A stretch of 62,842 nt of DNA, counting the filler, from Theionarchaea archaeon (lineage in GTDB: Archaea; Methanobacteriota_B; Thermococci; Methanofastidiosales; SZ-28-30), in assembly GCA_018992565.1 (NCBI GenBank). It is 5 parts of 5 records of this genome, joined end to end, with 100 filler letters (N's around TTAATTAATTAA, not from the genome) between each part and the next. Parts side by side here need not be neighbours in the genome. Positions count along the whole stretch, not along the records: positions 29,930 to 44,588 come from JACVGW010000069.1; 4 more parts are not named here. The stretch is one strand, 5' to 3'. The position numbers and the translations under genes are program-made. Positions 1 through 62,842 of this stretch are shown one piece after another. Position 1 is the first letter of the stretch, and every line of letters begins with the position of its first letter. The notes beneath the pieces are model-generated. The model did no database searches. It was not told the origin of the DNA and was given only the letters and a program-made list of their open reading frames with translations.

Positions 1-4
1 ATTA

Positions 5-78
5 AGCCCCGGGAGGGATTTGAACCCTCGACCAACTGATTACAAGTCAGTCGCTCTACCGAGCTGAGCCACCGAGGC
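5..78 (-). tRNA. tRNA-Thr(UGU)
   Basis: Reverse complement GCCTCGGTGGCTCAGCTCGGTAGAGCGACTGACT-TGT-AATCAGTTGGTCGAGGGTTCAAATCCCTCCCGGGGCT folds as a cloverleaf; anticodon TGT, T-loop GTTCAAAT, no intron, CCA not encoded. Confidence 0.96.
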
Positions 79-100
79 CTACTCCTTTCTCCCTGTCCAG

Positions 101-116
101 ATTTATAAACCTTTCT
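101..116 (-). promoter_or_regulatory. BRE/TATA promoter of tRNA-Thr
   Basis: AGAAAGGTTTATAAAT about 22 nt upstream of the tRNA 5' end. Confidence 0.7.
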
Positions 117-140
117 TTCTTGATCCAGTACCTCAACCCA

Positions 141-1430
141 TCAAAACTGCAGCACTTCCTGGTATCCCACGAGGTCAAGCAGCCCGTGACCTGAGATATT
201 GAATGCAATGACCTTTTCCTCGTTCTTCTTCTTGCACTCCAGAGCCTCATCAATTGCGCAACAGACACTATATGCCGATTCAGGTGCTGGCAGAAACCCT
301 TCTTTTTGAACAAACAACTGAGCCTTCTCGAAGACCATTTTCTCATCAGGTGGATACGCAATTGTGTCCAGCAATCCTTCATGTCTCAGCAAGCTCAATA
401 TGGGAGAACATCCGTGGTACCGCAGCCCATCTCCCTTAATAGGCACCATTTTCACCTGGTGACCCAGAGTGTACATCTTCAGCATGGGGGTCATTTCTGC
501 ATGATCTGCAAAGTCATACCTGTATTCCCCCTGCAAATTGGGCGAAGCCTGACTCTGGGCGGCAATAAACCTAATATCCTTTTTCTTGGTTAGCAAATCG
601 TGGTAAAATGGTATGGCGAATCCGCCGAAGTTTGATCCACCACCCAGGCATGAGATCACTACATCTGGATAATCATCGACTTTCTCAAATTGCTTCTGGG
701 TTTCCAATCCGATGATGGTCTGGTGCATCAACACATGGTTCAGCACAGAGCCCAGTGAATATGCCACTGTGTCAGAGGATGCTGCATCTTCTAGCCCCTC
801 AGATATAGCAATACCCAGGGATCCCACGTGCTCCGGGTCCTCCTTTAACAGCTTTTTTCCTACTTCAGTTTTATCACTGGGGGAAGCATGGACTTTTGCT
901 CCCAGCATTTTCATAAAACTCCGTCTCTCTTGTTTCCAGTTATACACAGCCCTCACCCAGTAAATAGTACATTCAAGCCCACAGAGACGAGACGCATACG
1001 CCAGTGCAGTTCCCCACTGTCCTGCACCCGTCTCTGTAGCTAACCGTTCCAGTCCCTCTTTCTTAGCGTAATAAGCCTGGGCCAGAGCAGTATTTACCTT
1101 GTGAGATCCTGTAGGGGAGTAGAACTCCGCCTTATAGTACATTCTGGCCGGAGTCTTCAAATATTCTTCTAGTCTCCGGGCCCTAAACAACTGCCTGGGC
1201 CTGCCCGCCTGTTCGTACAAGTTCAGAACACCTTCGGGGATATCCACCCATCTCTCCTGGGACATCTCCTGTTTCAAACATTCGCCTATCAACACCTTCT
1301 GCAGAAAATCCAATCTGGACTCCCCTTCCTCAGGATTCTTGGGAGGAGGCAATGGTGATGGTAAATCCGGAACGATATTATACCACTTCGTTGGCAGTTC
1401 ATCTGGAGAAAGAACAATTTCAGTATGCAT
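141..1430 (-). CDS. trpB2: TrpB2-type tryptophan synthase beta-like PLP enzyme
   Basis: PTKWYNI, TGSHKVNTA (PLP Lys), TETGAGQWG, GGGSNF, GLRYHG and PAPES motifs; no trpA adjacent. Confidence 0.92.
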   Translation of the reverse strand: MHTEIVLSPDELPTKWYNIVPDLPSPLPPPKNPEEGESRLDFLQKVLIGECLKQEMSQERWVDIPEGVLNLYEQAGRPRQLFRARRLEEYLKTPARMYYKAEFYSPTGSHKVNTALAQAYYAKKEGLERLATETGAGQWGTALAYASRLCGLECTIYWVRAVYNWKQERRSFMKMLGAKVHASPSDKTEVGKKLLKEDPEHVGSLGIAISEGLEDAASSDTVAYSLGSVLNHVLMHQTIIGLETQKQFEKVDDYPDVVISCLGGGSNFGGFAIPFYHDLLTKKKDIRFIAAQSQASPNLQGEYRYDFADHAEMTPMLKMYTLGHQVKMVPIKGDGLRYHGCSPILSLLRHEGLLDTIAYPPDEKMVFEKAQLFVQKEGFLPAPESAYSVCCAIDEALECKKKNEEKVIAFNISGHGLLDLVGYQEVLQF

Positions 1431-1526
1431 GCTGTCACTTCAGAAAGGAGTATAAAAGATTTGCGTTTCCACATAACAGGTACACCATCACAACGGCACT
1501 GAACCAGGTTCCACCCAGCAGTGTCA

Positions 1527-2366
1527 TCATTCAAATGCATTCACATCAAGTTCGCAGTAGGTAAAATTCCCATCTTTTTCTCGTTTGATAATCCCTCTCT
1601 TTTCCATTCTTATCAGTAATTTAGAGAGGCTTGTCTTGGGGATGCCGCATGCTCTAGAAATCTTTATCTGGCGTGATCTCCCCTTCTGGTGCAGATATTC
1701 AACAACTTGGAGCTCTCGTTCATTCAGAATAGAGAGAACTGCCTTATTCAGGGGAGCTGTTTTACGTCTCCTTCTTCCAAGACGTTTCCTGGTCGCAAAG
1801 AGTACAATTCCTGCTGCTACCACCACACCTAGAACTGCACCCCACGCCCAGGTTATAGTATTCGTATTGCTCAGAGACACTTCATAGTACACATACACAT
1901 CATCGGGCAATTCGTCCCAGAGAAGAGTGATCTTCCTGTCTTCTTCAGATATTTGAGGAAAGGGCGAATCCGTTATCATATACGAGATTACAGCGCCCTC
2001 TGGCATGAGTACTTCCACTTTTTCTTCCGTATGATGTAAGTATATCCACCATTCCACCCCCTCCTTATGGATTATGTCCCAGCTATAATATTCAGGGACG
2101 ACGTAAGCAGACTCCCCTTTCTGGAGAGATATATGCAAGGTAATCTGAGTTTCAGTTCCCAGAGCAGTGAATTCGCCCTGTACTGCCCTATCAGAATAGA
2201 CGTCCATATGTGTTATAGGAAAGGGTATCACATAAGAATACGTATCCATGTCCTCGTCTGCTGTGATCACCAGCTCATGGGTAATTACAGCATATCCAGT
2301 TCCAGATACATCCACCGTATACCCTGTGGTCTGGACCGCAAGGAGAAGAACCAGGAGGGTCCACAT
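1527..2366 (-). CDS. Membrane-anchored protein with C-terminal winged HTH (COG2512-like)
   Basis: Signal peptide, beta-rich ectodomain, TM helix (WAWGAVLGVVVAAGIVLF), then HTH 'LNERELQVVEYL...QIKISRACGIPKTSLSKLLIRMEKRGII'. Confidence 0.75.
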   Translation of the reverse strand: MWTLLVLLLAVQTTGYTVDVSGTGYAVITHELVITADEDMDTYSYVIPFPITHMDVYSDRAVQGEFTALGTETQITLHISLQKGESAYVVPEYYSWDIIHKEGVEWWIYLHHTEEKVEVLMPEGAVISYMITDSPFPQISEEDRKITLLWDELPDDVYVYYEVSLSNTNTITWAWGAVLGVVVAAGIVLFATRKRLGRRRRKTAPLNKAVLSILNERELQVVEYLHQKGRSRQIKISRACGIPKTSLSKLLIRMEKRGIIKREKDGNFTYCELDVNAFE

Positions 2367-2423
2367 ACAAGAGAATGTTACTCCCCCTTTTTAACTGTTC
2401 CCACCTGGGCTCACGCTGCTCCA

Positions 2424-3044
2424 TTAGGCTTTCGGCAGAAACATGCCAACCTCTTTCTGGTAGGCTCTGTATTCTTCCCCAAATTTCTGTATAAGTATCG
2501 TCTCTTCCGCTGCAGCAATACCATAGTAACCAGGAATCCCCACAAGCAGCGCCAGCAACGGCACGTTGAGCAGTGCCAAGGGCAGCCCCACAAAAAACAG
2601 ACAGTACGACATATAGAGAGGGTGCCTCATTACCCCATAGGCTCCATGAGTCGCCAGAGTGTAGTCCTCAGGCATGGGGCCTGAAGGTGCAATGACTCCC
2701 CTGGAAACGCGTCCCCAGTCGGCCAGTAGAACACCTCCCAGCATCACCAGCAGACCTGCCACCTGAATCATTTCTTCATGGGGATTTCTGACCAGCAGCG
2801 AAGCACATCCCTGGTAGTACCACCCCCGGTAGAAAAGGAGTGGACTGGTGAAAAACACTGCCCAGAAAGCAAGAGACGGTGGGAAAGCCAGAATCTTGGC
2901 CCACCCGGGGATGGGAAACTCGCTACCGCGAGAACCAGAGTCCTTCCTGGATCGAACCATTCTCATATCCATATACACGTGTACTGAGAAAAACAGCACT
3001 AGAAGAACGGTTAGCACACCGGCCATGGTACTGTGATCAATCAT
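2424..3044 (-). CDS. Isoprenylcysteine carboxyl methyltransferase/PEMT-family membrane protein
   Basis: Several TM helices; GAYGVMRHPLY and EETILIQKFGEEYRAYQKEV motifs. Confidence 0.85.
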   Translation of the reverse strand: MIDHSTMAGVLTVLLVLFFSVHVYMDMRMVRSRKDSGSRGSEFPIPGWAKILAFPPSLAFWAVFFTSPLLFYRGWYYQGCASLLVRNPHEEMIQVAGLLVMLGGVLLADWGRVSRGVIAPSGPMPEDYTLATHGAYGVMRHPLYMSYCLFFVGLPLALLNVPLLALLVGIPGYYGIAAAEETILIQKFGEEYRAYQKEVGMFLPKA

Positions 3045-3150
3045 AGAGGCACATTCCGCTCACAATAAAAAAGGTTTTCTCATCTCAGTTCCTGTCCATC
3101 ATCCAAAAAACTTTTATATTCTAAGATAATAAGATGGAAAGGTGTGTCAA

Positions 3151-5094
3151 ATGAAAAAAGCTTTGTGGTACCCTTCTGAAGAACGCAAAAGAAATGCGAA
3201 TATGACACAGTATATGAATTCCCTGAAAGAACTCTATGGACTGACCTTCCGGGATTACCATGAACTGTACCAGTGGTCTGTTGAAAATAGGGGAGGTTTC
3301 TGGTCCTCACTGTGGCATTTTCTTGATGTCATCGCTTCACAACCATACAACACGGTACTTGAGAATCCTGATGACATGATGACGTCCACCTGGTTTACGG
3401 GTGCCCGATTGAATTATGCTGAGAATCTTCTGAGACACACTGATGAGAAGACTGCCCTGATCTTCAAGGGTGAATCCCAGGAGCTGGTGCACCTCACGTA
3501 TAGAGAGCTCTTCAGAAAGGTGGCCTCAGTGGCTGCCTCTTTGAAAGAGTGCGGGGTTGCTGCAGGAGACAGAATAGTGGGGTTTATGCCCAATATGATG
3601 GAAACAGTGGTTGCCATGCTGGCCACTGCCAGTGTAGGAGGGATATGGTCGTCTTGTTCCCCAGACTTCGGAATCAAAGGAGTTCTGGATCGATTTGGAC
3701 AGATAGAACCCAAGATACTGTTTACAGCGGACGGGTACAGTTACAAGGGGAAGAGAATTGATTCTCTTGAGAGAATCTCGGGCATCCTGGAGAAGATCCC
3801 TTCCATTGAGAAAGTAGTGGTTGTGCCGTACACAGAAGAACCTCATCTTACTCTCGCCAAGGCAGTCCACTATGAGGATTTTCAGACTGCTGCGTCACGT
3901 ATTCGCTTTGAACAAGTTGCCTTTGATCATCCTCTCTACATACTGTATACGTCAGGAACAACAGGTGCTCCCAAGTGCATGGTTCACGGAGGGGGGGGAA
4001 CGTTGCTACAGCATTTGAAAGAACTTGTACTACACACCAATTTGAAGAGAGATGACACAATTTTCTACTTCACTACCTGCGGATGGATGATGTGGAACTG
4101 GCTGGTGAGCTCTCTGGCAGTAGGGAGTACCCTGGTTTTATATGACGGAAATCCCTTTTACCCTGATGAGGGGACACTATTCCAGCTGGCAGAAGATACC
4201 TCTATGAGCGTATTCGGGACCAGCGCGAAGTACATTGCTGAAGTAGAGAAAGCGGGATTGAATCCCCAGAAAGAGTATGATCTGAATGCCCTGCAGACCA
4301 TCCTGTCCACGGGTTCTCCTTTGTCTGTGGAGAGTTTTGAGTACGTGTACCGGAAGATAAAGGAGGATATACAATTATCCTCGATATCTGGCGGATCAGA
4401 TATTATTTCCTGCTTTGCTCTGGGATGCCCTCTCCTTCCCGTGTATCCAGGTGAACTGCAGTGCAGAGGATTGGGGATGAAGGTAGAGGTCTTTGATGAG
4501 AGCCAGAGAAGTGTGGTCAACGAGAAAGGGGACCTAGTTTGCACCGCATCATTTCCTTCTCAACCTGTCTCTTTCTGGAATGATCCTCATGGGGAGAGGT
4601 ATAGAAATGCATATTTTGATGTTGTAGATAATGTGTGGGTGCATGGTGATTTTGCAGAAATCACTGGGGACGGCGGAGTCATCATTTACGGGAGATCAGA
4701 TGCTACTCTGAACCCTGGCGGCGTGCGGATTGGGACAGCTGAAATCTACAGAGAAGTGGATGCGTTTCCAGAGGTTGTAGACAGCATTGTAGTGGGCCAG
4801 CCCTGGCAGAATGATGTCCGCGTCATACTATTTGTGAAGTTGCGGGAAGGTATAACCCTGACTGATGCTCTCAAGAGCAAAATGAGAAAAACAATCAGGG
4901 AGAACTGCTCTCCACGTCATGTTCCCAGCAAGATTGTCGGAGTAGAAGACATACCATATACCATTAGCGGGAAAAAGGTGGAAGTTGCTGTGAGAAAGGT
5001 CATTGAGGGACGTCCTGTGTACAACAGAGATGCTCTCAGTAACCCTGAAGCTCTTGATCTGTACAAGAACATACCTGAGCTTTCAACAGAATGA
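3151..5094 (+). CDS. Acetoacetyl-CoA synthetase (acetoacetate-CoA ligase)
   Basis: [38 protein letters not shown] and [20 protein letters not shown] signatures; ATG at 3151 preferred. Confidence 0.92.
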
Positions 5095-5151
5095 TATCCC
5101 ATGAACATGTGCAAACCAAATGTATAAGTGCCCTGAAAAGAAGGTGCAACC

Positions 5152-7371
5152 ATGATCTATGATTGTGATTACATTGGCCGAGACCATGCCATTATTCGTT
5201 TGTTCTGTAAGAACGGTGAAAAGCATGTAGACTATGATGAAAATTTCCTGCCCTATATCTACGGGATTGGCTGCACCTGTCAGGACATATCCCGGGTACA
5301 GGGTATCAAAGAATGTGAGCCTGTTTCCAGAACCTTTAAAGGTGAAAATGTAGATGCCGTGAAAATTCTCTTCCACTTTCCCAAAGATGTCCCCTTGTAC
5401 AGGGAAGAATTGCGCTCATATGGCAAGATCTATGAGCACGACATCCCTTTTGCTCGAAGATATCTCATTGACAATGATATCTACCCCATGAGTGACGGCC
5501 ATGATCTGAAGGTTCTGGCCTTTGACATTGAAACATACACAGAAACATATCCTGATTCCAGAAAAGATCCCATCATAATGATTTCGCTTGCCACCAGTGA
5601 GAAGAGTGCTGTTATCACCTACAAGCATGTTGAAAAAGAGTATGTTGAGGTTGTGGAGAATGAAGTCCAGATGCTTACTCGGTTTTTTGAATTGATCAAG
5701 GAAATCGATCCTGAAGTCCTGGTAACGTATAACGGGGACAACTTCGATCTTCCCTACATTCTTGAAAGGGTGCGGGTTCTCAAGGTTGAATGCCCCCTGG
5801 AATTCAGGATCTTGGGCAGGGGGGCTACCACCAAGGTGCGCGTCCCTGGGTTCTGTCACATTGATCTCTTTCCCATATCCAAACGATTGTTGAATCTCAC
5901 CAGTTATACGCTGGAGGCTGTCTATCAAGAAATAACAGGGAAATGCAAATCCAAGATTAGAGGCGACCTCATTTCCACATACTGGGACAGGGGAGGTGAA
6001 CCACTGGAACAGCTGGCAGACTATGCCAGAGAAGATGCAGAAGCTGCTCTGGCCATTGGGGAAAAGTTTCTCCCCCTGCAGTATGCACTGTCCCGGATTG
6101 TCGGGCAGACACCTTTTGACATTTCCAGAGCTTCAAGTTCTGCCATGGTGGACTGGCTGCTCCTCAGAGAAGCGCATAAGAGGGGGGAGGTCGCACCAAA
6201 CCAACCTCACGGCGGAGAATATGAGAAAAGAGCCTCTCAGAGCTATGAAGGTGCTTACGTTCTGGAACCTGAAAAAGGCCTGCATGAAAACCTGGTCCAA
6301 CTGGACTTCAGGTCCCTGTATCCTTCTATCATCATAACACACAATATAGATCCATTGACCCTTGGATGTGAGTGCTGCGAGAATAATACCTCTCCTGCAG
6401 GGTACACCTTCTGCCTCAACAAGAAAGGGTTCATCCCTGAGATACTGAAGACACTTCTCAGTGAGAGGGCGAAAGTCAAACAGCAAATGAAAAAGTCAGA
6501 TGACAGAATGCTTGAATTTCAGCAATGGGCTCTCAAGATACTTGCCAATTCTTTCTATGGGTATATGGGTTACCCGAGAGCACGCTGGTATTCACTGGAA
6601 TGTGCAGAATCCACCACTGCCTGGGGGAGAATGTACTTGAAGCAGATTATTGACATGGCAAGAAAAGAAGACCTGAAGGTCATCTATGGGGACACTGACT
6701 CTGTTTTCATAAAAATGAAAGACTCTAATGTTGAAAGGGCACTGAGGTTCCTGGAAACCGTCAACACGTCTCTCCCTGAATCCATGGAACTGGAATTTGA
6801 GGGATTCTATCCCCGTGGGCTCTTTGTAACCAAGAAGAAGTATGCACTCCTTGATGATAAAGGTACGTTCATCACCAAAGGACTGGAGATCGTCAGGAGA
6901 GACTGGGCAGACATCGCCAAGAAAACCCAGCAGGAAGTCCTTGAGATCATATTGCGGGAAGGTAGCCCTCAGAAAGCGGCACAGGTTGTAGAGGAGGTCA
7001 CTTGCAAGTTGAAACAGCGTCAGGTGAACCTGGAAGACCTGGTACTATACACTCGACTGACAATGCCTTTGTCCCAGTACAAGCAGATTGGCCCACATGT
7101 ACAGATTGCCCAGAAAATGAAGCAGCGGGGAGAAGATGTGGGGGTTGGTTCTACCATTGCGTATATCGTCAAAGAGGGAAGGGGACTCATTAGAGATCGG
7201 GTTGTACCGTACCAAGAAGGGGAACCCCTGAACGTGCAGTACGATGCTGATTACTACATTGAGAACCAGGTGATTCCTGCAGTCATGCGGATCATGACAG
7301 CCTTTGGGTTCAAGAAAGAGGATTTGATCTATCAGAGAACAGAGCAGATGTCGCTAGAGAAATGGTTCTAG
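5152..7371 (+). CDS. polB: Family B DNA polymerase (PolB3 type), no intein
   Basis: Exonuclease motifs FDIET, YNGDNFD, YAREDA; polymerase motifs DFRSLYPS, KILANSFYGY, YGDTDS; C-terminal PIP box QMSLEKWF. Confidence 0.96.
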   Translation: MIYDCDYIGRDHAIIRLFCKNGEKHVDYDENFLPYIYGIGCTCQDISRVQGIKECEPVSRTFKGENVDAVKILFHFPKDVPLYREELRSYGKIYEHDIPFARRYLIDNDIYPMSDGHDLKVLAFDIETYTETYPDSRKDPIIMISLATSEKSAVITYKHVEKEYVEVVENEVQMLTRFFELIKEIDPEVLVTYNGDNFDLPYILERVRVLKVECPLEFRILGRGATTKVRVPGFCHIDLFPISKRLLNLTSYTLEAVYQEITGKCKSKIRGDLISTYWDRGGEPLEQLADYAREDAEAALAIGEKFLPLQYALSRIVGQTPFDISRASSSAMVDWLLLREAHKRGEVAPNQPHGGEYEKRASQSYEGAYVLEPEKGLHENLVQLDFRSLYPSIIITHNIDPLTLGCECCENNTSPAGYTFCLNKKGFIPEILKTLLSERAKVKQQMKKSDDRMLEFQQWALKILANSFYGYMGYPRARWYSLECAESTTAWGRMYLKQIIDMARKEDLKVIYGDTDSVFIKMKDSNVERALRFLETVNTSLPESMELEFEGFYPRGLFVTKKKYALLDDKGTFITKGLEIVRRDWADIAKKTQQEVLEIILREGSPQKAAQVVEEVTCKLKQRQVNLEDLVLYTRLTMPLSQYKQIGPHVQIAQKMKQRGEDVGVGSTIAYIVKEGRGLIRDRVVPYQEGEPLNVQYDADYYIENQVIPAVMRIMTAFGFKKEDLIYQRTEQMSLEKWF

Positions 7372-7596
7372 TTCTGAATTTCCTTTGCGTATGGCCCTGG
7401 TCGCGCAGGAGATCAATTTTCCTCACGATGATTCCAAGACTGCGATCCTTTCGACATGCAATGTATTTTCTAATCTTATAATACTGTATTCATTTTTCGA
7501 CAATTGTTGATACAGAAAGAGGCGAACACCGAAAGAAATATATAGGTATACGCATAGTTGAGGCAATTGATTATAAATGTTTGCCAAGGCGGTGTC

Positions 7597-8376
7597 ATGT
7601 ACGATTATACAACACTTGATGTGAAATCCAAACACGGGGTTCTGCATGTCGTGCTGAACAGACCTGATGTTTATAATGCATTTAATGAGCAGGTAATTGA
7701 GGAGCTCACTGAATGCTTCACGAGAATACCACAGAACGAGAGTCATTGTGTGGTGTTAACGGGGAATGGACGCCATTTCTGCGCTGGTGCAGATCTGGGC
7801 TGGATGCAAAAAGTTGCATCATATACCAAAGAGGAGAATAGTGAAGACTCCAGAAAGATGGCTCTCATGTTTGAGACTATTGACAGGTGCCCCAAACCGG
7901 TGATAGGGCGCGTCAATGGTTCTGCATTTGGTGGAGGGGTGGGATTGACAGCAGTATGTGATTATGTAGTATGCAGTGAGAAGGCACACTTCGCATTTAG
8001 TGAGATCAACCTGGGCATTGTGCCCGCCGTGATCAGCACATACGTTCTTCCCAAGATTGGGATTTCTCGTGGGAGAGCATTGTTCTTGAGTGGAGAGCGG
8101 TTCACTGCCCATGATGCTGTGGCCATGGGGCTGGTTCATACAGTGTGCCCTGCTGAAGAACTGGACAGAGTCTGTGAAGAGAAAGTGGAGATACTGCGGT
8201 CAAGTGGTCCCAGAGCCATGGCTGCTGTCAAGGAAATGATGAGGAAGTGGTCGGCTCTGCCCAGGGAAGAATATGCACGATATACTACTGAACTGATTGC
8301 CAGTCTGCGCGCTTCTGAAGAAGGGAAGGAAGGAATTTCAGCTTTCCTGGAAAAAAGAAGACCTGTATGGAGGTGA
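7597..8376 (+). CDS. Enoyl-CoA hydratase, probably methylglutaconyl-CoA hydratase
   Basis: LNRPDVYNAFN, FCAGADLGWM, GGGVGL, SEINLGIVPAVI; first gene of a carboxylase operon. Confidence 0.85.
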   Translation: MYDYTTLDVKSKHGVLHVVLNRPDVYNAFNEQVIEELTECFTRIPQNESHCVVLTGNGRHFCAGADLGWMQKVASYTKEENSEDSRKMALMFETIDRCPKPVIGRVNGSAFGGGVGLTAVCDYVVCSEKAHFAFSEINLGIVPAVISTYVLPKIGISRGRALFLSGERFTAHDAVAMGLVHTVCPAEELDRVCEEKVEILRSSGPRAMAAVKEMMRKWSALPREEYARYTTELIASLRASEEGKEGISAFLEKRRPVWR

Positions 8377-8380
8377 TCAA

Positions 8381-9883
8381 ATTCTGGAAAAAGTTTTAAT
8401 AGCCAACAGGGGGGAAATTGCAGTTCGTATCTTGACTGCTTGTCAGGAACTGGGAATTAAGACGGTGGCAATCTACTCTGATGTGGATGCGAATTCACCC
8501 CATGTTCGCATGGCAGATGAAGCATATTGCCTGGGTGACCCTGAGCCGCGTTCCAGTTACCTGAATGTGGAGAAGATCATAGCCGCTGCCAGAGAGATGG
8601 GAGCGGATGCTATTCACCCGGGATATGGATTCCTGGCTGAAAACCCTGAGTTCGCACAGCGGTGTGAAAGAGAAGGTATTGTCTTTGTTGGTCCCAGAAG
8701 TGAAGTCATTCGACTGATGGGCCACAAAGTGGAGGCAAAGAGCACCATCAAGAAGGCAGGAGTCCCCGTGATTCCTGGATATCATGGGGGCGATCAGGAG
8801 ATTGAAGCCCTGGCTGAGGAAGGATTGAAGATTGGATTTCCCCTGCTGATCAAGGCAGCCTCGGGCGGTGGCGGCAAAGGAATGCGCATTGTACGAAAGG
8901 AGGAAGAATTGCGCGAATTTATTGAAAGCTGCAAGCGTGAATCTCTGAAAGCCTTCGGAGACGAGACAGTCTTCCTGGAAAAATATCTGGATAGGCCTCG
9001 TCACATTGAGTTCCAGGTTCTGGGAGACCATCACGATCATATGATTCATCTATTTGAGAGAGAATGCTCCATCCAGAGGCGGCATCAGAAGATCATTGAG
9101 GAAACTCCTTCTCCAGCCATGGATCCTTCTCTCCGGGAGACAATGGGGAAAGCTGCTACCAGAGCAGCGGAGGCCGTGGGATATACGAACGCGGGGACTG
9201 TGGAATTCATGGTTGATGCTGAGAAGAACTTCTACTTCTTGGAGATGAACACCCGGCTGCAGGTAGAACATCCTGTAACTGAATATGTCACCGGTGTGGA
9301 CCTGGTGAAGTGGCAGTTACGAATAGCGTCGGGACAGCCCCTGACCCTCAACCAGGCAACTCTCGCCCAGCGAGGACATGCTTTAGAATGCAGAATCTAC
9401 GCAGAAGACCCCCACAATGAATTCCTTCCATCCACAGGGATTATCCACTACATGGAGCTTCCGGAGGGAATTAACATACGGAATGATTCAGGCATCGAGC
9501 CTAATGTGAAAGTGACCTCCTACTATGACCCCCTTCTGGCCAAACTGACTGTCTATGCCGAAACACGCAATGAAGCAATTGAGAAGATGATGGTTGCCCT
9601 TTCTAACTATGTTGTTCTGGGGGTGACTACCAATGTCAGCTTTCTCAGAAGAATTTTGGCTCATCCTGACTTCAGGGAAGGAAACATTACCACTCATTTT
9701 ATAGACGATCATAAAGAAATATTCGAAGAAACTGAAATCCCTGATGAAGCTCTTATTTCTGCTGCAATGGCGGAAAAACTTCGAATCTCCTCTCAAGCTG
9801 TGGGAGAGGGAGCCACGTCCATATCAGTGGCAGGTGATCCCTACTCCCCCTGGAAGAGCAAAAGCAGCTGGAGCAATGTGTGA
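8381..9883 (+). CDS. Biotin carboxylase subunit (methylcrotonyl-CoA carboxylase alpha-like); probable ATT start
   Basis: KVLIANRGEIA, HPGYGFLAEN, GGGGKGMR, ERECSIQRRHQK, EMNTRLQVEH; GGAGGTGA RBS 4 nt before ATT at 8381. Confidence 0.92.
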   Translation: MLEKVLIANRGEIAVRILTACQELGIKTVAIYSDVDANSPHVRMADEAYCLGDPEPRSSYLNVEKIIAAAREMGADAIHPGYGFLAENPEFAQRCEREGIVFVGPRSEVIRLMGHKVEAKSTIKKAGVPVIPGYHGGDQEIEALAEEGLKIGFPLLIKAASGGGGKGMRIVRKEEELREFIESCKRESLKAFGDETVFLEKYLDRPRHIEFQVLGDHHDHMIHLFERECSIQRRHQKIIEETPSPAMDPSLRETMGKAATRAAEAVGYTNAGTVEFMVDAEKNFYFLEMNTRLQVEHPVTEYVTGVDLVKWQLRIASGQPLTLNQATLAQRGHALECRIYAEDPHNEFLPSTGIIHYMELPEGINIRNDSGIEPNVKVTSYYDPLLAKLTVYAETRNEAIEKMMVALSNYVVLGVTTNVSFLRRILAHPDFREGNITTHFIDDHKEIFEETEIPDEALISAAMAEKLRISSQAVGEGATSISVAGDPYSPWKSKSSWSNV

Positions 9884-9893
9884 GGTGGTATTG

Positions 9894-10403
9894 ATGGAAA
9901 TGTACTATGAACACAAGAACACGGTTTACAAAGTAGAAGTGGAGCAGCGCTCGGACGCCTGGGAAATCCGAATTGGAGAACAGGTGTACAACGTTTCCGC
10001 ATCCCGATTAGGAGAAGCCCATCTGCAGGTATCCGTGGGAACCACATGTTTCCAGCCACGGGTCTTCTGCAATGGGCAGAAACAGTTCGTGTTCTGCAAC
10101 GGAGAAACCTACTGCCTGAAGAGAGCTGTCCGGAGTTCACACGTCCAGGATCATGTAGAAGGAGAGATTATCTCTCCTATTGGGGGCAAGATAGTCAAAG
10201 TATTTGCCTCTGAAGGTGATATTGTGGAGAAGGGGGAAAACCTGGTCATTATTGAATCAATGAAAATGGAGCACAGAGTGAAAGCCCCCATGAAAGGAAC
10301 GGTGATGAGGCTCCGATACGGAGAAGGGGCCATTGTAGACACAGGCGAGGTTCTGGTGGATATGGAACCAGATAGATCCGCCACTGGGCAGGCAGAATGG
10401 TGA
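9894..10403 (+). CDS. Biotin carboxyl carrier protein
   Basis: ESMKME biotinylation motif; GAGGTGG RBS. Confidence 0.88.
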   Translation: MEMYYEHKNTVYKVEVEQRSDAWEIRIGEQVYNVSASRLGEAHLQVSVGTTCFQPRVFCNGQKQFVFCNGETYCLKRAVRSSHVQDHVEGEIISPIGGKIVKVFASEGDIVEKGENLVIIESMKMEHRVKAPMKGTVMRLRYGEGAIVDTGEVLVDMEPDRSATGQAEW

Positions 10404-10437
10404 CACCTGCACATGAAAATGAAGAAATGGTGATTAT

Positions 10438-12045
10438 ATGGAAGTCATAGAAACGCACGTAGACCCTGATGATCCTGAATTCAGAGAAAATAGAGAACAT
10501 TACCTTAAATTGTTGAATAACCTGAATGAAACAGTGAGCACGGCAAAAGGAGGAGGTAGTGAACAGGCTCGTAACCTGCACACATCTCGAGGGAAAATGC
10601 TGGTAAGAGACAGGATCAAGGCTCTCCTGGACAGAGATAGTCCTTTCTTAGAATTCAGCACCCTGGCAGGGTACAACATGTACGGAAATGACGCCCCCTG
10701 CGCAGGCATCATCACAGGGATCGGGACTGTCCATGGAAAGGAAGTAGTCATCATAGCCAATGATGCCACGGTAAAGGGAGGAACCTATTACCCCATGACA
10801 GTAAAGAAGCATTTGAGGGCCCAGGAAATTGCCCTGGAAAACAGATTGCCCTGCATATACCTGGTGGACTCAGGGGGGGCTTTCCTCCCCATGCAGGATG
10901 AAGTCTTTCCAGATCGAGAGCACTTCGGTCGTATCTTCTTCAACCAGGCAGTGATGTCTTCCAAGCAGATTCCCCAGATTGCAGTGGTCATGGGGATGTG
11001 CACAGCAGGCGGCGCCTATGTTCCCGCCATGTCAGACGAGACAATTATTGTAAAGGAAACGGGGACAATTTTCCTGGGAGGACCTCCCCTTGTGAAAGCT
11101 GCAACCCATGAGGATGTAACTCCTGAAGAACTGGGTGGTGCAGATGTGCATTGCCGGATTTCTGGAGTGGCTGACCACTATGCTCATGATGACATGCATG
11201 CAATCCAGATGTGCAGGTCTATTGCAGAAAACCTGAATTGCCCGCCCAAAACCTTTCTGGATGTAAAACCCCCGGAGGAGCCCCTCTACCCCGTAGAGGA
11301 GATATTTGGGATCATCCCAAAGGATTCCAGAGTACCATTTGAAGTGAGAGAAGTCATTGCCCGGTTGGTAGATGGCAGCCAATTCCACGAATTCAAGAAA
11401 TTCTACGGCACTACGCTGGTTACAGGATTTGCGAAAATCATGGGATACCCCGTGGGCATTCTGGCCAACAATGGAGTCCTTCTCAGTGAAAGTGCTTTCA
11501 AGGGGACCCATTTCATTGAGATTTGCTGCCAGCGGAAAATTCCTCTGGTATTTCTGCAGAATATCACGGGATTCATGGTGGGAAAGCAGTCTGAAGCAGG
11601 TGGAATCGCTAAGAATGGTGCTAAGATGGTGTCTGCGGTTGCCGTGGCCCAGGTACCCAAATTCACCGTGATTATTGGTGGTTCTTTTGGGGCAGGCAAC
11701 TACAGTATGTGCGGACGCGCATATCAGCCTCGTCAGCTGTGGATGTGGCCCAATGCCAGGATATCTGTCATGGGGGGACAACAGGCGGCCACAGTGCTAC
11801 TCACTGTGAAAAAGGATCAGCTGTGGAGGAAAGGGATTGAGCTGTCTGAGGAAGAAGAAGAAGCCATTGTAGAACCTATTATGAATAAGTACGAGAACGA
11901 AGGGAATCCCTACTACAGCTCTGCCAGGTTGTGGGATGACGGGATCATCAACCCTAAAGATACCCGACTGGTACTGGCACTGGGGATATCCGCTTCGTTG
12001 AATGCCCCTATACCTGATCCACCCTTCGCTCTGTACAGAATGTGA
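10438..12045 (+). CDS. Methylcrotonyl-CoA carboxylase carboxyltransferase (beta) subunit
   Basis: [60 protein letters not shown]. Confidence 0.92.
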
Positions 12046-12478
12046 CAATCCGATGCAATAAGAACTGAACCTGATAAAAGAGACATGCCACATAGTGGAG
12101 AATGATGACATTGACAACTGTGAGTAACAGGTGCACACAGGTTCTGACCCGATGGCCTGAACAACCACTGTGAGGATACTTATTGGTTCACGCGAGAGGA
12201 AAATCGTCCAGCAGGAGGAACAGCTGGACTTTGTGCAGCATCCAAGCTCTCTCTTCATCTCGTGGAGTGCTGCTGGTGCAGTGCAGAGATTTCGTTTCAA
12301 TAATAAATGGTTAAATTACAACTTTGCAAGAAGTATCGCTAGAAAACCACAATATCCTCAAAAAATCTGTTAAATTTCCAACACATTACCATTGTTGCGT
12401 TTTATGACTACCGAAAGGTATTTAAATATGATGACTTACCGGGATATACATTCAATAACCTTAAAGGGAGGTGAAAAC

Positions 12479-14677
12479 ATGAGGAAAGAAATGAGTCTAG
12501 TGCTGATAGGTATACTGGTTCTCGCAATCTACGTGCCAGTTAGTGCTCCAAGTGGCGAAACTGTGAACTTAATTATCGAGACCACTAACAAGGCTTCATT
12601 GACCAATGTCATTAACGCTGCGGGCGGTCACGTGACTGTTGAATTTGTCACAGTAGAAATGCTGGCTGCTGAAATTCCACTGAACGCTGTTGGAGATGTT
12701 CTTGGAAGTTCATACGTGGTCTCAGCATGGAAGGACCGCATACAGACAATGCCGGAAGTCCCTGAGGTTTCAGATGGCGACAATTTCGAAGCTACAGAAG
12801 TCATGGACATATCAGCACAGGTAACAGGCTCCTATACACTAGAGGATATTGAGAATCTGCCGGAAAACTACTACAACTACATGGTTACTGGAGCTCAGGA
12901 CGTATGGTATGAGACCAATGCAGGTTACGGAACCCTGGTAGCTGTCATAGACACAGGTACATATCCATACCACCCATGTCTATACCCACGTGTTATTGGT
13001 GGGATCAGCTTCGTCCCTGATGAACCATCTGACTCATGGGGCGACCCTGACAATCACTACCATGGAACTGTGTGTGCAGGTATTGTTGCATCCAACTGCG
13101 GTGTTCTCCTGCCCAAGACTCACCTGTGGGGTCAGGCTATCATGAGATATGCACCAGCTGAGAGTTGGATTGACTACGATGCCGACAACATTCTCGTTCC
13201 ACTGCTAGGAATGGCTCCGCTGGCTGAGATCTACGCAATCAAGGTCTTCCCCAAGTCTGGCGCTGGTGTGCCAACATCAATAATCATGGAAGGAATTGAT
13301 CATGCTATCTACATGAGACAGCTCTATGACGCCACAGGTGGTGCAGAAGGGCTGCCCATTGATGTAATTAGCATGAGTCTCGGTGGAGCTACGGGCTACG
13401 ATGGACACGATGCTGAAGACAGGCTGGTGGACGAAGCCACTAAGGCAGGTATAGTCGTCTCAACAGCTGCTGGTAACAGTGGTCCTGCATTGAACACTGT
13501 AGAGGCGCCTGGAAATGCCAATACATCACTGGCTGTGGGTGCAGCCGCAGATCCAATCCACACCAGAGTAGGAATGGACATTGCATATGGCATGCCCGGC
13601 ATTGGTGGAGATATGTTCCCCTACGATGAACAGCAGATCATCTACTTCTCCAGCCACGGACCTACCAGCGACGGTCGCCTTGCACCTGACGTTCTGGCAT
13701 GTGGTGTCTATACTATGTCTGCATTCCCACCATACTCAATCGGAGTCATGTCAGGAACATCATCTGCATGTCCTGCTGTCTCAGGAGCAGCTGCACTGCT
13801 GGTGAGCTGGCAGAAGATGAATCAGGGAGTTGCAAACCCCTACCAGATCAGGAATGCCATCATTGAAGGAGCTGTCCCACTCACCAAGCCCTACGGTGTC
13901 TTCGCTCAGGGTAATGGATATCTGAACGTACCCAATTCACTGAGCTTGCTGCAGGGAGGCATTGATGATGGACTGCACCTGCATGAAGGCTACAGCTATG
14001 ATGCAACTGATCTCAAGGGCGGCACCCAGACCTGGTTCACTGGAACCCTGGAGCCCGGAATCGCCTACGACGTGACCATCATTGTGGACGAAGACACTCA
14101 GAAGCTGGACATTTCTCTCACGAACGTGACCTTCTCAGGACCACAGAATCCCTGGCTGGGAGACTCTATTGAGTTCTATGTCCAGGATTCAGTCCGAACA
14201 AGCGATGCCCTGTTTTACGACAGCATCAATGTCTATGGTGACGCAACCTTCACTGTCTACGACCCAAGCCCCGGAAAACTCAGAATCGTCATTGAGGACG
14301 ACTGGACCAACTGGGGAACGGTGTCCTGCAACGTTACAGTCACAGAAACAGAAGGCAATGAAAACAATGGTGGACACAAAGAAGTCATCAGCTACGACGA
14401 ATGGCACCAATACAATGTAGAGGTTCCTGCAGGCCTGAGCTATGTGGTCTTTGAATTATGGTGGATGCACGACTGGTCCATGTGGCCTACCTACGATCTG
14501 GACATGTACATCTTTGATCCTAACGGCTACTTGTACGTGGACGGTGCTACTCTTGCATCTCCAGAGAAGCAGATCTTTGCTGCCCCTGTACCAGGTACCT
14601 ATGTAGTCCTCGTCTATGGCTACGATATCTACCACGGAAAAGACCCATATCAGCTAAGAGTCTCCTTCATTGAATAA
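12479..14677 (+). CDS. Secreted S8 subtilisin-like serine protease with C-terminal PPC-like domain(s)
   Basis: Signal peptide and prodomain; catalytic triad motifs VIDTG, HGTVCAG, GTSSACP; oxyanion AAGN; RBS GGAGGTGA before ATG 12479. Confidence 0.9.
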   Translation: MRKEMSLVLIGILVLAIYVPVSAPSGETVNLIIETTNKASLTNVINAAGGHVTVEFVTVEMLAAEIPLNAVGDVLGSSYVVSAWKDRIQTMPEVPEVSDGDNFEATEVMDISAQVTGSYTLEDIENLPENYYNYMVTGAQDVWYETNAGYGTLVAVIDTGTYPYHPCLYPRVIGGISFVPDEPSDSWGDPDNHYHGTVCAGIVASNCGVLLPKTHLWGQAIMRYAPAESWIDYDADNILVPLLGMAPLAEIYAIKVFPKSGAGVPTSIIMEGIDHAIYMRQLYDATGGAEGLPIDVISMSLGGATGYDGHDAEDRLVDEATKAGIVVSTAAGNSGPALNTVEAPGNANTSLAVGAAADPIHTRVGMDIAYGMPGIGGDMFPYDEQQIIYFSSHGPTSDGRLAPDVLACGVYTMSAFPPYSIGVMSGTSSACPAVSGAAALLVSWQKMNQGVANPYQIRNAIIEGAVPLTKPYGVFAQGNGYLNVPNSLSLLQGGIDDGLHLHEGYSYDATDLKGGTQTWFTGTLEPGIAYDVTIIVDEDTQKLDISLTNVTFSGPQNPWLGDSIEFYVQDSVRTSDALFYDSINVYGDATFTVYDPSPGKLRIVIEDDWTNWGTVSCNVTVTETEGNENNGGHKEVISYDEWHQYNVEVPAGLSYVVFELWWMHDWSMWPTYDLDMYIFDPNGYLYVDGATLASPEKQIFAAPVPGTYVVLVYGYDIYHGKDPYQLRVSFIE

Positions 14678-14680
14678 AAT

Positions 14681-14710
14681 TTCCTTTTTTTTTCTTCTTT
14701 CATTTTATTT
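14681..14710 (+). terminator. U-rich archaeal terminator
   Basis: TTCCTTTTTTTTTCTTCTTT directly after the protease stop. Confidence 0.6.
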
Positions 14711-14930
14711 ATGGATTGCTTCATTAGGTTCCGCTTTGTCATTCATTCTCTAATTGGTGGTGAGTTCTTGACCCGGCGAGTTCCTCGGCTCCTGTCAGTT
14801 CTTCTCGACTGGAGGCCTCTCCCTCCTCAAGCTGGGATAGAACTGCATGGTGAAGCAGAGACAAGCACCACAACAATGCATCCAGAGATAGCGGGGAAAA
14901 GAATTTAAAACGCTGCACCAACCTCATACC

Positions 14931-15004
14931 ATGACATACAAGATTGCAGTTCTGCCAGGTGACGGCATTGGCAATGATGTTATGGATGCTGCCAAAATCG
15001 TGCT
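14931..15004 (+). CDS. 5' fragment of an isocitrate/isopropylmalate dehydrogenase family enzyme, cut by contig end
   Basis: MTYKIAVLPGDGIGNDVMDAAKIV is the family's N-terminal signature; TTTAAAA box about 20 nt upstream; not in ORF track. Confidence 0.85.
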
Positions 15005-15104
15005 NNNNNNNNNNNNNNNNNNNNNNNNNNNNNNNNNNNNNNNNNNNNTTAATTAATTAANNNNNNNNNNNNNNNNNNNNNNNNNNNNNNNNNNNNNNNN
15101 NNNN
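15005..15104. other. Artificial contig linker
   Basis: N run + TTAATTAATTAA (stops in all six frames) + N run. Confidence 0.97.
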
Positions 15105-15105
15105 T

Positions 15106-17253
15106 GATGAGCTTCACGAGAGAGGCCAGTCAGTCATTTTAACCTGGATTTCAGATCCCCTACTTGAAGACTGGGCGCCTGACCTTCAATTTCTCAGGAG
15201 GGCTTCCACCTACCTCCATGAGCACTACCCCGATATGGCGCTCATTGTCTACCAGGGGCCTCTGGAAATTGTCACTCCTGATGTAGATCTCGACACAGAT
15301 GGCGAGGCGGACGAAGGGACCCACAGCATTTACAAGGATCACCCCGGGTGGCTTCAGGTGGGTATCGATGGAAGGAAAGCAGTCTTCTATGGAAATGTAG
15401 CCTTCTGGGTGGGAGAGCATGACGAAGATGTATGGTTATGCCCAAATGATCCCGAATACAGACAACTGGTTATGTCAAATTTCAGACAGCTGGCCGAAAC
15501 AGGCATTGACGGTATCTGGGTCGATATCCCCAAGTTCTTGTGCGATTTTGGAGACTGGGAAGACAACTGGGCCTGCCATTGTGAAGACTGCAGAAGGAAG
15601 TTCAGAGAAGATACAGGATCAAGACTTCCTGAGAGTATTGACTGGAATGATAAGACCTGGAAAACCTGGATGTTATGGAGACAGAATGTTATCACCAACT
15701 ACATCAAAGAACTGAATGATACCATAAAGGCAGTCAACTCTGACTGTCAGCTCATTGTAGAACACTGGCACGGTATTGACGTGGGGAGTGTGAGAGAGGC
15801 GTGGAGCCCCATCATGTTGAGAAGGGTGACAGACTGCCTGGCTCACGAGTACCCAGCTGCATCATATGATAAGGCAACTTCTGATTACTACAACTACCTG
15901 AGAGACATGGCTGTTTATCTCTACTACCGAGGACTGGATGCAGATCACCCTTCGTGGGTTCTGGCGTATTCCTCAGATGTTGAGGGTCAGAAAATGCTCG
16001 CATCATCCCTCATAACTGCAGGATGCAATGTCTATGACACAAATGTACCTCGCATGTCGGGGACAGTGAGCCTTGCCCAACAGAAGCAGGTTTTTACCTG
16101 GGTCAACCAGCATGCACAGTACTACTATGGTCCCGAACCCTGGGCAAATGTGGGTGTGTATTACTCAAAGAGCACCATAGACTTCTACCAGCATGAATAC
16201 GAGGGAGACTTTTACAGTGAGTTTATGGGAATATCCATGATGCTTCTTGAATTCAATGTCCCTTACAAAGTTCTCTTCTCACTGGATGATCTCACTGCCT
16301 TCCATACAGTGATCTTGCCCAATACAGCCTGTATGGGAGACAGAGACGTTCAAAAGGTGAAAGCATTTGTGGAACAGGGAGGCAATGTCATTGCAACAGG
16401 GGAAACGGGCCAGCATGATGAATGGGGGGTAGAACGAATTTTCAACCCGCTTCAAGAATGTGTGATAATGGTTCCTTCTGTGGGGATGGAATATTACCGT
16501 GATGTCCAACCTTTCTATTACTGGCGGATTCCAGAAGAGAGGGGAAATGGAGAAGAAGTCAAGTCTGAATTCCTGGACGTTCTAGAATCTCTGGACATAC
16601 CCACTATTTTTGTGACTGAAGCAGAAGAAATGATCTTCCTTCCTTTTGTTGAGGAGAACAGACTCATATTCAGGATTTTGAATCTTTCTGGTGTTTCTAA
16701 TGGCATTCCAGATCCTCAGGAAATCACCCTACAGACACGGTGGCCAGTTGCCAGTGGCATGGTTTATCCTCTCTTTTCTCCTCCCGAGGCTGTTGGTAAC
16801 CCTGGTCACTATACTCTGCAGGAACACGGTATACTGGTGTATGATATCACAGAACCTGTCACTGTGGTTAGTAACGCCTTTGATGAGGAAGCAGCGCAGT
16901 TCGTGGGGGATAGTCTGCACCGGCAGGGGTTCCCCATTGAGAAGAGCTCATGTCACATGTGTCTTGAGGCACTGAAATATCGGAAATATCTAGTAATTCT
17001 GGGAGGACATCAGGCACGGATGGTCACAGACCTGGTTAGCCAGCTCTTGACGGAAGAAGAAAAGGCATCCCTGGAAGAGGAAGGGGCCCAAAAAGTCTTT
17101 GTAAAATACAATGTATTCTCTGAGGGACAGATCATTTTTATTATTGCGGGAAATGACCGGGAGAATACACTCATTGCTGCAGGAACATGGATTGATGAGG
17201 TCATCAGGGAGTTTTCAGATGCCTTTGCAGGGAATGAGAGTGTGGCTGTATGA
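15106..17253 (+). CDS. 5'-truncated glycoside-hydrolase-like protein (TIM barrel + GH42-type trimerisation/GATase domain) with C-terminal S-layer-like domain
   Basis: Frame open from contig start; GIDGIWVD, CHCEDC zinc site, VILPNTACM..FVEQGG..IATG; tail YLVILGGHQA..IAGNDRENT. Confidence 0.6.
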   Translation, partial: DELHERGQSVILTWISDPLLEDWAPDLQFLRRASTYLHEHYPDMALIVYQGPLEIVTPDVDLDTDGEADEGTHSIYKDHPGWLQVGIDGRKAVFYGNVAFWVGEHDEDVWLCPNDPEYRQLVMSNFRQLAETGIDGIWVDIPKFLCDFGDWEDNWACHCEDCRRKFREDTGSRLPESIDWNDKTWKTWMLWRQNVITNYIKELNDTIKAVNSDCQLIVEHWHGIDVGSVREAWSPIMLRRVTDCLAHEYPAASYDKATSDYYNYLRDMAVYLYYRGLDADHPSWVLAYSSDVEGQKMLASSLITAGCNVYDTNVPRMSGTVSLAQQKQVFTWVNQHAQYYYGPEPWANVGVYYSKSTIDFYQHEYEGDFYSEFMGISMMLLEFNVPYKVLFSLDDLTAFHTVILPNTACMGDRDVQKVKAFVEQGGNVIATGETGQHDEWGVERIFNPLQECVIMVPSVGMEYYRDVQPFYYWRIPEERGNGEEVKSEFLDVLESLDIPTIFVTEAEEMIFLPFVEENRLIFRILNLSGVSNGIPDPQEITLQTRWPVASGMVYPLFSPPEAVGNPGHYTLQEHGILVYDITEPVTVVSNAFDEEAAQFVGDSLHRQGFPIEKSSCHMCLEALKYRKYLVILGGHQARMVTDLVSQLLTEEEKASLEEEGAQKVFVKYNVFSEGQIIFIIAGNDRENTLIAAGTWIDEVIREFSDAFAGNESVAV

Positions 17254-17260
17254 ATCCAAA

Positions 17261-18592
17261 TCATTGACTATCCTTGATTTTTATCCAGTTCTCTATGAAT
17301 GGAGAGCTCCCTTGATTTGTTCTCGTCCGTCCCAGCATCTTGTACAAATGTCTCCATGCTGAAGGTGGTGGCTCGTAGGAGCCAGGTGAAATCTCTCTGC
17401 CAATTTCTGTCAATTCTTTCTCCTGCTTTCTGGTTTTACATCGCTTGCACTGAAACCCTTTTCCCTTTCCTTCAGAGCTCATAGATTTCCCGCACATCGG
17501 GCACACGGGATTGGAGTAGACGTGATGTGTGACTGTCAAAACATCCAGCCGTTCCAGGTTAATAGTCTTCACACGATTCTCGCCTCCGCGGTTACAGCCC
17601 CCATACGCTCTCACCGTGTCTCCTACTCGTAGTCTGCGGACGATATCTCGAAACCTCTTGGTAGGTTCAAAAGCAGCGCAGCGGATAACCCCTCTATTTT
17701 CCAGCTCAAAGAACACATGTCCTCCCCGTATGATAACAGGATTCCCGGATACAGTGCCTTCTACAATGACAGAGCTGTAATCTTCAATCTCTCCCACTGC
17801 TGTCACTTTCTCGAAGTGAAAGCTTGTGTGTTGGTTTGTCCTGTAGATGACATATTCTTCAGTTTCTTCCCCCAGGTCTGCCATGGAGAATCCCTTTAAC
17901 ACACTCTCTGCTGACTCCCCCCTGATACCTGCAAGTACAGGGCACACGGTATGAGGAGCTATGCATACAGTATTTTCTTCATAATCATAATTGAAAAAGG
18001 CATCTTCAATTGTTTTGTCCATTTTCTTAATTGATTCCCCATTTACATGCCTTTCTCTTCCCCAGTTCTCCCTTTTCCTGTATACCAGTAGTTCATACGT
18101 GTGATCATGTAGCAGTGGCTCACCCACTCCTGCTAATGCCCCTATGACACCTCTCTTGTTCTTATATCCTTTGAGAACGGCTCCCACCTTCTCTGCAGTC
18201 GTATATGCCTCCTCAACAGTGAGCAGCCGGTGTAATGCTCTTTCATAGAAGTGATGTAAGAGGTCTGGAACCTTTCCTGTCAGAACCGCAATCCCTGGAT
18301 TGGCCTGGGGATCAGAGAACACCGCCAGCTTCTCCACGGTCTCCTCAGCATATTCCACTATGGTTTGAACCTGACTGTCTGGGACTTCCAGCCTCAGGAC
18401 TACTGCCCCATTTCCCCTGGTCTTGTACGGAATATTGGGGTTTAATCGGATCAGGTTGGGATAATCTACAAAGACAGCCCCTGCATGGAGAGCTCTTCCC
18501 GCCAGCACTGCACCCAGGTAAGTGGTGCACATTCCTTCAGTTAATGAATCAGTGCTGTCAATACCAAGGTGTACCAGTGTCATACTATCCAT
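17261..18592 (-). CDS. tiaS: tRNA(Ile2) agmatinylcytidine synthase
   Basis: GIDSTDS..GMCTTYL, LIRLNPNIPYKTRGNGA, OB-fold CAAFEPT, zinc ribbon CPMC..CKRC. Confidence 0.95.
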   Translation of the reverse strand: MDSMTLVHLGIDSTDSLTEGMCTTYLGAVLAGRALHAGAVFVDYPNLIRLNPNIPYKTRGNGAVVLRLEVPDSQVQTIVEYAEETVEKLAVFSDPQANPGIAVLTGKVPDLLHHFYERALHRLLTVEEAYTTAEKVGAVLKGYKNKRGVIGALAGVGEPLLHDHTYELLVYRKRENWGRERHVNGESIKKMDKTIEDAFFNYDYEENTVCIAPHTVCPVLAGIRGESAESVLKGFSMADLGEETEEYVIYRTNQHTSFHFEKVTAVGEIEDYSSVIVEGTVSGNPVIIRGGHVFFELENRGVIRCAAFEPTKRFRDIVRRLRVGDTVRAYGGCNRGGENRVKTINLERLDVLTVTHHVYSNPVCPMCGKSMSSEGKGKGFQCKRCKTRKQEKELTEIGREISPGSYEPPPSAWRHLYKMLGRTRTNQGSSPFIENWIKIKDSQ

Positions 18593-18782
18593 TTCTCAAC
18601 CTACCTTTAAAATCTATTTTATCACTGTCAGTAATAAATGATGCAAGGTATCACTTTCTTTTTCAGTGCTGTTGAACAGAATCAACTGCATCACTGCACC
18701 ATAGAGCGAAAGTTATTTAAATACGCAATACTAGAAGGGCTGATTAAGGTGTTACCTTTTTTCCGAGAGAGAGGGAGAAACC

Positions 18783-19688
18783 ATGAATGACCAATGTCCC
18801 GAATGTGGTAGTATTAACCTCTACCACGATTATGATAGGGCTGAGGTAATCTGTTCTGAATGTGGACTGGTTGTAAAGGAAACCTTGCTGGATTCAGGTC
18901 CTGAGTGGCGTGCTTTTGATTCTGAACAGAGAGACAAGAGAGAACGTACCGGAGCCCCAATGACATATATGATTCACGATAAGGGGTTGTCCACTGATAT
19001 CGACTGGAGAGATAGAGATATCCATGGAAGAGATTTAAACCCAGGAAAACGAGCTCAGATTTACAGGATGCGTAAGTGGCAGCGGAGAATCAGGGTCTCT
19101 GATGCCATGTCTCGTAATTTGGCTTTTGCTTTGACTGAACTAAATCGGCTGTCTTCGCACATGCAGCTTCCCAAGAATATTAGGGAGGCAGCAGCAATAT
19201 TGTACAGGCGGGCTATCGAAGAAGGACTGGTAAGGGGACGAAGTATTGAAGGAGTCACTGCAGGGTGCTTATATGCATCGTGCAGGAAATGCAAGGTGCC
19301 CAGAACCCTGGATGAAATTGCCGAATATGCACGGGTGGAGAAGAAGGAGATAGGACGAAGTTACCGATATATTATGAGAGAGCTGGGTATCAGGCTCCCG
19401 CCCACAAATCCATTGGACTACATTCCTCGGTTTGCTTCCGAATTGGGAGTTTCTGCTCAGGTTCAGAGGAGGGCTGTAGAGATTCTGAAGCAGGCAATGG
19501 ATTTAGGTCTCACGTCTGGAAAGGGGCCCATGGGCGCGGCTGCTGCTGCTTTGTATATTTCCAGTATTGAACACGATGAGAGGAAAACTCAAAGAGAAGT
19601 GTCAGAGATTGCCAAAGTGACGGAAGTCACTGTGCGGAATAGGTATAAAGACTTCCAGGACAAGCTGGGCCTGGACGTGGATGTATGA
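18783..19688 (+). CDS. tfb: Transcription initiation factor IIB
   Basis: Zinc ribbon CPEC..CSEC, GPEWRAF B-reader, two cyclin repeats, [11 protein letters not shown]. Confidence 0.97.
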
Positions 19689-20743
19689 TTGTATGTTCCC
19701 GATGCGGCCGCGAAATGGAAGATACTGCATGGAAATGTGTCTGTGGAGGTCCTCTTGAGGTAGTAGATAAAGAACAGGTTGATGGTGGAGAGCTGAAAGG
19801 TTCATCATTGTGGCGATATCAGCCTTATCTTGGCACGGAAAAGCGTGTATCCTTTGATGAGGGATATACACCGCTAGTTTTCATTGAGGATTGTTACTAT
19901 AAGCTGGATTTCTTGTTTCCCACTGGGTCTTTCAAGGACAGAGGTTCTACTGTCATGATGTCTGTACTGGACCATCACAAGATACCACGGCTTGTGGAGG
20001 ATTCTTCAGGAAATGCAGGCGCTTCAATATCGGCGTATGCTGCGAGAGCAGGGATCATGGCTGAGATTTTCGTGCCAGCATATGCTTCGCAGGGGAAGGT
20101 TTCCCAGATTGAAGCATTTGGGGCTCACATTAGAAAAGTTGAAGGAACTCGTGAGGATACCCGAAAAGAGGCACTGAAGCGAGCTGAGACTGTGTACTAC
20201 GCGTCTCACCAGTGGAATCCATGGTTCCTGCAGGGAATGCAAACAGTGGCATATGAGATCGCTGAGCAGTTCAATTGGGATGTGCCCGATGTTGTGGTGG
20301 TACCTGTGGGATCAGGGTCACTGTACTATGGAGTTTACAAGGGGTTCAAGCACCTTCTTGAGTCAGGCGTGATTGGAGGTATCCCTGAATTAGTGGGAGT
20401 ACAACCCGAAGTGTGTTCACCAGTGTATAATGCAGTCTATGGGAAGGAGAGGACGTGTGAGAAGTCTGTTGCCGAGGGGCTCCTGGTGGAACACCCTCCT
20501 CGGTTACAGGAGATAGAGGACGTTGTCCGTCATCACGGGAAGCTTGTGGTAGTCACAGAAGAGGAGATTGGTGAAGGCCTCCGGAAAGCCATCAGGATGG
20601 GACTGTTTATTGAACCTACATCTGCCTCTGTCATGGCTGCCCTAGAGAAGGTGGAACCCTCAGAATCACGGGTTGCTGTGTTGACAGGGAATGGATTGAA
20701 GGCCACACGGGAAATCAATGACATCCTCAACAAGAGAAGTTAA
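19685..20743 (+). CDS. Threonine synthase-like PLP enzyme
   Basis: N-terminal Cys knuckle, [29 protein letters not shown]; overlaps tfb stop. Confidence 0.85.
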
Positions 20744-20979
20744 ACCACGATATTCTGCACGATGCTGCAGACAAGGAGACAGAACGGTTATGGTTCAATT
20801 GAGCTCTTCTAGAGTGATTGAATCCAGGAATGTCTGAACAACAGTGGTATACAAGGAGCCTGTTACAACCTCACAGTCAGCCTGACAATATATCCATGAG
20901 CATACTCATGATGAGGCTGCATCTCAATTAGATCCATTGCCCCCAGCGTTTTCATGTGGGAAGAGGCGGCTTCCTCTTG

Positions 20980-22149
20980 TTATCGTCCTTTCATGTATTT
21001 TTCCACCGCATTCATAGCCTTTTCAAGCGTTTCGATGGGTGGAAGGAAGATTGATCGGAAGTGCCCTTTTCCATAGGAACCGAACCCTGATCCATGTACA
21101 AACAGGACATGTGTATTCTCCAGGACATCGAGGACGAACTTCTTGTCATCCTCGCAATCCACTTTGGGGAAGATGTAAAAGGCCCCCATGGGTTTTTCAG
21201 CAGTCATACCACTGATCTCATTCATCCTTTTGTACATGAAATCTCTTCGTTCCTTGAGTTTCTGGGCAACTTTCTTAATGTGATCTTGCGGGCCATGTAG
21301 AGCAGCAACACCGGCCTCCTGCATTACTGTGTTTGCACTGATTCTCAGCCGCAGCTGCTTTAGACATGCATCCTTTATTTCAGAGAGATTTCCATTATAG
21401 TCTTTGAATATGGCCCATCCTACTCGCCATCCTGTAGAAAGATATGCTTTAGACATACCATTGATGGCAATGACAGGCACATCCTCAGCCCGTAGCGGAC
21501 TGTAGTGCTGTTCCTCAAACGTCATGGTATCATATATCTCATCAGAGACCACCACAATATCATGTTCAGCTGCCAGCCCAGCGATAGCTTCCACATGCTT
21601 TCGGCTGTATAAGGCACCTGTTGGATTGTTCGGGCTGATCAGGAGAATGGCCTTGGTCCTGTCTGAGAGCCTGCTTCGCATGTCGTCAATATCGGGGGAC
21701 CAGTTCTCCTCTTCAAGGGTCCTGTAGGGGACTGGGACGGCATCAAAGAATCGTGCCAGTGACATATAAGGAGGATATGCCGGACCTGGAATAAGAATTT
21801 CATCACCAGGGTTTAACAAGGCCCCATAAATCATTTGAATAGCTTCAGATGTTCCATTTGTAATGAGAATATCTTCTTCAGAGGCAGAAATACCATTTTT
21901 CCTCTTTTCTCTTGAAGCAACTGCTTCTCGCAGTGCAGGGAGACCCTCAGAATCCATGTATCCATTGTACGTATTCATAGCCTTCATGGCGGCTTCTTTG
22001 ATATGAACAGGGGTATCAAAGTCGAATTTGTCAGGATCCCCCAAATTGAGCCACATGATTTCTGCTCCTTCTTGCTGGAGCTTCCGGGCAGGAATCACTA
22101 CATCTCCTATGGCAAAGGTAACAGATTCAGTTCGGTCTGCTGCTTTCAC
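20980..22149 (-). CDS. Class I/II aminotransferase (alanine aminotransferase-like)
   Basis: LNLGDP, ISPNNPTG, SDEIYD, GMSKAYLSTGWRVG; GTG at 22149 behind GGTGGT preferred as start. Confidence 0.88.
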   Translation of the reverse strand: MKAADRTESVTFAIGDVVIPARKLQQEGAEIMWLNLGDPDKFDFDTPVHIKEAAMKAMNTYNGYMDSEGLPALREAVASREKRKNGISASEEDILITNGTSEAIQMIYGALLNPGDEILIPGPAYPPYMSLARFFDAVPVPYRTLEEENWSPDIDDMRSRLSDRTKAILLISPNNPTGALYSRKHVEAIAGLAAEHDIVVVSDEIYDTMTFEEQHYSPLRAEDVPVIAINGMSKAYLSTGWRVGWAIFKDYNGNLSEIKDACLKQLRLRISANTVMQEAGVAALHGPQDHIKKVAQKLKERRDFMYKRMNEISGMTAEKPMGAFYIFPKVDCEDDKKFVLDVLENTHVLFVHGSGFGSYGKGHFRSIFLPPIETLEKAMNAVEKYMKGR

Positions 22150-22328
22150 AATACCACCAGTTGTCAGCAAAAAGGAATCTTGAAAAGCATTGTTCCGGAT
22201 ATGTACGGGTTAGCGGATGACGTAAGGGTGTTGTGCATCACAAGGCCTACTCCCCATCAAGCAGGGGAATCAGAAAAAATAAAAAGGAGGATGAAATGAA
22301 CAATAGCTCCTATCGGCATTTTGTTTTA

Positions 22329-22694
22329 TCATTCAAAGGCAGCCATAACCTCGATTTCAACCTTGAAATTCTTGAGTAGAGCGACACCTACAGCAGCCCG
22401 TGCAGGTTTTCCTGTGAAATACTTCTCATAGACAGAGTTCATCTTCTGAAAGTCGTTCATATCAGCGAGATAGACAGTGGCTTTGACCACTTTCTCCAGT
22501 GATAACCCTTCTTGTTTAAGAATGTGCTGTATATTGAGAATACATTGCTCTGTCTGGTGTTCTACAGTGTCTTTTATTGCTCCCTGGGCGTCCACTCCAA
22601 GCTGCCCTGAAACGAAGAGGAATCCATTGCTCTTTATAGCCTGCGAGTATGGACCCACTGGTTTTGGTGCTTTCTCCGTGTAAACTTGTTTCAT
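22329..22694 (-). CDS. ridA: RidA family enamine/imine deaminase
   Basis: APKPVGPYSQA, FVSGQ, PARAAV, VEIE. Confidence 0.92.
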   Translation of the reverse strand: MKQVYTEKAPKPVGPYSQAIKSNGFLFVSGQLGVDAQGAIKDTVEHQTEQCILNIQHILKQEGLSLEKVVKATVYLADMNDFQKMNSVYEKYFTGKPARAAVGVALLKNFKVEIEVMAAFE

Positions 22695-22901
22695 ATGAAA
22701 GATTGAGAAGAACGGTTCTTAAGAGTTTCCCCACATACTTCTGTATGAGTTCTTTTAAATGGCCTTGTGACATATCAGAGTGTCGTGGCATCATGCTGAG
22801 CAGCGGATTTTGCTGCCTTCTCAGTGACAGATCGTCTGTGAAATACTGCTCAGAGCTGAGGAGGCACACTCAGAGGGAAAAGTGATCCTGCAGACAACAG
22901 C

Positions 22902-23216
22902 TCACTTCTTGAGCTCTACCACCAGATCCCTGATTACTCTATGGCGGGCCAGAGGTTCTATAGTCATCTCCTTTTTCATGTAGGTTGTACAAGCCAGGCA
23001 CGGGTGCCCATTGACAATCATCCCGCATGTGCCGCAAAACCCAGATTTACAGGATTCTCTGAAGGCAAGTGACCCATCCCTTTCTTCATAAATGTATTGC
23101 AGAGCTTCCAGAACAGTCTTCTGTGGATCGAATGGTATCTCAAATTCCTCCATTCTGGGACAATCGTCTTCCTCTGGATTAAACCTGAAAATACTGACTA
23201 ATGCAGATTCAGTCAT
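22902..23216 (-). CDS. Stand-alone 2Fe-2S protein similar to the SdhB/FrdB N-terminal domain
   Basis: LAFRESCKSGFCGTCGMIVNG..LAC and IEPL..VIRDLVV; ends before the 4Fe-4S/3Fe-4S domain. Confidence 0.85.
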   Translation of the reverse strand: MTESALVSIFRFNPEEDDCPRMEEFEIPFDPQKTVLEALQYIYEERDGSLAFRESCKSGFCGTCGMIVNGHPCLACTTYMKKEMTIEPLARHRVIRDLVVELKK

Positions 23217-24885
23217 TACATTCCTCCATTACAACAGGTTCCTTCCTGATGCCTCCTTTCTGCAGTACAACGTTCACCCTCCAGGACGAATCACTCTCAG
23301 GACAGTCTTCTCTGAAGTGAGAGCCTCTTGATTCTGTCCTGTACAGCGCTGCCCTCGCTATCAGCAAGCCTGTCTCCACCATGAACTCCACCTCAAGGGC
23401 ATCTGCCAGTTCCCTGTTCCACACCAGCGTCCTGGTGGATATCCCCACCTTTGTCATATTCTCCTTCATTTTCTCAAGTGCTGCTACACCGTTCTTGAGC
23501 CCATCTTTGTCCCTGATTACTCCCACATATTCCCACATTATCCTCTGTATCTCCTTCTTCATAGTCGCTGCAGCAATGTCTCCTCCCCGTTCCATGAGAT
23601 CCTCAATCTTTTCTACCGCTTCCGTTTCTTTAATCCTAACCAACTTCGTCTTGCGTGCGTATTCTGCTGCCCTTACTCCAGCTTCATGTCCCGTTACCAG
23701 TATCTCTGATAATGCATTACCTGGCAGCCTGTTTGCCCCATGTATTCCCGCTGCAGCTTCTCCTGCAGCGAACAACCCTTTAACACACGTGGAGAACATC
23801 TCATCAACTCGTATGCCACCCATGGAGAAGTGGGCTGCAACTGTGGTTTCAATCCGATCCTTCCGCAGGTCTATGCCTGTTTTCAGCAAGTTGTCATACA
23901 GGTCTGCAAACGAAAAAATGTCAGTGATTTCCTGCTCTGTTAGATGGAGCACATCCATGTATACCCCACCATGAGGGCTTCCTCTTCCCTCCTTGATTTC
24001 AGTATAGATGGCCTTAGAGAGCTCGTCGCGGGTTACGCTGAACCGCCATTCAGGGTTCTTCTCCTTCATGAATTCAGTACCTTCTGCATTGTAGAGTCTG
24101 CACCCTCCCTTATAGCGCAGCATTGAAGGTATTGTTGGGTTCAGGGAGAGGAGGCGGGGGTAGCATTGAGCAGTAGGAAAAAACTGAATGAATTCCAGAT
24201 CTTGAAGCTCTGCTCCTGCCCCGTAGGCCAACCACAGGCCATCCCCTGTGGCCCCCCTGCTGGTCGTGCTGTGGGGGTAGAGCTGTCCACATCCACCAGC
24301 CGCAATGACTGCCGCTTTGCAGGAAAAGACTATGATCTTACCTGCAAGATCGTAACCTACAACTGCACGGATGGTATGGCCTTCGCAGACCACATCAAAA
24401 ATCATGCACTCATCATACACATCAATGGGTGCTCTCCTCACCTGCTTCATCAACGTGACTATCATGCTCTTGCCTGTGTGCAGGTCGTTGAAAACTGCCC
24501 GGGGAAAAGAATGTCCAGGTACCATGTCCTGCTTCAGGTGCCCATTTTCCTCTTCAAAGACGGGCCCCTCTCTATGCAGGGCTAGAACACGTTCTGGTGC
24601 CTTTTCAGTGTACACTCTCACCAGGGATTGATTGTTGATGTATCGTCCTTCTTTGACTGTATCCACAAAGTGCGCTCGAGGGCTATCTCCGGACTCCTTG
24701 TAACCCAAGGCTGCGTTGCAGGAAAAGCTGCCCAGAATAGTGCATCCAGCCCTCCCCAGGACACCTTTGTCAACGAGTGCTACTCTCACGTTCATGCCCG
24801 CAGCAGAGAGGGCTGCCTGAGCACCTGCTCCTCCTCCCCCCACCACCACAACGTCATACTCTTTTTCCACAGCAGTACCCTTCAT
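23209..24885 (-). CDS. SdhA/FrdA/NadB-family FAD oxidoreductase
   Basis: VVGGGGAG, AAGGCG, HFSMGG, HGANRL, RTESRGSHFREDCP; ATG 24885 preferred. Confidence 0.88.
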   Translation of the reverse strand: MKGTAVEKEYDVVVVGGGGAGAQAALSAAGMNVRVALVDKGVLGRAGCTILGSFSCNAALGYKESGDSPRAHFVDTVKEGRYINNQSLVRVYTEKAPERVLALHREGPVFEEENGHLKQDMVPGHSFPRAVFNDLHTGKSMIVTLMKQVRRAPIDVYDECMIFDVVCEGHTIRAVVGYDLAGKIIVFSCKAAVIAAGGCGQLYPHSTTSRGATGDGLWLAYGAGAELQDLEFIQFFPTAQCYPRLLSLNPTIPSMLRYKGGCRLYNAEGTEFMKEKNPEWRFSVTRDELSKAIYTEIKEGRGSPHGGVYMDVLHLTEQEITDIFSFADLYDNLLKTGIDLRKDRIETTVAAHFSMGGIRVDEMFSTCVKGLFAAGEAAAGIHGANRLPGNALSEILVTGHEAGVRAAEYARKTKLVRIKETEAVEKIEDLMERGGDIAAATMKKEIQRIMWEYVGVIRDKDGLKNGVAALEKMKENMTKVGISTRTLVWNRELADALEVEFMVETGLLIARAALYRTESRGSHFREDCPESDSSWRVNVVLQKGGIRKEPVVMEECND

Positions 24886-24904
24886 TGTGCACTCCTCACA
24901 TTCG

Positions 24905-26032
24905 CTAGAGAAGTCCTCTCCCGTAGTTGGGAAATACTGCCTCAACTCTCCCTTTTCGGACACCATAGTAGATGTCGTGAAGCTTAGCAGTGGTGTCAGA
25001 ATGAGGAGGTATTAACTCCACAGTGTCTCCTACACGGATATCTGACGTGGGCTTTTCAACCTTCACCATGGACAGCTCTTCGCGTTGTTTGACCCTCTTT
25101 ATCCCTTCCAGTCCTTTGATTTTGAAGCCCACTACATTCAGATAACTGTCAGTGTGTTCATCAGAACATGCATTCATACCCGCATCAAAGCATATTTCGT
25201 CTGGCTGGGGCCTGCTAATACAGCTGGTCAAAACAGTCAACGCATAGTCAAATACATCAAGTCCTTCACTCTCATGAGAACACCAGTCACTGAATACATA
25301 GCTTCCAGCCTGAACCTCGACATTCTCGAGTGCCCTGTACTCGGGAGTGATGTCCCAGGTGCAGGTAAATCCCCCGCTGATCATCTCAAGAGCAATGTCC
25401 TCTTTTTTTAGCTCTGCCTTCAGCATGGCTACCTTGTCCAGTGTCTTGAAATGTGCCATCTTTCTCTCTTCCCAATTGACAATATCGGCCAGAGAACCCT
25501 GGTGCCACCACACACCTTTGAATGCAACCCCTTTCACCCTGGTGATTTCTCTGATCAGAGAAGCAGCATCCCCTATATTGACCCCGCAGGTGCCTGTGCT
25601 CATGTAGAGTTCCACGCCCACATTGATCACGGTATCCATGTTACGTGCGATCTCCCCCAGCTTTGTCACATTCTCAATGTTGTCTACACCTACAGTGATG
25701 TCCGCTTGCTTTGAGAGGGCTGCCACCCGGTTCATCTTGTTGCATCCCGCGACTTCATTGGTGATGAGGATATCTGAGAACCCACACCGCACATAATACT
25801 CTGCAAGACCAAGAGAAGTCATAGAAACCCCTTTAGCTCCAGATTCTACCTGTTTCTTTCCTATTATAGGAAGTCTGTGTCCTTTTTGATGAGGACGCAA
25901 GGCTGCTCCTTCTTTTTTACGATAATAGTCAGCCATTGTCTTAATGTTCTTTTCTACAAGGTCCAGATCCATCAGGAGACATGGAGTGTCCAGGTCGTCT
26001 TTATTCATCCCAATAACTGAACAATCTGACAT
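24905..26032 (-). CDS. Fold-type III PLP enzyme (D-threonine aldolase/D-serine dehydratase-like)
   Basis: LDTPCLLMDLD, LRPHQKGH (PLP Lys), DILITNEV, EVQAGSYVFSD, IPPHSD. Confidence 0.82.
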   Translation of the reverse strand: MSDCSVIGMNKDDLDTPCLLMDLDLVEKNIKTMADYYRKKEGAALRPHQKGHRLPIIGKKQVESGAKGVSMTSLGLAEYYVRCGFSDILITNEVAGCNKMNRVAALSKQADITVGVDNIENVTKLGEIARNMDTVINVGVELYMSTGTCGVNIGDAASLIREITRVKGVAFKGVWWHQGSLADIVNWEERKMAHFKTLDKVAMLKAELKKEDIALEMISGGFTCTWDITPEYRALENVEVQAGSYVFSDWCSHESEGLDVFDYALTVLTSCISRPQPDEICFDAGMNACSDEHTDSYLNVVGFKIKGLEGIKRVKQREELSMVKVEKPTSDIRVGDTVELIPPHSDTTAKLHDIYYGVRKGRVEAVFPNYGRGLL

Positions 26033-26211
26033 AGAATCACCTCTAGATTAACAGAATGCCAATCCTGCCAATCCTAGCTCTTTATTTGTGAATGATTGTT
26101 TATAAGGACTTTCCCGAAGTATTCAGGCAATAATAATTTAAGATTCCGCCATAATTGGCAATCCCAACAGAGTAGAGACTAGAACCTTTGTTGGCTGCAG
26201 GAGGAATCTAT

Positions 26212-27187
26212 GTGAAATTTGCAGTCCTGGGAGCTGGCAGCGCCGGACAGGGTATTGCAGGCTATCTAGCGCTCAAAGGTCATGATCTCTTTCTCTACAA
26301 CAGGACCCCGGAACGAATTGCTGCTCTTGCTGATTCTCACAGGCTAAAGGTATCAGGAATCGTGGAAGGAGAGGCTGTTATACAGGCCGCTTCAAGTGAC
26401 CTTGAAACTGTGGTTTCCAATGTTCCCTATGTCATGGTCACTGCGCGAGCTGGAGGGCATGAATCCCTGGTAGAGCAGTGTCTTCCCTATGTTCAGGAAC
26501 ATGCAGTTATTGTCGTGTTTACTGGATACTGGGCTGCCCTGAGGCTCCAACCTCTCCTGAAGGAGNNNNNNNNNNNNNNNNNNNNNNNNNNNNNNNNNNN
26601 NNNNNNNNNNNNNNNNNNNNNNNNNNNNNNNNNNNNNNNNNNNNNNNNNNNNNNNNNNNNNNNNNACCAGCCTTGAAAACTACAACCCTGTTATTCATGT
26701 GCCCATTGCCCTCTTCAACTTGAGACATGTAGAAGAGGATTGTGAGACCTTCAGGTTTTATTCAGAAGGAGTATCACCCGGTGTGGCAGGAGTCATAGAT
26801 GCTGTAGATTCAGAACGGCTGGCCCTGTGTCGCGCTTTGGGATTGGATCTTGAGAGTGCAGCCTCAATGATAAAAGACTACTACCACGTCAAAGGAGAGA
26901 CAACCTATGAGACAATCAAGAACTGGGAGGCTGTCCATGAATATGTACTGCCAGACCCTTTGCATTATGTTGAGGAAGAATTGATGTATGGCCTTGCTCC
27001 GCTCGTCTCTCTATGTGACACGTTCGGGGTTCCCGCTCCTACTGCACGGATGCTGGTTGAATCCTGGTCAGTGGTGGAAGGTATTGATTACTGGAAAAAG
27101 GGTGTTACATGTGAAGATCTGGGATTCAGGGGGAAGAGCTCTCAGGAGATTGTGGACATGGTCACAAGGAGGGAGAATAATGTATGA
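26212..27187 (+). CDS. NAD/NADP octopine/nopaline (opine) dehydrogenase family, interrupted by a scaffold gap
   Basis: Rossmann FAVLGAGSAG; after the gap NYNPVIHVP, FRFYSEG, VDSERLAL, YVEEELMYGL, typical of the opine dehydrogenase C-domain. Confidence 0.8.
26566..26665. other. 100-N scaffold gap without linker
   Basis: N run inside the opine dehydrogenase gene. Confidence 0.95.
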
Positions 27188-28442
27188 GCAAATGCTGAAA
27201 TGCCTGCATTGTGGAGCACAGTATCCGCTGGAGCGGATGTTTGAAGGGTGCCCACGCTGCAAAAAGGACAGCTTCCAGTCGAATGTAGTTGTTGATTATG
27301 ATTATGAGAAGATAAAAGAGGCAGTTACCAGAGACGTGTTGCAGAAAAGGCATGTATTGGGAGTGTGGAAGTGGCAGGAGTTCCTCCCTGTCGATCCTGC
27401 ACTGGGCATTACACTGGGAGAAGGAGGAACACCCCTTCTTCCGTGCAGGAATCTGGGTCCAGTCCTTGGAATGTCTCACCTGTGCATAAAAGACGAATCG
27501 AGGAATCCCACCCACACATTCAAGGACAGGTCGGCTGCTGTGGGGGCTGCGGTAGCCAGGAAATTCGGATCCCGCCATCTCATAGCAGGAGGAGGAAATA
27601 CTGCTGCAGCAGCTGCAGCCTATGGGGCTGTTTCTGGTCTCCAGGTGATCAGCTTTGAAAACCTGGATGAATCCAAACAAGCTATCCTGCAGACCCTCTC
27701 TTATGGGGGGAAGGTGGTGTACCTGAAGAAGTATGAAGACAGGTACCCCCTCATGAAAACATGTGTTGACGCACTTGCTGCACATCCTGTCAGCAGCTAT
27801 ACCAGATCGCCTACAGGAGACCCTTACAGTGAAGAAGGGAGGAAAACGGTAGCATTTGAAATCTGCGAGCAGCTGTCATGGAACGTTCCAGACACTGTGA
27901 TCGTTCCCACTGGAATGGGATTTGGGCTGTTTGCAGTGTGGAGAGGGTTCCAGGACCTCTTTACGACAGGATTTATTGATGCACTTCCTCAGATGGTAGC
28001 TGTGGAATCATCGGCAGGAGGATCTCTTACCAAAACCCTCACCAGTAGGTCAGATTCGATCCAGAGAGTTGTCACTGCTCCGACTATAGCCAAGCACATT
28101 CTGGTGCCGCAGGTGGGCTACCAGGCGTACAGGGCAGTAAGAGACTCTGGAGGAGTAGCTCTCACTGTTGAAGATGATGAAATACTGGATGCAGTTTTCT
28201 CCCTGGCTACTCACGAGGGCGTTTATGCCAGCACCACGTCTGCTGCTGCCATTGCAGCGGCCAAGAACCTCCATGAATCAGGATATATAGATGCAGAAGA
28301 TACTGTGGCATGCGTCATCACAGGTGGAGGACTCAAGGACTCTGACATCATCGAAACTCACTTCTCTCTACCTGATCCTGTTGGAGGAGATTGGAATACA
28401 TTCGTGACCCTGATGAAGACTCACTACAACATGGTCTTGTAG
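27180..28442 (+). CDS. Second threonine synthase-like PLP enzyme
   Basis: CxxC..CxxC knuckle, TLGEGGTPL, NPTHTFKDR, EGRKTVAFEI, ITGGGLKD; RBS GGAG before ATG 27180. Confidence 0.85.
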   Translation: MYEQMLKCLHCGAQYPLERMFEGCPRCKKDSFQSNVVVDYDYEKIKEAVTRDVLQKRHVLGVWKWQEFLPVDPALGITLGEGGTPLLPCRNLGPVLGMSHLCIKDESRNPTHTFKDRSAAVGAAVARKFGSRHLIAGGGNTAAAAAAYGAVSGLQVISFENLDESKQAILQTLSYGGKVVYLKKYEDRYPLMKTCVDALAAHPVSSYTRSPTGDPYSEEGRKTVAFEICEQLSWNVPDTVIVPTGMGFGLFAVWRGFQDLFTTGFIDALPQMVAVESSAGGSLTKTLTSRSDSIQRVVTAPTIAKHILVPQVGYQAYRAVRDSGGVALTVEDDEILDAVFSLATHEGVYASTTSAAAIAAAKNLHESGYIDAEDTVACVITGGGLKDSDIIETHFSLPDPVGGDWNTFVTLMKTHYNMVL

Positions 28443-28804
28443 TCCTCCTCTCGTATTGATCTCAGTGCCTGCAGTGTGCTGATCAACTCTTATGGGTTAC
28501 TCCTCGTAGGTCTGCAGGCAAAATCGCAGAAGGTTCGGTAGAAAAAGGCCGATTTATAGACTAGAGTATCTCACAGAACCAATGCTTTCCCTGAAGGAAA
28601 ATCCCCTACTTTTTATAATAGCAGTTTTGCTCACATTCTACTGGGTATTCTGTAATATAGAGTAAGAGTCACTTCTGTTAGTATTTGTTATTCTTTCCAA
28701 ATACAAGATCCCCTTTATTTCTACCGATTGAAATTTGGCCTGATTTTTCAAAATGACGCTCAATTCAGGAAACCCTTAAAAAGAAGGAAGAAAAAGAATA
28801 TGTA

Positions 28805-29497
28805 ATGTACTATGCTCGACTAAACATATACCATGCCGGAGGATTGTGCAACAGGATTTCAAGGCTGGATCATGTCAAGAGCTGTCTTATAGACAGGGCA
28901 GATGTGTTCAAGGATGGGAGTGTTTACATTGAATTGTCTGTGAGATTCTCGAAACCTGAGCACAGCGATGTGGTTCAGCAGTGTATCTCTCATGTTCCAG
29001 AGGACGTTACCCTCATTGATGTGATCAATGCAGAGACCGTAACCAAGCTGAGATACATCATCGGGCCTGAGGCAAATTCTGTTATCAGAGAGACTAACAA
29101 AATGGGATTCATCCTGGATTATCCAGTAATTGTCCAGGATGAAAAAGAAATAATCTCTGGAATCGTATATAAGGATGTGTCGCTGCAGGAATATTTCGAT
29201 GTCCTCGCCAAGGCAAACCTGAAATACAAGATCAAGAAGATTGTGCGCAATGATCGCACCAGGAGAATGTCTTTTCTAAAGTGGTCCTGGCCGCTTTCAA
29301 CTGACGTTCACCTTACAGAAATGCAGCGAAAGACAATCCACGCTGCTTTTGAACATGGATACTATTCATTTCCCCGGAAGATTGACATTAAGACGATAGC
29401 AGTTGAAATGGGAATCAGCACAAGCACAGCGTGGGAGCATCTGCGGAAGGCTGAGATGAAACTCATGAACTTCGTACTGGAAGAACAACCAATGTAG
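28805..29497 (+). CDS. HTH_10 (bacterio-opsin activator type) transcriptional regulator
   Basis: C-terminal LTEMQ..AAFEHGYYSFPRK..IAVEMGISTSTAWEHLRKAE. Confidence 0.88.
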   Translation: MYYARLNIYHAGGLCNRISRLDHVKSCLIDRADVFKDGSVYIELSVRFSKPEHSDVVQQCISHVPEDVTLIDVINAETVTKLRYIIGPEANSVIRETNKMGFILDYPVIVQDEKEIISGIVYKDVSLQEYFDVLAKANLKYKIKKIVRNDRTRRMSFLKWSWPLSTDVHLTEMQRKTIHAAFEHGYYSFPRKIDIKTIAVEMGISTSTAWEHLRKAEMKLMNFVLEEQPM

Positions 29498-29829
29498 CGA
29501 GAGTGTAAGAATCAAGAAGAAAGGGACGGAGATGTACGCTCTTATAAAGGTTAGTCCATACGCTCAACAGGAAATGCCAGCGTCACCACAACAGCACGTG
29601 TTGCTGCAATGTCATGGCTACAGGAATCGCTTCAGACTGTGATAGTCTGGACTGTTTTCTCGTACAGCACGTGTCACTGTGGGACTCTCTGTTAGGGCAG
29701 CAGACTCATTGCCTCTGTGTTCTCGCACGCATGGAGTCCAGCTTACTCGTGCTGCGTATGGGATTTTCTTAGACTGCTTTACCTCTGCAGAAAATTCTCA
29801 ACTACCAGCAGTAGAAAGAGAAGGTGGCA

Positions 29830-29929
29830 NNNNNNNNNNNNNNNNNNNNNNNNNNNNNNNNNNNNNNNNNNNNTTAATTAATTAANNNNNNNNNNNNNNN
29901 NNNNNNNNNNNNNNNNNNNNNNNNNNNNN
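29830..29929. other. Artificial contig linker
   Basis: N-TTAATTAATTAA-N. Confidence 0.97.
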
Positions 29930-30993
29930 GTCATGGCACACACCAATACTACCAGTATGCAGCAGGTGCCAGCTGTCACTGCAGTGTAATCGACAGCAGA
30001 TATGAGCTTTAACATCTGTTGAGCAACCATCAGGGCAGCAACAGATGCTACTCCTGCTGCCAGCAGTCCACATGACAGAAGCTGCACCAGCATTGCATTG
30101 TTCACTTCAGTAAGCCCCTGGATAACAGCCACTGCCCCACTCCGCGCTTTTCCTATAGTGTACATTCCGATGAGGGCATATACTGCATTTGCTGTATTGA
30201 CCCCTGAAACAGCAACTAGAAATGTGCGAGGAGAAGATTTCATGGAAATAACAGCAGTTGCATGAGCTGGCCCGATTCCCGGAAATAGTGACACAAGCAT
30301 ACCTGCCCCTGCTCCCTTAACCACATTCAGCATGATTTGCAGTCGGCTGAGATGAATTCTGGTGTCAAAAGACTGAAGAGGGAGTCTTGTTGAACACGTT
30401 GCACTCATCAACAAGGTGCTTATTCCAAATAGTCCACAGAACATAGGAAATAGAACAAGATCATTGCCGATCCATGGAGAATTCAGAGCGATATATCCAT
30501 ACAATCCTGATATAATGAACACTGCACCTGATGCTGAAATTCTGAGGAGACTCTTTTCAGAGCCGATCATTATAGCCACGAATCCCAGCAGAATGTACGC
30601 CAGATATGGGCTGATAGTTGCATGGAGGGGAGGAATCAGTACGATCATCAGAGGAGCCAGTGAACATGACAACATCAAAGACCCCAGGCTCCCCACCACA
30701 GTGAGTTTAATTGCCTCATATCCCCTCCCCTGGAGGAGCAGACGATGCGCCGGCAGGATGCTCAATGCAGTATCCTCGTCAGGAACCCCGAATAACGTGG
30801 AAGGTATGAAGTCAAGAAACGTATGTGTCACAGCCAGTGAGAAAATAAGGACAGCACTCATGGATCCAGAAACGGGGAGCAGTACTATAAATGGCAGCAG
30901 TGTATTTACGTGAAGTCCCGGTGTCAGCCCAGTAATGACTCCCAGACAGATACCCGCTCCACACATACTGACCAGCGTCGTGACGTCATCCAT
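29930..30993 (-). CDS. TctA-like (DUF112) membrane permease, 3'-truncated
   Basis: GVITGLTPGLHVNT, THTFLDFIPSTLFGVPDEDTALSILPAH..G.G..A; many TM helices. Confidence 0.85.
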
Positions 30994-31921
30994 GGATGGC
31001 CACCGGCAGCAATTCCACTATCCCCCCATACACATGAATTGTCCCAGTCACAGTGAGGGACTGACCTTCATGAAATGTGTTACTATCCACCTTTAATTGA
31101 GACTGCATGGTAGAGAATATTGGGACGAGAATGAAACCTGTAGCGTCTTCGATTACTATGAATATGTGTCCTTTGGATGCAGTAACTGATTTTATGATGC
31201 CCGATACTGTTACGGGGTAATCTATGGGCATTTTTCTTGCCAAGTTGATGGAATCTACTGATAGGGGTTCCCAGGTATGATAGAGTACCAAGACCTTCGT
31301 CCCATCCTGAATGCCAAACCCTTTGACACTCCCTGGAGCAAGCGGATGAGAGGAGACAAATATGCGGTGATCTGCATACAGGAGAAATGTGCTGGTACTG
31401 CTCCCTGTTGAAATAGTACATATCCTCCCTTCCATAGGTATTAGAGGAATCTCGAGGATTCTTTCAGGAAACAGCTGCCCATCCCCTGTAGTTCCCAGTA
31501 CTGCATAATCTCCATCTGGCAGTTGTGTTCTGAACCTACCATGTTCTGTGTACAGTACAGAGTTGCAGCATCTTCCGTACAGGACCTTTGAGATGCTGTA
31601 TTCCTCGGGAATAACCTCCAGATTTCCCTTGTATACTGATACTACTCCTTCTGCGTAAAGCAAGTCTCCCACGGATATATCACCTGCAAAATTGAAGAGA
31701 GGCACCAGGATAGGAGAGCCATCATAAAGAGTAACAAGAGTGTGCCCCTTGGTCTGATATGTTTCCAAGATGATACCCTCACAAGCAACGTATGAGCCGG
31801 GTTCTGTTATAGAAGACACTGGTCCTAGCGAAGGATGTGTCAGATGTGTTGCAGCAAATAGCCCTGCAATACCGCATAAGGCACAGACTACAGCCCCCAT
31901 GGTAGTGCCCTTATTTCTCAT
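30986..31921 (-). CDS. Membrane-anchored multi-OB-fold nucleic-acid-binding protein
   Basis: N-terminal hydrophobic anchor; OB repeats 'GDLLYAEGVVSVYKGNLEV' and 'GQSLTVTGTIHVYGGIVEL'; overlaps the permease start. Confidence 0.7.
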   Translation of the reverse strand: MRNKGTTMGAVVCALCGIAGLFAATHLTHPSLGPVSSITEPGSYVACEGIILETYQTKGHTLVTLYDGSPILVPLFNFAGDISVGDLLYAEGVVSVYKGNLEVIPEEYSISKVLYGRCCNSVLYTEHGRFRTQLPDGDYAVLGTTGDGQLFPERILEIPLIPMEGRICTISTGSSTSTFLLYADHRIFVSSHPLAPGSVKGFGIQDGTKVLVLYHTWEPLSVDSINLARKMPIDYPVTVSGIIKSVTASKGHIFIVIEDATGFILVPIFSTMQSQLKVDSNTFHEGQSLTVTGTIHVYGGIVELLPVAIHG

Positions 31922-32096
31922 GGAGGTTCCTCCTGCAGGTAGCTATAACTTTTTGGTGTGCACATCAGAGTGTTGACTGATAGATTCTGATACCAAGAGA
32001 GGAAAGTTTTTTAGGGGCTGGCAGGTGCTATACTATAATGAACTCTTCACTGCTCTTGAGGTAACACGTGAAGGGTTCTCGCAAGGAAGTGGTATC

Positions 32097-32792
32097 ATGA
32101 ATCGCTCATTGCTTATTCTGGCTGTGGCTGGGATGGTGCTCACTGCACCCATCATTCAGGCTGATACTGAGTATGTATGGACCGAGAGAGGGTGCAATGT
32201 AGTGTATACTGTTGGAGAAAAGATTACTGTCTATTTTATGACAGTCAAGGATGCAGAATTTGAATTGTGGGCCTATGATGCTCTGATGAAGGAGACACTG
32301 TTGGCATCAGGAGTAGGTGACGGAAGTACCTTTTTCGTTGAAGTGACTGCAGCCCTGCCTTCAGGACTTCTCACTCTTGTACTCAAAATGCCCTGCAACG
32401 AGGAATGTGAGACCTGTCTCTGTGACTTTGGCCAGTGTACCCTGCATATACAAGAGGGGGAATGCAAAGCCCACTGCTCTAATGGCAAACAGGACTGTGG
32501 AGAATATGGTGTGGACTGCGGGGGAGGGTGTCCTTTCACAGATACTGACGGCGATGGAGTTGAAGATTGTGTAGATTTATGCCCTGATAGCAGGTGTAGA
32601 AACGTGGATGCGTCAGGATGTGAATTGGATACAGATGGTGATACAGTCCCTGACTGTGAGGACCAGTGCCCTCAGAAAAAGGGGGATACCTCCAGTGGTG
32701 GATGTCCTGCCAGGTCCAATGCTCTCCTGTACATTGCAGGAGGCTCTATGGTTGTGGTAGCAGGTATCATACTATGGAACCTCAAGAAGTAG
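32097..32792 (+). CDS. Secreted Cys-rich surface protein with thrombospondin type-3-like Ca-binding repeats and C-terminal anchor
   Basis: Signal peptide; DTDGDGVEDCVDLCP and DTDGDTVPDCEDQCP; TM helix followed by KK. Confidence 0.75.
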   Translation: MNRSLLILAVAGMVLTAPIIQADTEYVWTERGCNVVYTVGEKITVYFMTVKDAEFELWAYDALMKETLLASGVGDGSTFFVEVTAALPSGLLTLVLKMPCNEECETCLCDFGQCTLHIQEGECKAHCSNGKQDCGEYGVDCGGGCPFTDTDGDGVEDCVDLCPDSRCRNVDASGCELDTDGDTVPDCEDQCPQKKGDTSSGGCPARSNALLYIAGGSMVVVAGIILWNLKK

Positions 32793-32797
32793 TACAT

Positions 32798-33214
32798 CTA
32801 TTCTGGGCAGCATTCTCCTTTGGGGATATCGTTCCCATGAGGACATACCCGGGGATGATTCAGAAATGTACACAGTTTTGCAGCCACTTCTTTGGAGATT
32901 GAGTGTTCACAAGAACAGGCAATTTCCTCAATGTCCCTCCTGTCAATGTGGATCACGTTATTGAGAAGTACCTCCATGAGCCTGTGAGCTCTTACCAGAT
33001 GCTTTGCTTTAGTCTCCCCCTTTTCAGTCAGAATGATCCCTTTTTGTCTCCTGTATGTGACAAATCCACTCTTCTCCAGTTTCCTCAACATCTCTACAGC
33101 GCTGGGGGGCTGCACATCCAGCAACTGGGCAATGTCCTTGATCCGGCAAATAGTGTCCCCATTTTCCCTGAGGCACCAGAGGGCTTCCAGATACTCTTCT
33201 CCACTTTCACTCAT
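32798..33214 (-). CDS. DtxR/MntR family metal-dependent repressor
   Basis: EEYLEAL, PPSAVEML, HRLME, CEH, CPHGNDIP. Confidence 0.92.
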   Translation of the reverse strand: MSESGEEYLEALWCLRENGDTICRIKDIAQLLDVQPPSAVEMLRKLEKSGFVTYRRQKGIILTEKGETKAKHLVRAHRLMEVLLNNVIHIDRRDIEEIACSCEHSISKEVAAKLCTFLNHPRVCPHGNDIPKGECCPE

Positions 33215-35112
33215 ACCAATACACCTCCTGCTCTCACCAGCAGGGCCAGAATAAAAGCCAACCCAGTGGTTAGAACGACAATATACGTGGTCTTCCGAGT
33301 TCCGAATTCCTTCAGGAGAACACCAATGGCGGCTACACAGGGAACATAGAACATGACAAATACCGTAAACGTCAGAATCTGGACTCTGGTCAGAACATTG
33401 AGCACCTGAGATGTACCTAGCGCCTGGATCAACATAACCAGGGAGAGTTCCTTTTTCAGGACACCAAATATGAGGGTCACTCCCACCGCAGCAGGAAGCC
33501 CCAGCACTAGTGTTACAGGTCTGAGAGTCTGGTTAATGGTGAGATCAACTCCAAAATAGTTCAAGAGACTGAGCACAGCACTTCCTCCAATGAGAAGAGG
33601 CCATGCAATGTATATAAACTCTCTCACTCGAAGCCAGGTTTTCAGCAGCACACTCTTTGCGGAAGGAATATGGTACGTCGGGATCTCCAGTATGAGTCCT
33701 GGTGTAATTTCAGGCATCAATCGTGATAGGATGAGACCCAGTGCCACTATTACGACTATGTTAAAGACATAAAGACCCAGAGCAGCATTGGAAGATATGA
33801 AAAAGGCCACCAACCCCAAGATTACGGTGGTCCGAGCAGCACAGGGTATGAGAGTGGAAATAGTGGCTGTAATGAATCGATCCCGTTCAGATTCCAGGAT
33901 TCGAGTGGCCATTATTGCAGGAACAGTACATCCAAATCCCAGAATAAGAGGTATTATAGCCTTCCCATGGAGCCCAATTCTATGCAGGAAGGTATCCATG
34001 AGAAAAGCTATCCGGGGTAAATATCCAACATCTTCCAGGATGGCAAGTCCAATCAAGAAAGGGACTAGATAAGGCAGGACAATGCCTACGCCTCCAGAAA
34101 ACCCTTCCAATATGCCTTCAGCCATTTTCAGTGATAGCCCACTCAGATAGACCGATAGCAGAGGTACAATTTGTTCAAATGCATCCAAAACGTAAGATTC
34201 CAGCACGCGGCCGATCCCAAAGACAACGTTGAAGAAGATGTAGAGAATAGCACCAAGAGCAACATATCCCGCGTACTTGTGCATCAGCACATCATCCAGC
34301 CGGTCTCTCAGAGAAATCTCAGGTTCTGTGACTTCTCCTACTCTTTCAAAGATGTTCATGGCCTGGGCATGCCTTTCTGAGGAAATTACTACATCTGCGG
34401 GTCTCCCGTGGGACTTCTCAAGTTCTTCCTGAAATTTTCGTACCTTTTTCAGGACTTCAGGATCCTCAATAGACTCTATGAAATATTGGTCATTTTCAAG
34501 GAGTTTTAATGTCAGGAGCCTGCAGGGCACTTTCAAGATTTCACATTCTTTTTCTAGCTCTTTTTCCAGGTTCGTTACAATTTGCTCGATATCCTTGCTG
34601 AATTCGATTTTTCGAGATGTTTTTCCTGCTTTTGCAGTAGCCACGGCGGCCTGGAATACTTCTCTGATTCCCTTTCCTTTAACTGCAACAGCAGTCACTA
34701 CGGGCATTCCCAAAATCCTTTCCAGGTGCTCTGTATCAATATGTATTCCCTTTCGTTCAGCTTCATCCATCATATTCAAAACGAGCACCAGAGGGACATC
34801 TAGCTCAGCGATCTGAATGGTCAATTCCAGACTTCGGGATAGCCGGGAGGCATCCACCACGTTCACCACTACATCTGCCTCATTCCGTAGCAGGTATTTA
34901 CGAGCTTCAAGTTCTGCCAGATCAAAAGAGGTCAGAGAGTAGGTACCAGGAAGGTCTACCACATCCAGTATCTCACCTGAAAACTGGACACGGGATTCAT
35001 TATACTTCACCGTTTTTCCAGGAAAGTTTGAGGTTACTGTCTTGTATCCGGCAATCTGGTTGAACAGCGTGCTCTTCCCGGAATTGGGCTGTCCTGCCAT
35101 GGCCACGATCAT
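33211..35112 (-). CDS. feoB: Ferrous iron transporter B
   Basis: GQPNSGKST, NFPGKTV, DLPGTYSL, NMMD, GFGCTVPA, PCAAR, YVPCVA. Confidence 0.96.
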   Translation of the reverse strand: MIVAMAGQPNSGKSTLFNQIAGYKTVTSNFPGKTVKYNESRVQFSGEILDVVDLPGTYSLTSFDLAELEARKYLLRNEADVVVNVVDASRLSRSLELTIQIAELDVPLVLVLNMMDEAERKGIHIDTEHLERILGMPVVTAVAVKGKGIREVFQAAVATAKAGKTSRKIEFSKDIEQIVTNLEKELEKECEILKVPCRLLTLKLLENDQYFIESIEDPEVLKKVRKFQEELEKSHGRPADVVISSERHAQAMNIFERVGEVTEPEISLRDRLDDVLMHKYAGYVALGAILYIFFNVVFGIGRVLESYVLDAFEQIVPLLSVYLSGLSLKMAEGILEGFSGGVGIVLPYLVPFLIGLAILEDVGYLPRIAFLMDTFLHRIGLHGKAIIPLILGFGCTVPAIMATRILESERDRFITATISTLIPCAARTTVILGLVAFFISSNAALGLYVFNIVVIVALGLILSRLMPEITPGLILEIPTYHIPSAKSVLLKTWLRVREFIYIAWPLLIGGSAVLSLLNYFGVDLTINQTLRPVTLVLGLPAAVGVTLIFGVLKKELSLVMLIQALGTSQVLNVLTRVQILTFTVFVMFYVPCVAAIGVLLKEFGTRKTTYIVVLTTGLAFILALLVRAGGVLV

Positions 35113-35348
35113 GAGATAACCTCAACCATCACCTTCATGGCTACCCCTCTCCCCAGAGCAACTTCATTGGAGTTGACCTGCACTCTGACAGGACCTCTCC
35201 ACAGACTGGAGCTTGCCATGGTCACAACTTGTCCCGGGAGTATGCCCAGCTCACACAATTTCTGTCTGAGACCCCAGCCTCCATGCACTTCAACTACCTT
35301 TGCCTTCTGGCCGGGTTTCAAATTGTCCAATGTCTGAATTAGGCTCAC
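35109..35348 (-). CDS. feoA: Ferrous iron transport protein A
   Basis: LCELGILPG..GPV..VALGRGVA; overlaps feoB start. Confidence 0.92.
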   Translation of the reverse strand: MSLIQTLDNLKPGQKAKVVEVHGGWGLRQKLCELGILPGQVVTMASSSLWRGPVRVQVNSNEVALGRGVAMKVMVEVIS

Positions 35349-35354
35349 CTAATT
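35337..35354. promoter_or_regulatory. Palindromic DtxR/SirR-type operator AATTAGG-CTCA-CCTAATT
   Basis: Perfect 7-bp inverted repeat over the feoA start, just downstream of TATA (TTTATAA, 35372-35378, minus); TTAGG-N4-CCTAA resembles DtxR-family boxes. Confidence 0.75.
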
Positions 35355-35601
35355 TCTTGATGATGATGAGCTTATAAACCTTTGGGTTGTACCAATGATT
35401 TTGCGAGGGATTTGTGCATGTATCATCTCCTGAGAGTACACGGGTCAGTGTTCCATTGATAGGATGAATTTCATTCGCTCGCTCAGATTGCTACAGGGTT
35501 AAATTCCGGAAGAATGTGTGATAATTCTCTGCATATCAACATTGACAATTCAAAACCTATTTATTGGGATAATGCTACTATGTGAAAGAAATGCATAAGG
35601 A

Positions 35602-36717
35602 ATGACATATGAGGAACAATTCGGAGAACACACTATGGATTTAACAGAATCAGAAAAGAGACTCCTCACGCTCATTGGGGAGAATCCCTCACATACCAGA
35701 TGGGAATTGCTGCAAGAGCTCAATTACAAGCGGCCCACTACGCTGAGCAGCAAAATGAGCGAACTGAAAAAAGCAGGATACATCAGGGGGCCATACTATC
35801 ACATCAATCTGAATGCTGTATGTGAGACTCCAGTATACAGTATACTGGCTGAAATTCGATTCAGCCCCAGCCACTACGATGTGGTTTTCAAGAGCATTCT
35901 CTGTATTGACTGTTGGGAGTGGATTTTCCCCACGATACAGGGAGAAACACTCTTTGCATTTTTCAGGTCCTGCGACTGCTCCCATCTCCACCGGTTGTTG
36001 AATGTGTTGAGAAATGAGGGGGTTATTGAGTACCGCTCATATACCTCGCAGAACAGGTGGTTCGTACAGAACCCAGACTTCTCAGGGAGTGTTTTTCCGC
36101 AGACGTCTGATCTCTTTCGTTCCGTTGATATTGAGCTTTGCTACCCTGACAAAACCCATAATACTGCCTGGCAGTTTATTGACCTGAAGGTGATGCAGTA
36201 TCTCCAGGTAAGGACCACCAGTATTGCAGAAATACAAAAACTGGAAAAAAGTCTGCATGGAAGGTTCTGGAGGCGCCATCAGATCAAGCACAGCATTAAG
36301 AAGATTACTGAAGCAGGAATTGCTGAAAGAAAACATTATAATATTTCTCCCTTTCCTCGAGGCGAAGACTATGCGTTTCTGTTGCTCATTGAAGGTGACA
36401 GCCTGGACGTTCTGCAGTTCATTTCAAGTTTTGGCAGAGGCTGCAGGCTGTACAAGGCCTTCACAATGAGCGGTGGGACAGGGTTCTTGTGGTGCTGGTG
36501 CAGTCCACAGGTAGGTCCCACCCTGATGAAGAGGCTTGATAATCTCCGTCCACGAATTGAAGCCCGCTGCCTTCCACTAAAATCGAGAGGACACGGTGAC
36601 ACACTCAAGAAGTCATTCAACGAAGAATATTTCGACCTTGAAAAGCAGAAGTGGACTTTTCACTTCAAGAAATGCAAAGAAGAAATAGAAAAGGTAATGG
36701 AGAGAAAGAACGAATAG
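35602..36717 (+). CDS. Tandem Lrp/AsnC-like winged-helix regulator
   Basis: N-terminal HTH 'LTESEKRLL..TTLSSKMSELKKAGYI' and a second HTH-like unit 'IDLKVMQYL..IKKITEAGIA'; start may be ATG 35635. Confidence 0.6.
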   Translation: MTYEEQFGEHTMDLTESEKRLLTLIGENPSHTRWELLQELNYKRPTTLSSKMSELKKAGYIRGPYYHINLNAVCETPVYSILAEIRFSPSHYDVVFKSILCIDCWEWIFPTIQGETLFAFFRSCDCSHLHRLLNVLRNEGVIEYRSYTSQNRWFVQNPDFSGSVFPQTSDLFRSVDIELCYPDKTHNTAWQFIDLKVMQYLQVRTTSIAEIQKLEKSLHGRFWRRHQIKHSIKKITEAGIAERKHYNISPFPRGEDYAFLLLIEGDSLDVLQFISSFGRGCRLYKAFTMSGGTGFLWCWCSPQVGPTLMKRLDNLRPRIEARCLPLKSRGHGDTLKKSFNEEYFDLEKQKWTFHFKKCKEEIEKVMERKNE

Positions 36718-36724
36718 GTGCTTT

Positions 36725-36823
36725 TCAGCAGGGAGTATCTTTATCATCACCTTCAACTCCCCCACAGGGAGTTATTCTCCAGATGATATCTGGAAGATTC
36801 AGTTTCTGCATTGTATTGTACAT
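36725..36823 (-). CDS. Small peptide, 32 aa: MYNTMQKLNLPDIIWRITPCGGVEGDDKDTPC
   Basis: RBS AGGTGA 6 nt before ATG, TTAAGTA/TATA-like boxes upstream, wholly intergenic; below ORF-track cutoff. Confidence 0.65.
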   Translation of the reverse strand: MYNTMQKLNLPDIIWRITPCGGVEGDDKDTPC

Positions 36824-37019
36824 ATTACATCACCTGGTGAGTGGATTGAGAAATTACTTAAGAATCATCCCGCTTTTATTATATATCCTAAGGATTCTCA
36901 AAATTTAAGATTGCCATACCTCAGGAATGAGGCCTTCTCAGTTCTCAAGCTTTCTTGGATGCAGAGCGGACGAGCTCAAGATCACTCGTGCTGTACAGTG
37001 GAAGAGACCTCCCTCACGG

Positions 37020-38381
37020 TCATTCCTCTGGAGGGGTGATGAGATCCATTTCAAATCTGACAAGGGCATTGTACGCCCCTTTTATGTCGTCTGAGGTCCC
37101 TGTCTGCAAGGCTTCTCTATATTTTTCCTCCAGGAATTCCCTCTTCTGTTTTATGTCAATTTCCCTGAGATTTCGCTTCACTTTCCTGATTTCCGCAAGC
37201 TCATCAAGTTGCTCGTAAAGACTGAGGCTTTTCTCCCAGAGTCCCCTGGCTCTCGTCAGCTCTTCCTTTCGAGCATGACACAGTCCTTTGTTATAAAGTG
37301 AACCCGCAATCCTGAATGTGTTCTTTCCTGCCAATGTCAGTGCTCTCTCGAATAATGCCAGAGCATCATCAATGTCATCATTCATGTAAGAACAGGAACC
37401 CAGATTATTCAGGACGTCAGACAACAGGGGAGTGTCCTGTATGTCTTCAGCAGTTCTTTCACATCTCGTGTAGTACTGCTCTGCAACCATGAAGCTGGAT
37501 CTCTTGTATGAGACGTTTCCCAATTCCTTCAAGGCGTATGCCTTTCCTCTGCTGTCTCCAGTTTCTCCACAGATTCCTTCCATGCGGAGGAATGCAGCTT
37601 CCGCCCTGGCCAGGTCACCCTTCAATTCGTAGACACACCCCAACGTATAGAGTGCCCAGGTAATCTGGGAATTATCCAACCCATCAGGCAGGACAGCATC
37701 CAAGGCATGAAACAGCGCTGTATTATCCTCCTCTCGTTCCCGAGTTACCTTCTCCAATACTCTCTTGAGAGCAGTATCCCATTCTTCAGAAGTGCGCAGC
37801 TTTGAAGCGGCATCCGCTCTTGTCATGTAAAAGATTTCTTCTCCCTTTTTGGAGAGTCTGTATTGACTCTGATCCACATGGCTCTTTTTCTCATATTCTA
37901 TGTACCCTTTCATTCTCAGGTGCTTGAGGTTCCGGTAAATGCTTGCCCTGGATACACCTTTTATACTACCAAGATAGGTGTTGAAATGCTCTTCGACGTC
38001 TCCCGTTGTGACAGACTGCCTTTTCCCCACCACATGAATAATGTGGACCATGATCTCCCAGGGTTTTACGTCTAATTCTTCCATTGCCTTGACAATCCTC
38101 TTTCCGATGTCTTTCTTGAGGGGTTCTGAGGCTTGCTGGGATCTCCTCACATCTCCAAAAAGATTCAGCCCTCGAGAGGTGATAGTGTAGAAGGGAAGAA
38201 TGTCCTTCCTTTCAACTTTCAGGAGATATTCCTGTGCAAGAAGCTTGAGCATGATAGACTGCGTATTACTGCCTCCGATTCTCTTGGCCTGTTCTTCCGT
38301 GATTTTTCTCCCGTGACAACGGGCGAAGTCTAGGATCTCGACTGTGAGTTCCACCTCCTTTGTGCCATTGAGCAAAACCAT
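37020..38381 (-). CDS. Tandem winged-HTH plus TPR regulator
   Basis: wHTH 'VSRASIYRNLKHLRMKGYI..YRLSKKG'; TPRs 'ALYTLGCVYELKGDLARAE', 'VLNNLGSCSY', 'SLYNKGLCHA'. Confidence 0.8.
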   Translation of the reverse strand: MVLLNGTKEVELTVEILDFARCHGRKITEEQAKRIGGSNTQSIMLKLLAQEYLLKVERKDILPFYTITSRGLNLFGDVRRSQQASEPLKKDIGKRIVKAMEELDVKPWEIMVHIIHVVGKRQSVTTGDVEEHFNTYLGSIKGVSRASIYRNLKHLRMKGYIEYEKKSHVDQSQYRLSKKGEEIFYMTRADAASKLRTSEEWDTALKRVLEKVTREREEDNTALFHALDAVLPDGLDNSQITWALYTLGCVYELKGDLARAEAAFLRMEGICGETGDSRGKAYALKELGNVSYKRSSFMVAEQYYTRCERTAEDIQDTPLLSDVLNNLGSCSYMNDDIDDALALFERALTLAGKNTFRIAGSLYNKGLCHARKEELTRARGLWEKSLSLYEQLDELAEIRKVKRNLREIDIKQKREFLEEKYREALQTGTSDDIKGAYNALVRFEMDLITPPEE

Positions 38382-38595
38382 GTCATCTTTAGGGAATTCT
38401 CGTTAATATGCATTTTGGAGAGCTGCACCCTATATACAGAAGCCTTTCCTTCCCTGTTGCTGGGGTGTTTCTTCCAATGAGTCACCCTGCTGTGAAAAGC
38501 GGTGTCTCATGGAAGAGTTCAAGAATCTACCTCATAGCCATATTATCTTCTTCCATCATTTCAGGCAGATTCTCGTAGGTGGATTATACTTACTC

Positions 38596-39012
38596 TTACT
38601 CGAAATCTCTTTTATCCATGAAGAAGTCAACAATATCCATAGAGAAATCCAGCGGAAATTCATTCTGTGACAAGAGCTTCAACATGCCTTCTTGGAGATT
38701 CTCAGTGCTTTCCGAATTCACTGTGTGGGCTATTCCTGTTAGGAGGATGTAAAAAGCTCGAACCACCTTGGGTGCCATAACACTCCTGGGTCCTGACCGT
38801 GGTGAAGACCCTCCTGCATCTCTAACTGAGGGTCCTTCCAGGTCCCACCACACATTCTTAGGTTCAAGGTTGCCATTTTTCCGTTCCTTGAGAACCTCTG
38901 CAAAGGTTTCCCATATCAAATGGAGATATGGGACTTCTTCCGGGTATTCTCTTTCTATGAATTCCTCTGCATACTGCCTCACTTTGTCCACAATCTCCTC
39001 TTCTATGTTCAT
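38596..39012 (-). CDS. Hypothetical helical protein, 138 aa
   Basis: Clean ORF with GAGGA RBS; divergent from the CHAT gene. Confidence 0.65.
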   Translation of the reverse strand: MNIEEEIVDKVRQYAEEFIEREYPEEVPYLHLIWETFAEVLKERKNGNLEPKNVWWDLEGPSVRDAGGSSPRSGPRSVMAPKVVRAFYILLTGIAHTVNSESTENLQEGMLKLLSQNEFPLDFSMDIVDFFMDKRDFE

Positions 39013-39213
39013 GAAGATTCCTCATTCCTCTATTTTTGAGTCTATCAATTCTTTATAAGCCTTGGTGATACGGTTCTCAGGGTTCGTGAGGGTTACTCAA
39101 AATCCTTTCTATCTCACATTTTGTGGAACATTGCTCCAGAGTCCATGCCAAACCTATAAGAATGTGAACCTGCAAGGCAATGTGAGACGCTAGCGATTGC
39201 ATAGGAGGTTACC

Positions 39214-42078
39214 ATGATTACCCATCCGAAAATTCTCTATTTGTTCTCTGGACCTCTGGTGACCTTGGATGGCATCCCTCTTGACGTTCTAGACTTGAAG
39301 ACAGAGCGCGATGTCATTGTGAGGGAGATTTCTGCCTGCCAGAGAACATGCTCACTTCGTATTGGATATGCAACTATAGAGGAACTTGCCAGAGGCATTG
39401 AGGATGGATTCAATATTCTGCATATCAGTACTCATGGCAAGGAGGAATTTCTCTTGTTTGAGGATGGGAAAGGTGGAAGTCAGCCCGTGACAGGCGAATA
39501 CCTCAGGAGAATGATAGGCACGGGAGGTGCGGTTGAATTGGCTGTTATCAGCGCCTGCCATAGTGAAAAAGTTGGCTCACTGCTGGCTGATGCAGGTGTT
39601 CCACATGTTGTGGCAGTCAAGCGTGATTTTCCAGTAGTAGATCATGCAGCTATCGTCTTTACAGCCCATTTCCTCCGCAATCTTTTCCGCGGAAATACCG
39701 TAAAAATTGCCTTTGAGATGGCTTCTTTACTAGTAGAAGGGAACCCGGATCTGGTGAAGATGAGGCACTATCTCAAGGTTGCAGCCTATAGAAAGAGAGA
39801 GAAATTCATACCCGAAGAAGAGAAGTTTGTTCTCCTCCCTCGAGATGGTTCACATGAGAGTCCCCTCCTCTCTCAAGATGTGGCGCGCGGTACTGTGACA
39901 ATTGAAGAGCCGCTGCCGTCACCCTCGAATCTCCCCACGAAACCACAATTCTTTACAGGTCGATCAGGAGAGATGCATGCTGTTATCAGTGAGCTCTTGC
40001 AGAGCAGGCTGATCACCTTGACAGGAGTGGGCGGCATCGGAAAAACAACACTGGCCATCGAGGTAGCACGATGGACCTGTTGGCGGAATATCTTTCCCCA
40101 GGGAGTATATTACGTGGACCTCAGACAGACTGACACTGCAGATGGGGTTCTTGATCTACTCTGTGCAGCTCTTGAGGTGAGAGTGTCTCGGCTTCAGAAT
40201 GTCATTACACACCTTGAAAACCGTCGCTGCTTGCTGGTCCTGGATAATGCAGAGGATATCCTCTGGTACGATGAAGACGGGATGCAATATATTGCTAGCA
40301 CCATTTTGAGGACCACTTCCCATACGAAGTTGTTGATAACAAGCCAGAGGCCAGTGGGAGGAAATCTGTACGAGCCTGAACGTGTGTGCAGAATTGGTCC
40401 ACTGGAACGCAGGTATGCTACGCAGCTCTTTTGTGCCACAACGAAGAGGAGAGTATTACAGAATGAATATGGATCACCTCTCTTCGATGACCTCGTTGAC
40501 CAGTTAGGAGGACACCCCTTATCACTTGTACTAACAGCTCGTCAGCTTGCCCCCGGGGTGACTCTTGAAGATATACATGAGAGAATTGAGGTACACAAAG
40601 CCAAAGCAATCAAGACAAAGCATATCACGGGGAGGACTCTGGATCATGGGGAAAGCCTGGTAACAGCCCTGGCCTCAACATATCATGTCCTGTCAGATAG
40701 AGCACAGATACTTTTTCAGGTACTCTCCCTCCTTCCAGCAGGGGTCAAGAAGGATGTATTTGAAGACATCTGGGGCAGTCCAGTCTGGGAATATGTGCAA
40801 GAATTAAATGATGCCTCTCTGGTAGAGGTGAGAACCGGGAGAGTGACACTGTTGCCACCGGTGAGGTTGTTCGCATTGACTGTTCTCACTGATGAGGTCA
40901 GGAGTTGTTATCGTCCCAGAATTGTGAAAGTCATGGGGACATTCACCAGAATACTGTACAAGGGTCACACTACGGGGAGCTCGGGAGACTATCGGGCTCT
41001 TTTTACTGTAGAAGAGCCAAACCTTCGAGCTGTCGTTGACTTCCTCAGTGAATCATCTCAAAGAAGAGAGAACACGTCATCTCCTGGGCTCTTTGGGGCT
41101 GAACTCATTTACCTGTACATTTTCCACAATCGATGGAAAGAAGCACAGACTGTTGGTTCCAGGATTCTATCCCATCTAAAAAGATGTGAGGATCCAGAGG
41201 GTGAGGCGCATGTGCTCATAGCACTGGGTGTCCTTGCTTTTCGAACAGGGAATTTAGAAGAAGCCAAGACGCAGTATGAAAAAGCTCTCCAAAACTATCA
41301 GGATACCCATGCACGAATGGGTGTGGCAAATGCCTTCTGGACCTTGGGTGATCTTCTTTTTAGAACAGGAGATTTCCAGGGAGCTCAAGAGAGATTTGAA
41401 AAAGCCTTATGTATCTACCGTGAGATTGAAGTGGACCTCGGCGAAGCAAATGCCCTTCTGCGCCTTGGACTCCTTGCTTTTCTCACAGGACATCCTGGAG
41501 AAGCTCAGGGACAGGTTGGAAAAGCTCTGGAGATCTATCAAGGTATTCACGTGGAGATTGGTGAAGCAAATGCTCTCCGGATACTGGGAGATTTTGCCAT
41601 GTGGACAGGTGATAGTGTTACAGCTCATACCCAGTATCGGAAAGCTCTGAAAATCTACACACGTAACAGCGTGAAAGATGGTGAAGCGCGCACCCTCGTC
41701 CATCTGGCCCGATGGGCTGCTCTGGCAGGCGAGAGGGAGGGTGTAGAGAGATATCTCGATGATGCGTTCGCAATATATGAGGAAAGAGAAGATCTTGACG
41801 GCCAGGCTCATGCACACATGGTGAAAGCGTTGCTCTTTCTTGCTGTCCACAACTTGACCCGAGCAAGGCGTCAGCTTGAATATTGTTCATCTATCCAGGA
41901 AAAAACGTGCCAGCATTCTGAAGCAGCACAGTGGCTCATTACATACGCAGGGTATTTTATGCCACACAGCTGCAAAGAAGAAGCATCACTTTGTCTGGAA
42001 TATGCAGCGAGATTTGCATCAACAGCACGGAATTTCCATCTGCTCGACAGAACTATGGAACTGCAAGTAGTACTATGA
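39214..42078 (+). CDS. CHAT (caspase-like) protease - STAND/NB-ARC NTPase - TPR protein
   Basis: CHAT dyad LHISTHG and ISACHS; FTGR; Walker A GVGGIGKT; Walker B LLVLDNAE; GHPLSL; several TPRs; RBS GGAGG. Confidence 0.88.
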   Translation: MITHPKILYLFSGPLVTLDGIPLDVLDLKTERDVIVREISACQRTCSLRIGYATIEELARGIEDGFNILHISTHGKEEFLLFEDGKGGSQPVTGEYLRRMIGTGGAVELAVISACHSEKVGSLLADAGVPHVVAVKRDFPVVDHAAIVFTAHFLRNLFRGNTVKIAFEMASLLVEGNPDLVKMRHYLKVAAYRKREKFIPEEEKFVLLPRDGSHESPLLSQDVARGTVTIEEPLPSPSNLPTKPQFFTGRSGEMHAVISELLQSRLITLTGVGGIGKTTLAIEVARWTCWRNIFPQGVYYVDLRQTDTADGVLDLLCAALEVRVSRLQNVITHLENRRCLLVLDNAEDILWYDEDGMQYIASTILRTTSHTKLLITSQRPVGGNLYEPERVCRIGPLERRYATQLFCATTKRRVLQNEYGSPLFDDLVDQLGGHPLSLVLTARQLAPGVTLEDIHERIEVHKAKAIKTKHITGRTLDHGESLVTALASTYHVLSDRAQILFQVLSLLPAGVKKDVFEDIWGSPVWEYVQELNDASLVEVRTGRVTLLPPVRLFALTVLTDEVRSCYRPRIVKVMGTFTRILYKGHTTGSSGDYRALFTVEEPNLRAVVDFLSESSQRRENTSSPGLFGAELIYLYIFHNRWKEAQTVGSRILSHLKRCEDPEGEAHVLIALGVLAFRTGNLEEAKTQYEKALQNYQDTHARMGVANAFWTLGDLLFRTGDFQGAQERFEKALCIYREIEVDLGEANALLRLGLLAFLTGHPGEAQGQVGKALEIYQGIHVEIGEANALRILGDFAMWTGDSVTAHTQYRKALKIYTRNSVKDGEARTLVHLARWAALAGEREGVERYLDDAFAIYEEREDLDGQAHAHMVKALLFLAVHNLTRARRQLEYCSSIQEKTCQHSEAAQWLITYAGYFMPHSCKEEASLCLEYAARFASTARNFHLLDRTMELQVVL

Positions 42079-42108
42079 TGCTCCCCCAGATTATCCGGTA
42101 TGCAGAAG

Positions 42109-42984
42109 TCATGACAGCTCAGGAAGCTTCTCTATGAATTCTCTGGCATCAGTAACAAGCTGCTGTGCACTATCACTCCTGTCGTTCTTGCCGAGTAACT
42201 CCGCAGCCTCTTCAAGATACCCTAGCGTCAACTCAGCTTGGGCAGGAGTATTGTCTTCCGCTTGCTTCCAGAGGGTGTTGGCATGCGTCCAGAGTCCATT
42301 TGCTCTCTTTCTCAGGGCATTTGCCCTATCCCGAAATTGTCTCTTGAATTCCTCTGAAATGCTTTTTTCGCTCTTCATGGTTCCTGCACTTTCTTGCAGG
42401 CATTTGGTCCTATGAGCCAGGAGGACATCATACACATGACCTATCATCCCATCTGGATGGGTTTCGCCCTCAAGGGTCCATTCATTCTTGGTTATTGCTG
42501 TTATCTCCAATCCGCATGCCTCTTTGACCAAATCAGCTGAATTCTGAATCATGGGCCTGGAAGTGGACGAGTTGTAACCCGAAAGGCTGGCCAGTCTTTC
42601 TGCAGGTGCTGTGCAACTTTGATACCCGTTACACAAATATTCCCAGTGAGTTCCCAGCATGTTAAAGTGAGTGGGAATTATATCGGGCTGCTGCCACCCC
42701 TCACATCGATAGGAGTCAATGAGGAACCTTGAAAGAGATGCTGTCATTTCCACAATAGCTTCTACAAGCTCTTTTTCTTTCTCCACCTGTACAGAAATGA
42801 GAATCACCATTTCATCTCTCATTTCATCGGTGCCGCTCACGTTGAAAAGCAGTGCGTCACCGGTCTTCAACCCCGCTGTTACCGCATCTGCCAAAGTCTT
42901 GTCAGCAGTCCTCCTGATCTGCTGTTCCATGCTGATGATTCTCTTCTTCTCGAATTCAATACTGCTTTCTCCTTGTCTTTCCAT
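42109..42984 (-). CDS. Hypothetical helical protein, 291 aa
   Basis: Long ORF with protein-like composition and no recognised motif. Confidence 0.6.
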   Translation of the reverse strand: MERQGESSIEFEKKRIISMEQQIRRTADKTLADAVTAGLKTGDALLFNVSGTDEMRDEMVILISVQVEKEKELVEAIVEMTASLSRFLIDSYRCEGWQQPDIIPTHFNMLGTHWEYLCNGYQSCTAPAERLASLSGYNSSTSRPMIQNSADLVKEACGLEITAITKNEWTLEGETHPDGMIGHVYDVLLAHRTKCLQESAGTMKSEKSISEEFKRQFRDRANALRKRANGLWTHANTLWKQAEDNTPAQAELTLGYLEEAAELLGKNDRSDSAQQLVTDAREFIEKLPELS

Positions 42985-43142
42985 GGGCTCGCCTCATCTG
43001 AGAATTCGTCTGGTATTCTTGACATACTTATGAATGAGTACCAACTTAAAAATCTTGGGTTACATGTTGTATCCCTTATCCCCTTCAAGAGAATTACTGA
43101 AAGTAAACTTGCAGAACTCTCTGATAAACCTATGACGGACTC

Positions 43143-43160
43143 AAAAAAAGAAGAAAAAAT
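43143..43160 (-). terminator. U-rich terminator after the radical SAM gene
   Basis: TTTTTTCTTCTTTTTTT about 10 nt after the stop on the minus strand. Confidence 0.65.
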
Positions 43161-43170
43161 AGGGGTTCGG

Positions 43171-44217
43171 TCAGTCAGCCACGAGGATTTCCTCTGTTCT
43201 TTGCCAGCACCGGGGGTCTTCTCCAAGGAAATCACCCATTGCAGAAGCAGCACCTCTACAGCCTCCGCAGGCAAACTTGTATTTACATGTGCCACATTTC
43301 CCTTCAAGTGCTGATCTGGAATGGCGAAAGTTCTCAAGAAGTTCATTTTCAAACCAGATGTTCTCCAGGTTTTCTTGTGTGGCATCAGCTACAAAGATGG
43401 GGAAATAGGGACAGAGCTGGACAATCCCCTGGGGGTTGATGTAGAGCAGTGTAAAGGCAATTGAGCATCCAGTTACTGCTATCCCCTGCATAAGATCTGA
43501 ATCAGTTTCTATTTCTCTATGTCTCACTTCATTCATAAACATTTCAGGAAAGGGATCACTGAATCCGACTCTCATATTCAATTCTTTACCTGTATCCCAT
43601 ATTCTCTCGCACAGCCTGCGATATTGATCTGCATCCACCAGCTTATGTGAAGCTCGTCCCACAGGGACAAGGTATCGGAAATTGAATATTTTAATGCCAA
43701 TGCTGTCTATAAATCGCATGAGAGCTTCTGGTTCATCTTCTCCTTGATGGAAATATGTCATCCGCACAGCCACAGTGGCATCCTTTTCCACGAGGAGGTT
43801 TAATGCCTGGACAGTCTTTTCAAAGGATCCCCTGCCGCGGACAGAGTCATGTATTTGCGGAGTTGCACCTTCCATGCTGACATTGAACCCTCGAACTGTT
43901 TCCAATAGCCAATCAACGTTTTCAGGAGTTATCAAGGTTGCATTGGTGAGCAATTCAACGTGATTTCCAGGGTGGTTTTCTTTGATGTAGCAGAAAATAT
44001 CCCTGAGGTCTGGTCTCATGAGAGGTTCTCCGCCGGCTATTGCCAGAGCAGCATGTGGTGAAATAGCATGTATCTGATCCAGTAATGAAATAACCTGCTG
44101 GAAGGTGAGATCTGCTGTCGTTTTGTCCAATACGCTTGCACGACAATGCTTACATGCCAGGTTGCACTGGCTTGTAATATCCATCTGTACAATTCTGGGT
44201 GGGTGTTGCCATTTCAT
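43171..44217 (-). CDS. Radical SAM/SPASM enzyme, putative peptide maturase
   Basis: CNLACKHC, GGEPL, LLTNA, HDSVRG.GSF; SPASM 'GCSIA..INPQG.VQLCP..KCGTC..ACGGCR..EDPRC'; ATG 44217 behind GAGGT. Confidence 0.9.
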   Translation of the reverse strand: MKWQHPPRIVQMDITSQCNLACKHCRASVLDKTTADLTFQQVISLLDQIHAISPHAALAIAGGEPLMRPDLRDIFCYIKENHPGNHVELLTNATLITPENVDWLLETVRGFNVSMEGATPQIHDSVRGRGSFEKTVQALNLLVEKDATVAVRMTYFHQGEDEPEALMRFIDSIGIKIFNFRYLVPVGRASHKLVDADQYRRLCERIWDTGKELNMRVGFSDPFPEMFMNEVRHREIETDSDLMQGIAVTGCSIAFTLLYINPQGIVQLCPYFPIFVADATQENLENIWFENELLENFRHSRSALEGKCGTCKYKFACGGCRGAASAMGDFLGEDPRCWQRTEEILVAD

Positions 44218-44242
44218 GTTATTACCTCTTCTTGTGATCGAT

Positions 44243-44269
44243 AAAAAAATGGGGGCAAAAGCCCCCCAT
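44243..44269 (-). terminator. GC hairpin plus U tract between peptide and radical SAM genes
   Basis: Minus strand ATGGGGGGCTTTTGCCCCCATTTTTTT. Confidence 0.75.
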
Positions 44270-44274
44270 CCCAA

Positions 44275-44523
44275 TTACTTCGGTAGGATGCAGATATCGC
44301 ATCCGCCGCACGGTCCCTGCAAACTAGGATAGAATGGCCGCAGAGGATGTAGTGACTTCAGTTTCTGAAGTCTGTCCTCAACATCCATCTTCTTTGGTTC
44401 TCCTATGACAAGGTCACATCCTCCGCATGGGCCTTGAGCTGCATATACGGGGATTTTGTTCTGTTTCGCATGTTCTAAGGCGTCTATCAACTCTGATACA
44501 GAATAGTGTTTCTCTGTTTCCAC
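44275..44523 (-). CDS. Putative RiPP precursor, 82 aa, with two leader-core units containing QGPCGGCD
   Basis: GTG start behind GGAAGTGA; immediately upstream of the rSAM/SPASM gene on the same strand; duplicated Cys motif. Confidence 0.8.
   Translation of the reverse strand: METEKHYSVSELIDALEHAKQNKIPVYAAQGPCGGCDLVIGEPKKMDVEDRLQKLKSLHPLRPFYPSLQGPCGGCDICILPK
44296..44436 (-). repeat. Protein-level duplicate QGPCGGCD (44413-44436 and 44296-44319)
   Basis: CAA GGC CCA TGC GGA GGA TGT GAC versus CAG GGA CCG TGC GGC GGA TGC GAT. Confidence 0.9.
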
Positions 44524-44544
44524 TTTTGATCACTTCCTTTTTGG

Positions 44545-44587
44545 CTGCTATGAGGTCGCTCTTGTTCCACTATGCAACCTCATGCAG
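44545..44587 (-). promoter_or_regulatory. Stem-loop upstream of the precursor gene (probable 5' UTR)
   Basis: CUGC-AUGAGGUUGC ... GCGACCUCAU-A-GCAG: 14 bp with one G-U pair, one bulge and a 14-nt loop. Confidence 0.55.
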
Positions 44588-44588
44588 G

Positions 44589-44688
44589 NNNNNNNNNNNN
44601 NNNNNNNNNNNNNNNNNNNNNNNNNNNNNNNNTTAATTAATTAANNNNNNNNNNNNNNNNNNNNNNNNNNNNNNNNNNNNNNNNNNNN
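44589..44688. other. Artificial contig linker
   Basis: N-TTAATTAATTAA-N. Confidence 0.97.
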
Positions 44689-44756
44689 CGTCTTTACCAC
44701 TATCTTTAAATAAGACAAGGTAGTTACCTACATAACTCAAGAAAAGGTGTATTGAA

Positions 44757-46649
44757 ATGAGAATACTGGCTATACACTCGGATTTTGTTGAATTTGAGGT
44801 GAAGAAGAAGGCCATGAAAGAGGCCGAAGACACTGCAGAAAAGCACAAAGCAATTGAGGAATGCCTTGTTGTATTCTCTGCTGTGGAGAAAAAGGACGAG
44901 GAGAATCCCGAGGCTACAACCACTCGCTTCGTCAGCGAGGTAAAGGATATTGCTGGACAGGTTGGAACTACACGGATTGTGCTCTACCCTTACGTTCATC
45001 TCACATCGACTCCAGGTAGTCCGGGTACAGCTCTCACCATCATGAAAAATGCTGAAGAGCTGTTGGGAGCACAGGAGTTTGAGGTAGAACGTGCTCCATT
45101 TGGCTGGTATAAAGCATTTACAGTTAAGTGCAAAGGTCATCCCCTCTCTGAACTCTCAAGGGAATTCGGCCCTGAAGAAGAGGAGAAAGAGACAGTTTCG
45201 GAAGCCCTTGAAAAGGAGAAGGAACTGGAATCTCGCTGGTACATCCTGGATATGCAAGGGAAGCTGCATGAATTGGAATCTGATAGAGGGAGCATATTTG
45301 GATTTGACTTCTCCAATAACGAGAGACTGAAGCTTTTCTGCCAGTATGAAATGGCAAAGGTACGTGCTGTGACACAAGAACCTCCTCATGTCACCTTTAT
45401 GAGAAAACTGGAATTGGTGGACTATGAGCCAGGGTCTGATCCTGGAAACCTCAGATACTATCCCAAAGGCAGGTTCATAAAGAGCATGATTGAGGAGACA
45501 GTCAATCTGAAAATGAATGAGTACGGTGCCATGGAAATCGAGGCTCCCATCATGTATGACTATGAACATCCTTCGTTGAAGAGCTATCTGCACAGGTTCC
45601 CGGCGCGTCAATATACTATACAGACTCCCAACAAGAGGGTGTTCTTGCGGTTTGCTGCCTGTTTTGGTCAGTTCCTCATGGCTCACGACATGAGTATCTC
45701 TTACAGGCACCTGCCTCTCAAGCTGTACGAATTGACCAGGTACAGCTTCAGGGTGGAACAGCGGGGAGAACTGACTGGGCTTCGGAGGCTAAGAGCTTTT
45801 ACAATGCCTGACTGTCATGCCTTTTGCAGGGATATTGAACAGGCCAAGAGAGAGATGGAAACCCGGTTCAGGGTGTCCTGGGAGCTCCAGGAGTCCTTTG
45901 GACTGAGAATGCCTGATGACCTGGAATTTGCCATCAGGGTAACCAGGGACTTCTATAATGAAAATAAGGAGTTTGTGGCCGGACTGGTGAAAACGTGGGG
46001 AAAACCTGCTTTGATTGAAATGTGGGAGAAGCAGTTCTTCTACTTCGTATTGAAGTATGAATGGAACTTTGTGGACGCTTTGAACAAGGCAAGTGCATTG
46101 ACAACTGATCAGATTGATGTTGAGAACTCCCAGAGATATGAACTGGGTTACACAGATCAGGATGGCAAGAAGAAGGACTTCGTTCTCATGCATCTATCCC
46201 CATCTGGAGCAATTGAACGGGTGATGTATGCGCTCCTGGAGAAGGCGTACTTTGATCAGCAGAAAGGAAAAAAGCCCATGCTCCCCGTATGGGTATCACC
46301 GACTCAGGTGAGGCTCGTCCCTGTGACTGATGCACATGTGACGTTCTGTGAAGAAGTTGCATCTCAGCTTAAGAAAGAGTCTGTACGGGTGGATATTGAT
46401 GACACATCAGAAAGTGTGGGAAAGAGGATCAGGAATGCAGAAAAGGAATGGGTTCCATACATACTGGTAGTTGGAGACCAGGAAGCCGAATCTGGTCAGT
46501 TTGCTGTGCGAGTGAGAGAGACGGGAACCCAGGAGAAAATGAATCAGGATGTCCTCATAGAGAAGATCAGAGAGAAGACAGAGGGCATGCCGTATAGACC
46601 CCTTCCTTTACCCAGGATGCTTTCCAAAAGGCCCATTTTTGTGGGCTAG
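44757..46649 (+). CDS. thrS: Archaeal-type threonyl-tRNA synthetase
   Basis: Editing domain MRILAIHSD..YPYVHL..APFGWYKAF..CKGHPLSE; LRFAACFG; RAFTMPDCH; SGAIER. Confidence 0.96.
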   Translation: MRILAIHSDFVEFEVKKKAMKEAEDTAEKHKAIEECLVVFSAVEKKDEENPEATTTRFVSEVKDIAGQVGTTRIVLYPYVHLTSTPGSPGTALTIMKNAEELLGAQEFEVERAPFGWYKAFTVKCKGHPLSELSREFGPEEEEKETVSEALEKEKELESRWYILDMQGKLHELESDRGSIFGFDFSNNERLKLFCQYEMAKVRAVTQEPPHVTFMRKLELVDYEPGSDPGNLRYYPKGRFIKSMIEETVNLKMNEYGAMEIEAPIMYDYEHPSLKSYLHRFPARQYTIQTPNKRVFLRFAACFGQFLMAHDMSISYRHLPLKLYELTRYSFRVEQRGELTGLRRLRAFTMPDCHAFCRDIEQAKREMETRFRVSWELQESFGLRMPDDLEFAIRVTRDFYNENKEFVAGLVKTWGKPALIEMWEKQFFYFVLKYEWNFVDALNKASALTTDQIDVENSQRYELGYTDQDGKKKDFVLMHLSPSGAIERVMYALLEKAYFDQQKGKKPMLPVWVSPTQVRLVPVTDAHVTFCEEVASQLKKESVRVDIDDTSESVGKRIRNAEKEWVPYILVVGDQEAESGQFAVRVRETGTQEKMNQDVLIEKIREKTEGMPYRPLPLPRMLSKRPIFVG

Positions 46650-46865
46650 TCAAAGGCACTCTCTGAGTGGCAGACTATTTTTCTTTCATTTTTTTTTGGA
46701 CTAAACGATCTTCCTCTCATTCAGAGGATGGGAGTTCTTTTCACCTGGGACACATCTATCTCTTTTTGGTTCATAATCTTCCAGAGACGTGTCCAGAGAA
46801 TTCCCGCGGAATATAAAAGAAGTAATCAAAAGGTATCAATCAAAAAAGATAAAAAAGAAGAAAGG

Positions 46866-48314
46866 TTAAGGACAATACCTGAAAGGATGACGTGCGTTGT
46901 CTTTGACTTCCATAATCTCTTCTTTGGTGGGTCTTCCTTCCATAGCCCTCCTGATGGCATGACGGGTGGCCTTGTAATTGTTAATATATACCTGTTTTCT
47001 GTTAGAAGCTGAGGGATGCACAAACACATTGGCAATCAGCATCACATCCTCAGGCAGTATGCCATCTTGCACTGAATCTGCTACTGCCTTGGCGACACCT
47101 GCCTGGGCGGGACCATAGACAATTGAGGCATGTCGCATGTCCTTCATTTTCACCGTCGGAATGATCAGCGTGTTGGGTTTTACCAAGACGTTAGGTTCCA
47201 GTATGGCCTGCAGTGCATTCTTATCAGAAGCGAGTACTATTGCGTAGGCTTCTCCAACGGGCCCTTTCCGTTCTCCAATCAACAAATCAATGTGAGCAAC
47301 TTCTGCCCCTTCGCCGCACAGGGCTTCTCCGATCTTCAACGAGAAGTCACCAATGACTGCAGGAGTAATGCCCGCAGTGGTGAACCGTGACTGTATCTCT
47401 TTTCCTTCCAACTCAAAGGTGATTTCCTCTGCTTTGATTTTACCCAGTTTTTCCAGCTCAATCCTAATCTCCTCTTTGTTCTCATAAGACAAGGTATCAC
47501 CAATCATCAAGGGTTTCCTGCACTTCCCCACCTTTACACCCAGGTAGTTCAGCCCCGCTTTCGTCCCCAGAGCACCTGTAGCGCAAATGATTCTGGCTAA
47601 TTTCTGGATCTTCCTCTGGATTTCCACAGCTTTTTCATACTCTTTGTTCTGCATGGCATTGTAGATTTTCAACCAGTAATCACCAACTATGTTGGCCGAT
47701 GCCAGAATCATTCCATGTGCACCTGCAGCGAGAGAGGGCAATACAATCTCATCCCAGCCACATACAACATTTATCCTAGATGAAACTTTTTCCAGCAGGG
47801 TCATAATGTAGGACATATTCCCTGAGGAGTCTTTGATGCCCACAATGCCCTCCAGTTCAGCCAGGTCTTCCACAACTTTCCAGGGAAGGGTAACCCCGGT
47901 CAAGGGAGGAATATTATACAAGATAATGGGAAGCTCTACAGATTCCTCAAGGGTGGCAAAGTGCTCAAACATTCCTTTGTCTGCAGGTTTCATGTAAAAG
48001 GGAGTTACCACCAGGCAGGCATCAGCACCGATATCCTGGGCTGCTCTTGTCATGGCAATAGTCTTATCAGTTCCCGAGTCTCCTGTTCCTGCAATTACTT
48101 TCATTCCCTGGGCCTCCTCCACTGCGATCTCTATGGCTTTTTTCTTTTCTTCGAAGGTCATACTGGAGAATTCACCTGTGGAGCCGCAGGGTACAATCCC
48201 ATGGACACCCTGCTCTTTGCAGTAGTGAATGAGATTCTTGAAAGCTTCTTTATCGACAGAGTCTTTGGTAAAGGGAGTGGCCAGAGCCACATTGACTCCT
48301 TTTAACTCAAACAT
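46866..48314 (-). CDS. DapA/NAL-family class I aldolase fused to C-terminal formaldehyde-activating enzyme (Fae) domain
   Basis: N-part GSTGE, LYNIP, GIKDSSG; C-part IGEALCGEGAEVAHIDLLIG..VKPNTLIIP..GPAQAGVAKAVAD..NNYKAT..HPF, matching Fae. Confidence 0.88.
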   Translation of the reverse strand: MFELKGVNVALATPFTKDSVDKEAFKNLIHYCKEQGVHGIVPCGSTGEFSSMTFEEKKKAIEIAVEEAQGMKVIAGTGDSGTDKTIAMTRAAQDIGADACLVVTPFYMKPADKGMFEHFATLEESVELPIILYNIPPLTGVTLPWKVVEDLAELEGIVGIKDSSGNMSYIMTLLEKVSSRINVVCGWDEIVLPSLAAGAHGMILASANIVGDYWLKIYNAMQNKEYEKAVEIQRKIQKLARIICATGALGTKAGLNYLGVKVGKCRKPLMIGDTLSYENKEEIRIELEKLGKIKAEEITFELEGKEIQSRFTTAGITPAVIGDFSLKIGEALCGEGAEVAHIDLLIGERKGPVGEAYAIVLASDKNALQAILEPNVLVKPNTLIIPTVKMKDMRHASIVYGPAQAGVAKAVADSVQDGILPEDVMLIANVFVHPSASNRKQVYINNYKATRHAIRRAMEGRPTKEEIMEVKDNARHPFRYCP

Positions 48315-48408
48315 GCAAATCACCACTTGATGTTTTGCAGGGAGTTTAAAATCCTTTTCATGAATCGGTATGAATCTCAGACATCTACAACGTGGAGCCT
48401 GGAAGTGC

Positions 48409-49026
48409 TCATCTTGGATCCAGGCTCTTCCTGGAAAGTACGTGGGCCAGGCGCAAAACCTCTGGGAATTTGTGATTCACAACACTGAGTCTGGTGTATT
48501 CAACAGCTGATTCAAGTGATATCATGTGCCCCACACTGACCACTACAGGATTCATCCTTCTATGGGTTCTCACCAAAGCGCCCACTACGTCATTCTGATA
48601 ATATAGATATGTCCAGTCCACAAATGATGTATCAGCCTCCCCTACCAGAACTCGGCCTGCCACACCAATAGTGGGCCTTTGAAAGTATAATCCTGTGTGG
48701 CAGGCTAGTCCAAACTTCCTGGGGTGGGCTCTTCCATGCCCATGAACAAACAGAAGATCACATGAAACCCTCTTAACCACTTCATATATCAAAGGAAATT
48801 CCCTTAACGCAAAAAAAGAGCTTATATAAGGAAAAGGGGGCTTTCCGGTCCAGGATACCTCCTGGGTCACTACCCCCTCTTCCATGGCCACACAGGCGGC
48901 TGAGGCGGTGGTTCCCCTGTAAGAGACATCCACCCCAGCCAGTGTCACCACCCTCTCAAAGCAGTCCTCTTCCAGGACATACTCTGAGAGAAGATGTTGG
49001 AATCTTTCACCTCCTTTTCCAATCAC
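48409..49026 (-). CDS. nfi: Endonuclease V family protein
   Basis: AGVDVSY, FPYISSFFALRE, HPRKFGLACHTG, PTIGVA, VSVGH, PEVLRLAH. Confidence 0.85.
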   Translation of the reverse strand: MIGKGGERFQHLLSEYVLEEDCFERVVTLAGVDVSYRGTTASAACVAMEEGVVTQEVSWTGKPPFPYISSFFALREFPLIYEVVKRVSCDLLFVHGHGRAHPRKFGLACHTGLYFQRPTIGVAGRVLVGEADTSFVDWTYLYYQNDVVGALVRTHRRMNPVVVSVGHMISLESAVEYTRLSVVNHKFPEVLRLAHVLSRKSLDPR

Positions 49027-49200
49027 TCACTCACCCTTGGACGGGATCAGTAACATCTTGTCATTGAGAGGCAAAGCGGATAGGTAAACAGTAATAGAAC
49101 CTCGTGCGTTCCTATAGGCTACGCCAACATCAGTCCATCTATCTTTGCCCCCGACATCTTTCACCACTCGTACCACAAAATCTGGCTTTACTTCACTCAT
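49027..49200 (-). CDS. Small beta-rich hypothetical protein, 57 aa
   Basis: GGTGA RBS before MSEVKPDF; motif RWTDVGVAY.N..GSITVYLSALP; abuts endoV. Confidence 0.7.
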   Translation of the reverse strand: MSEVKPDFVVRVVKDVGGKDRWTDVGVAYRNARGSITVYLSALPLNDKMLLIPSKGE

Positions 49201-49344
49201 GCTATCACCCAGGTCCAAACAATCAAGACATAGTTAAAAGCATTTACCCAGAGCAGAGGAAAAATATTCATGAGAGCACATCAGTGCAGAACAAGGGGCC
49301 TCTCACATCTATCTCCCCAGGGTTCTGACATAGATACTCCTGCG

Positions 49345-49752
49345 TCATCCATGGTAGAATTCCTCTTCAACCTTCTTCTTCTCCTCTTCCTTTATCCGAG
49401 GTAAAGGGATGGGGGGCACAACATTGAGTTCTTTTGCCAGAATAACTGCCTCCATTAACCCCTTCTCTATGATTGCATTCTGTATGTGAACATTCGGTAT
49501 GGATCTGCTGGCTCCCCATTGTTCAAGAATCTCATCAGCATCCTCTCCCTGATAGTATAACGTTCCATCTATCTTTATGGTGGCGATAGAAGGATTATAA
49601 ATGGAATTGAACACGAAATCTATACATAGCTCGTTATTCCTTTTTTCCATATTTATGACGGAACTGTTGTTCTTAATTCCTACTTCAGGGAACGTTTCAC
49701 CTTCTTTCAAGAATCTTCTGGCTTCAATTCCTCTCACAATTAATCGCATCAT
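49345..49752 (-). CDS. Archaeal hypothetical protein (possibly SecB-like fold)
   Basis: IEARRF..NNSS..FVFNSIYNP.IATIKIDG..VPPIPLP; start MMRLIV behind GGTG. Confidence 0.65.
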   Translation of the reverse strand: MMRLIVRGIEARRFLKEGETFPEVGIKNNSSVINMEKRNNELCIDFVFNSIYNPSIATIKIDGTLYYQGEDADEILEQWGASRSIPNVHIQNAIIEKGLMEAVILAKELNVVPPIPLPRIKEEEKKKVEEEFYHG

Positions 49753-49853
49753 GACAACACCTATCCTCTCATTTCCGTGATACATTATAATAGTTTGCTC
49801 AGATGAAACGAGTACGTTCATCCACAGAGGAGAGATGAAAGTAGTGATTCCAC

Positions 49854-50756
49854 TCATAATCGCCTGAGCAAGACCACCCTGCTCTCGCTCTGAGAATCGC
49901 AGACCTCATAGGATGAATAATCCTCAACAGCATGTGCAAACGCTTCAACTTGCGAAAAAGAGGGCATATTCTCAATAGTCATTCTGTGTCTGGAGTACCC
50001 TACAAACATGTATGCCTTGGCTTCCACAAAATCAGGAGCCGCTTTTTCGATGAGCTGGGCATACATCTCGGGATGAACCATGTTGATCCCGTTCACCAGA
50101 GTGAGCCGGATCACCCTCTGAGTCTCAAGCTGGGAGAATAGTGATACAGTCTCCATAATTTTGGACCACCCCTCTGTCTGTGGATGGCATAAGGCTCTGT
50201 AAATGGCTTCCGTGGGAGCAGCCAGCGTCAGATACAAGTTCCAGGGCAGCTCCAGGGATTCTAGAACCCCCGGGTTGGTGCCATTAGATACTAAGAAGGT
50301 TGTCATTCCCCGGGCTTTGTAGTGATGTATGAGTTCAGACAATTCTGGATACAATGTGGGTTCCCCCGACAGAGAAATAGCCACATTGTTGGGATACTGA
50401 GCTTCTTTCAGTTTCTTGGCAGAAACCCTTTCTGGCAGCCCAAAGTACCCTGCCAGCAGGGCTTTCTGAGCTTCCAAACTCTCTTCAACAATGAGATCTG
50501 GCGGATCATATTCAGGAAGAGCAGGTTCAGTGAATTGAGTTGGCCTCCAGCAGAATAAGCATTTCTGCGTGCACGCAGTGACCGCAGGAGTCATCTGGAG
50601 GCAGCGATGAGAATTGATTCCATAGAACTTTTGTTTGTAACAGAATCGATCTTCCAGGAGGCTTTTTCGAAGCCAATGGCATAGCTTCACTGCAGAATGA
50701 TTACCCACAATTCGGTAGTGCTGTCTTTTCAGGAGGTTCTTCAGTTCATGATCCAT
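49854..50756 (-). CDS. taw1: 4-demethylwyosine synthase (radical SAM)
   Basis: HSAVKLCHW, CYKQKFYGINSHRCLQMTP, CTQKCLFCWR, ISLSGEPTLY, KAYMFVGYSR. Confidence 0.95.
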   Translation of the reverse strand: MDHELKNLLKRQHYRIVGNHSAVKLCHWLRKSLLEDRFCYKQKFYGINSHRCLQMTPAVTACTQKCLFCWRPTQFTEPALPEYDPPDLIVEESLEAQKALLAGYFGLPERVSAKKLKEAQYPNNVAISLSGEPTLYPELSELIHHYKARGMTTFLVSNGTNPGVLESLELPWNLYLTLAAPTEAIYRALCHPQTEGWSKIMETVSLFSQLETQRVIRLTLVNGINMVHPEMYAQLIEKAAPDFVEAKAYMFVGYSRHRMTIENMPSFSQVEAFAHAVEDYSSYEVCDSQSESRVVLLRRL

Positions 50757-50997
50757 TGGTGCTCTGTATTCTTGCGTTATAAAAGGGTTTATGCTCTCAG
50801 ACCTTCCGGGTGCTTCACTTCATAAGCATGTATATGAATATCTGTCTCCGTCTGAAGGTACGTGAATCGGCTCTCGGAAAAGAGTCAACACAGCAGTCTC
50901 TTTAAGGAGTGGCAGGATTCTCACCTTCCAAGAACTAGAACCATTCAAAAAAAGAAAAGGAGTATAGTAGACGAGCTATCAGTGTTTAACCTTTTCT

Positions 50998-51087
50998 TCA
51001 TCCTGGGTATGGTACATCCCCGGGGACAGGACCTCCAAGGAGTATGATCCCGACCATGCCGAGAATGAATGTGTGTGTTGCACACAT
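50998..51087 (-). CDS. Small peptide, 29 aa: MCATHTFILGMVGIILLGGPVPGDVPYPG
   Basis: RBS GAGGTGA, TAAATATAA box upstream, U tract about 40 nt downstream (50947-50958); below ORF-track cutoff. Confidence 0.6.
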   Translation of the reverse strand: MCATHTFILGMVGIILLGGPVPGDVPYPG

Positions 51088-51508
51088 GCACATCACCTCG
51101 GCATTATATATCTGTATTGATTATATTTAGAAAATTATCAATCCAAAAAGAGAGGACGATGATGCAAAGTGTGAGAATCAGAGTCTCGGAATTTGAGAAA
51201 TCATGAAGAGAGCCTATGGTCAAGTGCCATAGAGTGACCTTCGAAGAATGGAAGAGGGACACCTGTGGTGCACTGAAGATTGAAATTCAACCTGAGAGAA
51301 AGATTTGCCTATGACAGAATCTATTCGCATGCACGGGTGTTATCATGGGATGCACAGAACAGTTGCACTTCATGTCTCTCTTTCTCACCTTCATGTGAGA
51401 TTTCTCTCATACATGATCTACAAAACCCTGCACTCTTTTCTCACCTGCCCAGACTTCTGCATCCCTGTACATCAATACCTTTATATACTCTTTATGCCAT
51501 TCTCACTC

Positions 51509-52087
51509 ATGAAGAGATCAGAAACCCGTGTCCTGAAAGACCCTGAAAAGATCAAGATAGTCGTTGACGAGACCAGAAGGAATATTCTGTCTCTTCTCAG
51601 ATTCAGTGAATTGACTGTTTCCCAGATAGCTGACGTGTTGCAAAAAGACCAGTCCACTATTTACCGGCACATGAGCAAACTGGAAGAAGCAGGATTCGTG
51701 GAAGTGAGGGGAGAGAAGAAAACCCACCACATTCCAGAAAAAGTCTATGCGCGGACTGCCCACTTCTTCATTTTGGTTCCTGAAACTGAGGAAACGTCCA
51801 GGCTCCTGGAAACATACTCTGCCAAGAGGATGGAAAAGCTGTTCCAGCTGATGAAGAAAATGGGGGCAGACATTCACATTGATGACAACCTCATTACAGA
51901 GGGTAGACGCTTTGTTGCTGCCCTTCGCAGTGAATTGTTTGAAGAATACGAAGAAATTGACGAACCTTTGGACATTATCATGCTCAAGAAGCTGGAACTG
52001 TTCCTCATCCTGCTTCGAATGGAAGAAAATGAGAATTTCAGGGAAAAGGTGTTCCAGTTCATCAGGAAAATGAAAGGATCTAACTAG
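51509..52087 (+). CDS. ArsR-family winged-HTH regulator
   Basis: DETRRNILSLL..LTVSQIA..STIYRHMSKLEEAGFV..EKVYAR; TTTATATA 22 nt before ATG 51509. Confidence 0.85.
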   Translation: MKRSETRVLKDPEKIKIVVDETRRNILSLLRFSELTVSQIADVLQKDQSTIYRHMSKLEEAGFVEVRGEKKTHHIPEKVYARTAHFFILVPETEETSRLLETYSAKRMEKLFQLMKKMGADIHIDDNLITEGRRFVAALRSELFEEYEEIDEPLDIIMLKKLELFLILLRMEENENFREKVFQFIRKMKGSN

Positions 52088-52099
52088 GAGTGGACTGTC

Positions 52100-53515
52100 A
52101 TGGAAGATTTAGATACGATAGTTGCTGCAGCCATAAAGAAAGGTGCTGATTACTGTGATGTGAGGTTTGTTGTAAATCGCGAAGAAGACATTCGGGTGAG
52201 AGGACGGGACCCGGAAAAGGTGTCTTCTAAAATAGACCAAGGATACGGGGTTCGTGTTCTCATGAAGGGCGCCTGGGGCTTTGCTGCGGGTCAGGATCCT
52301 GAGCAGACTGCGGCACGAGCAGTCAAAGTAGCAAGGGGCAGTGTTCTAGCAAAAAAAGAAGATGTTAAACTGTCAGATCTGACCCCATATACAGACTCCT
52401 GGAAGGCTCCCATAAAGAAAGATCCCTTTTCAGTTCCTATGGAAGAGAAATTATCCCTTCTGTTAGACTGCGGCAAAACTCTCATTGAACATGAAGATGT
52501 CAAGGTGGCTCAGGCTACCATGCGTATCCGGTCCCAGGAAAAATGGTTTTTGAGTTCTGAAGGGGCCACTATTCATCAGGACACAACATTCTGTGGTGCA
52601 GGGATTTCAGCCACGGTGGTTAAAGGAGGAGACATGCAGAAACGGTCATACCCTACTTCATTTGATGGGAATTTTTCGCAACAGGGGTATGAGTTCGTGG
52701 AAGCTCTCAGTCTATATGATCACTGTGAAGAAACAGCAAGAGAGGCCATCCAGCTAGTGGATGCTGAACCATGCCCCTCGGGCACAATGGATATTGTTCT
52801 GGATTCCTCCCAGCTAGCGCTACAGGTTCATGAATCGTGTGGCCACCCTACTGAGCTGGATCGAGTTCTGGGGTTCGAAGCCAGCTATGCGGGAACGAGC
52901 TTTCTCACTCAAGAGAAGTTGGGTCACTATACATATGGATCCCCTTCCGTAACCATTGTGGCAGATTCTACCACACCCGGTGGGCTTGGGACATTTGGTT
53001 ATGATGATGAAGGTGTCAAGGCATGTAGGACTGTTCTGGTGGACAAAGGCATCTTTTCAGGGTACCTGACATCCAGGGAAACTGCTTACCAGATGGGAGA
53101 GAAAAGCAATGGGGCCATGCGGGCCACTGATTTCAACTTCATGCCCATCATCCGGATGACCAATATCAACTTGATGCCAGGAGACTATGCCTTTGAGGAA
53201 CTGCTGGAAGACATCCAGGAAGGTATCTACATGCAGACCAATAGAAGTTGGAGCATTGACGACAGGAGAATCAACTTCCAGTTTGGATGTGAAATTGGAT
53301 ACAAGATCACAGACGGCGAGCTAACAGATATGGTCAAGAATCCCAGCTACACTGCTCTGACCCCTGAATTCTGGGGAGCTTGTGATGCAGTGTCAAAAGA
53401 CTGGCAGTTGTGGGGTGTTCCCAATTGCGGAAAAGGGGAGCCCTCTCAGACCATGTTTGTGGGCCACGGGGCAGCACCAGCCAGATTTAGAAACATGAAG
53501 ACGGGGGTGGGATAA
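52100..53515 (+). CDS. tldD: TldD metalloprotease subunit
   Basis: HESCGH zinc motif, YDDEG, PIIRMTN, CGKGEP. Confidence 0.92.
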   Translation: MEDLDTIVAAAIKKGADYCDVRFVVNREEDIRVRGRDPEKVSSKIDQGYGVRVLMKGAWGFAAGQDPEQTAARAVKVARGSVLAKKEDVKLSDLTPYTDSWKAPIKKDPFSVPMEEKLSLLLDCGKTLIEHEDVKVAQATMRIRSQEKWFLSSEGATIHQDTTFCGAGISATVVKGGDMQKRSYPTSFDGNFSQQGYEFVEALSLYDHCEETAREAIQLVDAEPCPSGTMDIVLDSSQLALQVHESCGHPTELDRVLGFEASYAGTSFLTQEKLGHYTYGSPSVTIVADSTTPGGLGTFGYDDEGVKACRTVLVDKGIFSGYLTSRETAYQMGEKSNGAMRATDFNFMPIIRMTNINLMPGDYAFEELLEDIQEGIYMQTNRSWSIDDRRINFQFGCEIGYKITDGELTDMVKNPSYTALTPEFWGACDAVSKDWQLWGVPNCGKGEPSQTMFVGHGAAPARFRNMKTGVG

Positions 53516-54855
53516 TGAAAGAGGAGTACTTGTCTATCGTGGAAAGAGCAGTGAAAACCTCCAACGCAGATCAGTGTGAAGCGCGCCTGTCAGGTATGTC
53601 CTGGGGGTTGACTCGATTTGCCAATAATTACATACACCAGAATGTTGTAGAAGATAATGCAGAGCTCACAGTGCGATCCGTCTTTGGAAAAAAGATAGGA
53701 AAAGCCCAGACGAATCAGCTTGATCCGGAATCCATAGCCGAGGTAGTCAGAAGAGCTGATGGCATTGCCCGGGTCCAGACGGAGATCCCTGATTTTGTGT
53801 CGCTGCCCGCACCTGAATCAATACCTTCAGTAAAGGGGTTCTACAAGGAGACGGCTGAGGTGGAACCAGAGGCCCGTGCTCTGGTGGTGAAAGCAGCAGT
53901 GGACCAGGCAGAAACCCTCGGTATTGAGAGTGTCTCTGGAACCCATTATACAGGGAAAGAGGAAATTGCTGTTGCCAATTCTCTGGGAATAGAAGCCTAT
54001 TTCGAAGGTACTGTCTCCTGCTTCAAAATCAATACGTGCCTGGAGCAGGGAACGGGGACAGCTCAGAGTTTTTCCCGGAACCACAGAGACCTCAACCCTG
54101 AAGCATTGACTGAGAAGGCATGCCAGAAAGCTCTGAAGAGCCGAAAGACTGAACCTGCATCTCCAGGTTCATACCAGGTTATCCTGGAAGAACAGGCAGT
54201 GTGTGAAATGCTTGTATACCTGGCCATGATGACCTTTGGTGCTCAGCCGTACCTTGAAGGAAGGAGTGCTTTTTCAGGCCATCTTGGAGATCAGGTGGCA
54301 GACAGCAGTGTCTCTCTGTGGGACGACGGACTGGATGAGAGGGGATTCCCGTTTCCCTTTGATGCAGAGGGCGTACCCAAGCAAAGAGTGAATCTCATAG
54401 AACGTGGTCTTGCTGGCAATGTCGTGTATGATTCATTCTACGCAGCAAAAGCAGGAACGCAGAATACGGGACACTCTGTAGACATGCCCTTTGGCGCAGG
54501 ACCCTTTTCTGCGAACGTATTTATGGGTGAAGGCACATCCAGCCTTGAGGATTTGATTTCTGAATGTGAAAACGCCATTCTGGTAACCCGATTCCATTAT
54601 ATTAACCCCATGCACCGCTTAAAAACTGTTATTACCGGGATGACCAGGGACGGGACTTTTCTCGTCAAGAATGGAGAAATCGTGAGAGGGTTGAAAAACA
54701 TGCGATTCACTCAGAGCGTCCTGGACGCACTGTCCACAGTACAGGGAATAGGCAATAACCTGGGGATTCTCCGCATGGAGTATGCCAAAGCCACCGTATG
54801 TGCTCCTGCTCTCCGGATTGGAGAGTTCACCTTTACGGGTTCAACGTTGTTCTAG
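53515..54855 (+). CDS. pmbA: TldE/PmbA subunit
   Basis: TRFANNYIHQN, FDAEG, TGMTRDG, NMRFTQS; no HExxxH. Confidence 0.88.
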   Translation: MKEEYLSIVERAVKTSNADQCEARLSGMSWGLTRFANNYIHQNVVEDNAELTVRSVFGKKIGKAQTNQLDPESIAEVVRRADGIARVQTEIPDFVSLPAPESIPSVKGFYKETAEVEPEARALVVKAAVDQAETLGIESVSGTHYTGKEEIAVANSLGIEAYFEGTVSCFKINTCLEQGTGTAQSFSRNHRDLNPEALTEKACQKALKSRKTEPASPGSYQVILEEQAVCEMLVYLAMMTFGAQPYLEGRSAFSGHLGDQVADSSVSLWDDGLDERGFPFPFDAEGVPKQRVNLIERGLAGNVVYDSFYAAKAGTQNTGHSVDMPFGAGPFSANVFMGEGTSSLEDLISECENAILVTRFHYINPMHRLKTVITGMTRDGTFLVKNGEIVRGLKNMRFTQSVLDALSTVQGIGNNLGILRMEYAKATVCAPALRIGEFTFTGSTLF

Positions 54856-55728
54856 TATCCCTACCCTTTCTCTCACTTTTTCTTCTGTAATCTCTACGTA
54901 AGGCCCAATTGATTCCACCCACAATGATGCAGTGCAGGAAGCAAACATCCCTGATTCATACAGGTTTCCGGTGCGCATGTATTCTACGATGAACCCTGCA
55001 GCATATGTATCTCCTGCCCCAGTGGGATCTCTGGCTTCCGTGGTGTAAGGAGGTATCTTCAGAAGCTCTGAACCGTCATAGATGAGAGACCCGTCCCCTG
55101 CCAGAGTGACGATACAAATCTCGGCCCCGAAACTGTACAGAGACTCCAGGACCTGTTCAGGATACTTCATTGGGTTTTTCCCTGTCATGATGCGAGCTTC
55201 CAGTTCGTTTGGCTTGACGACACTGAACAGAGGGAGTATCTCTTTGAAGGACTGAGGGAAGAAATGGTTGATCTGACCATTCTCTATGCCTCGGAGGAAT
55301 CCTTGAGGATCACAGAAAAGCAGGGATGGCAATTCAGACAGCTCAACGACCAGTGAAGGATCTACCTCCTGCAGGATCGGCCCAAAAAGGAGAGCATCTG
55401 CATCAAGGACTTCACTCGGGACTTCTTTAATAGTATCCGCTCGTCCCAGGATTTCAAGTTCCCTGTTTCCCCTGTCATCGTAGAGCAAAGAGAATCCACC
55501 CGTCTCTCGTGAAGGATATAACCAGGGTTTCACACCGAATCCAGTGAGAATCTCTTCTGTCTCCGTTCTATAATCATCTCCCACGCAGCCCACCAGAGCA
55601 GCTTCACAGTTGAGCTGGCTGCACACAATGCATGCATTGGTGGAACATCCGGATAGTACCCTTTCACTGGTTCGAGTTAGGGGCGTATTAATGAGGTCAT
55701 ATACGGGGTTTCCAATACCCACCATCAT
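54841..55728 (-). CDS. PfkB/ribokinase-family kinase
   Basis: DPQGFLR, KPNELEA, DPTGAGDTY. Confidence 0.88.
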   Translation of the reverse strand: MMVGIGNPVYDLINTPLTRTSERVLSGCSTNACIVCSQLNCEAALVGCVGDDYRTETEEILTGFGVKPWLYPSRETGGFSLLYDDRGNRELEILGRADTIKEVPSEVLDADALLFGPILQEVDPSLVVELSELPSLLFCDPQGFLRGIENGQINHFFPQSFKEILPLFSVVKPNELEARIMTGKNPMKYPEQVLESLYSFGAEICIVTLAGDGSLIYDGSELLKIPPYTTEARDPTGAGDTYAAGFIVEYMRTGNLYESGMFASCTASLWVESIGPYVEITEEKVRERVGILEQR

Positions 55729-56345
55729 GGAAATGCCCTCCTTGCATACAACAACCTCTGGAAAGCAGTGACATGTGAGAGAATCCCGATAAGCAATAGT
55801 GCTGCCGTAATGCTCCTGTCAAAGAATCCATACAGTACCACTCCCAGGAGCAGCACTGTCATCTTTTGCATGCGTTCCATGAGCCCGACACTCATGGCAG
55901 ACACACCTTTTGATTCGATGCGAGCCCTCACATATGACGCCATGATCATGCCAGAAAAACACAGCAGGACAACCCATCCCTCAGCAAACCCTCCACATGC
56001 TATGCCAAAAAGAACGACAACTTCACAGTAGCGATCAATGGTGGCATCCAGGACAAACCCAAAATCAGTCTTTCTGTCTTGAGCCCTTGCCACAGACCCA
56101 TCAAGAACATCAAAAGCCAGCGTGATTACCAGGAAGAGTCCTCCCAGAAGCTCTCTTCTGCACGAAAAGAAATACGCACTTATCACAGCAGGAATCAGAG
56201 AGAGAAGTGTTAGTTGATTGGGGGTTAACCCAGTTCTGGCCACTGCACGGCCAAGGTTCAAGGTATGTTCTTCATACCATTGTCTTCGATTCATGGGTAT
56301 CAGGTTCTCAGGCGCAATATAAACCTTTTCGAAGACCTGTGACAA
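55725..56345 (-). CDS. CDP-alcohol phosphatidyltransferase (archaetidylinositol-phosphate synthase-like)
   Basis: TPNQLT, DVLDGSVARA..FGFVLDATIDRYCE, SYVRARIE, VGLMER. Confidence 0.88.
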   Translation of the reverse strand: MSQVFEKVYIAPENLIPMNRRQWYEEHTLNLGRAVARTGLTPNQLTLLSLIPAVISAYFFSCRRELLGGLFLVITLAFDVLDGSVARAQDRKTDFGFVLDATIDRYCEVVVLFGIACGGFAEGWVVLLCFSGMIMASYVRARIESKGVSAMSVGLMERMQKMTVLLLGVVLYGFFDRSITAALLLIGILSHVTAFQRLLYARRAFP

Positions 56346-56460
56346 GAGAGTGCCAGATGTCTTTCATATCATATAGTCTTTTGCCACGTACCCTGGTGAC
56401 ATAAAAAGGCAACTGCAACCTCCCGATACATTTAAGTACAAAAAACGTAATCAGAAGAGC

Positions 56461-56829
56461 ATGAATCCGAAGTATTGCCTGCTCACCACGGTGGTCATAC
56501 TGTGTGGATGCATTTCCCAGTCTCCCCACCTGGAGTTTTCTGCTGGTCCCTGCGACAGCGACATTGATCCCTACAACACAGACATGGGTGTGAAAAATGT
56601 CCGATGGATAGACGATGAAACACTGGTGGTCACAGTGTATGTCAATATCAACTGCGCCGAAGAGATCACGGATGGAGACTACCAGATCCTAGGCGACACG
56701 ATTATCCTCGAATATACTGCTCCCGAATGCAAGACCTGCACGTTCTGTCTGTGTGCTCACAAGATGACATACAGGTTCCAAAACCTTGAGAAGAAAGAAT
56801 ATCAATTTGAACTGAAGAAGGAGACGTAG
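56461..56829 (+). CDS. Hypothetical lipoprotein
   Basis: Lipobox-like LCGC; conserved-looking NC and CxC; TTTAAGTA box about 24 nt upstream. Confidence 0.7.
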   Translation: MNPKYCLLTTVVILCGCISQSPHLEFSAGPCDSDIDPYNTDMGVKNVRWIDDETLVVTVYVNINCAEEITDGDYQILGDTIILEYTAPECKTCTFCLCAHKMTYRFQNLEKKEYQFELKKET

Positions 56830-57106
56830 GTGAAAATTCAAAGGATACGAAAGGTTTCCAGGTGGTATAAGAAAGATTCATGAAAGAAAAGATCTGGGAA
56901 GAGAAATAACATCAGAGGAGACGTCTACCAAGAGGTTATAACCCCAGCCTCTCTGTGAATTGTCCAGAAAATGGAGGAGAGAGAGGGTCAAATGGCGTTT
57001 GATTTAAGCTAGTAAGGAAAGCGGGAAAATTTCAAGACTCTGCATATGCGGAATACAGAGAAAACCTTTATAAATTCAGCACAAATCTGCAACGGGAGGT
57101 ATTCCC

Positions 57107-58465
57107 ATGAATGAAAAAATGACCAAAGAAGAACTCCTGAAAAAGGCTATGAAACCGAACGAAGACGCCATGAAACTTCATCCTTTTTACAGGGGAAAAA
57201 TTGAAGTTAATCCAAAAGCATGTGTCCGCTCCTTTGATGATTTTGCTATTTGGTATACGCCAGGGGTTGCTGCTCCCTGCAAAGAGATTGCAAAGGACAA
57301 GGAGCTGGTGTTCAAACATACCAACAAGTGGAATGCTGTAGCTGTGGTTTCAGACGGGACCCGCGTACTGGGCCTGGGAAATATCGGACCTGAAGCGGGA
57401 CTGCCTGTCATGGAAGGGAAAGCAATGCTGTTCAAGTACCTGGGAGGTGTGGATGCATACCCCCTCTGCCTGGACACCAGAGACCCTGATGATATTATCA
57501 AGACTGTGAAGCTTCTGAAACCTTCCTTTGGCGGTATCAACCTGGAAGATATCGAGAAACCCAAGTGCTTTTACATTCTGGATACATTGCGGGCCGATCC
57601 TGAGATGGATATCCCTGTGTGGCATGATGACCAGCAAGGTACAGCTACCATCGTCGTGGCAGGAGCCATCAACGCCTTGAAGCTGGCTGGGAAAAAGATA
57701 AAAGAAGCATCCATAGCCATGGTCGGGGCAGGTGCCGCCAATATTGCTATATCCAGAGTATTGATTGCCGCGGGAGCCACCAAGGGCAACATTATCATGG
57801 TGGACTCGCAGGGTATACTCAACGCCCAGAGGAAAGATCTGGAAAAGGATAAGAAAAACAACCCCTTGAAGTGGGATATGGCCGTCAATTCCAACAAAGA
57901 ACAGCGGTCAGGAAGCATTAAAGATGCTTTGAAAGGTGCTGACATCTGTCTTGCAGCCTCAAAACCAGGTCCTGGCACTATCATCCCTGACCAGGTCAGA
58001 GGAATGGCAGATAAAGCCATTGTGTTTGCCACAGCGAACCCTGTTCCTGAGATCTGGCCCTGGGAGGCTAAGGAAGCTGGTGCTTACATCGTGGCTACCG
58101 GCAGGTCAGATTTTCCCAATCAGATTAACAACTCCCTTGGATTCCCCGGCATCTTCAGAGGTACACTGGATGTCATGGCCAAGACCATCACAGACGAGAT
58201 GTGCATAGCAGCTGCTCTGGAGCTGGCTCAGACTGCTGAGGATAATGGTATCCATGAGGAATATGTTGTCCCCACCATGGACGAGTGGGAAGTATTCCCC
58301 AGAGAAGCAGTAGCTGTCGGATTGAAAGCCATTGAACAGGGCATTGCAAGGAGAAAAGCCTCTCGCCAGACCCTTATGGAAGAAGCCATGGAAATTATCA
58401 AGAAGTCCAGGGGTCAGACACAGTTGCTGATGGATGAAGGATACATACCAGAAGCTCCCGAATAA
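57107..58465 (+). CDS. NADP-dependent malic enzyme
   Basis: YTPGVA, DGTRVLGLG, PVMEGK, INLEDI, HDDQQGT, GAGAA, ANPVPEI, TGRSD. Confidence 0.93.
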   Translation: MNEKMTKEELLKKAMKPNEDAMKLHPFYRGKIEVNPKACVRSFDDFAIWYTPGVAAPCKEIAKDKELVFKHTNKWNAVAVVSDGTRVLGLGNIGPEAGLPVMEGKAMLFKYLGGVDAYPLCLDTRDPDDIIKTVKLLKPSFGGINLEDIEKPKCFYILDTLRADPEMDIPVWHDDQQGTATIVVAGAINALKLAGKKIKEASIAMVGAGAANIAISRVLIAAGATKGNIIMVDSQGILNAQRKDLEKDKKNNPLKWDMAVNSNKEQRSGSIKDALKGADICLAASKPGPGTIIPDQVRGMADKAIVFATANPVPEIWPWEAKEAGAYIVATGRSDFPNQINNSLGFPGIFRGTLDVMAKTITDEMCIAAALELAQTAEDNGIHEEYVVPTMDEWEVFPREAVAVGLKAIEQGIARRKASRQTLMEEAMEIIKKSRGQTQLLMDEGYIPEAPE

Positions 58466-58503
58466 CCCCCTTTTTCCTTTTTTTCGCTTTTTGCTGGTGT
58501 ATG

Positions 58504-59277
58504 CTATTCTGACTGTAAATTACTTTTCGTCAGGCTTTCCAGATTCTCTTTTATTACTTTCACTTCTGAAACCAGTTGGTCAGCCTGCGGAAGCTCGCCC
58601 TTCATATCTGCCTCAATAATCTTCTCATCATAGGTGATATTTCCGAGAACCTCAATTTCCAACATACCCTCAAGGAAGTCTCTCTCCTCTTTGCTTCTCA
58701 CCTTGTTTCCCACGGCAAAAATATTACAGATTCCCATCTCCTGTGCCAAATGGTAAATACGATTGGCTGTCTCCACACTTCTTCTTCCTGGTTCAACTAC
58801 TACCACCATGGCATCAACTGCTTTGGCTGTCCCCCGTCCAAGGTGTTCCACACCTGCTTCCATATCACAGATGACAACATCCTTTTCAGTAAGGAGTATG
58901 TGGCTCAGCAAGTTCTTTACCAGGACATTGGCCGGGCATGCACATCCGCTTTCTGCCATTTTCACTGATCCCATAACCAGCACTTTAATTCCTTCATGCT
59001 CTACTGCAAACTTGGAAGCAATGTCATCAACCCGTGGATTCAACTTGAAGACGCCTCCGAATCCTCCCAGGTTACTCTGAGTCCTCTCTTCCACCAGCTC
59101 CTTCTGATCAGTAAGAGGGACGATATGAGTTGTTATGCCCAGAATGGTAGCGAGGTTGGGATTCGAGTCTGCATCTATGGCCAGCACTGTGCGTCCTTCA
59201 TCTCTGTACAACGTTGAGAGCAGTGCTGCCAGTGTGGTCTTTCCCACTCCACCTTTTCCTGCAATAGCAATTTTCAT
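58504..59277 (-). CDS. cooC: CooC-like nickel-insertion ATPase (MinD/ParA family)
   Basis: GKGGVGKT, IDAD, GCACP, DMEAGVEHLGRG. Confidence 0.85.
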   Translation of the reverse strand: MKIAIAGKGGVGKTTLAALLSTLYRDEGRTVLAIDADSNPNLATILGITTHIVPLTDQKELVEERTQSNLGGFGGVFKLNPRVDDIASKFAVEHEGIKVLVMGSVKMAESGCACPANVLVKNLLSHILLTEKDVVICDMEAGVEHLGRGTAKAVDAMVVVVEPGRRSVETANRIYHLAQEMGICNIFAVGNKVRSKEERDFLEGMLEIEVLGNITYDEKIIEADMKGELPQADQLVSEVKVIKENLESLTKSNLQSE

Positions 59278-59317
59278 TATTGAGTGAAGGATAAAGCCCT
59301 TTAAGTACCTTTTGAGG

Positions 59318-59417
59318 NNNNNNNNNNNNNNNNNNNNNNNNNNNNNNNNNNNNNNNNNNNNTTAATTAATTAANNNNNNNNNNNNNNNNNNNNNNNNNNN
59401 NNNNNNNNNNNNNNNNN
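59318..59417. other. Artificial contig linker
   Basis: N-TTAATTAATTAA-N. Confidence 0.97.
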
Positions 59418-59510
59418 GACATAACTGTCATGTGTTTTTACGAGATAGCAGTTCACACTTCCTAGCTTGAAAGGCATAGCAAGCCTGATGGTCTTGATCT
59501 CTGGGGACAT
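59418..59510 (-). CDS. 5' fragment of an MBL-fold metallo-hydrolase, cut by contig end
   Basis: MSPEIKTIRLAMPFKLGSVNCYLVKTHDSYV resembles an MBL N-terminus; TTTAAG box about 25 nt upstream; not in ORF track. Confidence 0.6.
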
Positions 59511-59792
59511 ACTGGGGATGAGCACCTTTTCATTCTTAAAGGTTTCCAGCTCTTTCAGTCTTACGAGATGGCATCGGCTCTTCTGATTTGCAGCGGTACC
59601 AAGAGGTCAGTGCAGATGGGTCCCTTGCTCCACAAGTCGATTGTCATCCCAATGAAGATAAAGAGAATAAGAGCTGTCGTCTCTTGAATCCCCTTGAAAG
59701 AATACTATGAACACTGTAACGAAGATAGTGAGAGAGGCATCAGAAGATATGGTCACTCAATCGGGACTGTCGGTATTCTGCTCATGAGCGTT

Positions 59793-61754
59793 TCAGTCAC
59801 GTTCCAGTAAGGCAACAAAGTCTTTCAGGGGAATCGACCTCGCGCCGAGATAGATATACGTGCTCCCCACTTCTCGGATATATATCTCCTTTTCGTAGAA
59901 GTCATCGAGTCTTCTGAGCATAGCTATGAGTTCTCCTGGCGAAGCAGTTCCCACCCATCGTTCCAGCTCTCTGATATATACCCATGTATCATTGTCAGCG
60001 ACGAAGTCAATTCGATTCAGGAGGAGCCGTTTTCCAGGAAGGTACAGCCCATTACTCACTGTCCCGCCACATGCAGGAATGCATAACCAGTCATGTGCAT
60101 TCGGTCCTGATACGGATTGTTCTGCGAACCCTTCTACCCAGTAGTATTCTATATGAGCCAGATCGAGAGCTGCAGAGATAGTTGCTGCCTGAACGATACA
60201 ATGCCCTGCCTTTGTGGTGTAGCTCTCTTCCACTGTCTGTTCAACCAGGTCGCAAAACCAGGTATGCCCATGTGCTACAATTCGCATATCACCAGTAGTG
60301 GCATGCTTCAAATATTCTCTTGACACTTCCACCATCTTGTCTTCCCCTTCACGTGTTTCTGCCATGGCTGCCAGGTATGCCGTTATGGGACTCAGGTAGT
60401 TCGCCTGTTTGAGCAAGAATCGCCTTTCTGCAATGAAATCAATTCCAGATTCCTCTACCCTCTCATAGATATCTGTTTCAATGTACTTTTCCAGGTTCCA
60501 GACAGGTCTCAGGGCAGAAAGGAGTGCCATATCCTCCCCCAAGTGAGACGGCAGCCCTGTTATCCTTTTGAGTTCGTCAAGGAATGCGAGCTCATCCTCT
60601 TCTAAGGGGGGAACGGTCACCTCTGTTGCGCAGGCATTCACCAGCGCCTTCAGGAGCTCGTCTTTATCTGTATCATCTCTCTCCATCAACGGGTACCACA
60701 CGTGCTCTTCGTTGAAAATGAGGATTGGATTTCCCCCTATCTGTTCTGCAGGTTCCAGCGTAGTTGCCCAAATAATGGTGTCACCATTGCAGAGATAGGT
60801 GTTCTCATTATCACAGTACACGAGATACATCTCCTTTTCTCCTCTTCCGGCGAAGTAGGCCTGGACTCCTTTTTCCAGCTGTGTCAGTCTGGTATCGCTT
60901 GACTTGAGCGTACTGGCAATGGGCAGCAGCCTCCTATCAAGATAGGAAAAGACCGGGTACTCTTGAGGATACTCTGCTCTGAACCCAATGACAGTATATG
61001 TTGAAAAATCGATATCATCAAAGGAGAAGGGTGGACTCTCATATGTCCGGGTGTACAGGTCTTCACTGTGTACATCTTTGATTTCAAAAGCTCTTTTGAA
61101 CCCTCTACTGGTGGTTATTATTTCTATGAATAGTCCATCTGCCTGTAGATAGATTTCCGGGTGCTTCACTGATAATGTTCGTGTAGCATAGAACCTGCAG
61201 GCATATGAAGGGTCTTCCTGTGCTCTCTGGATCACCATTTCCCACGCGGACCTATGGATTGATGAAGCTTCCCCCACTGGGCTTTGAATGGAACTTAATT
61301 TTGAGTAATATGTTTTCAGGTATGTTTCTGTCATTTCTGGGCTCATGTCAGCGAATGCTCTTATGCTGTTGAGGAGAGTTATGGAGTCTGGATCAATGGG
61401 ACGCTGAAGCAAAGTGGATTGGAGCACGGGTTGTGTGAGATCTCCCATTTCAAGACTCTTCCTGAGAAATTCCAGTTCATCCTCATCAATTGTTCCATCC
61501 TTGAGCAGTATCGATTTGATTAGAATGTCCTGGAGGGATGTTGATAAGGAGGCCATGATGTCAATAAATGCTTTTTCATCTTTATTGAATTCTCCATCAC
61601 TGCCCAGCACTTCAAGAGAATCATGTATTTCTTGAGAAAATCCTTTTCCTTCTGCATACTGGAGCACCTGCTCCTCTGAGGATTGCTGCTGGGATATGCA
61701 ACCCAAAACCAGTATAATAGCCACCACAGTAAAAGCAACATTTCGGTTACCCAT
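59793..61754 (-). CDS. Hypothetical lipoprotein, 653 aa, possible C-terminal transglutaminase-like region
   Basis: Lipobox VLGC; late motifs GHCIVQA and AHDWL. Confidence 0.65.
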   Translation of the reverse strand: MGNRNVAFTVVAIILVLGCISQQQSSEEQVLQYAEGKGFSQEIHDSLEVLGSDGEFNKDEKAFIDIMASLSTSLQDILIKSILLKDGTIDEDELEFLRKSLEMGDLTQPVLQSTLLQRPIDPDSITLLNSIRAFADMSPEMTETYLKTYYSKLSSIQSPVGEASSIHRSAWEMVIQRAQEDPSYACRFYATRTLSVKHPEIYLQADGLFIEIITTSRGFKRAFEIKDVHSEDLYTRTYESPPFSFDDIDFSTYTVIGFRAEYPQEYPVFSYLDRRLLPIASTLKSSDTRLTQLEKGVQAYFAGRGEKEMYLVYCDNENTYLCNGDTIIWATTLEPAEQIGGNPILIFNEEHVWYPLMERDDTDKDELLKALVNACATEVTVPPLEEDELAFLDELKRITGLPSHLGEDMALLSALRPVWNLEKYIETDIYERVEESGIDFIAERRFLLKQANYLSPITAYLAAMAETREGEDKMVEVSREYLKHATTGDMRIVAHGHTWFCDLVEQTVEESYTTKAGHCIVQAATISAALDLAHIEYYWVEGFAEQSVSGPNAHDWLCIPACGGTVSNGLYLPGKRLLLNRIDFVADNDTWVYIRELERWVGTASPGELIAMLRRLDDFYEKEIYIREVGSTYIYLGARSIPLKDFVALLERD

Positions 61755-62104
61755 GATTCACTTAGTGAGGCGTTGTATAAGAACCCTCTGTAACCTCACC
61801 GTATTGTAGACCGGAGAAAGAGTTCCGGGAAGTGAAAATCATTCTCTCCCAGATAATGGGACTGAGTAAGAAAAAGGGATTCCACATTTCGAGAAGGAAG
61901 GACTCCTGTAACGTGATGGATTTTCTATTGTCATCATATCCACCAGGCGAACCATTTCTCCTGACAGCAAGAAGATGCTAAAGAGATTCAAGCATTTGTG
62001 CAGGGATCCTCATAAGAACGGAGGAGTAGAAGTCATCTACGTTCGGTGTACGACGAAATGCAAAATAGAAAAGACTTAAAAGACGGATTCCCCAAGGAGT
62101 ACAC

Positions 62105-62842
62105 ATGGGATCCAATGAGAGAGGAACAGGGGAAGTCGGAAATAGAGAGTCTTTTCCTGAGACGATGGTATTCGTTCTGGAGACTGTATCCAAGTATAAG
62201 AGACTTCCTTCTAAAATGCTCCTTCTTGTTGCAAAGAATCTTGAACCTTCGACTCTCCGTAGGGCTGCGAGCGTCCTTGAAAGAGGAGGATATCTGAGGA
62301 AGAGAAGGGAATCAGACGATACATACTACTCTCTGGCGTCGCAAGGCGATATTCTCATGGAAAAGGAGCGCGAAAAGATAAAGCTCAAACTGAAAGATCT
62401 CCTGGCGAAGATGAAGCCTAGAGCGTGGGAAAGGCGATTGTACATACTTCAAATTGTCCAGGAAAGAAGAGAAGCTACCTTTACTGAAATATCCGAAGCT
62501 GTAAAAGATCAGTTTCCCATCGGTTCCAGCAGAGCAAACATGTACAGGGATATCGAGCAACTGAGAATGAAAGAATACCTCGTGATCTCAAAGTTCAGTA
62601 CAGTGTACGAGAATCTATATGAAGTTGGAGATATGGGAATCAAGGTTCTGGAAAAGAGAGGTCAAGCATTTGAAAGGGAACCTTCAGACCTCCCGCTTGT
62701 AACCACATCTTCCACATCAAGAGAACAGTGGGCATCTATTGGCGATATTGCTGTCCCCTGGATTATTGTAGAAGGCACAGGGGAATTCATGTACACGAAA
62801 GAGCACATAGTGTCCCGATATCTTGACCTTCCTCTTGACCTT
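62105..62842 (+). CDS. 3'-truncated tandem winged-HTH protein, paralog of 37020-38381
   Basis: Open from ATG 62105 (GGAG RBS) to window end; 'KPRAWE..SRANMYRDIEQLRMKEYL..YEV' aligns with 'KPWE..SRASIYRNLKHLRMKGYI..YRL'; not in ORF track. Confidence 0.75.
   Translation, partial: MGSNERGTGEVGNRESFPETMVFVLETVSKYKRLPSKMLLLVAKNLEPSTLRRAASVLERGGYLRKRRESDDTYYSLASQGDILMEKEREKIKLKLKDLLAKMKPRAWERRLYILQIVQERREATFTEISEAVKDQFPIGSSRANMYRDIEQLRMKEYLVISKFSTVYENLYEVGDMGIKVLEKRGQAFEREPSDLPLVTTSSTSREQWASIGDIAVPWIIVEGTGEFMYTKEHIVSRYLDLPLDL

Follow-up and report, generated by a model that had tools for sequence, protein, structure and literature searches.

Identification of a short ORF between two convergent genes

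We analyzed a 62,842-nucleotide stretch of DNA from a Theionarchaea archaeon (assembly GCA_018992565.1), which we call the window. A 300-nt gap between two convergent genes in this window contains a 32-codon open reading frame (ORF), flanked on one side by a gene for a wHTH-TPR protein and on the other by a gene for a protein with two Lrp/AsnC-like halves (Table 1). The locus raises the question of whether such a short ORF is a gene at all and, if so, with which of its neighbors the encoded peptide works. The initial annotation had proposed an archaeal peptide-signaling module, with the wHTH-TPR protein as the partner of the peptide or a radical-SAM enzyme on the same contig as its maturase.

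The ORF itself was as described: its translation gave the same 32 residues, and an AGGTGA ribosome binding site and a TATA-like box precede it. The position of this box implies a transcription start that would leave a 5′ leader of about 25 to 30 nt. The layout was also confirmed, with the mini-ORF starting 196 nt past the stop of the wHTH-TPR gene and only 7 nt (36718 to 36724) lying between its TGA and the TAG of the convergent double-Lrp gene, for which an alternative ATG at 35602 would give a protein of 371 aa.

Table 1. Positions of the peptide genes, their signals, and neighboring genes in the window
Feature	Position	Strand	Remarks
Fused tandem double Lrp/AsnC-like protein, 360 aa (predicted)	35635..36717	+	Homologs start at second ATG
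Mini-peptide gene, 32 codons	36725..36823	-	ORF, orthologs and paralogs, alignment A3, pN/pS, profile matches
Shine-Dalgarno-like AGGTGA	36830..36835	-	6 nt 5′ of mini-gene ATG (36823-36821)
TATA-like A/T box ATATATAATAAAAG	36873..36886	-	~57 nt 5′ of mini-gene ATG
wHTH-TPR protein, 453 aa	37020..38381	-	Upstream of mini-gene; recurrent accessory gene
138-aa protein, no known family	38596..39012	-	Adjoins wHTH-TPR gene in 4/4 loci examined
Second family member in window	50998..51093	-	Tail GGPVPGDVPYPG; 34.5 bits to profile A3

Conservation and selection on the mini-gene

The exact 32-aa peptide was absent from ∼15 billion predicted proteins, which indicates that no gene caller had predicted the ORF; relatives of the peptide have been called in NCBI, JGI, and ENA records. 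Counterparts of the ORF were found in locus L001, in paralogs, and on metagenome contigs. At L001, whose TPR protein shares 80% identity with that of the window, the mini-ORF, the Shine-Dalgarno-like sequence, and the TATA block are all kept, unlike the 110 nt directly past the TPR stop codon, which could not be aligned. The sequence (T)AGGTGA or GAGGTGA stands at the equivalent place in relatives with at least 56% identity and in L022 and L023, and an ATAT(T/A)TAATAAAA block is kept at equal distance in L001 and L033 to L038. Homologous mini-ORFs occupy the equivalent convergent position at both paralogous and orthologous loci.

Within the peptide, residues 1 to 18 are variable and the last 14 (PCGGVEGDDKDTPC) form a conserved Pro/Gly/Asp unit. 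Among pairs that differ, pN was 0.03 to 0.12 and pS 0.41 to 0.74 in the last 14 codons (pN/pS, ∼0.1), and pN was 0.18 to 0.34 in the first 18 codons. By this measure, strong purifying selection acts on the last 14 codons. As a control, we counted convergent ORFs of 25 to 70 aa that are preceded by a Shine-Dalgarno sequence and end no more than 40 nt from the stop of a larger ORF. Such an ORF accompanied 2 of the 42 window ORFs of at least 200 aa, one of the two being the double-Lrp gene.

The shortness of the mini-ORF, and the terminators expected in a 300-nt convergent gap, could suggest a chance ORF or a noncoding element whose conservation is that of an RNA or terminator region. However, the substitutions are frame specific, and the amino acid motif survives across unalignable DNA at partner protein identities of 25 to 86%. 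Moreover, Rfam had no match at the mini-ORF region, and the relatives noted above were called as genes. We rejected the chance, RNA, or terminator explanation on the basis of the selection pattern and consider its probability negligible. On comparative grounds, the 32-codon ORF is a genuine gene, with counterparts in a Theionarchaea relative, among paralogous cassettes, and on metagenome contigs.

A family of Pro/Gly/Asp-rich mini-peptides

The peptide belongs to a Pro/Gly/Asp-rich family, as yet undescribed, from uncultured sediment archaea (Theionarchaea). Its consensus is MYxxxxLGLxDxxxxxxPCGGxPGDDPxTPx, with a moderately hydrophobic N-terminal half that varies between members and a strongly constrained C-terminal unit, P-x-G-G-[IV]-[PE]-G-D-D-x-x-T-P-x. 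Three residues (G21, G25, and P31) were invariant across 19 aligned peptides. A search of 1.84 billion representatives with profile A3 recovered 7 called proteins, all of 30 to 50 aa. Family peptides have 26 to 37 residues, and two relatives (47 and 50 aa) have two cores. Because these two relatives, found by profile A3, repeat the core, we regard the core as a modular unit; they also hint that the precursor may be processed. No C39 peptidase was found in genome G001 or G033. The conserved part differs little between many of the paralogs, which fits a shared functional module better than paralog-specific signals.

The second family member in the window has no adjoining double-Lrp gene, and an ArsR-type wHTH gene lies divergent from it at 51305 to 52087. 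Its G001 ortholog is L054, and its closest paralog in that genome (L022) is convergent to a double-Lrp gene. L053 is a further orphan peptide gene, as are the second copies at L038 and L041-43.

The convergent double-Lrp gene as the constant partner

We examined the clade of the double-Lrp family tree that contains the window gene (24 rows; support, 100/100). These rows represent about 17 independent lineages, many of them being near-identical metagenome copies. In 21 of the 24, a mini-gene converges on the double-Lrp gene and ends 0 to 120 nt from its stop; 19 of the 21 were profile positive, and the other two are forms of 63 to 64 aa with a signal-peptide-like N terminus. The three without a peptide gene were L014, L044, and L046. 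A distant clade of 13 rows had a convergent mini-ORF in 2 rows and none in 11; at L006, in this clade, the mini-ORF overlaps the double-Lrp stop codon by 4 nt. The second peptide gene of L038 accompanies a 3′ fragment of a double-Lrp family gene, and 3 of the 4 profile matches in the 3-Mb genome G001 adjoin genes of this family.

Peptide tail types track the protein clades of the double-Lrp tree. Judging from this agreement and from gene order, the peptide and the double-Lrp protein diversified together, and it is the convergent double-Lrp gene, rather than the wHTH-TPR gene, that is the constant partner of the peptide. No protease, transporter, or other maturase was conserved in the cassettes.

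The wHTH-TPR gene as an accessory

An RRNPP-like system, with the wHTH-TPR protein as the cytoplasmic receptor of a processed peptide and the Lrp-like gene as a bystander or output, would fit several features of the window. A wHTH-TPR gene followed by a same-strand peptide gene, here 196 nt on, is the layout of aimR-aimP and rap-phr. All three full-length TPR paralogs in G001 adjoin peptide cassettes, one of them with an Lrp partner only 26% identical. The protein also has the expected order of a TPR domain (Pfam TPR_12, 3e−13, plus TPR_2 and TPR_1, at residues 240 to 400) after an N-terminal HTH. The TPR domain was well modeled (pLDDT, ∼90; the N-terminal half of the model is of low confidence), and its top Foldseek matches in the PDB were LGN, KLC, and designed TPRs, the first two of which bind peptides; phage phi3T Rap ranked 39th (E, 1.7e−5; TMq, 0.34). 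As in RRNPP, Rgg-SHP, and arbitrium (AimR-AimP) systems, a tiny, separately promoted peptide gene adjoins one that encodes a cytoplasmic DNA-binding protein, many paralogous pairs occur per genome, the functional part is conserved at the precursor C terminus, and, in the window, an HTH-TPR gene lies directly upstream of the peptide gene. At some Rgg/SHP and PrgX/PrgQ loci, too, the peptide gene is convergent with that of the regulator.

Nevertheless, most clades of the peptide family lack a TPR gene: one was present in only 9 of the 24 close rows and absent from 15 within the flanking DNA examined. In G033, the 6.5 kb analyzed around the only TPR gene and its 135-aa companion contained neither a peptide gene nor an Lrp gene. 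The TPR protein has a winged, weakly PadR-like HTH (residues 115 to 182; E, 1.9e−4, below the cutoff), whereas that of RRNPP proteins is of the XRE type, and the fold matches are to generic TPRs. The constant partner here has the Lrp/AsnC fold (wHTH plus RAM) instead of a TPR. Short members of the peptide family are without a Sec-type signal, no link to Opp, PptAB, or Eep is apparent, and the Pro/Gly/Asp-rich tail is much more conserved between paralogs than is usual for pheromones. Finally, the host is an archaeon, and RRNPP systems are known only from Bacillota and their phages, with no archaeal case in the literature searched. We therefore no longer assign the TPR protein as the obligate partner of the peptide and consider an RRNPP-like receptor unlikely.

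The TPR gene was always accompanied by a gene of 123 to 138 aa. Homologs of the 138-aa protein of the window lie beside the TPR gene at L036, L060 (30% identity; E, 3e−21), and L061, and this protein had no Pfam or NCBIfam match.

Fold of the double-Lrp protein

As modeled, the convergent 360-aa protein is a fused double Lrp/AsnC-like fold. The AF2 model (pLDDT, 89.5) contains two copies of a wHTH followed by a beta-alpha-beta-beta-alpha-beta (RAM-like) module, each half having the fold of the Lrp/AsnC (feast/famine) regulators S. tokodaii ST1022 (2e7w), Pyrococcus furiosus LrpA (1i1g), and Escherichia coli AsnC (2cg4). Structures of such regulators aligned with VIA-align Z scores of 7 to 8 per half and, with Foldseek, TMt of 0.6 to 0.72 over one module. 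A PDB profile search also gave Lrp/AsnC regulators as the best matches (ST1022; E, 0.006) and had no match to NirDL or AhbA/B at E ≤ 10. Full-length look-alikes in the ESM Atlas (TM, 0.77 to 0.84) fell in archaeal clusters, of the HTH_AsnC type in >90% of members, and span Bathyarchaeota, Nitrososphaerota, Thermoproteota, and Thorarchaeota; some homologs are labeled Lrp/AsnC by their source records.

Unlike these regulators, the protein has two modules in one chain, with a linker and a C-terminal helix that are conserved in the family, and the family is expanded to ∼8 copies per genome. Although the wHTH-RAM fold is present, the sequence models for it are not matched at their cutoffs: in Pfam, HTH_24 scored 15.1 bits (E, 0.018), below the cutoff of 21.9, and AsnC_trans_reg gave no match, nor did NCBIfam. 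The second HTH contains a conserved basic helix with the consensus RFWRRxQIKYSI, an indication of possible sequence-specific DNA binding.

The best whole-chain match of the model was the siroheme decarboxylase NirDL (4czc_A; VIA-align Z, 14.3, against 8.6 for the next match), with 287 of 305 residues aligned at an rmsd of 5.3 and 11 to 12% identity; Foldseek against 4ch7 gave an E value of 8.6e−9 and a TM of 0.50. Because NirDL is an enzyme, a nonregulatory role is possible for the double-Lrp protein, which could then be an enzyme or leader-binding scaffold of a RiPP-like system that yields one modified peptide per cassette. In keeping with this, multicore precursors also occur in RiPPs, as does a variable leader joined to a conserved tail that resembles a core. 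However, NirDL/AhbA-AhbB (4ch7, 4czc, 4czd) includes the only fused double-Lrp chain in the PDB, so that architecture alone explains its rank, and the sequence identity is low. The siroheme decarboxylases share the double Lrp-like fold with our protein but neither sequence kinship nor a heme pathway context, and NirDL is a single-copy pathway enzyme, in contrast to the multiparalog family paired with mini-genes here. Given also the profile matches to Lrp/AsnC regulators, the basic helix, and cassettes that conserve no maturation gene, we judge a RiPP-like role to be quite improbable.

The radical-SAM enzyme on the same contig

The initial annotation had connected the peptide with a radical-SAM/SPASM enzyme (43171 to 44217) and an 82-aa ORF adjoining it (44275 to 44523, minus strand), which contains GPCGGCD twice, 7.5 to 7.7 kb from the mini-ORF. 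The peptide shares PCGG with both cores, and its CGGVE is a CX3E motif, which is used by ranthipeptide maturases. There is a general likeness to rSAM/SPASM systems (ranthipeptides/PapB, SCIFF, and mycofactocin MftA-MftC): the precursor is short and its C-terminal core conserved, some members have Cys-Gly-Gly, multicore relatives exist, and the contig also encodes a SPASM enzyme.

The 4-mer is present as claimed, but the kinship drawn from it did not hold up. Six-frame translation of the window yields PCGG 4 times (0.7 expected from shuffles), once in a noncoding frame, and the peptide profile had no match to the 82-aa ORF at E ≤ 10 (13,350 frames). Cys20 is present in only 10 of the 19 aligned peptides and a C-terminal Cys in 8; most members have CGGIPGDD in place of CX3E, with Pro instead of Asp or Glu at position +4 after Cys. 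The enzyme lies 6.3 kb and five genes away from the mini-ORF, next to a precursor of its own, rather than adjacent to the peptide gene as for known rSAM precursors, and scores below all NCBIfam cutoffs (best, TIGR04053; 175 of 395 bits). No radical-SAM gene was among the neighbors scanned at related cassette loci. We therefore set aside the proposal of a second substrate, which appears very improbable.

A candidate peptide-regulator pair

A peptide plus regulator module is still the best reading of the locus because the conserved peptide gene is embedded between two regulator-type genes. The module put forward in the initial annotation is retained to that extent, without an obligate TPR protein or a radical-SAM maturase. 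Each mini-gene has its own promoter and faces its own double-Lrp paralog tail to tail, and we propose, with roughly even confidence, that the peptide is the cognate effector of this paralog. The peptide, or a C-terminal unit released from it, would bind the adjoining double-Lrp regulator, either inside the cell or after putative processing, export, and reuptake, and the regulator would in turn bind and control the peptide promoter. In this lineage, the wHTH-TPR protein and its 138-aa companion might add a further level of control upstream of the mini-gene. Known effectors of Lrp/AsnC regulators are amino acids, not ribosomal peptides.

Alternatively, the cassette may consist of a regulator and its target only, with the peptide a small exported or membrane-associated protein that neither binds nor signals to the double-Lrp protein. 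Lrp-type regulators commonly control the adjacent gene, and the members of 63 to 64 aa have strongly hydrophobic N termini (hydropathy, 3.2 to 3.5). Hydrophobic short members also occur, namely, the second window peptide (1.95) and that of L003 (2.18); the N terminus of the peptide at 36725 to 36823 is not signal peptide-like (maximum 11-residue hydropathy, 0.58). Selection is strongest, however, on the hydrophilic acidic tail and not on the hydrophobic part, and the two-core precursors suggest a released unit. The codiversification of peptide and protein exceeds what a target gene would need, although it is still compatible with one. Overall, we give a regulator with its target a small but appreciable likelihood.

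If the peptides are effectors of the double-Lrp proteins, the cassettes could serve in archaeal peptide communication or self-sensing, a speculative extension that we hold tentatively. Every double-Lrp protein would act as a cytoplasmic receptor for a Pro/Gly/Asp-rich ribosomal peptide of its own, with several orthogonal pairs per genome; the peptide would be released from a mini-precursor, sometimes one with two cores, and the wHTH-TPR and 138-aa module would be an added layer. To our knowledge, Bacillota and their phages are the only groups in which signaling by ribosomal peptides through cytoplasmic receptors is established, and no archaeal peptide-receptor pair was found in the open-access papers and bioRxiv preprints searched. 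The Theionarchaeal family may be one branch of an undescribed signaling principle that extends across the domain. Were the ligand-receptor relationship true, the Lrp/AsnC fold would gain ribosomal peptides as effectors, and archaeal cell-cell or self-signaling would be opened to experiment.

Independently of the function of the peptide, a hidden mini-gene family is tied to an expanded double-Lrp family by position and codiversification, and standard annotation overlooks such genes, as seen from the absence of the window peptide from a 15-billion-protein collection. The pair is small enough to be tested: a peptide of 10 to 32 residues, a 360-aa protein, and a 100-bp promoter. Comparison of the peptide promoter with the Lrp promoter gave no common operator motif; 2 of 10 peptide promoters contain a 6+4+6 palindrome between the TATA box and the Shine-Dalgarno sequence.

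Layout and conservation of the mini-gene

The initial annotation had placed a mini-gene with its own ribosome-binding site and TATA-like box between two regulator genes, and we found a 32-codon ORF with both signals there (see the table). The mini-gene starts 196 nt past the stop of the 453-amino-acid (aa) wHTH-TPR gene and, with 7 nt between the two stops, faces a convergent gene for a protein with two Lrp/AsnC-like halves (the double-Lrp protein; the two convergent genes together are called the cassette here). Pfam, NCBIfam, and Rfam gave no match to the mini-gene, and the exact peptide sequence was absent among about 15 billion predicted proteins.

Features of the window and of homologous loci (L numbers), with positions and strands
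Feature	Position	Strand	Remarks
Mini-gene	36725-36823	-	32 codons
SD-like AGGTGA	6 nt ahead of mini-gene ATG	-	
A/T box ATATATAATAAAAG	36886-36873	-	
Double-Lrp gene	35602/35635-36717	+	
wHTH-TPR gene	37020-38381	-	453 aa; TPR_12 3e-13; weak PadR-like winged helix
123-138-aa protein of no known family	38596-39012; L036 5455-5871; L060 1284-1655; L061 3306-3710	- (window)	
SPASM radical-SAM gene	43171-44217	-	below all NCBIfam cut-offs; best TIGR04053, 175 of 395 bits
82-aa ORF, two GPCGGCD (CX3D) units	44275-44523	-	abuts SPASM gene; 93% conserved in G001
Second family peptide, tail GGPVPGDVPYPG	50998-51093	-	family profile 34.5 bits; no Lrp-like gene adjoining

We used the metagenome-assembled Theionarchaea genome G001 as a proxy for the genome of the window. 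At the corresponding locus (L001), where the TPR protein is 80% identical, the mini-ORF, the SD motif, and the TATA block are all kept, and the 110 nt directly 3' of the TPR stop are unalignable. Compared with L001, the mini-gene of the window shows four synonymous and zero nonsynonymous changes in its last 22 codons and three amino acid changes in its first 10. Among six 32-codon orthologs (the near-identical pair L031/L033 was left aside), pN was 0.03 to 0.12 versus a pS of 0.41 to 0.74 in the last 14 codons, and 0.18 to 0.34 versus 0.18 to 0.66 in the first 18. Lack of conservation had been named among the grounds for dropping the peptide-signalling reading; the mini-gene is kept in L001, in a paralogous cassette, and at further loci, and this pattern of codon substitution argues strongly for a translated frame, the Pro/Gly/Asp-containing C-terminal tail being the constrained part. 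The peptide genes have promoter signals of their own, with TATA and SD signals at loci of at least 56% identity and an A/T-rich, SD-less region in the clade at ~40% identity.

When reads of four DNA runs from four studies were mapped to the window, the stretch 36450-37150 was identical, with zero variants; a search for sequencing runs containing this DNA returned no RNA run. A second, low-depth contig in one run (X6) carried 120 other letters in place of the 109-nt spacer 3' of the TPR stop (36910-37020). Because this replacement matches the unalignable spacer of L001, we regard the spacer as a hypervariable stretch between conserved blocks.

The peptide family

In the paralogous cassette of G001 (L003), a TPR gene is accompanied by an ORF of 31 codons that has GAGGTGA and by the convergent gene for a 358-aa paralog. 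With the 371-aa form of the double-Lrp protein as query, 9 of 132 genomes of G001's phylum matched, with eight matches in G001 and seven in the genome G033, and a metagenome scan added 17 loci with homologs (family genes). The downstream DNA of every family gene was scanned, and homologous mini-ORFs in the convergent position were found at most loci. The alignment of 19 peptides has the consensus MYxxxxLGLxDxxxxxxPCGGxPGDDPxTPx, in which G21, G25, and P31 are invariant. Used as a profile against the 132 genomes, it found four places in G001, three in G033, and one weak match with an internal stop. Against 1.84 billion protein representatives, it returned seven called proteins, all of 30 to 50 aa, whose clusters include NCBI entries named "hypothetical protein [Theionarchaea archaeon]." The core unit is evidently duplicated on occasion in family peptides, as it appears twice in two of these seven sequences (47 and 50 aa). 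At L041 to L043, about 280 nt separate the first peptide gene from a second frame upstream of it (4056-4190, minus strand; 24 to 27 bits), which ends in the same GVPGDDPGTPI tail and has an ambiguous start codon.

The second family member in the window has as neighbors a radical-SAM gene of the Taw1-like wyosine type (49854-50756) on one side and, on the other, an ArsR-type regulator gene (51305-52087) divergent from it; this orphan peptide gene is kept in G001 with the same synteny (L054).

The double-Lrp protein

Homologs of the double-Lrp protein begin at the second ATG, which gives a protein of 360 aa. It had zero Pfam or NCBIfam matches at cut-offs, and the only matches of its sequence profile were weak ones to Lrp/AsnC regulators (ST1022, E 0.006), with none to NirDL or AhbAB. 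The AF2 model (27-row alignment; pLDDT 89.5) contains two modules, each made up of a winged helix and, after it, a beta-alpha-beta-beta-alpha-beta domain. In Foldseek, the fused siroheme decarboxylase NirDL was the top match (E 8.6e-9, TMq 0.50), followed by many Lrp/AsnC regulators matching each half; VIA-align gave NirDL a Z of 14.3 (287 residues aligned, rmsd 5.3), with the next row at 8.6 and Lrp/AsnC regulators at 7 to 8. Full-length look-alikes in the ESM Atlas (TM 0.77 to 0.84) fall in archaeal clusters labeled mostly Methanobacteriota, Bathyarchaeota, or Nitrososphaerota, and in several look-alike clusters more than 90% of the members carry HTH_AsnC-type. Word-based searches with the protein and its alignment returned only matches named Theionarchaea or Methanofastidiosia, or unnamed. 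Two other ORFs in the window (29878-30993 and 24905-26032) are similar in length to the 371-aa gene but are not its paralogs.

We read the 360-aa protein as a fused, pseudodimeric protein of the Lrp/AsnC type, and we consider it likely to be a regulator. The structural match to NirDL would suit an Lrp-fold enzyme or scaffold that acts on the peptide, and the sequence profile leads to Lrp/AsnC regulators; we consider such an activity quite improbable.

Pairing of the peptide and double-Lrp genes

A maximum-likelihood tree was built from the 37 distinct family proteins whose genes are complete at the 3' end. In it, the protein of the window falls within a 24-row clade (support 100/100), which represents ~17 independent lineages because several rows are near-identical metagenome copies. 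A convergent mini-ORF ending 0 to 120 nt from the stop accompanies 21 of the 24 genes, and 19 of these mini-ORFs are profile positive. The remaining two (L019 and L020) encode 63 to 64 aa with a signal-peptide-like N terminus; the profile did not establish their homology to the short peptides, with which they have in common only the position and an acidic, Pro-rich tail of the DGDDPP type. An endonuclease-dU gene abuts the three genes without a mini-ORF (L014, L044, and L046), which are orthologs. In the other clade, of 13 rows, a related mini-ORF was present in only two, overlapping the stop by 4 nt in L006. As a control, the window ORFs of at least 200 aa were checked for a small convergent ORF with an SD motif ahead of it and no more than 40 nt away; only 2 of 42 had one, and the double-Lrp gene was one of the two.

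The tail types follow the protein clades: VEGDD..TPC, IPGDD..TP[CG], IPGDDPGTP[VI], GGPVPGDVPYPG with PIPGGPPAPL, and the long forms. These comparisons show that the mini-gene and the double-Lrp gene are tightly paired and diversify together. The archaeal peptide-signalling module of the initial annotation is partly supported: a peptide-regulator module holds up, whereas the wHTH-TPR protein as obligate receptor and the peptide as a radical-SAM substrate do not.

At L038 (3614-4639 and 946-1998), a second peptide gene accompanies a fragment, the 3' part, of a double-Lrp family gene. The two tandem peptide genes and this fragment lie between the intact Lrp gene and the TPR gene, with a DDE transposase gene nearby. 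The arrangement resembles an ongoing duplication of the cassette.

The wHTH-TPR gene and its companion

A TPR gene lies beside the cassette in the window and at L001, L003, L031 to L033, and L036 to L038 (tblastn). A further G001 locus encodes a TPR protein with 50% identity to that of the window and an Lrp-like partner with only 26%; between them lies a gene for a 123-aa protein homologous to the 138-aa protein of the window. Full-length TPR paralogs in G001 lie beside cassettes in three of three cases. No TPR gene was found within the locus DNA examined at L034, at L035, or in the ~40% identity clade, and around the sole TPR gene of G033, which also comes with a companion (135 aa), the 6.5 kb examined contained neither a peptide gene nor an Lrp-like gene. 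The 123- to 138-aa protein directly adjoins the wHTH-TPR gene, on either side, in all four loci examined, and the two genes seem to form a fixed unit. From the distribution among loci, we conclude that this unit is a recurrent accessory and not a constant partner of the cassette.

An RRNPP-like system, with the wHTH-TPR protein as peptide receptor, had been proposed for this locus. The AF2 model of this protein is confident in the TPR part only (pLDDT about 90; overall 66), and a fold search with it matched generic peptide-binding TPRs, with a phage Rap protein at rank 39, a result that speaks neither for nor against kinship with RRNPP receptors. Given the cassettes that lack a TPR gene, an obligate receptor does not fit, and we regard the RRNPP-like reading as unlikely. 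The plus-strand ORF at 62105-62842, which runs off the end of the window, includes a stretch of PadR-like winged helix with 31% identity to residues 106 to 180 of the wHTH-TPR protein and may be another paralog, cut by the window end.

Relation to the radical-SAM gene

The PCGG string shared with the 82-aa ORF had led the initial annotation to offer the mini-peptide as a second substrate of the radical-SAM enzyme. This enzyme is adjoined by its own ORF, whose two GPCGGCD units make it a probable modified-peptide precursor with two cores, separate from the mini-peptide; the peptide profile left it unmatched at E <= 10 among 13,350 frames. Of the 19 peptides, 10 have Cys20 and 8 the terminal Cys, and the CX3E position reads CGGIP in most. 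A six-frame translation of the window contains PCGG four times against an expectation of 0.7, one of the four being in a noncoding frame, and the cassette neighbors scanned at other loci included no radical-SAM gene. We therefore consider it highly improbable that the mini-peptide is a substrate of this enzyme. A short run of masked bases (X in translations) lies at about 44630-44690, between the 82-aa ORF and a threonyl-tRNA synthetase gene.

Possible mechanism and comparison with known systems

The peptide, or a tail released from it, may act on the double-Lrp protein as its cognate effector, and that protein would then control the peptide promoter; the TPR and 138-aa pair would be an added layer in the lineage of the window. 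We infer this arrangement and hold the chances to be about even. Against it, the tail is very alike among paralogs, the N terminus of the window peptide is not signal-like, and a repeat search and a palindrome scan for an operator shared between the promoters gave nothing consistent. The double-Lrp protein may instead be a regulator for which the mini-gene is a target only, which we find unlikely.

Also against the effector reading, Peptidase_C39, which processes double-glycine leaders, was not found in G001 or G033, although its absence there is not proof because both genomes are metagenome assembled. In the ~40% identity clade (L005, L040, L041, and L045), a gene for a presenilin-type protease (PF06550, E 9.5e-21 in L045, the sole copy scanned) lies divergently about 240 to 700 nt upstream of the peptide gene, flanked by genes for Sir2 and a zinc-ribbon membrane protein. 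The single SPP copy of G001 is not close to any cassette, and we read the association as local synteny.

The layout works like those of RRNPP, Rgg-SHP, and arbitrium cassettes; however, the constant partner here is of another fold, and the host is an archaeon. Some defining features of the RRNPP, siroheme decarboxylase, and radical-SAM precursor classes are missing from the genes of the window, and others are equivocal there. In the accessible portions of the open-access literature and bioRxiv, we found no description of such a pairing of mini-peptide and double-Lrp genes.

Further features around the cassettes

At L036, a gene for an ICMT/PEMT-like membrane methyltransferase (1536-2309, minus strand) is divergent from the double-Lrp gene; it has no apparent link to the peptide, since the L036 peptide ends in Gly, not Cys. 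In the window, a 954-aa STAND-type protein (CHAT, NB-ARC, and TPR) is encoded at 39214-42078 (plus strand), between the cassette and the radical-SAM genes. A 258- to 291-aa protein of no known family is encoded within 0.5 to 5 kb of cassettes at three loci (window 42109-42984, minus strand; L033 298-1158; L035 927-1703), with 34 to 38% identity (E 4e-51 and 1e-34).

What the first reader, a model, noticed from the sequence alone, without database searches (positions are those of the whole stretch)
43171..44587. Candidate new archaeal RiPP system: radical SAM/SPASM maturase with a two-core QGPCGGCD precursor
Seen: an 82-aa gene lies directly upstream of a rSAM/SPASM gene on the same strand. It consists of two units, helical leader...PVY-AAQGPCGGCDLVIGEPK and helical leader...PFYPSLQGPCGGCDICILPK, and a U tract after the rSAM gene closes the two-gene unit. 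Known: SPASM enzymes cross-link peptides, and the ranthipeptide enzyme PapB links Cys to Asp in CX3D motifs; CGGCD is a CX3D motif. Inference: a multi-core thioether (ranthi- or sactipeptide-like) RiPP in an archaeon, where such pathways are little characterised. No RRE, protease or transporter is visible, but the contig ends 65 nt upstream.
Basis: partly seen in the sequence, partly recalled or inferred. Interest (0 to 1): 0.9.

Follow-up and report, generated by a model that had tools for sequence, protein, structure and literature searches.

The report
Repeat-peptide and radical SAM enzyme pair
A small gene encoding a peptide with two copies of the motif GPCGGCD sits next to a radical SAM enzyme gene, and the same pair recurs in distant anaerobic archaea and bacteria, so it is probably an uncharacterised family of enzyme-modified peptides.

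Summary
An 82-aa gene (44275-44523, minus strand) with two GPCGGCD units lies directly upstream of a radical SAM/SPASM gene (43171-44217). A hairpin plus T7 separates the two genes, T-runs follow the enzyme gene, and the contig ends 65 nt upstream.

The pair is conserved. All 7 real genome loci found with the peptide have an orthologous enzyme (53-86% identity) directly downstream. Of 21 metagenome loci found with the enzyme, 20 have such a peptide upstream, and the last has only 83 nt of upstream sequence. No other gene is shared across these loci.

Hosts include Theionarchaea and Methanofastidiosia, Desulfoluna, Bacillota and Polyangia, so the system is not specific to archaea. Peptides carry 1, 2, 3 or 11 units.

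The enzyme clade has 100/100 support and is separate from a true AhbD. It falls below every NCBIfam cut-off and has no RRE. Among solved structures it is closest to the thioether-forming maturases CteB and SkfB.

The best reading is a stand-alone precursor/maturase cassette, most likely making Cys-derived thioethers. The chemistry is untested. One natural variant (HGGCD) lacks the Cys of the proposed CX3D pair. No paper containing the motif was found. I rate it a new variant of a known kind, of moderate to high interest.

The parts
44524..44588 (-). 5' region of the peptide gene up to the contig end. It holds an SD-like GGAAGTGAT just before the GTG start and an imperfect inverted repeat (ATGAGGTTGC ... 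GCGACCTCAT).
   Evidence: Read directly. The equivalent stretch of L001 keeps both features. Function was not tested.
44275..44523 (-). Precursor peptide gene, 82 aa, made of two leader-like segment plus core units.
   Evidence: ORF. 22 homologues and alignment A1. Synonymous to non-synonymous codon differences 22:6 against L001. No Pfam or NCBIfam family.
44413..44433 (-). Core 1, GPCGGCD (residues 31-37).
   Evidence: Invariant in 23 of 23 sequences of A1.
44296..44316 (-). Core 2, GPCGGCD (residues 70-76), followed by a third Cys (C78).
   Evidence: D76 is invariant; C72, G73 and C75 are kept in at least 90% of A1.
44218..44274 (-). Spacer between the two genes. It holds a G+C hairpin (44251-44266) followed by T7, then a GAGGT Shine-Dalgarno-like site before the ATG at 44217. 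It looks like an attenuator or partial terminator.
   Evidence: Terminator-like site reported; folds. A similar hairpin follows the peptide gene in L001, L004 and L012, but not in L011. L007 folds well but has no G+C hairpin with a T-run (6 loci were examined).
43171..44217 (-). Radical SAM/SPASM enzyme, 348 aa. CX3CX2C at C18/C22/C25 (44143-44166). Seven SPASM Cys from C251 to C337 (43207-43467). No N-terminal RRE-like domain.
   Evidence: Pfam. Invariant Cys in A2 and A3. AF2 model with pLDDT 89.5. Clade supported 100/100.
43140..43170 (-). T-rich tract (T6 and T7) directly after the enzyme's stop codon. It is a likely archaeal-type terminator closing the two-gene unit.
   Evidence: Read directly. 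That oligo-T tracts terminate archaeal transcription is established knowledge, recalled and not tested here.

Best explanation
This is a stand-alone two-gene cassette for a ribosomally made, enzyme-modified peptide. The 82-aa product is the substrate. Each conserved unit of about 15 residues, P-x-x-x-A-x-G-P-C-G-G-C-D-hydrophobic, is recognised directly by the compact, RRE-less radical SAM/SPASM enzyme. The enzyme cleaves SAM reductively, abstracts a hydrogen within the unit and joins a Cys sulfur to a carbon of the peptide. The most likely target is the beta-carbon of the invariant Asp, giving a ranthionine-type thioether and a loss of 2 Da per link. One or two links would form per unit, in every unit of a precursor that may hold 1, 2, 3 or 11 units. 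The hairpin plus T-run between the genes would let the peptide mRNA exceed the enzyme mRNA.

Shown: the genes, the motif, the enzyme's cluster-binding residues, the conserved linkage and the separate clade. Inferred: that the peptide is the substrate, the thioether chemistry, the Asp acceptor, and the attenuator role. The biological role of the product is unknown. No exporter or protease travels with the cassette, so the situation resembles SCIFF-type cassettes (recalled), and an intracellular role is possible.
For: Linkage from the peptide side:
- A scan of one genome for each of 185,579 species gave 10 loci. 7 are real peptides, and 7 of 7 have an orthologous rSAM/SPASM gene directly downstream on the same strand, at 53-86% identity to the window's enzyme.
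- In 4 of 4 whole genomes the peptide occurs only at that place.

Linkage from the enzyme side:
- 21 metagenome loci hold an orthologue.
- 17 have a CGGCD peptide upstream on the same strand, 2 have one upstream on the opposite strand, and 1 has an HGGCD peptide. The last locus has only 83 nt of upstream sequence.
- L019-L021 repeat the L002 peptide, so they are not independent.

Other evidence:
- Only these two genes are shared. The enzyme is in 28 of 28 loci, and the next most widespread neighbour family is in 6, all Desulfoluna-like.
- Other AhbD-like paralogues in the same genomes have no such peptide.
- In a careful ML tree, 26 cassette enzymes form one clade (100/100) apart from a true AhbD, 7 paralogues and 6 nearest non-cassette relatives. 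Its subclades follow precursor architecture: single-core, two-unit, three-core.
- The variable unit number (1: 11 strings, 2: 20, 3: 15, 11: 1, of 47 strings) and variable leaders, set against near-invariant units, fit a multi-core substrate.
- The enzyme has 3 + 7 invariant Cys. This is the same 3-Cys AuxI plus 4-Cys AuxII pattern reported for the archaeal thioether enzyme CrpC (PMC13692751, section 9 passage).
- The closest solved proteins are the thioether-forming maturases. By profile: CteB 2e-18 and SkfB 4.2e-18, with the next hit at 7e-12. By fold: SkfB, SuiB, CteB and anSME at TMq 0.69-0.78.
- Chemical precedent exists. PapB links Cys to Asp/Glu in Cys-X3-Asp/Glu motifs and accepts Cys-Xn-Asp with n = 0-6 (PMC9413430, abstract). 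CrpC modifies PCAGD and CAVD motifs (PMC13692751, section 12).
Against: - No experiment or mass data exist, so the chemistry rests on analogy.
- By HMM the enzyme scores higher against TIGR04053 (174.9 bits), AhbD (167.6) and NirJ2 (154.5) than against PapB (64), QhpD (62.8) or AlbA (62.6). It is below every cut-off.
- AhbD, NirJ, MftC and PapB were not among the solved-structure hits, so 'closest to CteB/SkfB' holds only among the solved proteins that matched.
- L029 carries HGGCD. The Cys of the CX3D pair is therefore dispensable in at least one lineage, and the adjacent Cys-Asp pair may be the real site.
- Two Cys per unit with one Asp is not explained by a single Cys-Asp link.
- There is no RRE, protease or transporter.
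- In one search, positions +1 to +4 of the unit were fixed by the search pattern, and some strings are the same peptide with different N-terminal extents.
Confidence: 0.6

Rival explanations
1. The peptide is the substrate but the chemistry is not a thioether. The enzyme could oxidise a Cys (formylglycine-type, as anSME does on a short motif without an RRE), build a heterocycle from Cys (as reported for SbtM), or epimerise or otherwise alter residues of the unit.
For: anSME is among the best fold matches and gives the best target coverage (4k38_A, TMq 0.77, TMt 0.73). It has about the same size, and that it lacks an RRE is recalled. The SbtM family model scores 105.6 bits, higher than PapB at 64. 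The HGGCD variant shows that a single Cys next to Asp can suffice.
Against: All of these family scores are far below their cut-offs. The invariant Asp directly after the Cys, and the PCAGD/CAVD precedent, fit an acceptor role. The profile search ranks CteB and SkfB eight orders of magnitude above anSME.
Confidence: 0.2
2. The peptide is a scaffold for a small redox cofactor or metal-binding molecule that is cut out after modification, as in PQQ or mycofactocin. It would not be a peptide natural product.
For: The enzyme is of the compact AhbD/NirJ/MftC-like type, and one database record even names a homologue MftC. No exporter or immunity gene is present. All named hosts are lineages I recall as anaerobes.
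Against: MftC scores 103.8 bits against a cut-off of 265. Known cofactor pathways need further enzymes and a peptidase next to the pair (recalled), and none is conserved here. Up to 11 units per precursor is unusual for a cofactor scaffold.
Confidence: 0.08
3. The small protein is not a substrate. It is a Cys-rich metal- or Fe-S-binding partner, such as an electron donor or chaperone of the enzyme, and its CxxC pairs simply bind metal.
For: Two CxxC pairs in the archaeal form could make a Cys4 site. Database annotations give no function.
Against: The unit number varies: 1, 2, 3 and 11. One form has a single Cys. The invariant Asp and the Pro/Ala/Gly flanks are not explained. Leaders are unrelated between subgroups, helical-looking in some and Lys/Arg-rich in others.
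Confidence: 0.08
4. The enzyme is a tetrapyrrole enzyme (AhbC/D or NirJ type) and the adjacent small ORF is incidental.
For: The best NCBIfam scores include AhbD (167.6), NirJ2 (154.5) and NirJ (131.2). One source names a homologue 'AdoMet-dependent heme synthase'.
Against: All of these scores are below the cut-offs of 500 or more. Desulfoluna butyratoxydans has a true AhbD (558.6 bits) elsewhere, while its cassette enzyme scores 178.8. The cassette clade is separate, 100/100. The peptide is present in 20 of 20 assessable enzyme-side loci.
Confidence: 0.02

Closest known systems
Ranthipeptide system PapA/PapB (freyrasin)
   Same: A radical SAM/SPASM enzyme acts on a precursor with repeated short Cys...Asp motifs. 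[quoted passage not shown] CGGCD contains both an n = 3 and an n = 0 pair.
   Different: The PapB family model scores only 64 bits against a cut-off of 340. Here there are two Cys per unit and an invariant G-P before them. The enzyme belongs to a separate clade nearer to AhbD-like proteins.
CrpC/CrpA of Methanococcus voltae (TIGR04463)
   Same: An archaeal rSAM/SPASM enzyme with a 3-Cys AuxI and 4-Cys AuxII installs thioethers in a repeat-rich Cys protein. The modified motifs include PCAGD and CAVD (PMC13692751, sections 8, 9, 12).
   Different: CrpC has an N-terminal RRE and acts on a large protein with 17-residue repeats. TIGR04463 is not among the 25 best of the 83 families matched by the window's enzyme. 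That study screened only proteins of 100 aa or more, so an 82-aa peptide would have been missed.
SCIFF peptide with CteB-type maturase; SkfB
   Same: A two-gene (peptide plus rSAM/SPASM or twitch enzyme) logic with thioether formation. CteB (5wgg/5why) and SkfB (6efn) are the closest solved proteins by profile and by fold.
   Different: The matches are weak: about 20% identity, E 2e-18 with the profile. CteB's chain is about 100 residues longer at the N-terminus, and the match starts at chain residue 101. The peptide matches no NCBIfam model. That SCIFF cassettes lack a transporter is recalled, not tested.
AhbD / NirJ heme-type radical SAM/SPASM enzymes
   Same: Similar length, no RRE, and the highest HMM scores after TIGR04053.
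   Different: Scores are about one third of the cut-offs. A true AhbD coexists in Desulfoluna. The cassette clade is separate. The enzyme is always linked to a peptide.
Anaerobic sulfatase-maturating enzyme (anSME)
   Same: A compact SPASM enzyme that acts on a short Cys-containing motif without an RRE (recalled). It is a good fold match, TMq 0.72-0.77.
   Different: Its substrates are large sulfatases with a different motif (recalled). The profile E-value is only 4.5e-10.

Membership tests
Radical SAM superfamily (PF04055) | [quoted passage not shown] | tested here: met
   PF04055 scores 82 bits against a cut-off of 29.5. C18, C22 and C25 are invariant in 26 of 26 sequences.
SPASM subgroup (PF13186) | C-terminal seven-Cys motif for two auxiliary clusters. 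| tested here: met
   PF13186 scores 27.4 bits against a cut-off of 21.5. C251, C269, C308, C311, C317, C320 and C337 are invariant. Cluster content itself was not measured.
RiPP precursor/maturase pair (general) | A small gene with variable leader and conserved core(s), genetically linked to the modifying enzyme across lineages. | tested here: met
   7 of 7 peptide-side loci and 20 of 20 assessable enzyme-side loci keep the pair. The peptide occurs only at the cassette in 4 of 4 genomes.
RiPP (general) | The peptide is actually modified by the enzyme. | not testable with these tools
   Needs co-expression or in vitro assay with mass spectrometry.
Ranthipeptide / sactipeptide | Thioether from Cys sulfur to a non-alpha carbon (ranthi) or an alpha carbon (sacti) of an acceptor residue. 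| not testable with these tools
   Only analogy is available: a CX3D and an adjacent CD pair in each unit, and precedents from the papers read.
PapB family (NF047865) | Score at or above the curated cut-off of 340 bits. | tested here: not met
   64 bits.
Thioether maturases with a fused RRE (CteB, CrpC type) | N-terminal RiPP recognition element of about 90-100 residues before the rSAM core. | tested here: not met
   The cluster motif starts at residue 18 of 348. The AF2 model shows only the rSAM barrel and the SPASM region. Matches to CteB and SkfB begin at chain residues 101-112. No separate small RRE gene is conserved.
Heme b synthase AhbD (TIGR04545) | Score at or above 500 bits, and the role of the genome's AhbD. 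| tested here: not met
   167.6 bits. In Desulfoluna a different gene scores 558.6 while the cassette enzyme scores 178.8. Separate clade.
NirJ / NirJ1 / NirJ2 (TIGR04051, 04054, 04055) | Score at or above 500-650 bits. | tested here: not met
   131.2, 102.8 and 154.5 bits.
Mycofactocin maturase MftC (TIGR03962) | Score at or above 265 bits. | tested here: not met
   103.8 bits. The recalled further features of the system, a precursor ending in Val-Tyr and an MftB partner, do not fit either: the peptide ends in PK and no partner gene is conserved.
PqqE (TIGR02109), QhpD (TIGR03906), AlbA (NF012164), SbtM (TIGR04082), ACGX system (TIGR04340) | Score at or above each curated cut-off. | tested here: not met
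   65.3 of 381; 62.8 of 453; 62.6 of 850; 105.6 of 350; 103.1 of 400.
CrpC family (TIGR04463) | Match to the family model. | tested here: not met
   Not among the 25 best of 83 matched families, so it scores below the 57.7 bits of rank 25. Its cut-off was not shown.

The most novel reading that the evidence does not exclude
The enzyme is a leader-independent, motif-directed radical SAM maturase. It reads a self-contained unit of about 15 residues (P-x3-A-x-G-P-C-G-G-C-D-hydrophobic) wherever and however often it occurs. It installs a cross-link pattern not yet described: for example a seven-membered ring between the adjacent Cys and Asp, plus a second link from the other Cys. The product would be a rigid thiol/carboxylate knot that works inside the cell of strict anaerobes as a metal-binding or redox peptide rather than as a secreted antibiotic.
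Probability: 0.2. Interest if true: 0.8.

Novelty: new variant of a known kind. Interest (0 to 1): 0.6.

Why it matters
Radical SAM/SPASM enzymes that cross-link peptides are a source of new chemistry and of tools for peptide cyclisation. This family has four useful properties:

- **An invariant, very short target motif.**
- **An enzyme without a recognition domain.**
- **Natural precursors with 1 to 11 units.**
- **Cultured hosts.** Two Desulfoluna isolates carry the cassette, so a direct test is cheap.

The family also adds a second candidate thioether system to archaea, after CrpC. The archaeal hosts are uncultured sediment lineages (Theionarchaea/Methanofastidiosia), where almost nothing is known about peptide natural products. 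Databases call the enzyme 'radical SAM protein', 'MftC' or 'heme synthase', so a defined family would correct annotations.

Tried and rejected
- **Co-fold.** The enzyme (alignment A3), the peptide (A1), three 4Fe-4S clusters and SAM were submitted. The queue was full five times and the job ran. The result was no verdict: scores 0.27, 0.38 and 0.01 against a mark of 0.32, and the controls were not run. It is not used as evidence either way.
- **ESM Atlas look-up of the peptide.** No usable hit.
- **Earlier findings of this scan, by sequence.** Nothing.
- **Whole-genome search of the window's own assembly.** No genome is held.
- **Sequencing runs.** 20 DNA holders from 7 studies and no RNA holder listed. 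No reads were laid.
- **Representative search with the enzyme profile.** It was of little use for counting, because the whole clade collapses into one 50% cluster (P0024, 518.7 bits). The next hits score 347 bits (a fused double enzyme) and 302 bits.
- **First two trees.** They contained a wrongly chosen ORF for AhbD (seen; again took the wrong ORF). They are superseded.
- **L008-L010.** These are chance pattern matches inside unrelated frames and were dropped.
- **L032.** 35% identity over 51 residues; dropped.
- **P0023.** E = 4.1; left out of alignment A1.
- **Literature.** 'GPCGGCD' gave 0 papers. 'CGGCD' with 'radical SAM' gave 0. 'PCGGC' gave 16 papers, and none of the 15 listed looks relevant by title or abstract start. 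'Desulfoluna' with 'radical SAM' gave 0. 'Theionarchaea' with 'radical SAM' gave 2; I saw only the listing, and neither looks relevant by title or abstract start.
- **Limits of the literature check.** Figures and supplementary tables of RiPP atlases are not searched by these tools. I did not open the supplements of PMC13692751. The family could therefore be listed there unnamed.
Full report
**What is in the window**

The window is a chain of contigs joined by N spacers. The finding lies on the piece 29930-44588. On the minus strand an 82-aa ORF (44275-44523, GTG start) is followed by a radical SAM/SPASM ORF.

The peptide has two G-P-C-G-G-C-D motifs, at residues 31-37 and 70-76.

The ORF listing starts the enzyme at a TTG (44274). 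Every orthologue begins at the equivalent of the ATG at 44217 (MKWQ...), and a GAGGT lies before that ATG. I therefore take 43171-44217, 348 aa.

The 57-nt spacer holds a six-pair G+C hairpin followed by T7. A T6 and a T7 lie within the 31 nt after the enzyme's stop codon. The N spacer starts 65 nt upstream of the peptide start.

**The small ORF is a real gene**

A search of 5.8 billion proteins gave 23 proteins with E of 10 or less among 25 candidates, 22 of them with E of 2.7e-4 or less. In the alignment of the window's peptide with these 22, G31-P-C-G-G-C-D37, P25, L38 and D76 are invariant.

Codon differences are mainly synonymous. Between the window and L001 there are 22 synonymous and 6 non-synonymous differences in 83 codons. 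Between two Desulfoluna-type genes the counts are 24 and 8.

Neither Pfam nor NCBIfam has a model for the peptide.

**Linkage, from the peptide side**

A scan of one genome for each of 185,579 species used the pattern [APT][AG]xGPCGGCD. It returned 10 loci. Three of them (L008-L010) are chance matches inside unrelated frames.

The other seven come from:
- a Theionarchaea MAG (L001, 91% identical peptide, syntenic with the window);
- a Desulfolunaceae MAG and two cultured Desulfoluna species;
- a Bacillota MAG;
- a Polyangia MAG;
- a Thermodesulfobacteriota MAG.

In 7 of 7 the next gene downstream on the same strand is a radical SAM protein of 346-380 aa. These are 52.7-86.5% identical to the window's enzyme.

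In four of these genomes the peptide profile matches nowhere except at the cassette. Among 60 genomes searched as relatives of the Theionarchaea MAG, only that MAG itself has a match. The cassette is therefore rare and patchy. The scan pattern would miss the single-core forms described below, so these numbers are lower bounds.

**Linkage, from the enzyme side**

A metagenome scan with the enzyme alignment gave 22 loci. One of them (L032) is spurious. The other 21 break down as follows:
- 17 have a CGGCD peptide gene directly upstream on the same strand.
- 2 near-identical loci (L013, L014) have a one-core peptide upstream on the opposite strand.
- 1 (L029) has a peptide with HGGCD.
- 1 (L031) has only 83 nt of upstream sequence.

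That makes 20 of 20 assessable loci. L019-L021 repeat the L002 peptide, so they are not independent.

Clustering all neighbours in 28 loci shows the enzyme in 28. The peptide falls into one BLAST cluster in 19; the short single-core forms fell below the 60-aa ORF limit or were not linked by BLAST. Nothing else occurs in more than 6 loci, and those 6 are all Desulfoluna-like. There is no conserved protease, transporter, RRE protein or immunity gene.

**Precursor architectures**

There are four types:
1. Two leader-plus-core units: the window, L001, L011, L012, L015.
2. One leader followed by three cores 8-9 residues apart: Desulfoluna, Polyangia and others.
3. One core after a Lys/Arg-rich leader: L022-L029. 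L023 has two such genes in tandem.
4. One 283-aa protein with 11 cores: L004, Bacillota.

I compared 107 cores from 47 non-identical strings. Some of these strings are the same peptide with different N-terminal extents. Positions +1 to +4 were fixed by the search pattern. The flanks are strongly conserved:

| Position | Residue | Count of 107 |
|---|---|---|
| -8 | Pro | 91 |
| -4 | Ala | 76 |
| -2 | Gly | 102 |
| -1 | Pro | 96 |
| 0 | Cys | 106 (the exception is His) |
| +5 | Leu/Val/Ile | 106 |

The conserved element is thus a unit of about 15 residues rather than the leader, which differs completely between subgroups.

**The enzyme**

Pfam finds Radical_SAM and SPASM. In 26 orthologues, C18/C22/C25 and seven C-terminal Cys are invariant. 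That gives three ligands for one auxiliary cluster and four for the other, the pattern described for CrpC (PMC13692751, section 9 passage).

The cluster motif starts at residue 18. The AF2 model (pLDDT 89.5) has no extra N-terminal domain, so there is no fused RRE.

Against NCBIfam the protein is below every cut-off:

| Family | Score (bits) | Cut-off (bits) |
|---|---|---|
| TIGR04053 | 174.9 | 395 |
| AhbD | 167.6 | 500 |
| NirJ2 | 154.5 | 500 |
| MftC | 103.8 | 265 |
| PapB | 64 | 340 |

Desulfoluna butyratoxydans has a true AhbD (558.6 bits) at another place, while its cassette enzyme scores 178.8. The other AhbD-like paralogues fetched from the four genomes have no CGGCD peptide nearby.

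I built a careful maximum-likelihood tree of 40 proteins. It puts the 26 cassette enzymes in one clade with 100/100 support. That clade is apart from the true AhbD, seven paralogues and the six nearest non-cassette representatives. Its subclades follow the precursor types.

Database names are generic or wrong: 'radical SAM protein', 'putative mycofactocin radical SAM maturase MftC', 'AdoMet-dependent heme synthase'. 84 clusters at 90% identity have E of 1e-80 or less, from Theionarchaea, Methanofastidiosia, Syntrophus, Nealsonbacteria, Thermodesulfobacteriota and Desulfoluna.

**What it most likely does**

Among solved proteins the profile is closest to the two thioether-forming peptide maturases: CteB (5wgg/5why, E 2e-18) and SkfB (6efn, 4.2e-18). 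The next hit is at 7e-12. Foldseek ranks SkfB, SuiB, CteB and anSME first, at TMq 0.69-0.78. This comparison covers only the solved proteins that matched. No AhbD, NirJ, MftC or PapB appears among the hits.

Chemical precedent exists. PapB joins Cys to Asp/Glu in Cys-X3-Asp/Glu motifs and accepts spacers of 0 to 6 residues (PMC9413430, abstract). The archaeal CrpC modifies PCAGD and CAVD motifs (PMC13692751, section 12).

CGGCD offers a Cys three residues before the Asp and a Cys directly next to it. I therefore favour Cys-to-Asp thioether formation in every unit. The natural HGGCD variant shows that the adjacent Cys-Asp pair, not the CX3D pair, is the part that is never lost. The role of the second Cys is open. 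It could form a second link or ligate the open site of the auxiliary cluster.

The hairpin plus T-run between the genes recurs in L001, L004 and L012. It is absent in L011, and L007 has no G+C hairpin with a T-run (six loci examined). A partial terminator there would favour peptide over enzyme transcripts. This is inference.

**Comparison with what is known, and novelty**

The system works like a ranthi- or sactipeptide cassette and resembles SCIFF in being a bare two-gene unit (the latter point is recalled). It is not a member of any defined family that I could test; see the membership table.

No paper holding the motif was found. Nothing relevant came up for Desulfoluna (0 papers) or for Theionarchaea (2 papers, judged from the listing only).

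The 2026 CrpC study screened archaeal proteins of 100 aa or more, which would have excluded this peptide. Supplementary tables of RiPP atlases could not be searched, so an unnamed listing elsewhere cannot be excluded.

**Verdict**

The interpretation as a candidate RiPP system is well supported by comparative genomics. The specific chemistry is plausible but untested. The system is not restricted to archaea. I rate it a new variant of a known kind, with interest 0.6.

Noticed in passing
window 39214-42078 (+): A 954-aa protein with CHAT, NB-ARC and TPR domains, a STAND-type NTPase with a caspase-like domain. It is syntenic in the Theionarchaea MAG at 73% identity. It is not part of the cassette in other lineages.
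   Followed up: partly
window 42109-42984 (-): A 291-aa ORF directly downstream of the cassette with no Pfam family. It is conserved only in L001, at 68% identity.
   Followed up: partly
window 44524-44588 (-) and L001 7936-8000: An imperfect inverted repeat (10-nt arms) is conserved in the 5' region of the peptide gene in both archaeal loci. It could be a regulatory or mRNA-stabilising hairpin.
   Followed up: no
window 44290-44292 (residue C78 of the peptide): The second core of the archaeal-type peptides carries a third Cys two residues after the Asp (CGGCD-x-C). It appears in 16 of 107 cores at position +6. It could be an extra cross-link site.
   Followed up: no
L004 6670-7521: A Bacillota MAG encodes a 283-aa precursor with 11 cores. 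Seven units are near-identical 20-residue tandem repeats.
   Followed up: partly
L029 2800-2949: A single-core precursor in which the first Cys is His (HGGCD), next to a 52%-identical enzyme.
   Followed up: partly
L023 about 2500-2977: Two single-core precursor genes lie in tandem upstream of one enzyme gene.
   Followed up: no
L001 6505-7593: In the Theionarchaea MAG, the gene upstream of the peptide is a FemAB_like/GNAT acyltransferase. In the window this position lies beyond the contig end. It is not conserved in the bacterial loci.
   Followed up: partly
genome G001 (the Theionarchaea MAG holding L001): 47 matches to the AhbD-type rSAM/SPASM model in a 3-Mb genome, several in tandem groups on contigs C3, C7 and C10. 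This is a large expansion of SPASM-type enzymes whose substrates are unknown.
   Followed up: no
P0026 (663 aa): A fused protein with two complete rSAM/SPASM modules is the nearest relative outside the cassette clade, at 347 bits.
   Followed up: no
window 44589-44688 and four other places: The window is a concatenation of contigs. They are joined by N runs, and at this junction also by a TTAATTAATTAA linker. Genes on either side of a junction are not neighbours.
   Followed up: yes

Follow-up and report, generated by a model that had tools for sequence, protein, structure and literature searches.

A DHDPS-family aldolase fused to a formaldehyde-activating enzyme as a candidate stand-in for homoserine dehydrogenase in archaea

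The window (the whole stretch of DNA analyzed, 62,842 nucleotides from a sediment archaeon of the Theionarchaea) encodes a protein in which a class I aldolase of the DHDPS family is joined to a formaldehyde-activating enzyme (Fae). With a probability of roughly one half, this fusion would be a bifunctional 4-hydroxy-2-oxobutanoate (HOB) aldolase/Fae that stands in for homoserine dehydrogenase (Hom), more likely in a biosynthetic role. In the proposed mechanism, the Fae domain would interconvert methylene-H4MPT with H4MPT and formaldehyde, and the aldolase domain, with pyruvate bound to Lys165 as a Schiff base, would add formaldehyde at C3 (or release it). The net reaction, methylene-H4MPT + pyruvate + H2O <-> HOB + H4MPT, would in effect make the protein an H4MPT-dependent pyruvate hydroxymethyltransferase. 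An aminotransferase would then link HOB and homoserine, and the homoserine node would be connected through the fusion in place of homoserine dehydrogenase, more likely in the direction of threonine and methionine precursors. A U32/CutC-like TIM-barrel partner, whose gene lies at a separate genomic site in this lineage, may act alongside. The wider proposal, that Theionarchaea, Methanofastidiosia, Bathyarchaeia, and Asgard archaea make homoserine from pyruvate and the C1 unit of methylene-H4MPT via HOB, and not from aspartate, using the fusion, an aminotransferase, and the U32/CutC-like enzyme, is put forward more tentatively.

The fusion is an intact single open reading frame at 46866-48326 on the minus strand, 486 amino acids counted from a GTG, with its stop codon at 46866-46868. 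The true start is probably the ATG at 48312-48314 (residue 5, beginning MFELKG), since the N-termini of homologues agree with it and the end coordinate given in the earlier note also coincides. A putative TATA-like element (TTTTAAA, minus strand, approximately 48342-48348), read off the sequence, lies about 30 nt upstream of this ATG. All of the best 120 database homologues (120/120) carry both Pfam domains, and two additional public DNA runs each cover the whole fusion-encoding stretch in one contig (23.6 kb and 25.2 kb) with 1-2 base differences, which excludes an assembly artefact. A search for longer triple-fusion forms of the aldolase-Fae protein found none, a result of little weight as evidence. 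One metatranscriptome run contains a single identical 159-nt contig within the gene (47285-47443), for which DNA carry-over is possible, so that the contig is no proof of transcription.

The aldolase domain (residues 8-285; 47472-48305, minus strand) matches Pfam PF00701 with an E-value of 1.2e-72 over profile positions 2-280 of 289, which places it in the DHDPS/NAL class I aldolase superfamily. Its sequence matches in the PDB are the DHDPS enzymes of A. aeolicus and M. jannaschii, and an AlphaFold2 model of the fusion (pLDDT 89.4, pTM 0.86) compares with DHDPS structures at a TMt of 0.93-0.95. The model also contains a predicted β-hairpin at residues 299-316, within the linker (residues 286-331; 47334-47471, minus strand). 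Ser49/Thr50, Tyr111, Tyr137, and the Schiff-base Lys165 (47832-47834) are all present; they correspond to T44, Y107, Y133, and K161 of E. coli DapA (the catalytic Thr/Tyr residues and the Schiff-base lysine). Across the fusion family, Lys165 is kept in 42/44 members and Tyr137 in 43/44. Within the motif LYNIPPLTG, Leu142 (47901-47903) occupies the position of the arginine (R138 in E. coli) with which DapA holds the carboxylate of its substrate aspartate semialdehyde (ASA). This position holds Cys, Leu, Val, or Ala in 42 of the 44 fusions, whereas 73 of 123 DHDPS proteins that stand alone have Arg there. A small or hydrophobic residue in place of the ASA-binding Arg would fit a small neutral aldehyde as substrate.

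Both NCBI and JGI name the fusion 4-hydroxy-tetrahydrodipicolinate synthase (DapA), a name given by the pipelines because its score against the NCBIfam model dapA (TIGR00674), 243.7 bits, lies above the curated equivalog cut-off of 206.15. The nearest solved structures are likewise DHDPS, and the fusion shares with DapA/DHDPS (TIGR00674, PF00701) the fold, the Schiff-base Lys, the catalytic Tyr, and the GxTGE motif, at about 37-38% identity to the archaeal and Aquifex DHDPS structures. A genuine DapA is nevertheless scarcely credible. Besides the leucine at the Arg138 equivalent and the C-terminal Fae domain, the fusion has conserved residues of its own (W149, E153, D154, E193, L208, W218, and Q241), a G-A substituting for the N-P loop, and three residues inserted at G276, and its clade stands apart from the Arg-bearing DHDPS proteins with a support of 0.992. 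The hosts differ as well. Five fusion genomes (G001, a metagenome-assembled genome (MAG) of a Theionarchaea relative, and four complete genomes) were examined alongside 14 control genomes, and the gene content of the window's host was inferred from G001, at about 84% nucleotide identity. DapB_C is found in 0/5 fusion genomes (G001 among them) versus 11/14 controls, and Asd in 0/5 versus 14/14, so that a lysine-pathway role is rejected; G001 and G005 contain no other DHDPS homologue. The fusion is not DapA, and appears to be a different pyruvate-type aldolase. The earlier note's description of an aldolase joined in frame to Fae, with a YNIPPLTG motif lacking the DHDPS Arg, is confirmed, and its proposal of a pyruvate-type enzyme is supported insofar as the aldolase is of class I, derives from DapA, and lacks the Arg that binds ASA.

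The Fae domain (residues 332-482; 46881-47333, minus strand) matches PF08714 (E-value 1.1e-51) over profile positions 1-158 of 159 and one_C_fae TIGR03126 over 2-160 of 160, at 184.4 bits against a cut-off of 118.05, so the near full profile bears out a domain previously described as apparently complete at about 46866-47340. It aligns to residues 6-166 of M. extorquens Fae (1y5y) with an E-value of 8e-33, and His345 (47292-47294) and Asp347 (47286-47288) of its AHIDL motif align with the AHID of 1y5y. In the M. extorquens structure this His and Asp belong to the active site. They are conserved in 38/44 and 40/44 fusions, respectively, and the Fae half is apparently functional. Fae assembles as a homopentamer with active sites between subunits, and DHDPS-type enzymes as a tetramer.

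The host range of the fusion follows that of H4MPT genes. In this and the later two-by-two comparisons, which are of MAGs without correction for shared ancestry, "fusion present" was set by our own E-value rule, and counts are given in the order both, fusion only, other gene only, and neither. MCH is found in 5/5 fusion genomes and in 74/76 Asgard fusion genomes (74/2/31/44, OR 52; MAGs, kinship ignored), so that genomes of the host type do carry the H4MPT pathway for which the earlier note had proposed to look. Any Fae at all occurs in just 3/100 genomes of a class-level sample around G001, too few for statistics. The DHDPS family is functionally diverse (NanA, KdgD, and HpaI-like models), and the substrate could be a larger aldehyde, or the protein a dehydratase or decarboxylase of the superfamily whose Fae-like domain is structural, regulatory, or pterin-binding without handling formaldehyde. 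Divergent paralogues that lack the Fae His (6/44) or the Schiff-base Lys (2/44) indicate that the scaffold can be retained after part of its catalytic machinery is lost. However, the Fae motifs are intact in the window protein and in 38/44 relatives, the Fae score exceeds the curated equivalog cut-off, and the fusion occurs almost without exception in genomes with H4MPT genes (74/76), which makes this alternative improbable.

A comparison of the HOB aldolase/Fae reading with archaeal Fae-Hps (5,6,7,8-tetrahydromethanopterin hydro-lyase/3-hexulose-6-phosphate synthase) is instructive. Hps had been named as the usual archaeal partner of Fae, and it is indeed encoded separately in relatives, as Fae-Hps: a true Fae-Hps (NF009833) is present in G001 at 584 bits, and Fae-Hps occurs in 5/5 fusion genomes. 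The window protein falls outside this family, as NF009833 matches its Fae part (residues 330-482) alone, at 156.6 bits versus a cut-off of 274. Both proteins, found in H4MPT archaea, join Fae to an aldolase-type lyase that uses, or in the fusion would use, formaldehyde, and the window Fae domain is 47% identical to that of the G001 Fae-Hps. On the other hand, the fusion carries a DHDPS-family Schiff-base pyruvate aldolase where Fae-Hps has an Hps of the OMP-decarboxylase fold, its Fae is C-terminal and not N-terminal, and the carbon skeleton it acts on would be that of a 2-oxo acid, where Fae-Hps handles a sugar phosphate. The fusion and Fae-Hps coexist in the same genomes.

The link to homoserine comes from phyletic patterns. 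Hom is found in 1/5 fusion genomes versus 14/14 controls. Among 151 Asgard genomes, it occurs in 12/76 with the fusion versus 54/75 without (12/64/54/21, OR 0.073, p 1.5e-12; kinship ignored), and among 121 genomes of the Bathyarchaeia class in 9/41 versus 63/80 (9/32/63/17, OR 0.076, p 3e-9; kinship ignored). These two independent archaeal samples show a strong anti-correlation between the fusion and Hom, an association that is new here, and at least one of the two genes is present in 130/151 Asgard and 104/121 Bathyarchaeia-class genomes. Exceptions exist, as 12/76 Asgard and 9/41 Bathyarchaeia-class fusion genomes have both, and at loci L010 and L011 Hom adjoins the fusion. Replacement of the aspartate-semialdehyde route by the fusion was considered and rejected, there being no link to Asd in the 151 Asgard genomes (36/40/36/39, OR 0.98); this null result set against the Hom anti-correlation identifies Hom, not Asd, as the gene complementary to the fusion. 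A threonine synthase gene lies in the window itself (NF005035, 330.6 bits versus a cut-off of 301), and ThrC-family matches occur in 54 of the 64 Asgard genomes with the fusion and without Hom, both signs of a demand for a homoserine derivative. Counting against the HOB reading, canonical homoserine kinase scores over its cut-off in 0/5 fusion genomes, and ThrB occurs in 11/151 Asgard genomes (3/100 with the U32-like partner versus 8/51 without, p 0.007), too few to inform on the role of the partner. The complementarity with Hom and the retained ThrC family would point more towards a biosynthetic supply of homoserine than towards catabolism.

The same chemistry could also run catabolically, in which case HOB, made by transamination of homoserine or drawn from another source, would be cleaved to pyruvate and formaldehyde, the latter, being toxic, trapped immediately by Fae as methylene-H4MPT for the C1 pathway. 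The Fae equilibrium favors methylene-H4MPT, and Fae-Hps captures formaldehyde and does not donate it; these two facts favor cleavage and count against synthesis, and a catabolic fusion would match the Fae-Hps analogue, which acts on hexulose-6-phosphate and is encoded in all five fusion genomes. In a Methanofastidiosia locus (L002), the gene order DASS-family transporter, 310-aa partner, fusion suggests uptake and breakdown. Moreover, aldehyde:ferredoxin oxidoreductase (AOR), which pairs with Hom in an alternative operon, usually oxidizes aldehydes, and the window holds many peptidase and amino-acid-degrading genes. However, homoserine does not occur among the amino acids of proteins and has no evident source, the presence of the fusion or Hom in 130/151 and 104/121 genomes is the pattern of an essential and not an optional function, and threonine-synthase-family genes persist in the 54/64 genomes noted above. 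A catabolic direction is thus considered unlikely, though it is the most substantial of the alternatives. These same counts do not support the "amino-acid catabolism" of the earlier note as written. The reaction it had suggested, HOB <-> pyruvate + formaldehyde, draws indirect support from the complementarity with Hom and from the operon of partner, aminotransferase, Hom, and AOR.

Hydroxymethylation of another 2-oxo acid would require the same attack of a C3 enamine on formaldehyde. For instance, conversion of α-ketoisovalerate to ketopantoate would cast the fusion as a PanB analogue of coenzyme A synthesis that depends on H4MPT, and PanB is absent in 4/5 fusion genomes, as it is in two methanogen controls. 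PanB (PF02548) hydroxymethylates a 2-oxo acid at C3 with a methylene-pterin as donor, but the likeness is functional only, PanB having an unrelated fold, a metal-dependent mechanism, a tetrahydrofolate cofactor, and α-ketoisovalerate as its substrate. Three of the four PanB-less genomes (G001, G003, and G005) also lack archaeal phosphopantothenate synthetase (PPS; PF02006 is found in 2/5), and with both absent these genomes have the fusion yet no pantoate-using pathway. Conversely, G002 has PanB together with the fusion, the methanogens have no fusion, and the Hom anti-correlation would be left unexplained. No phyletic link of the fusion to pantothenate genes (PanB and PF02006) was found in the five fusion genomes. 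A 2-oxo acid other than pyruvate is thus highly improbable, and a PanB analogue as the main function was rejected on the missing PPS in 3 of 4 PanB-less genomes.

For the HOB aldolase/Fae reading, an engineered counterpart exists. In the engineered homoserine cycle, conversion of pyruvate and formaldehyde to HOB and on to homoserine works, and HOB is called a non-native metabolite (PMC8879981). The chemistry proposed here is that of the HOB aldolase step of this cycle, in which promiscuous E. coli RhmA is followed by a HOB aminotransferase. The cycle is synthetic and relies on free formaldehyde and a class II aldolase, whereas the fusion would be of class I, natural, dedicated to the reaction, and tied to H4MPT. 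A literature search, with subscription journals outside its scope, returned no publication describing a DHDPS-Fae fusion or a natural HOB route to homoserine. If the reading is true, a gene labeled DapA in thousands of archaeal genomes would catalyze H4MPT-dependent pyruvate hydroxymethylation or its reverse, a reaction with no known occurrence in natural metabolism, and would be both the natural counterpart of a branch of the engineered cycle and a non-orthologous replacement of homoserine dehydrogenase. It would fill the homoserine-dehydrogenase gap of Bathyarchaeia, Asgard archaea, and Theionarchaea and connect C4 amino acids (threonine and methionine synthesis) directly with the C1 pool of the Wood-Ljungdahl pathway. 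Reconstructed metabolisms of archaea abundant in sediments would change, down to which organisms are called auxotrophic and which are assigned a lysine pathway, and synthetic C1 assimilation would gain an enzyme from nature that channels formaldehyde.

The U32/CutC-like partner belongs to a family of 2795 homologues, none of them named, and would constitute a large, highly conserved orphan family tied functionally to the same metabolic node. The fusion co-occurs with this TIM-barrel partner as it does with H4MPT genes, an observation that is new here: the counts are 72/4/28/47 (OR 30; MAGs, kinship ignored) in Asgard archaea and 33/8/6/74 (OR 51; MAGs, kinship ignored) in the second sample. 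The partner adjoins the fusion in 62 (430-aa type) and 6 (310-aa type) of 80 loci. Its best structure matches are CutC (Z 15.7) and the U32 peptidase Mk0906 (Z 15.0), hardly ahead of other barrels at Z 13-14; Foldseek TM values lie below 0.5, and U32-named Atlas clusters reach 0.98. The modeled fold appears to be a generic TIM barrel, and no function is deduced from the fold matches. In genomes without the fusion the partner is part of an operon, an arrangement also new here: of 14 such loci, an aminotransferase follows it in 11, Hom in 10, and AOR in 10; in 12 partner loci from fusion-bearing genomes, 0/12 have an aminotransferase, Hom, or AOR. Against the HOB reading, the fusion has no aminotransferase next to it, and the one in the window is just 33% identical to that of the operon. 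As weak leads, the partner gene of G001 lies beside acetyl-CoA synthetase, a Pta-N-like protein, and GcvH, and its neighbors in 12 Asgard fusion genomes are an ECF S-component, a ThrC-PadR protein, and housekeeping genes. The neighbors of the fusion itself are uninformative, being ThrRS, endonuclease V, and Taw1 in the window and, in most Bathyarchaeia loci, TrmI downstream.

The aldolase-Fae fusion is encoded on the minus strand of the window by a single uninterrupted open reading frame (46866–48326) of 486 codons counted from a GTG. An in-frame ATG at 48312–48314, four codons after the GTG, fits the "MF..G" with which every close homologue begins and, on this reading of the sequence, is probably the true start; the end coordinate of the earlier note, 48314, coincides with it. 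A candidate TTTTAAA box, a sequence reading only, lies about 30 nt upstream of this ATG on the same strand. According to Pfam, residues 8–285 are a DHDPS domain (E 1.2e-72) and residues 332–482 a complete Fae domain (E 1.1e-51, profile positions 1–158 of 159); both halves exceed curated NCBIfam cut-offs (dapA, 243.7 vs. 206.15 bits; one_C_fae, 184.4 vs. 118.05 bits). The search by domain architecture that the earlier note had proposed found both domains in every one of the 120 top database homologues; together with the one frame and the domain matches, this bears out its claim of a DapA-like aldolase fused in frame to a complete Fae. Because of these homologues, and because the whole stretch lies within single 23.6-kb and 25.2-kb contigs of other public DNA runs (1–2 differences), the fusion is not an assembly artefact. 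An AlphaFold2 model with 44 homologues as input is confident (pLDDT 89.4, pTM 0.86); its barrel matches solved DHDPS structures (TMt 0.93–0.95), and no solved chain in the structure comparison spans both domains (TMq about 0.57). One metatranscriptome run contains a single identical 159-nt contig, which is not proof of expression.

By database entry names, the closest homologues are from Theionarchaea (82–95% identity), followed by Methanofastidiosia (65%) and then by hundreds of Bathyarchaeia and several Asgard lineages (55–59%); NCBI/JGI label them "4-hydroxy-tetrahydrodipicolinate synthase" or else hypothetical. When 1.84 billion representatives were scanned with HMMER (all against one), 11 clusters (50% identity) matched both domains in one stretch, at identities down to 34%. 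Many Asgard genomes carry a tandem pair of fusion paralogues (e.g., G144:C135:11109-14004, and contigs G111:C65, G193:C75, and G181:C1), of which the second copy is 40–49% identical, with a match ending at about residue 430–465 and a degenerate Fae; in genomes G146, G169, and G241 it is part of a roughly 1000-aa open frame.

The aldolase half retains the Schiff-base lysine (K165 in the window) in 42 of 44 fusions, the divergent cluster representatives P0131 and P0135 lacking it, and Tyr137 in 43 of 44; Tyr111 and the GxTGE motif are also retained. The DHDPS arginine, which in DapA holds aspartate semialdehyde, is present in 73 of 123 stand-alone homologues. At this site the window protein has Leu142, and 42 of the 44 fusions have C, L, V, or A, in agreement with the earlier description of an aldolase that lacks it. 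Further fusion-conserved positions unlike those of stand-alone proteins are W149, E153, D154, E193, L208, W218, and Q241; a G-A replaces the N-P loop, and three residues are inserted at G276. The aldolase-domain tree groups the 44 fusions in a single clade (support 0.992) together with 4 truncated fusions and the protein P0221; sister to this clade are three stand-alone proteins with Leu or Met already at the arginine site.

Gene content of the window's host was read by proxy from G001, a related Theionarchaea MAG whose fusion is 93% identical and which is syntenic with window 44689–56777 (nucleotide identity about 84%); four complete genomes, those of three Bathyarchaeota and an Atabeyarchaeum, bring the reference genomes to five. 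In these five, DapB_C (0/5 vs. 11/14 controls) and aspartate-semialdehyde dehydrogenase (Asd; 0/5 vs. 14/14) were searched for and not found, and therefore neither the DapA substrate nor the next pathway enzyme is encoded in them. A search of G001 and G005 for DHDPS homologues other than the fusion found none. With leucine at the arginine site and host genomes without DapB_C and Asd, identity with DapA was rejected. An analogue of PanB (ketopantoate) was likewise rejected: PanB is absent from 4 of the 5, but phosphopantothenate synthetase is absent too in 3 of these. G002, one of the complete genomes, is the only one of the five with PanB, PPS, and homoserine dehydrogenase (Hom) together; it also appears to have frameshifts within the Fae parts of both its fusion (C1:332971-334426) and its Fae-Hps (1403814–1404289), probably sequencing errors rather than pseudogenes.

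The Fae half aligns to residues 6–166 of Methylobacterium extorquens Fae (1y5y) with the GEAL.G.G.EVAHIDL motif intact. His345 is kept in 38 of 44 fusions and Asp347 in 40 of 44, the six without the histidine being divergent paralogue clusters. The Fae half looks functional and H4MPT-requiring. Methenyl-H4MPT cyclohydrolase (MCH) and a second Fae are each encoded in all five reference genomes; in G001 this second Fae is a genuine Fae-Hps, which scores 584.5 bits against a cut-off of 274, and no Fae-Hps gene was found in the window. A sample of 100 genomes from the GTDB class of G001 yielded only 3 with a Fae of any kind. Wider tests used 151 Asgard genomes that are ≥85% complete and, independently, 121 genomes of Bathyarchaeia, the class of G003; fusion-bearing genomes were defined by our own rule as those with a best E of ≤1e-84 with the fusion protein P0001, plus one evident fragment. 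All these phyletic tests were run on MAGs with self-chosen E-value thresholds for presence, and their statistics ignore kinship. MCH is present in 74 of 76 Asgard fusion genomes vs. 31 of 75 fusion-less ones (OR 52, p 2e-15), so that the co-occurrence with H4MPT genes that the earlier note proposed to check is found in the five reference genomes and in the Asgard sample.

Hom shows the reverse pattern, being present in only 1 of the 5 fusion genomes vs. 14 of 14 controls, in 12/76 vs. 54/75 Asgard genomes with and without the fusion (OR 0.073, p 1.5e-12), and in 9/41 vs. 63/80 genomes of the Bathyarchaeia sample (OR 0.076, p 3e-9). Fusion and Asd are independent in the Asgard sample (36 both, 40 fusion only, 36 Asd only, 39 neither; OR 0.98), and a replacement of the aspartate-semialdehyde route was rejected on this ground. 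Hom adjoins the fusion at loci L010 and L011, and aldehyde:ferredoxin oxidoreductase (AOR) at L073; the neighbours in the window (ThrRS, endonuclease V, Taw1) and TrmI, downstream in most Bathyarchaeia loci, are uninformative.

A recurrent companion of the fusion is a partner protein that matched no Pfam or NCBIfam family and has 430-aa and 310-aa forms (about 20% identity, invariant residues shared). Of 80 fusion loci, 62 have the 430-aa form next to the fusion, and 6 of the others have the 310-aa form there. Genome-wide, fusion and partner are associated both in the Asgard (72 both, 4 fusion only, 28 partner only, 47 neither; OR 30) and in the Bathyarchaeia sample (33/8/6/74, same order; OR 51). 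The partner was not found in the window, and the 310-aa form of G001 (65% identity) sits on another contig than its fusion, upstream of acetate-CoA ligase (1045 bits) and a Pta-N-terminal-like DRTGG protein (L113, contig 12, 6769–12185) and divergent from a glycine-cleavage H protein gene. The partner is modelled as a TIM barrel that scores best against CutC (Z 15.7) and U32 peptidase Mk0906 (Z 15.0), in both cases barely above generic barrels; the nearest Atlas clusters are U32-named. The 28 partner-only Asgard genomes mostly have Hom (24/28); most of them lack H4MPT (MCH in 3/28), and most lack Asd (absent from 22/28). At 14 examined loci of this kind (L114–L127), the genes after the partner code for a class I/II aminotransferase in 11, Hom in 10, and AOR in 10, as in the operon partner-aminotransferase-Hom-AOR at L114 (5904–11359); at L118, a weak unfused DHDPS-like frame abuts the partner instead. 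Such an operon could be an ATP-independent route from aspartate via aspartate semialdehyde to homoserine, or serve homoserine breakdown. None of 12 partner loci of fusion-bearing genomes has those three genes. At L128–L139, from Asgard fusion genomes, an ECF-type S-component transporter gene precedes the partner, and 6–7 of the 12 loci have a divergent 500-aa ThrC-family PLP enzyme with a C-terminal PadR domain; this synteny may simply be inherited, the genomes being related.

The common denominator of aminotransferase, Hom, AOR, and aldolase-Fae is homoserine with its 2-oxo and aldehyde relatives: Hom ties homoserine to aspartate semialdehyde, and an aminotransferase with a pyruvate/formaldehyde aldolase would tie it, via 4-hydroxy-2-oxobutanoate (HOB), to pyruvate and a C1 unit. 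Given these gene associations, the fusion is taken as an enzyme that would interconvert methylene-H4MPT plus pyruvate and HOB plus H4MPT, formaldehyde being handed between the two fused active sites. The aldolase step, between HOB and pyruvate plus formaldehyde, is the reaction given as an example in the earlier note. Like Fae-Hps, the fusion would be a bifunctional Fae-aldolase enzyme; unlike it, it contains another aldolase, and its physiological reaction is probably new. The same chemistry run toward pyruvate and C1 we consider rather unlikely; it is suggested by the analogy with Fae-Hps and by an apparent operon in Methanofastidiosia of a DASS-family (Na+/sulfate-dicarboxylate) transporter, the 310-aa partner, and the fusion (L002, 6922–11188). 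The Fae equilibrium favors this catabolic direction, as does the fact that AOR usually works oxidatively. To the biosynthetic direction, in which the fusion would make HOB toward homoserine, we give a probability of about 0.5. It is favored because fusion and/or Hom is near-universal in both samples (130/151 Asgard, 104/121 Bathyarchaeia), because ThrC-family matches persist in 54 of 64 Asgard genomes with the fusion and without Hom (an equal share to the fusion-less, 63/75), and because the window carries a threonine synthase (19685–20743, +; NF005035, 330.6 bits vs. 301) tail-to-tail with an alanine-type aminotransferase (20980–22170, −; NF006230, 537.7 vs. 534). The synthase is noteworthy since G001 lacks Hom, Asd, and canonical homoserine kinase (ThrB), the last being above cut-off in 0 of 5 fusion genomes and only 11 of 151 Asgard genomes. 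A second ThrC-like frame (26988–28442) scores below its cut-off. A review describes an engineered homoserine cycle that uses this HOB chemistry, with HOB as a non-native metabolite formed via a promiscuous aldolase (PMC8879981). Within our literature coverage, outside which most subscription journals fall, neither a DHDPS-Fae fusion nor a natural HOB route turned up in any paper.

Elsewhere in the window, a run of 100 N (26566–26665), by its look a scaffolding gap or masked stretch, cuts a PanE/ApbA-like frame (26188–26676), and the N runs at the joins (15005–15104, 29830–29929, 44589–44688, and 59318–59417) form four pairs of 44 N with 12 bases between, about 14.8 kb apart. Acetoacetate-CoA ligase (967 bits), family B DNA polymerase, enoyl-CoA hydratase, biotin carboxylase, and carboxyltransferase are consecutive at 3142–12045, which may be an acyl-CoA carboxylase module. 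On the minus strand, 22329–26032 clusters RidA, a 2Fe-2S protein, a TfrA/NadB-like flavoprotein, and a BhcC-like D-serine-dehydratase-fold protein (225 bits vs. a cut-off of 690), and looks like amino-acid or hydroxy-aspartate metabolism. Finally, a 954-aa protein (39214–42078, +) with CHAT, NB-ARC/NACHT, and TPR domains, adjoined by a TPR protein (37020–38381, −), has a STAND-type architecture, possibly defence-related in this archaeon.
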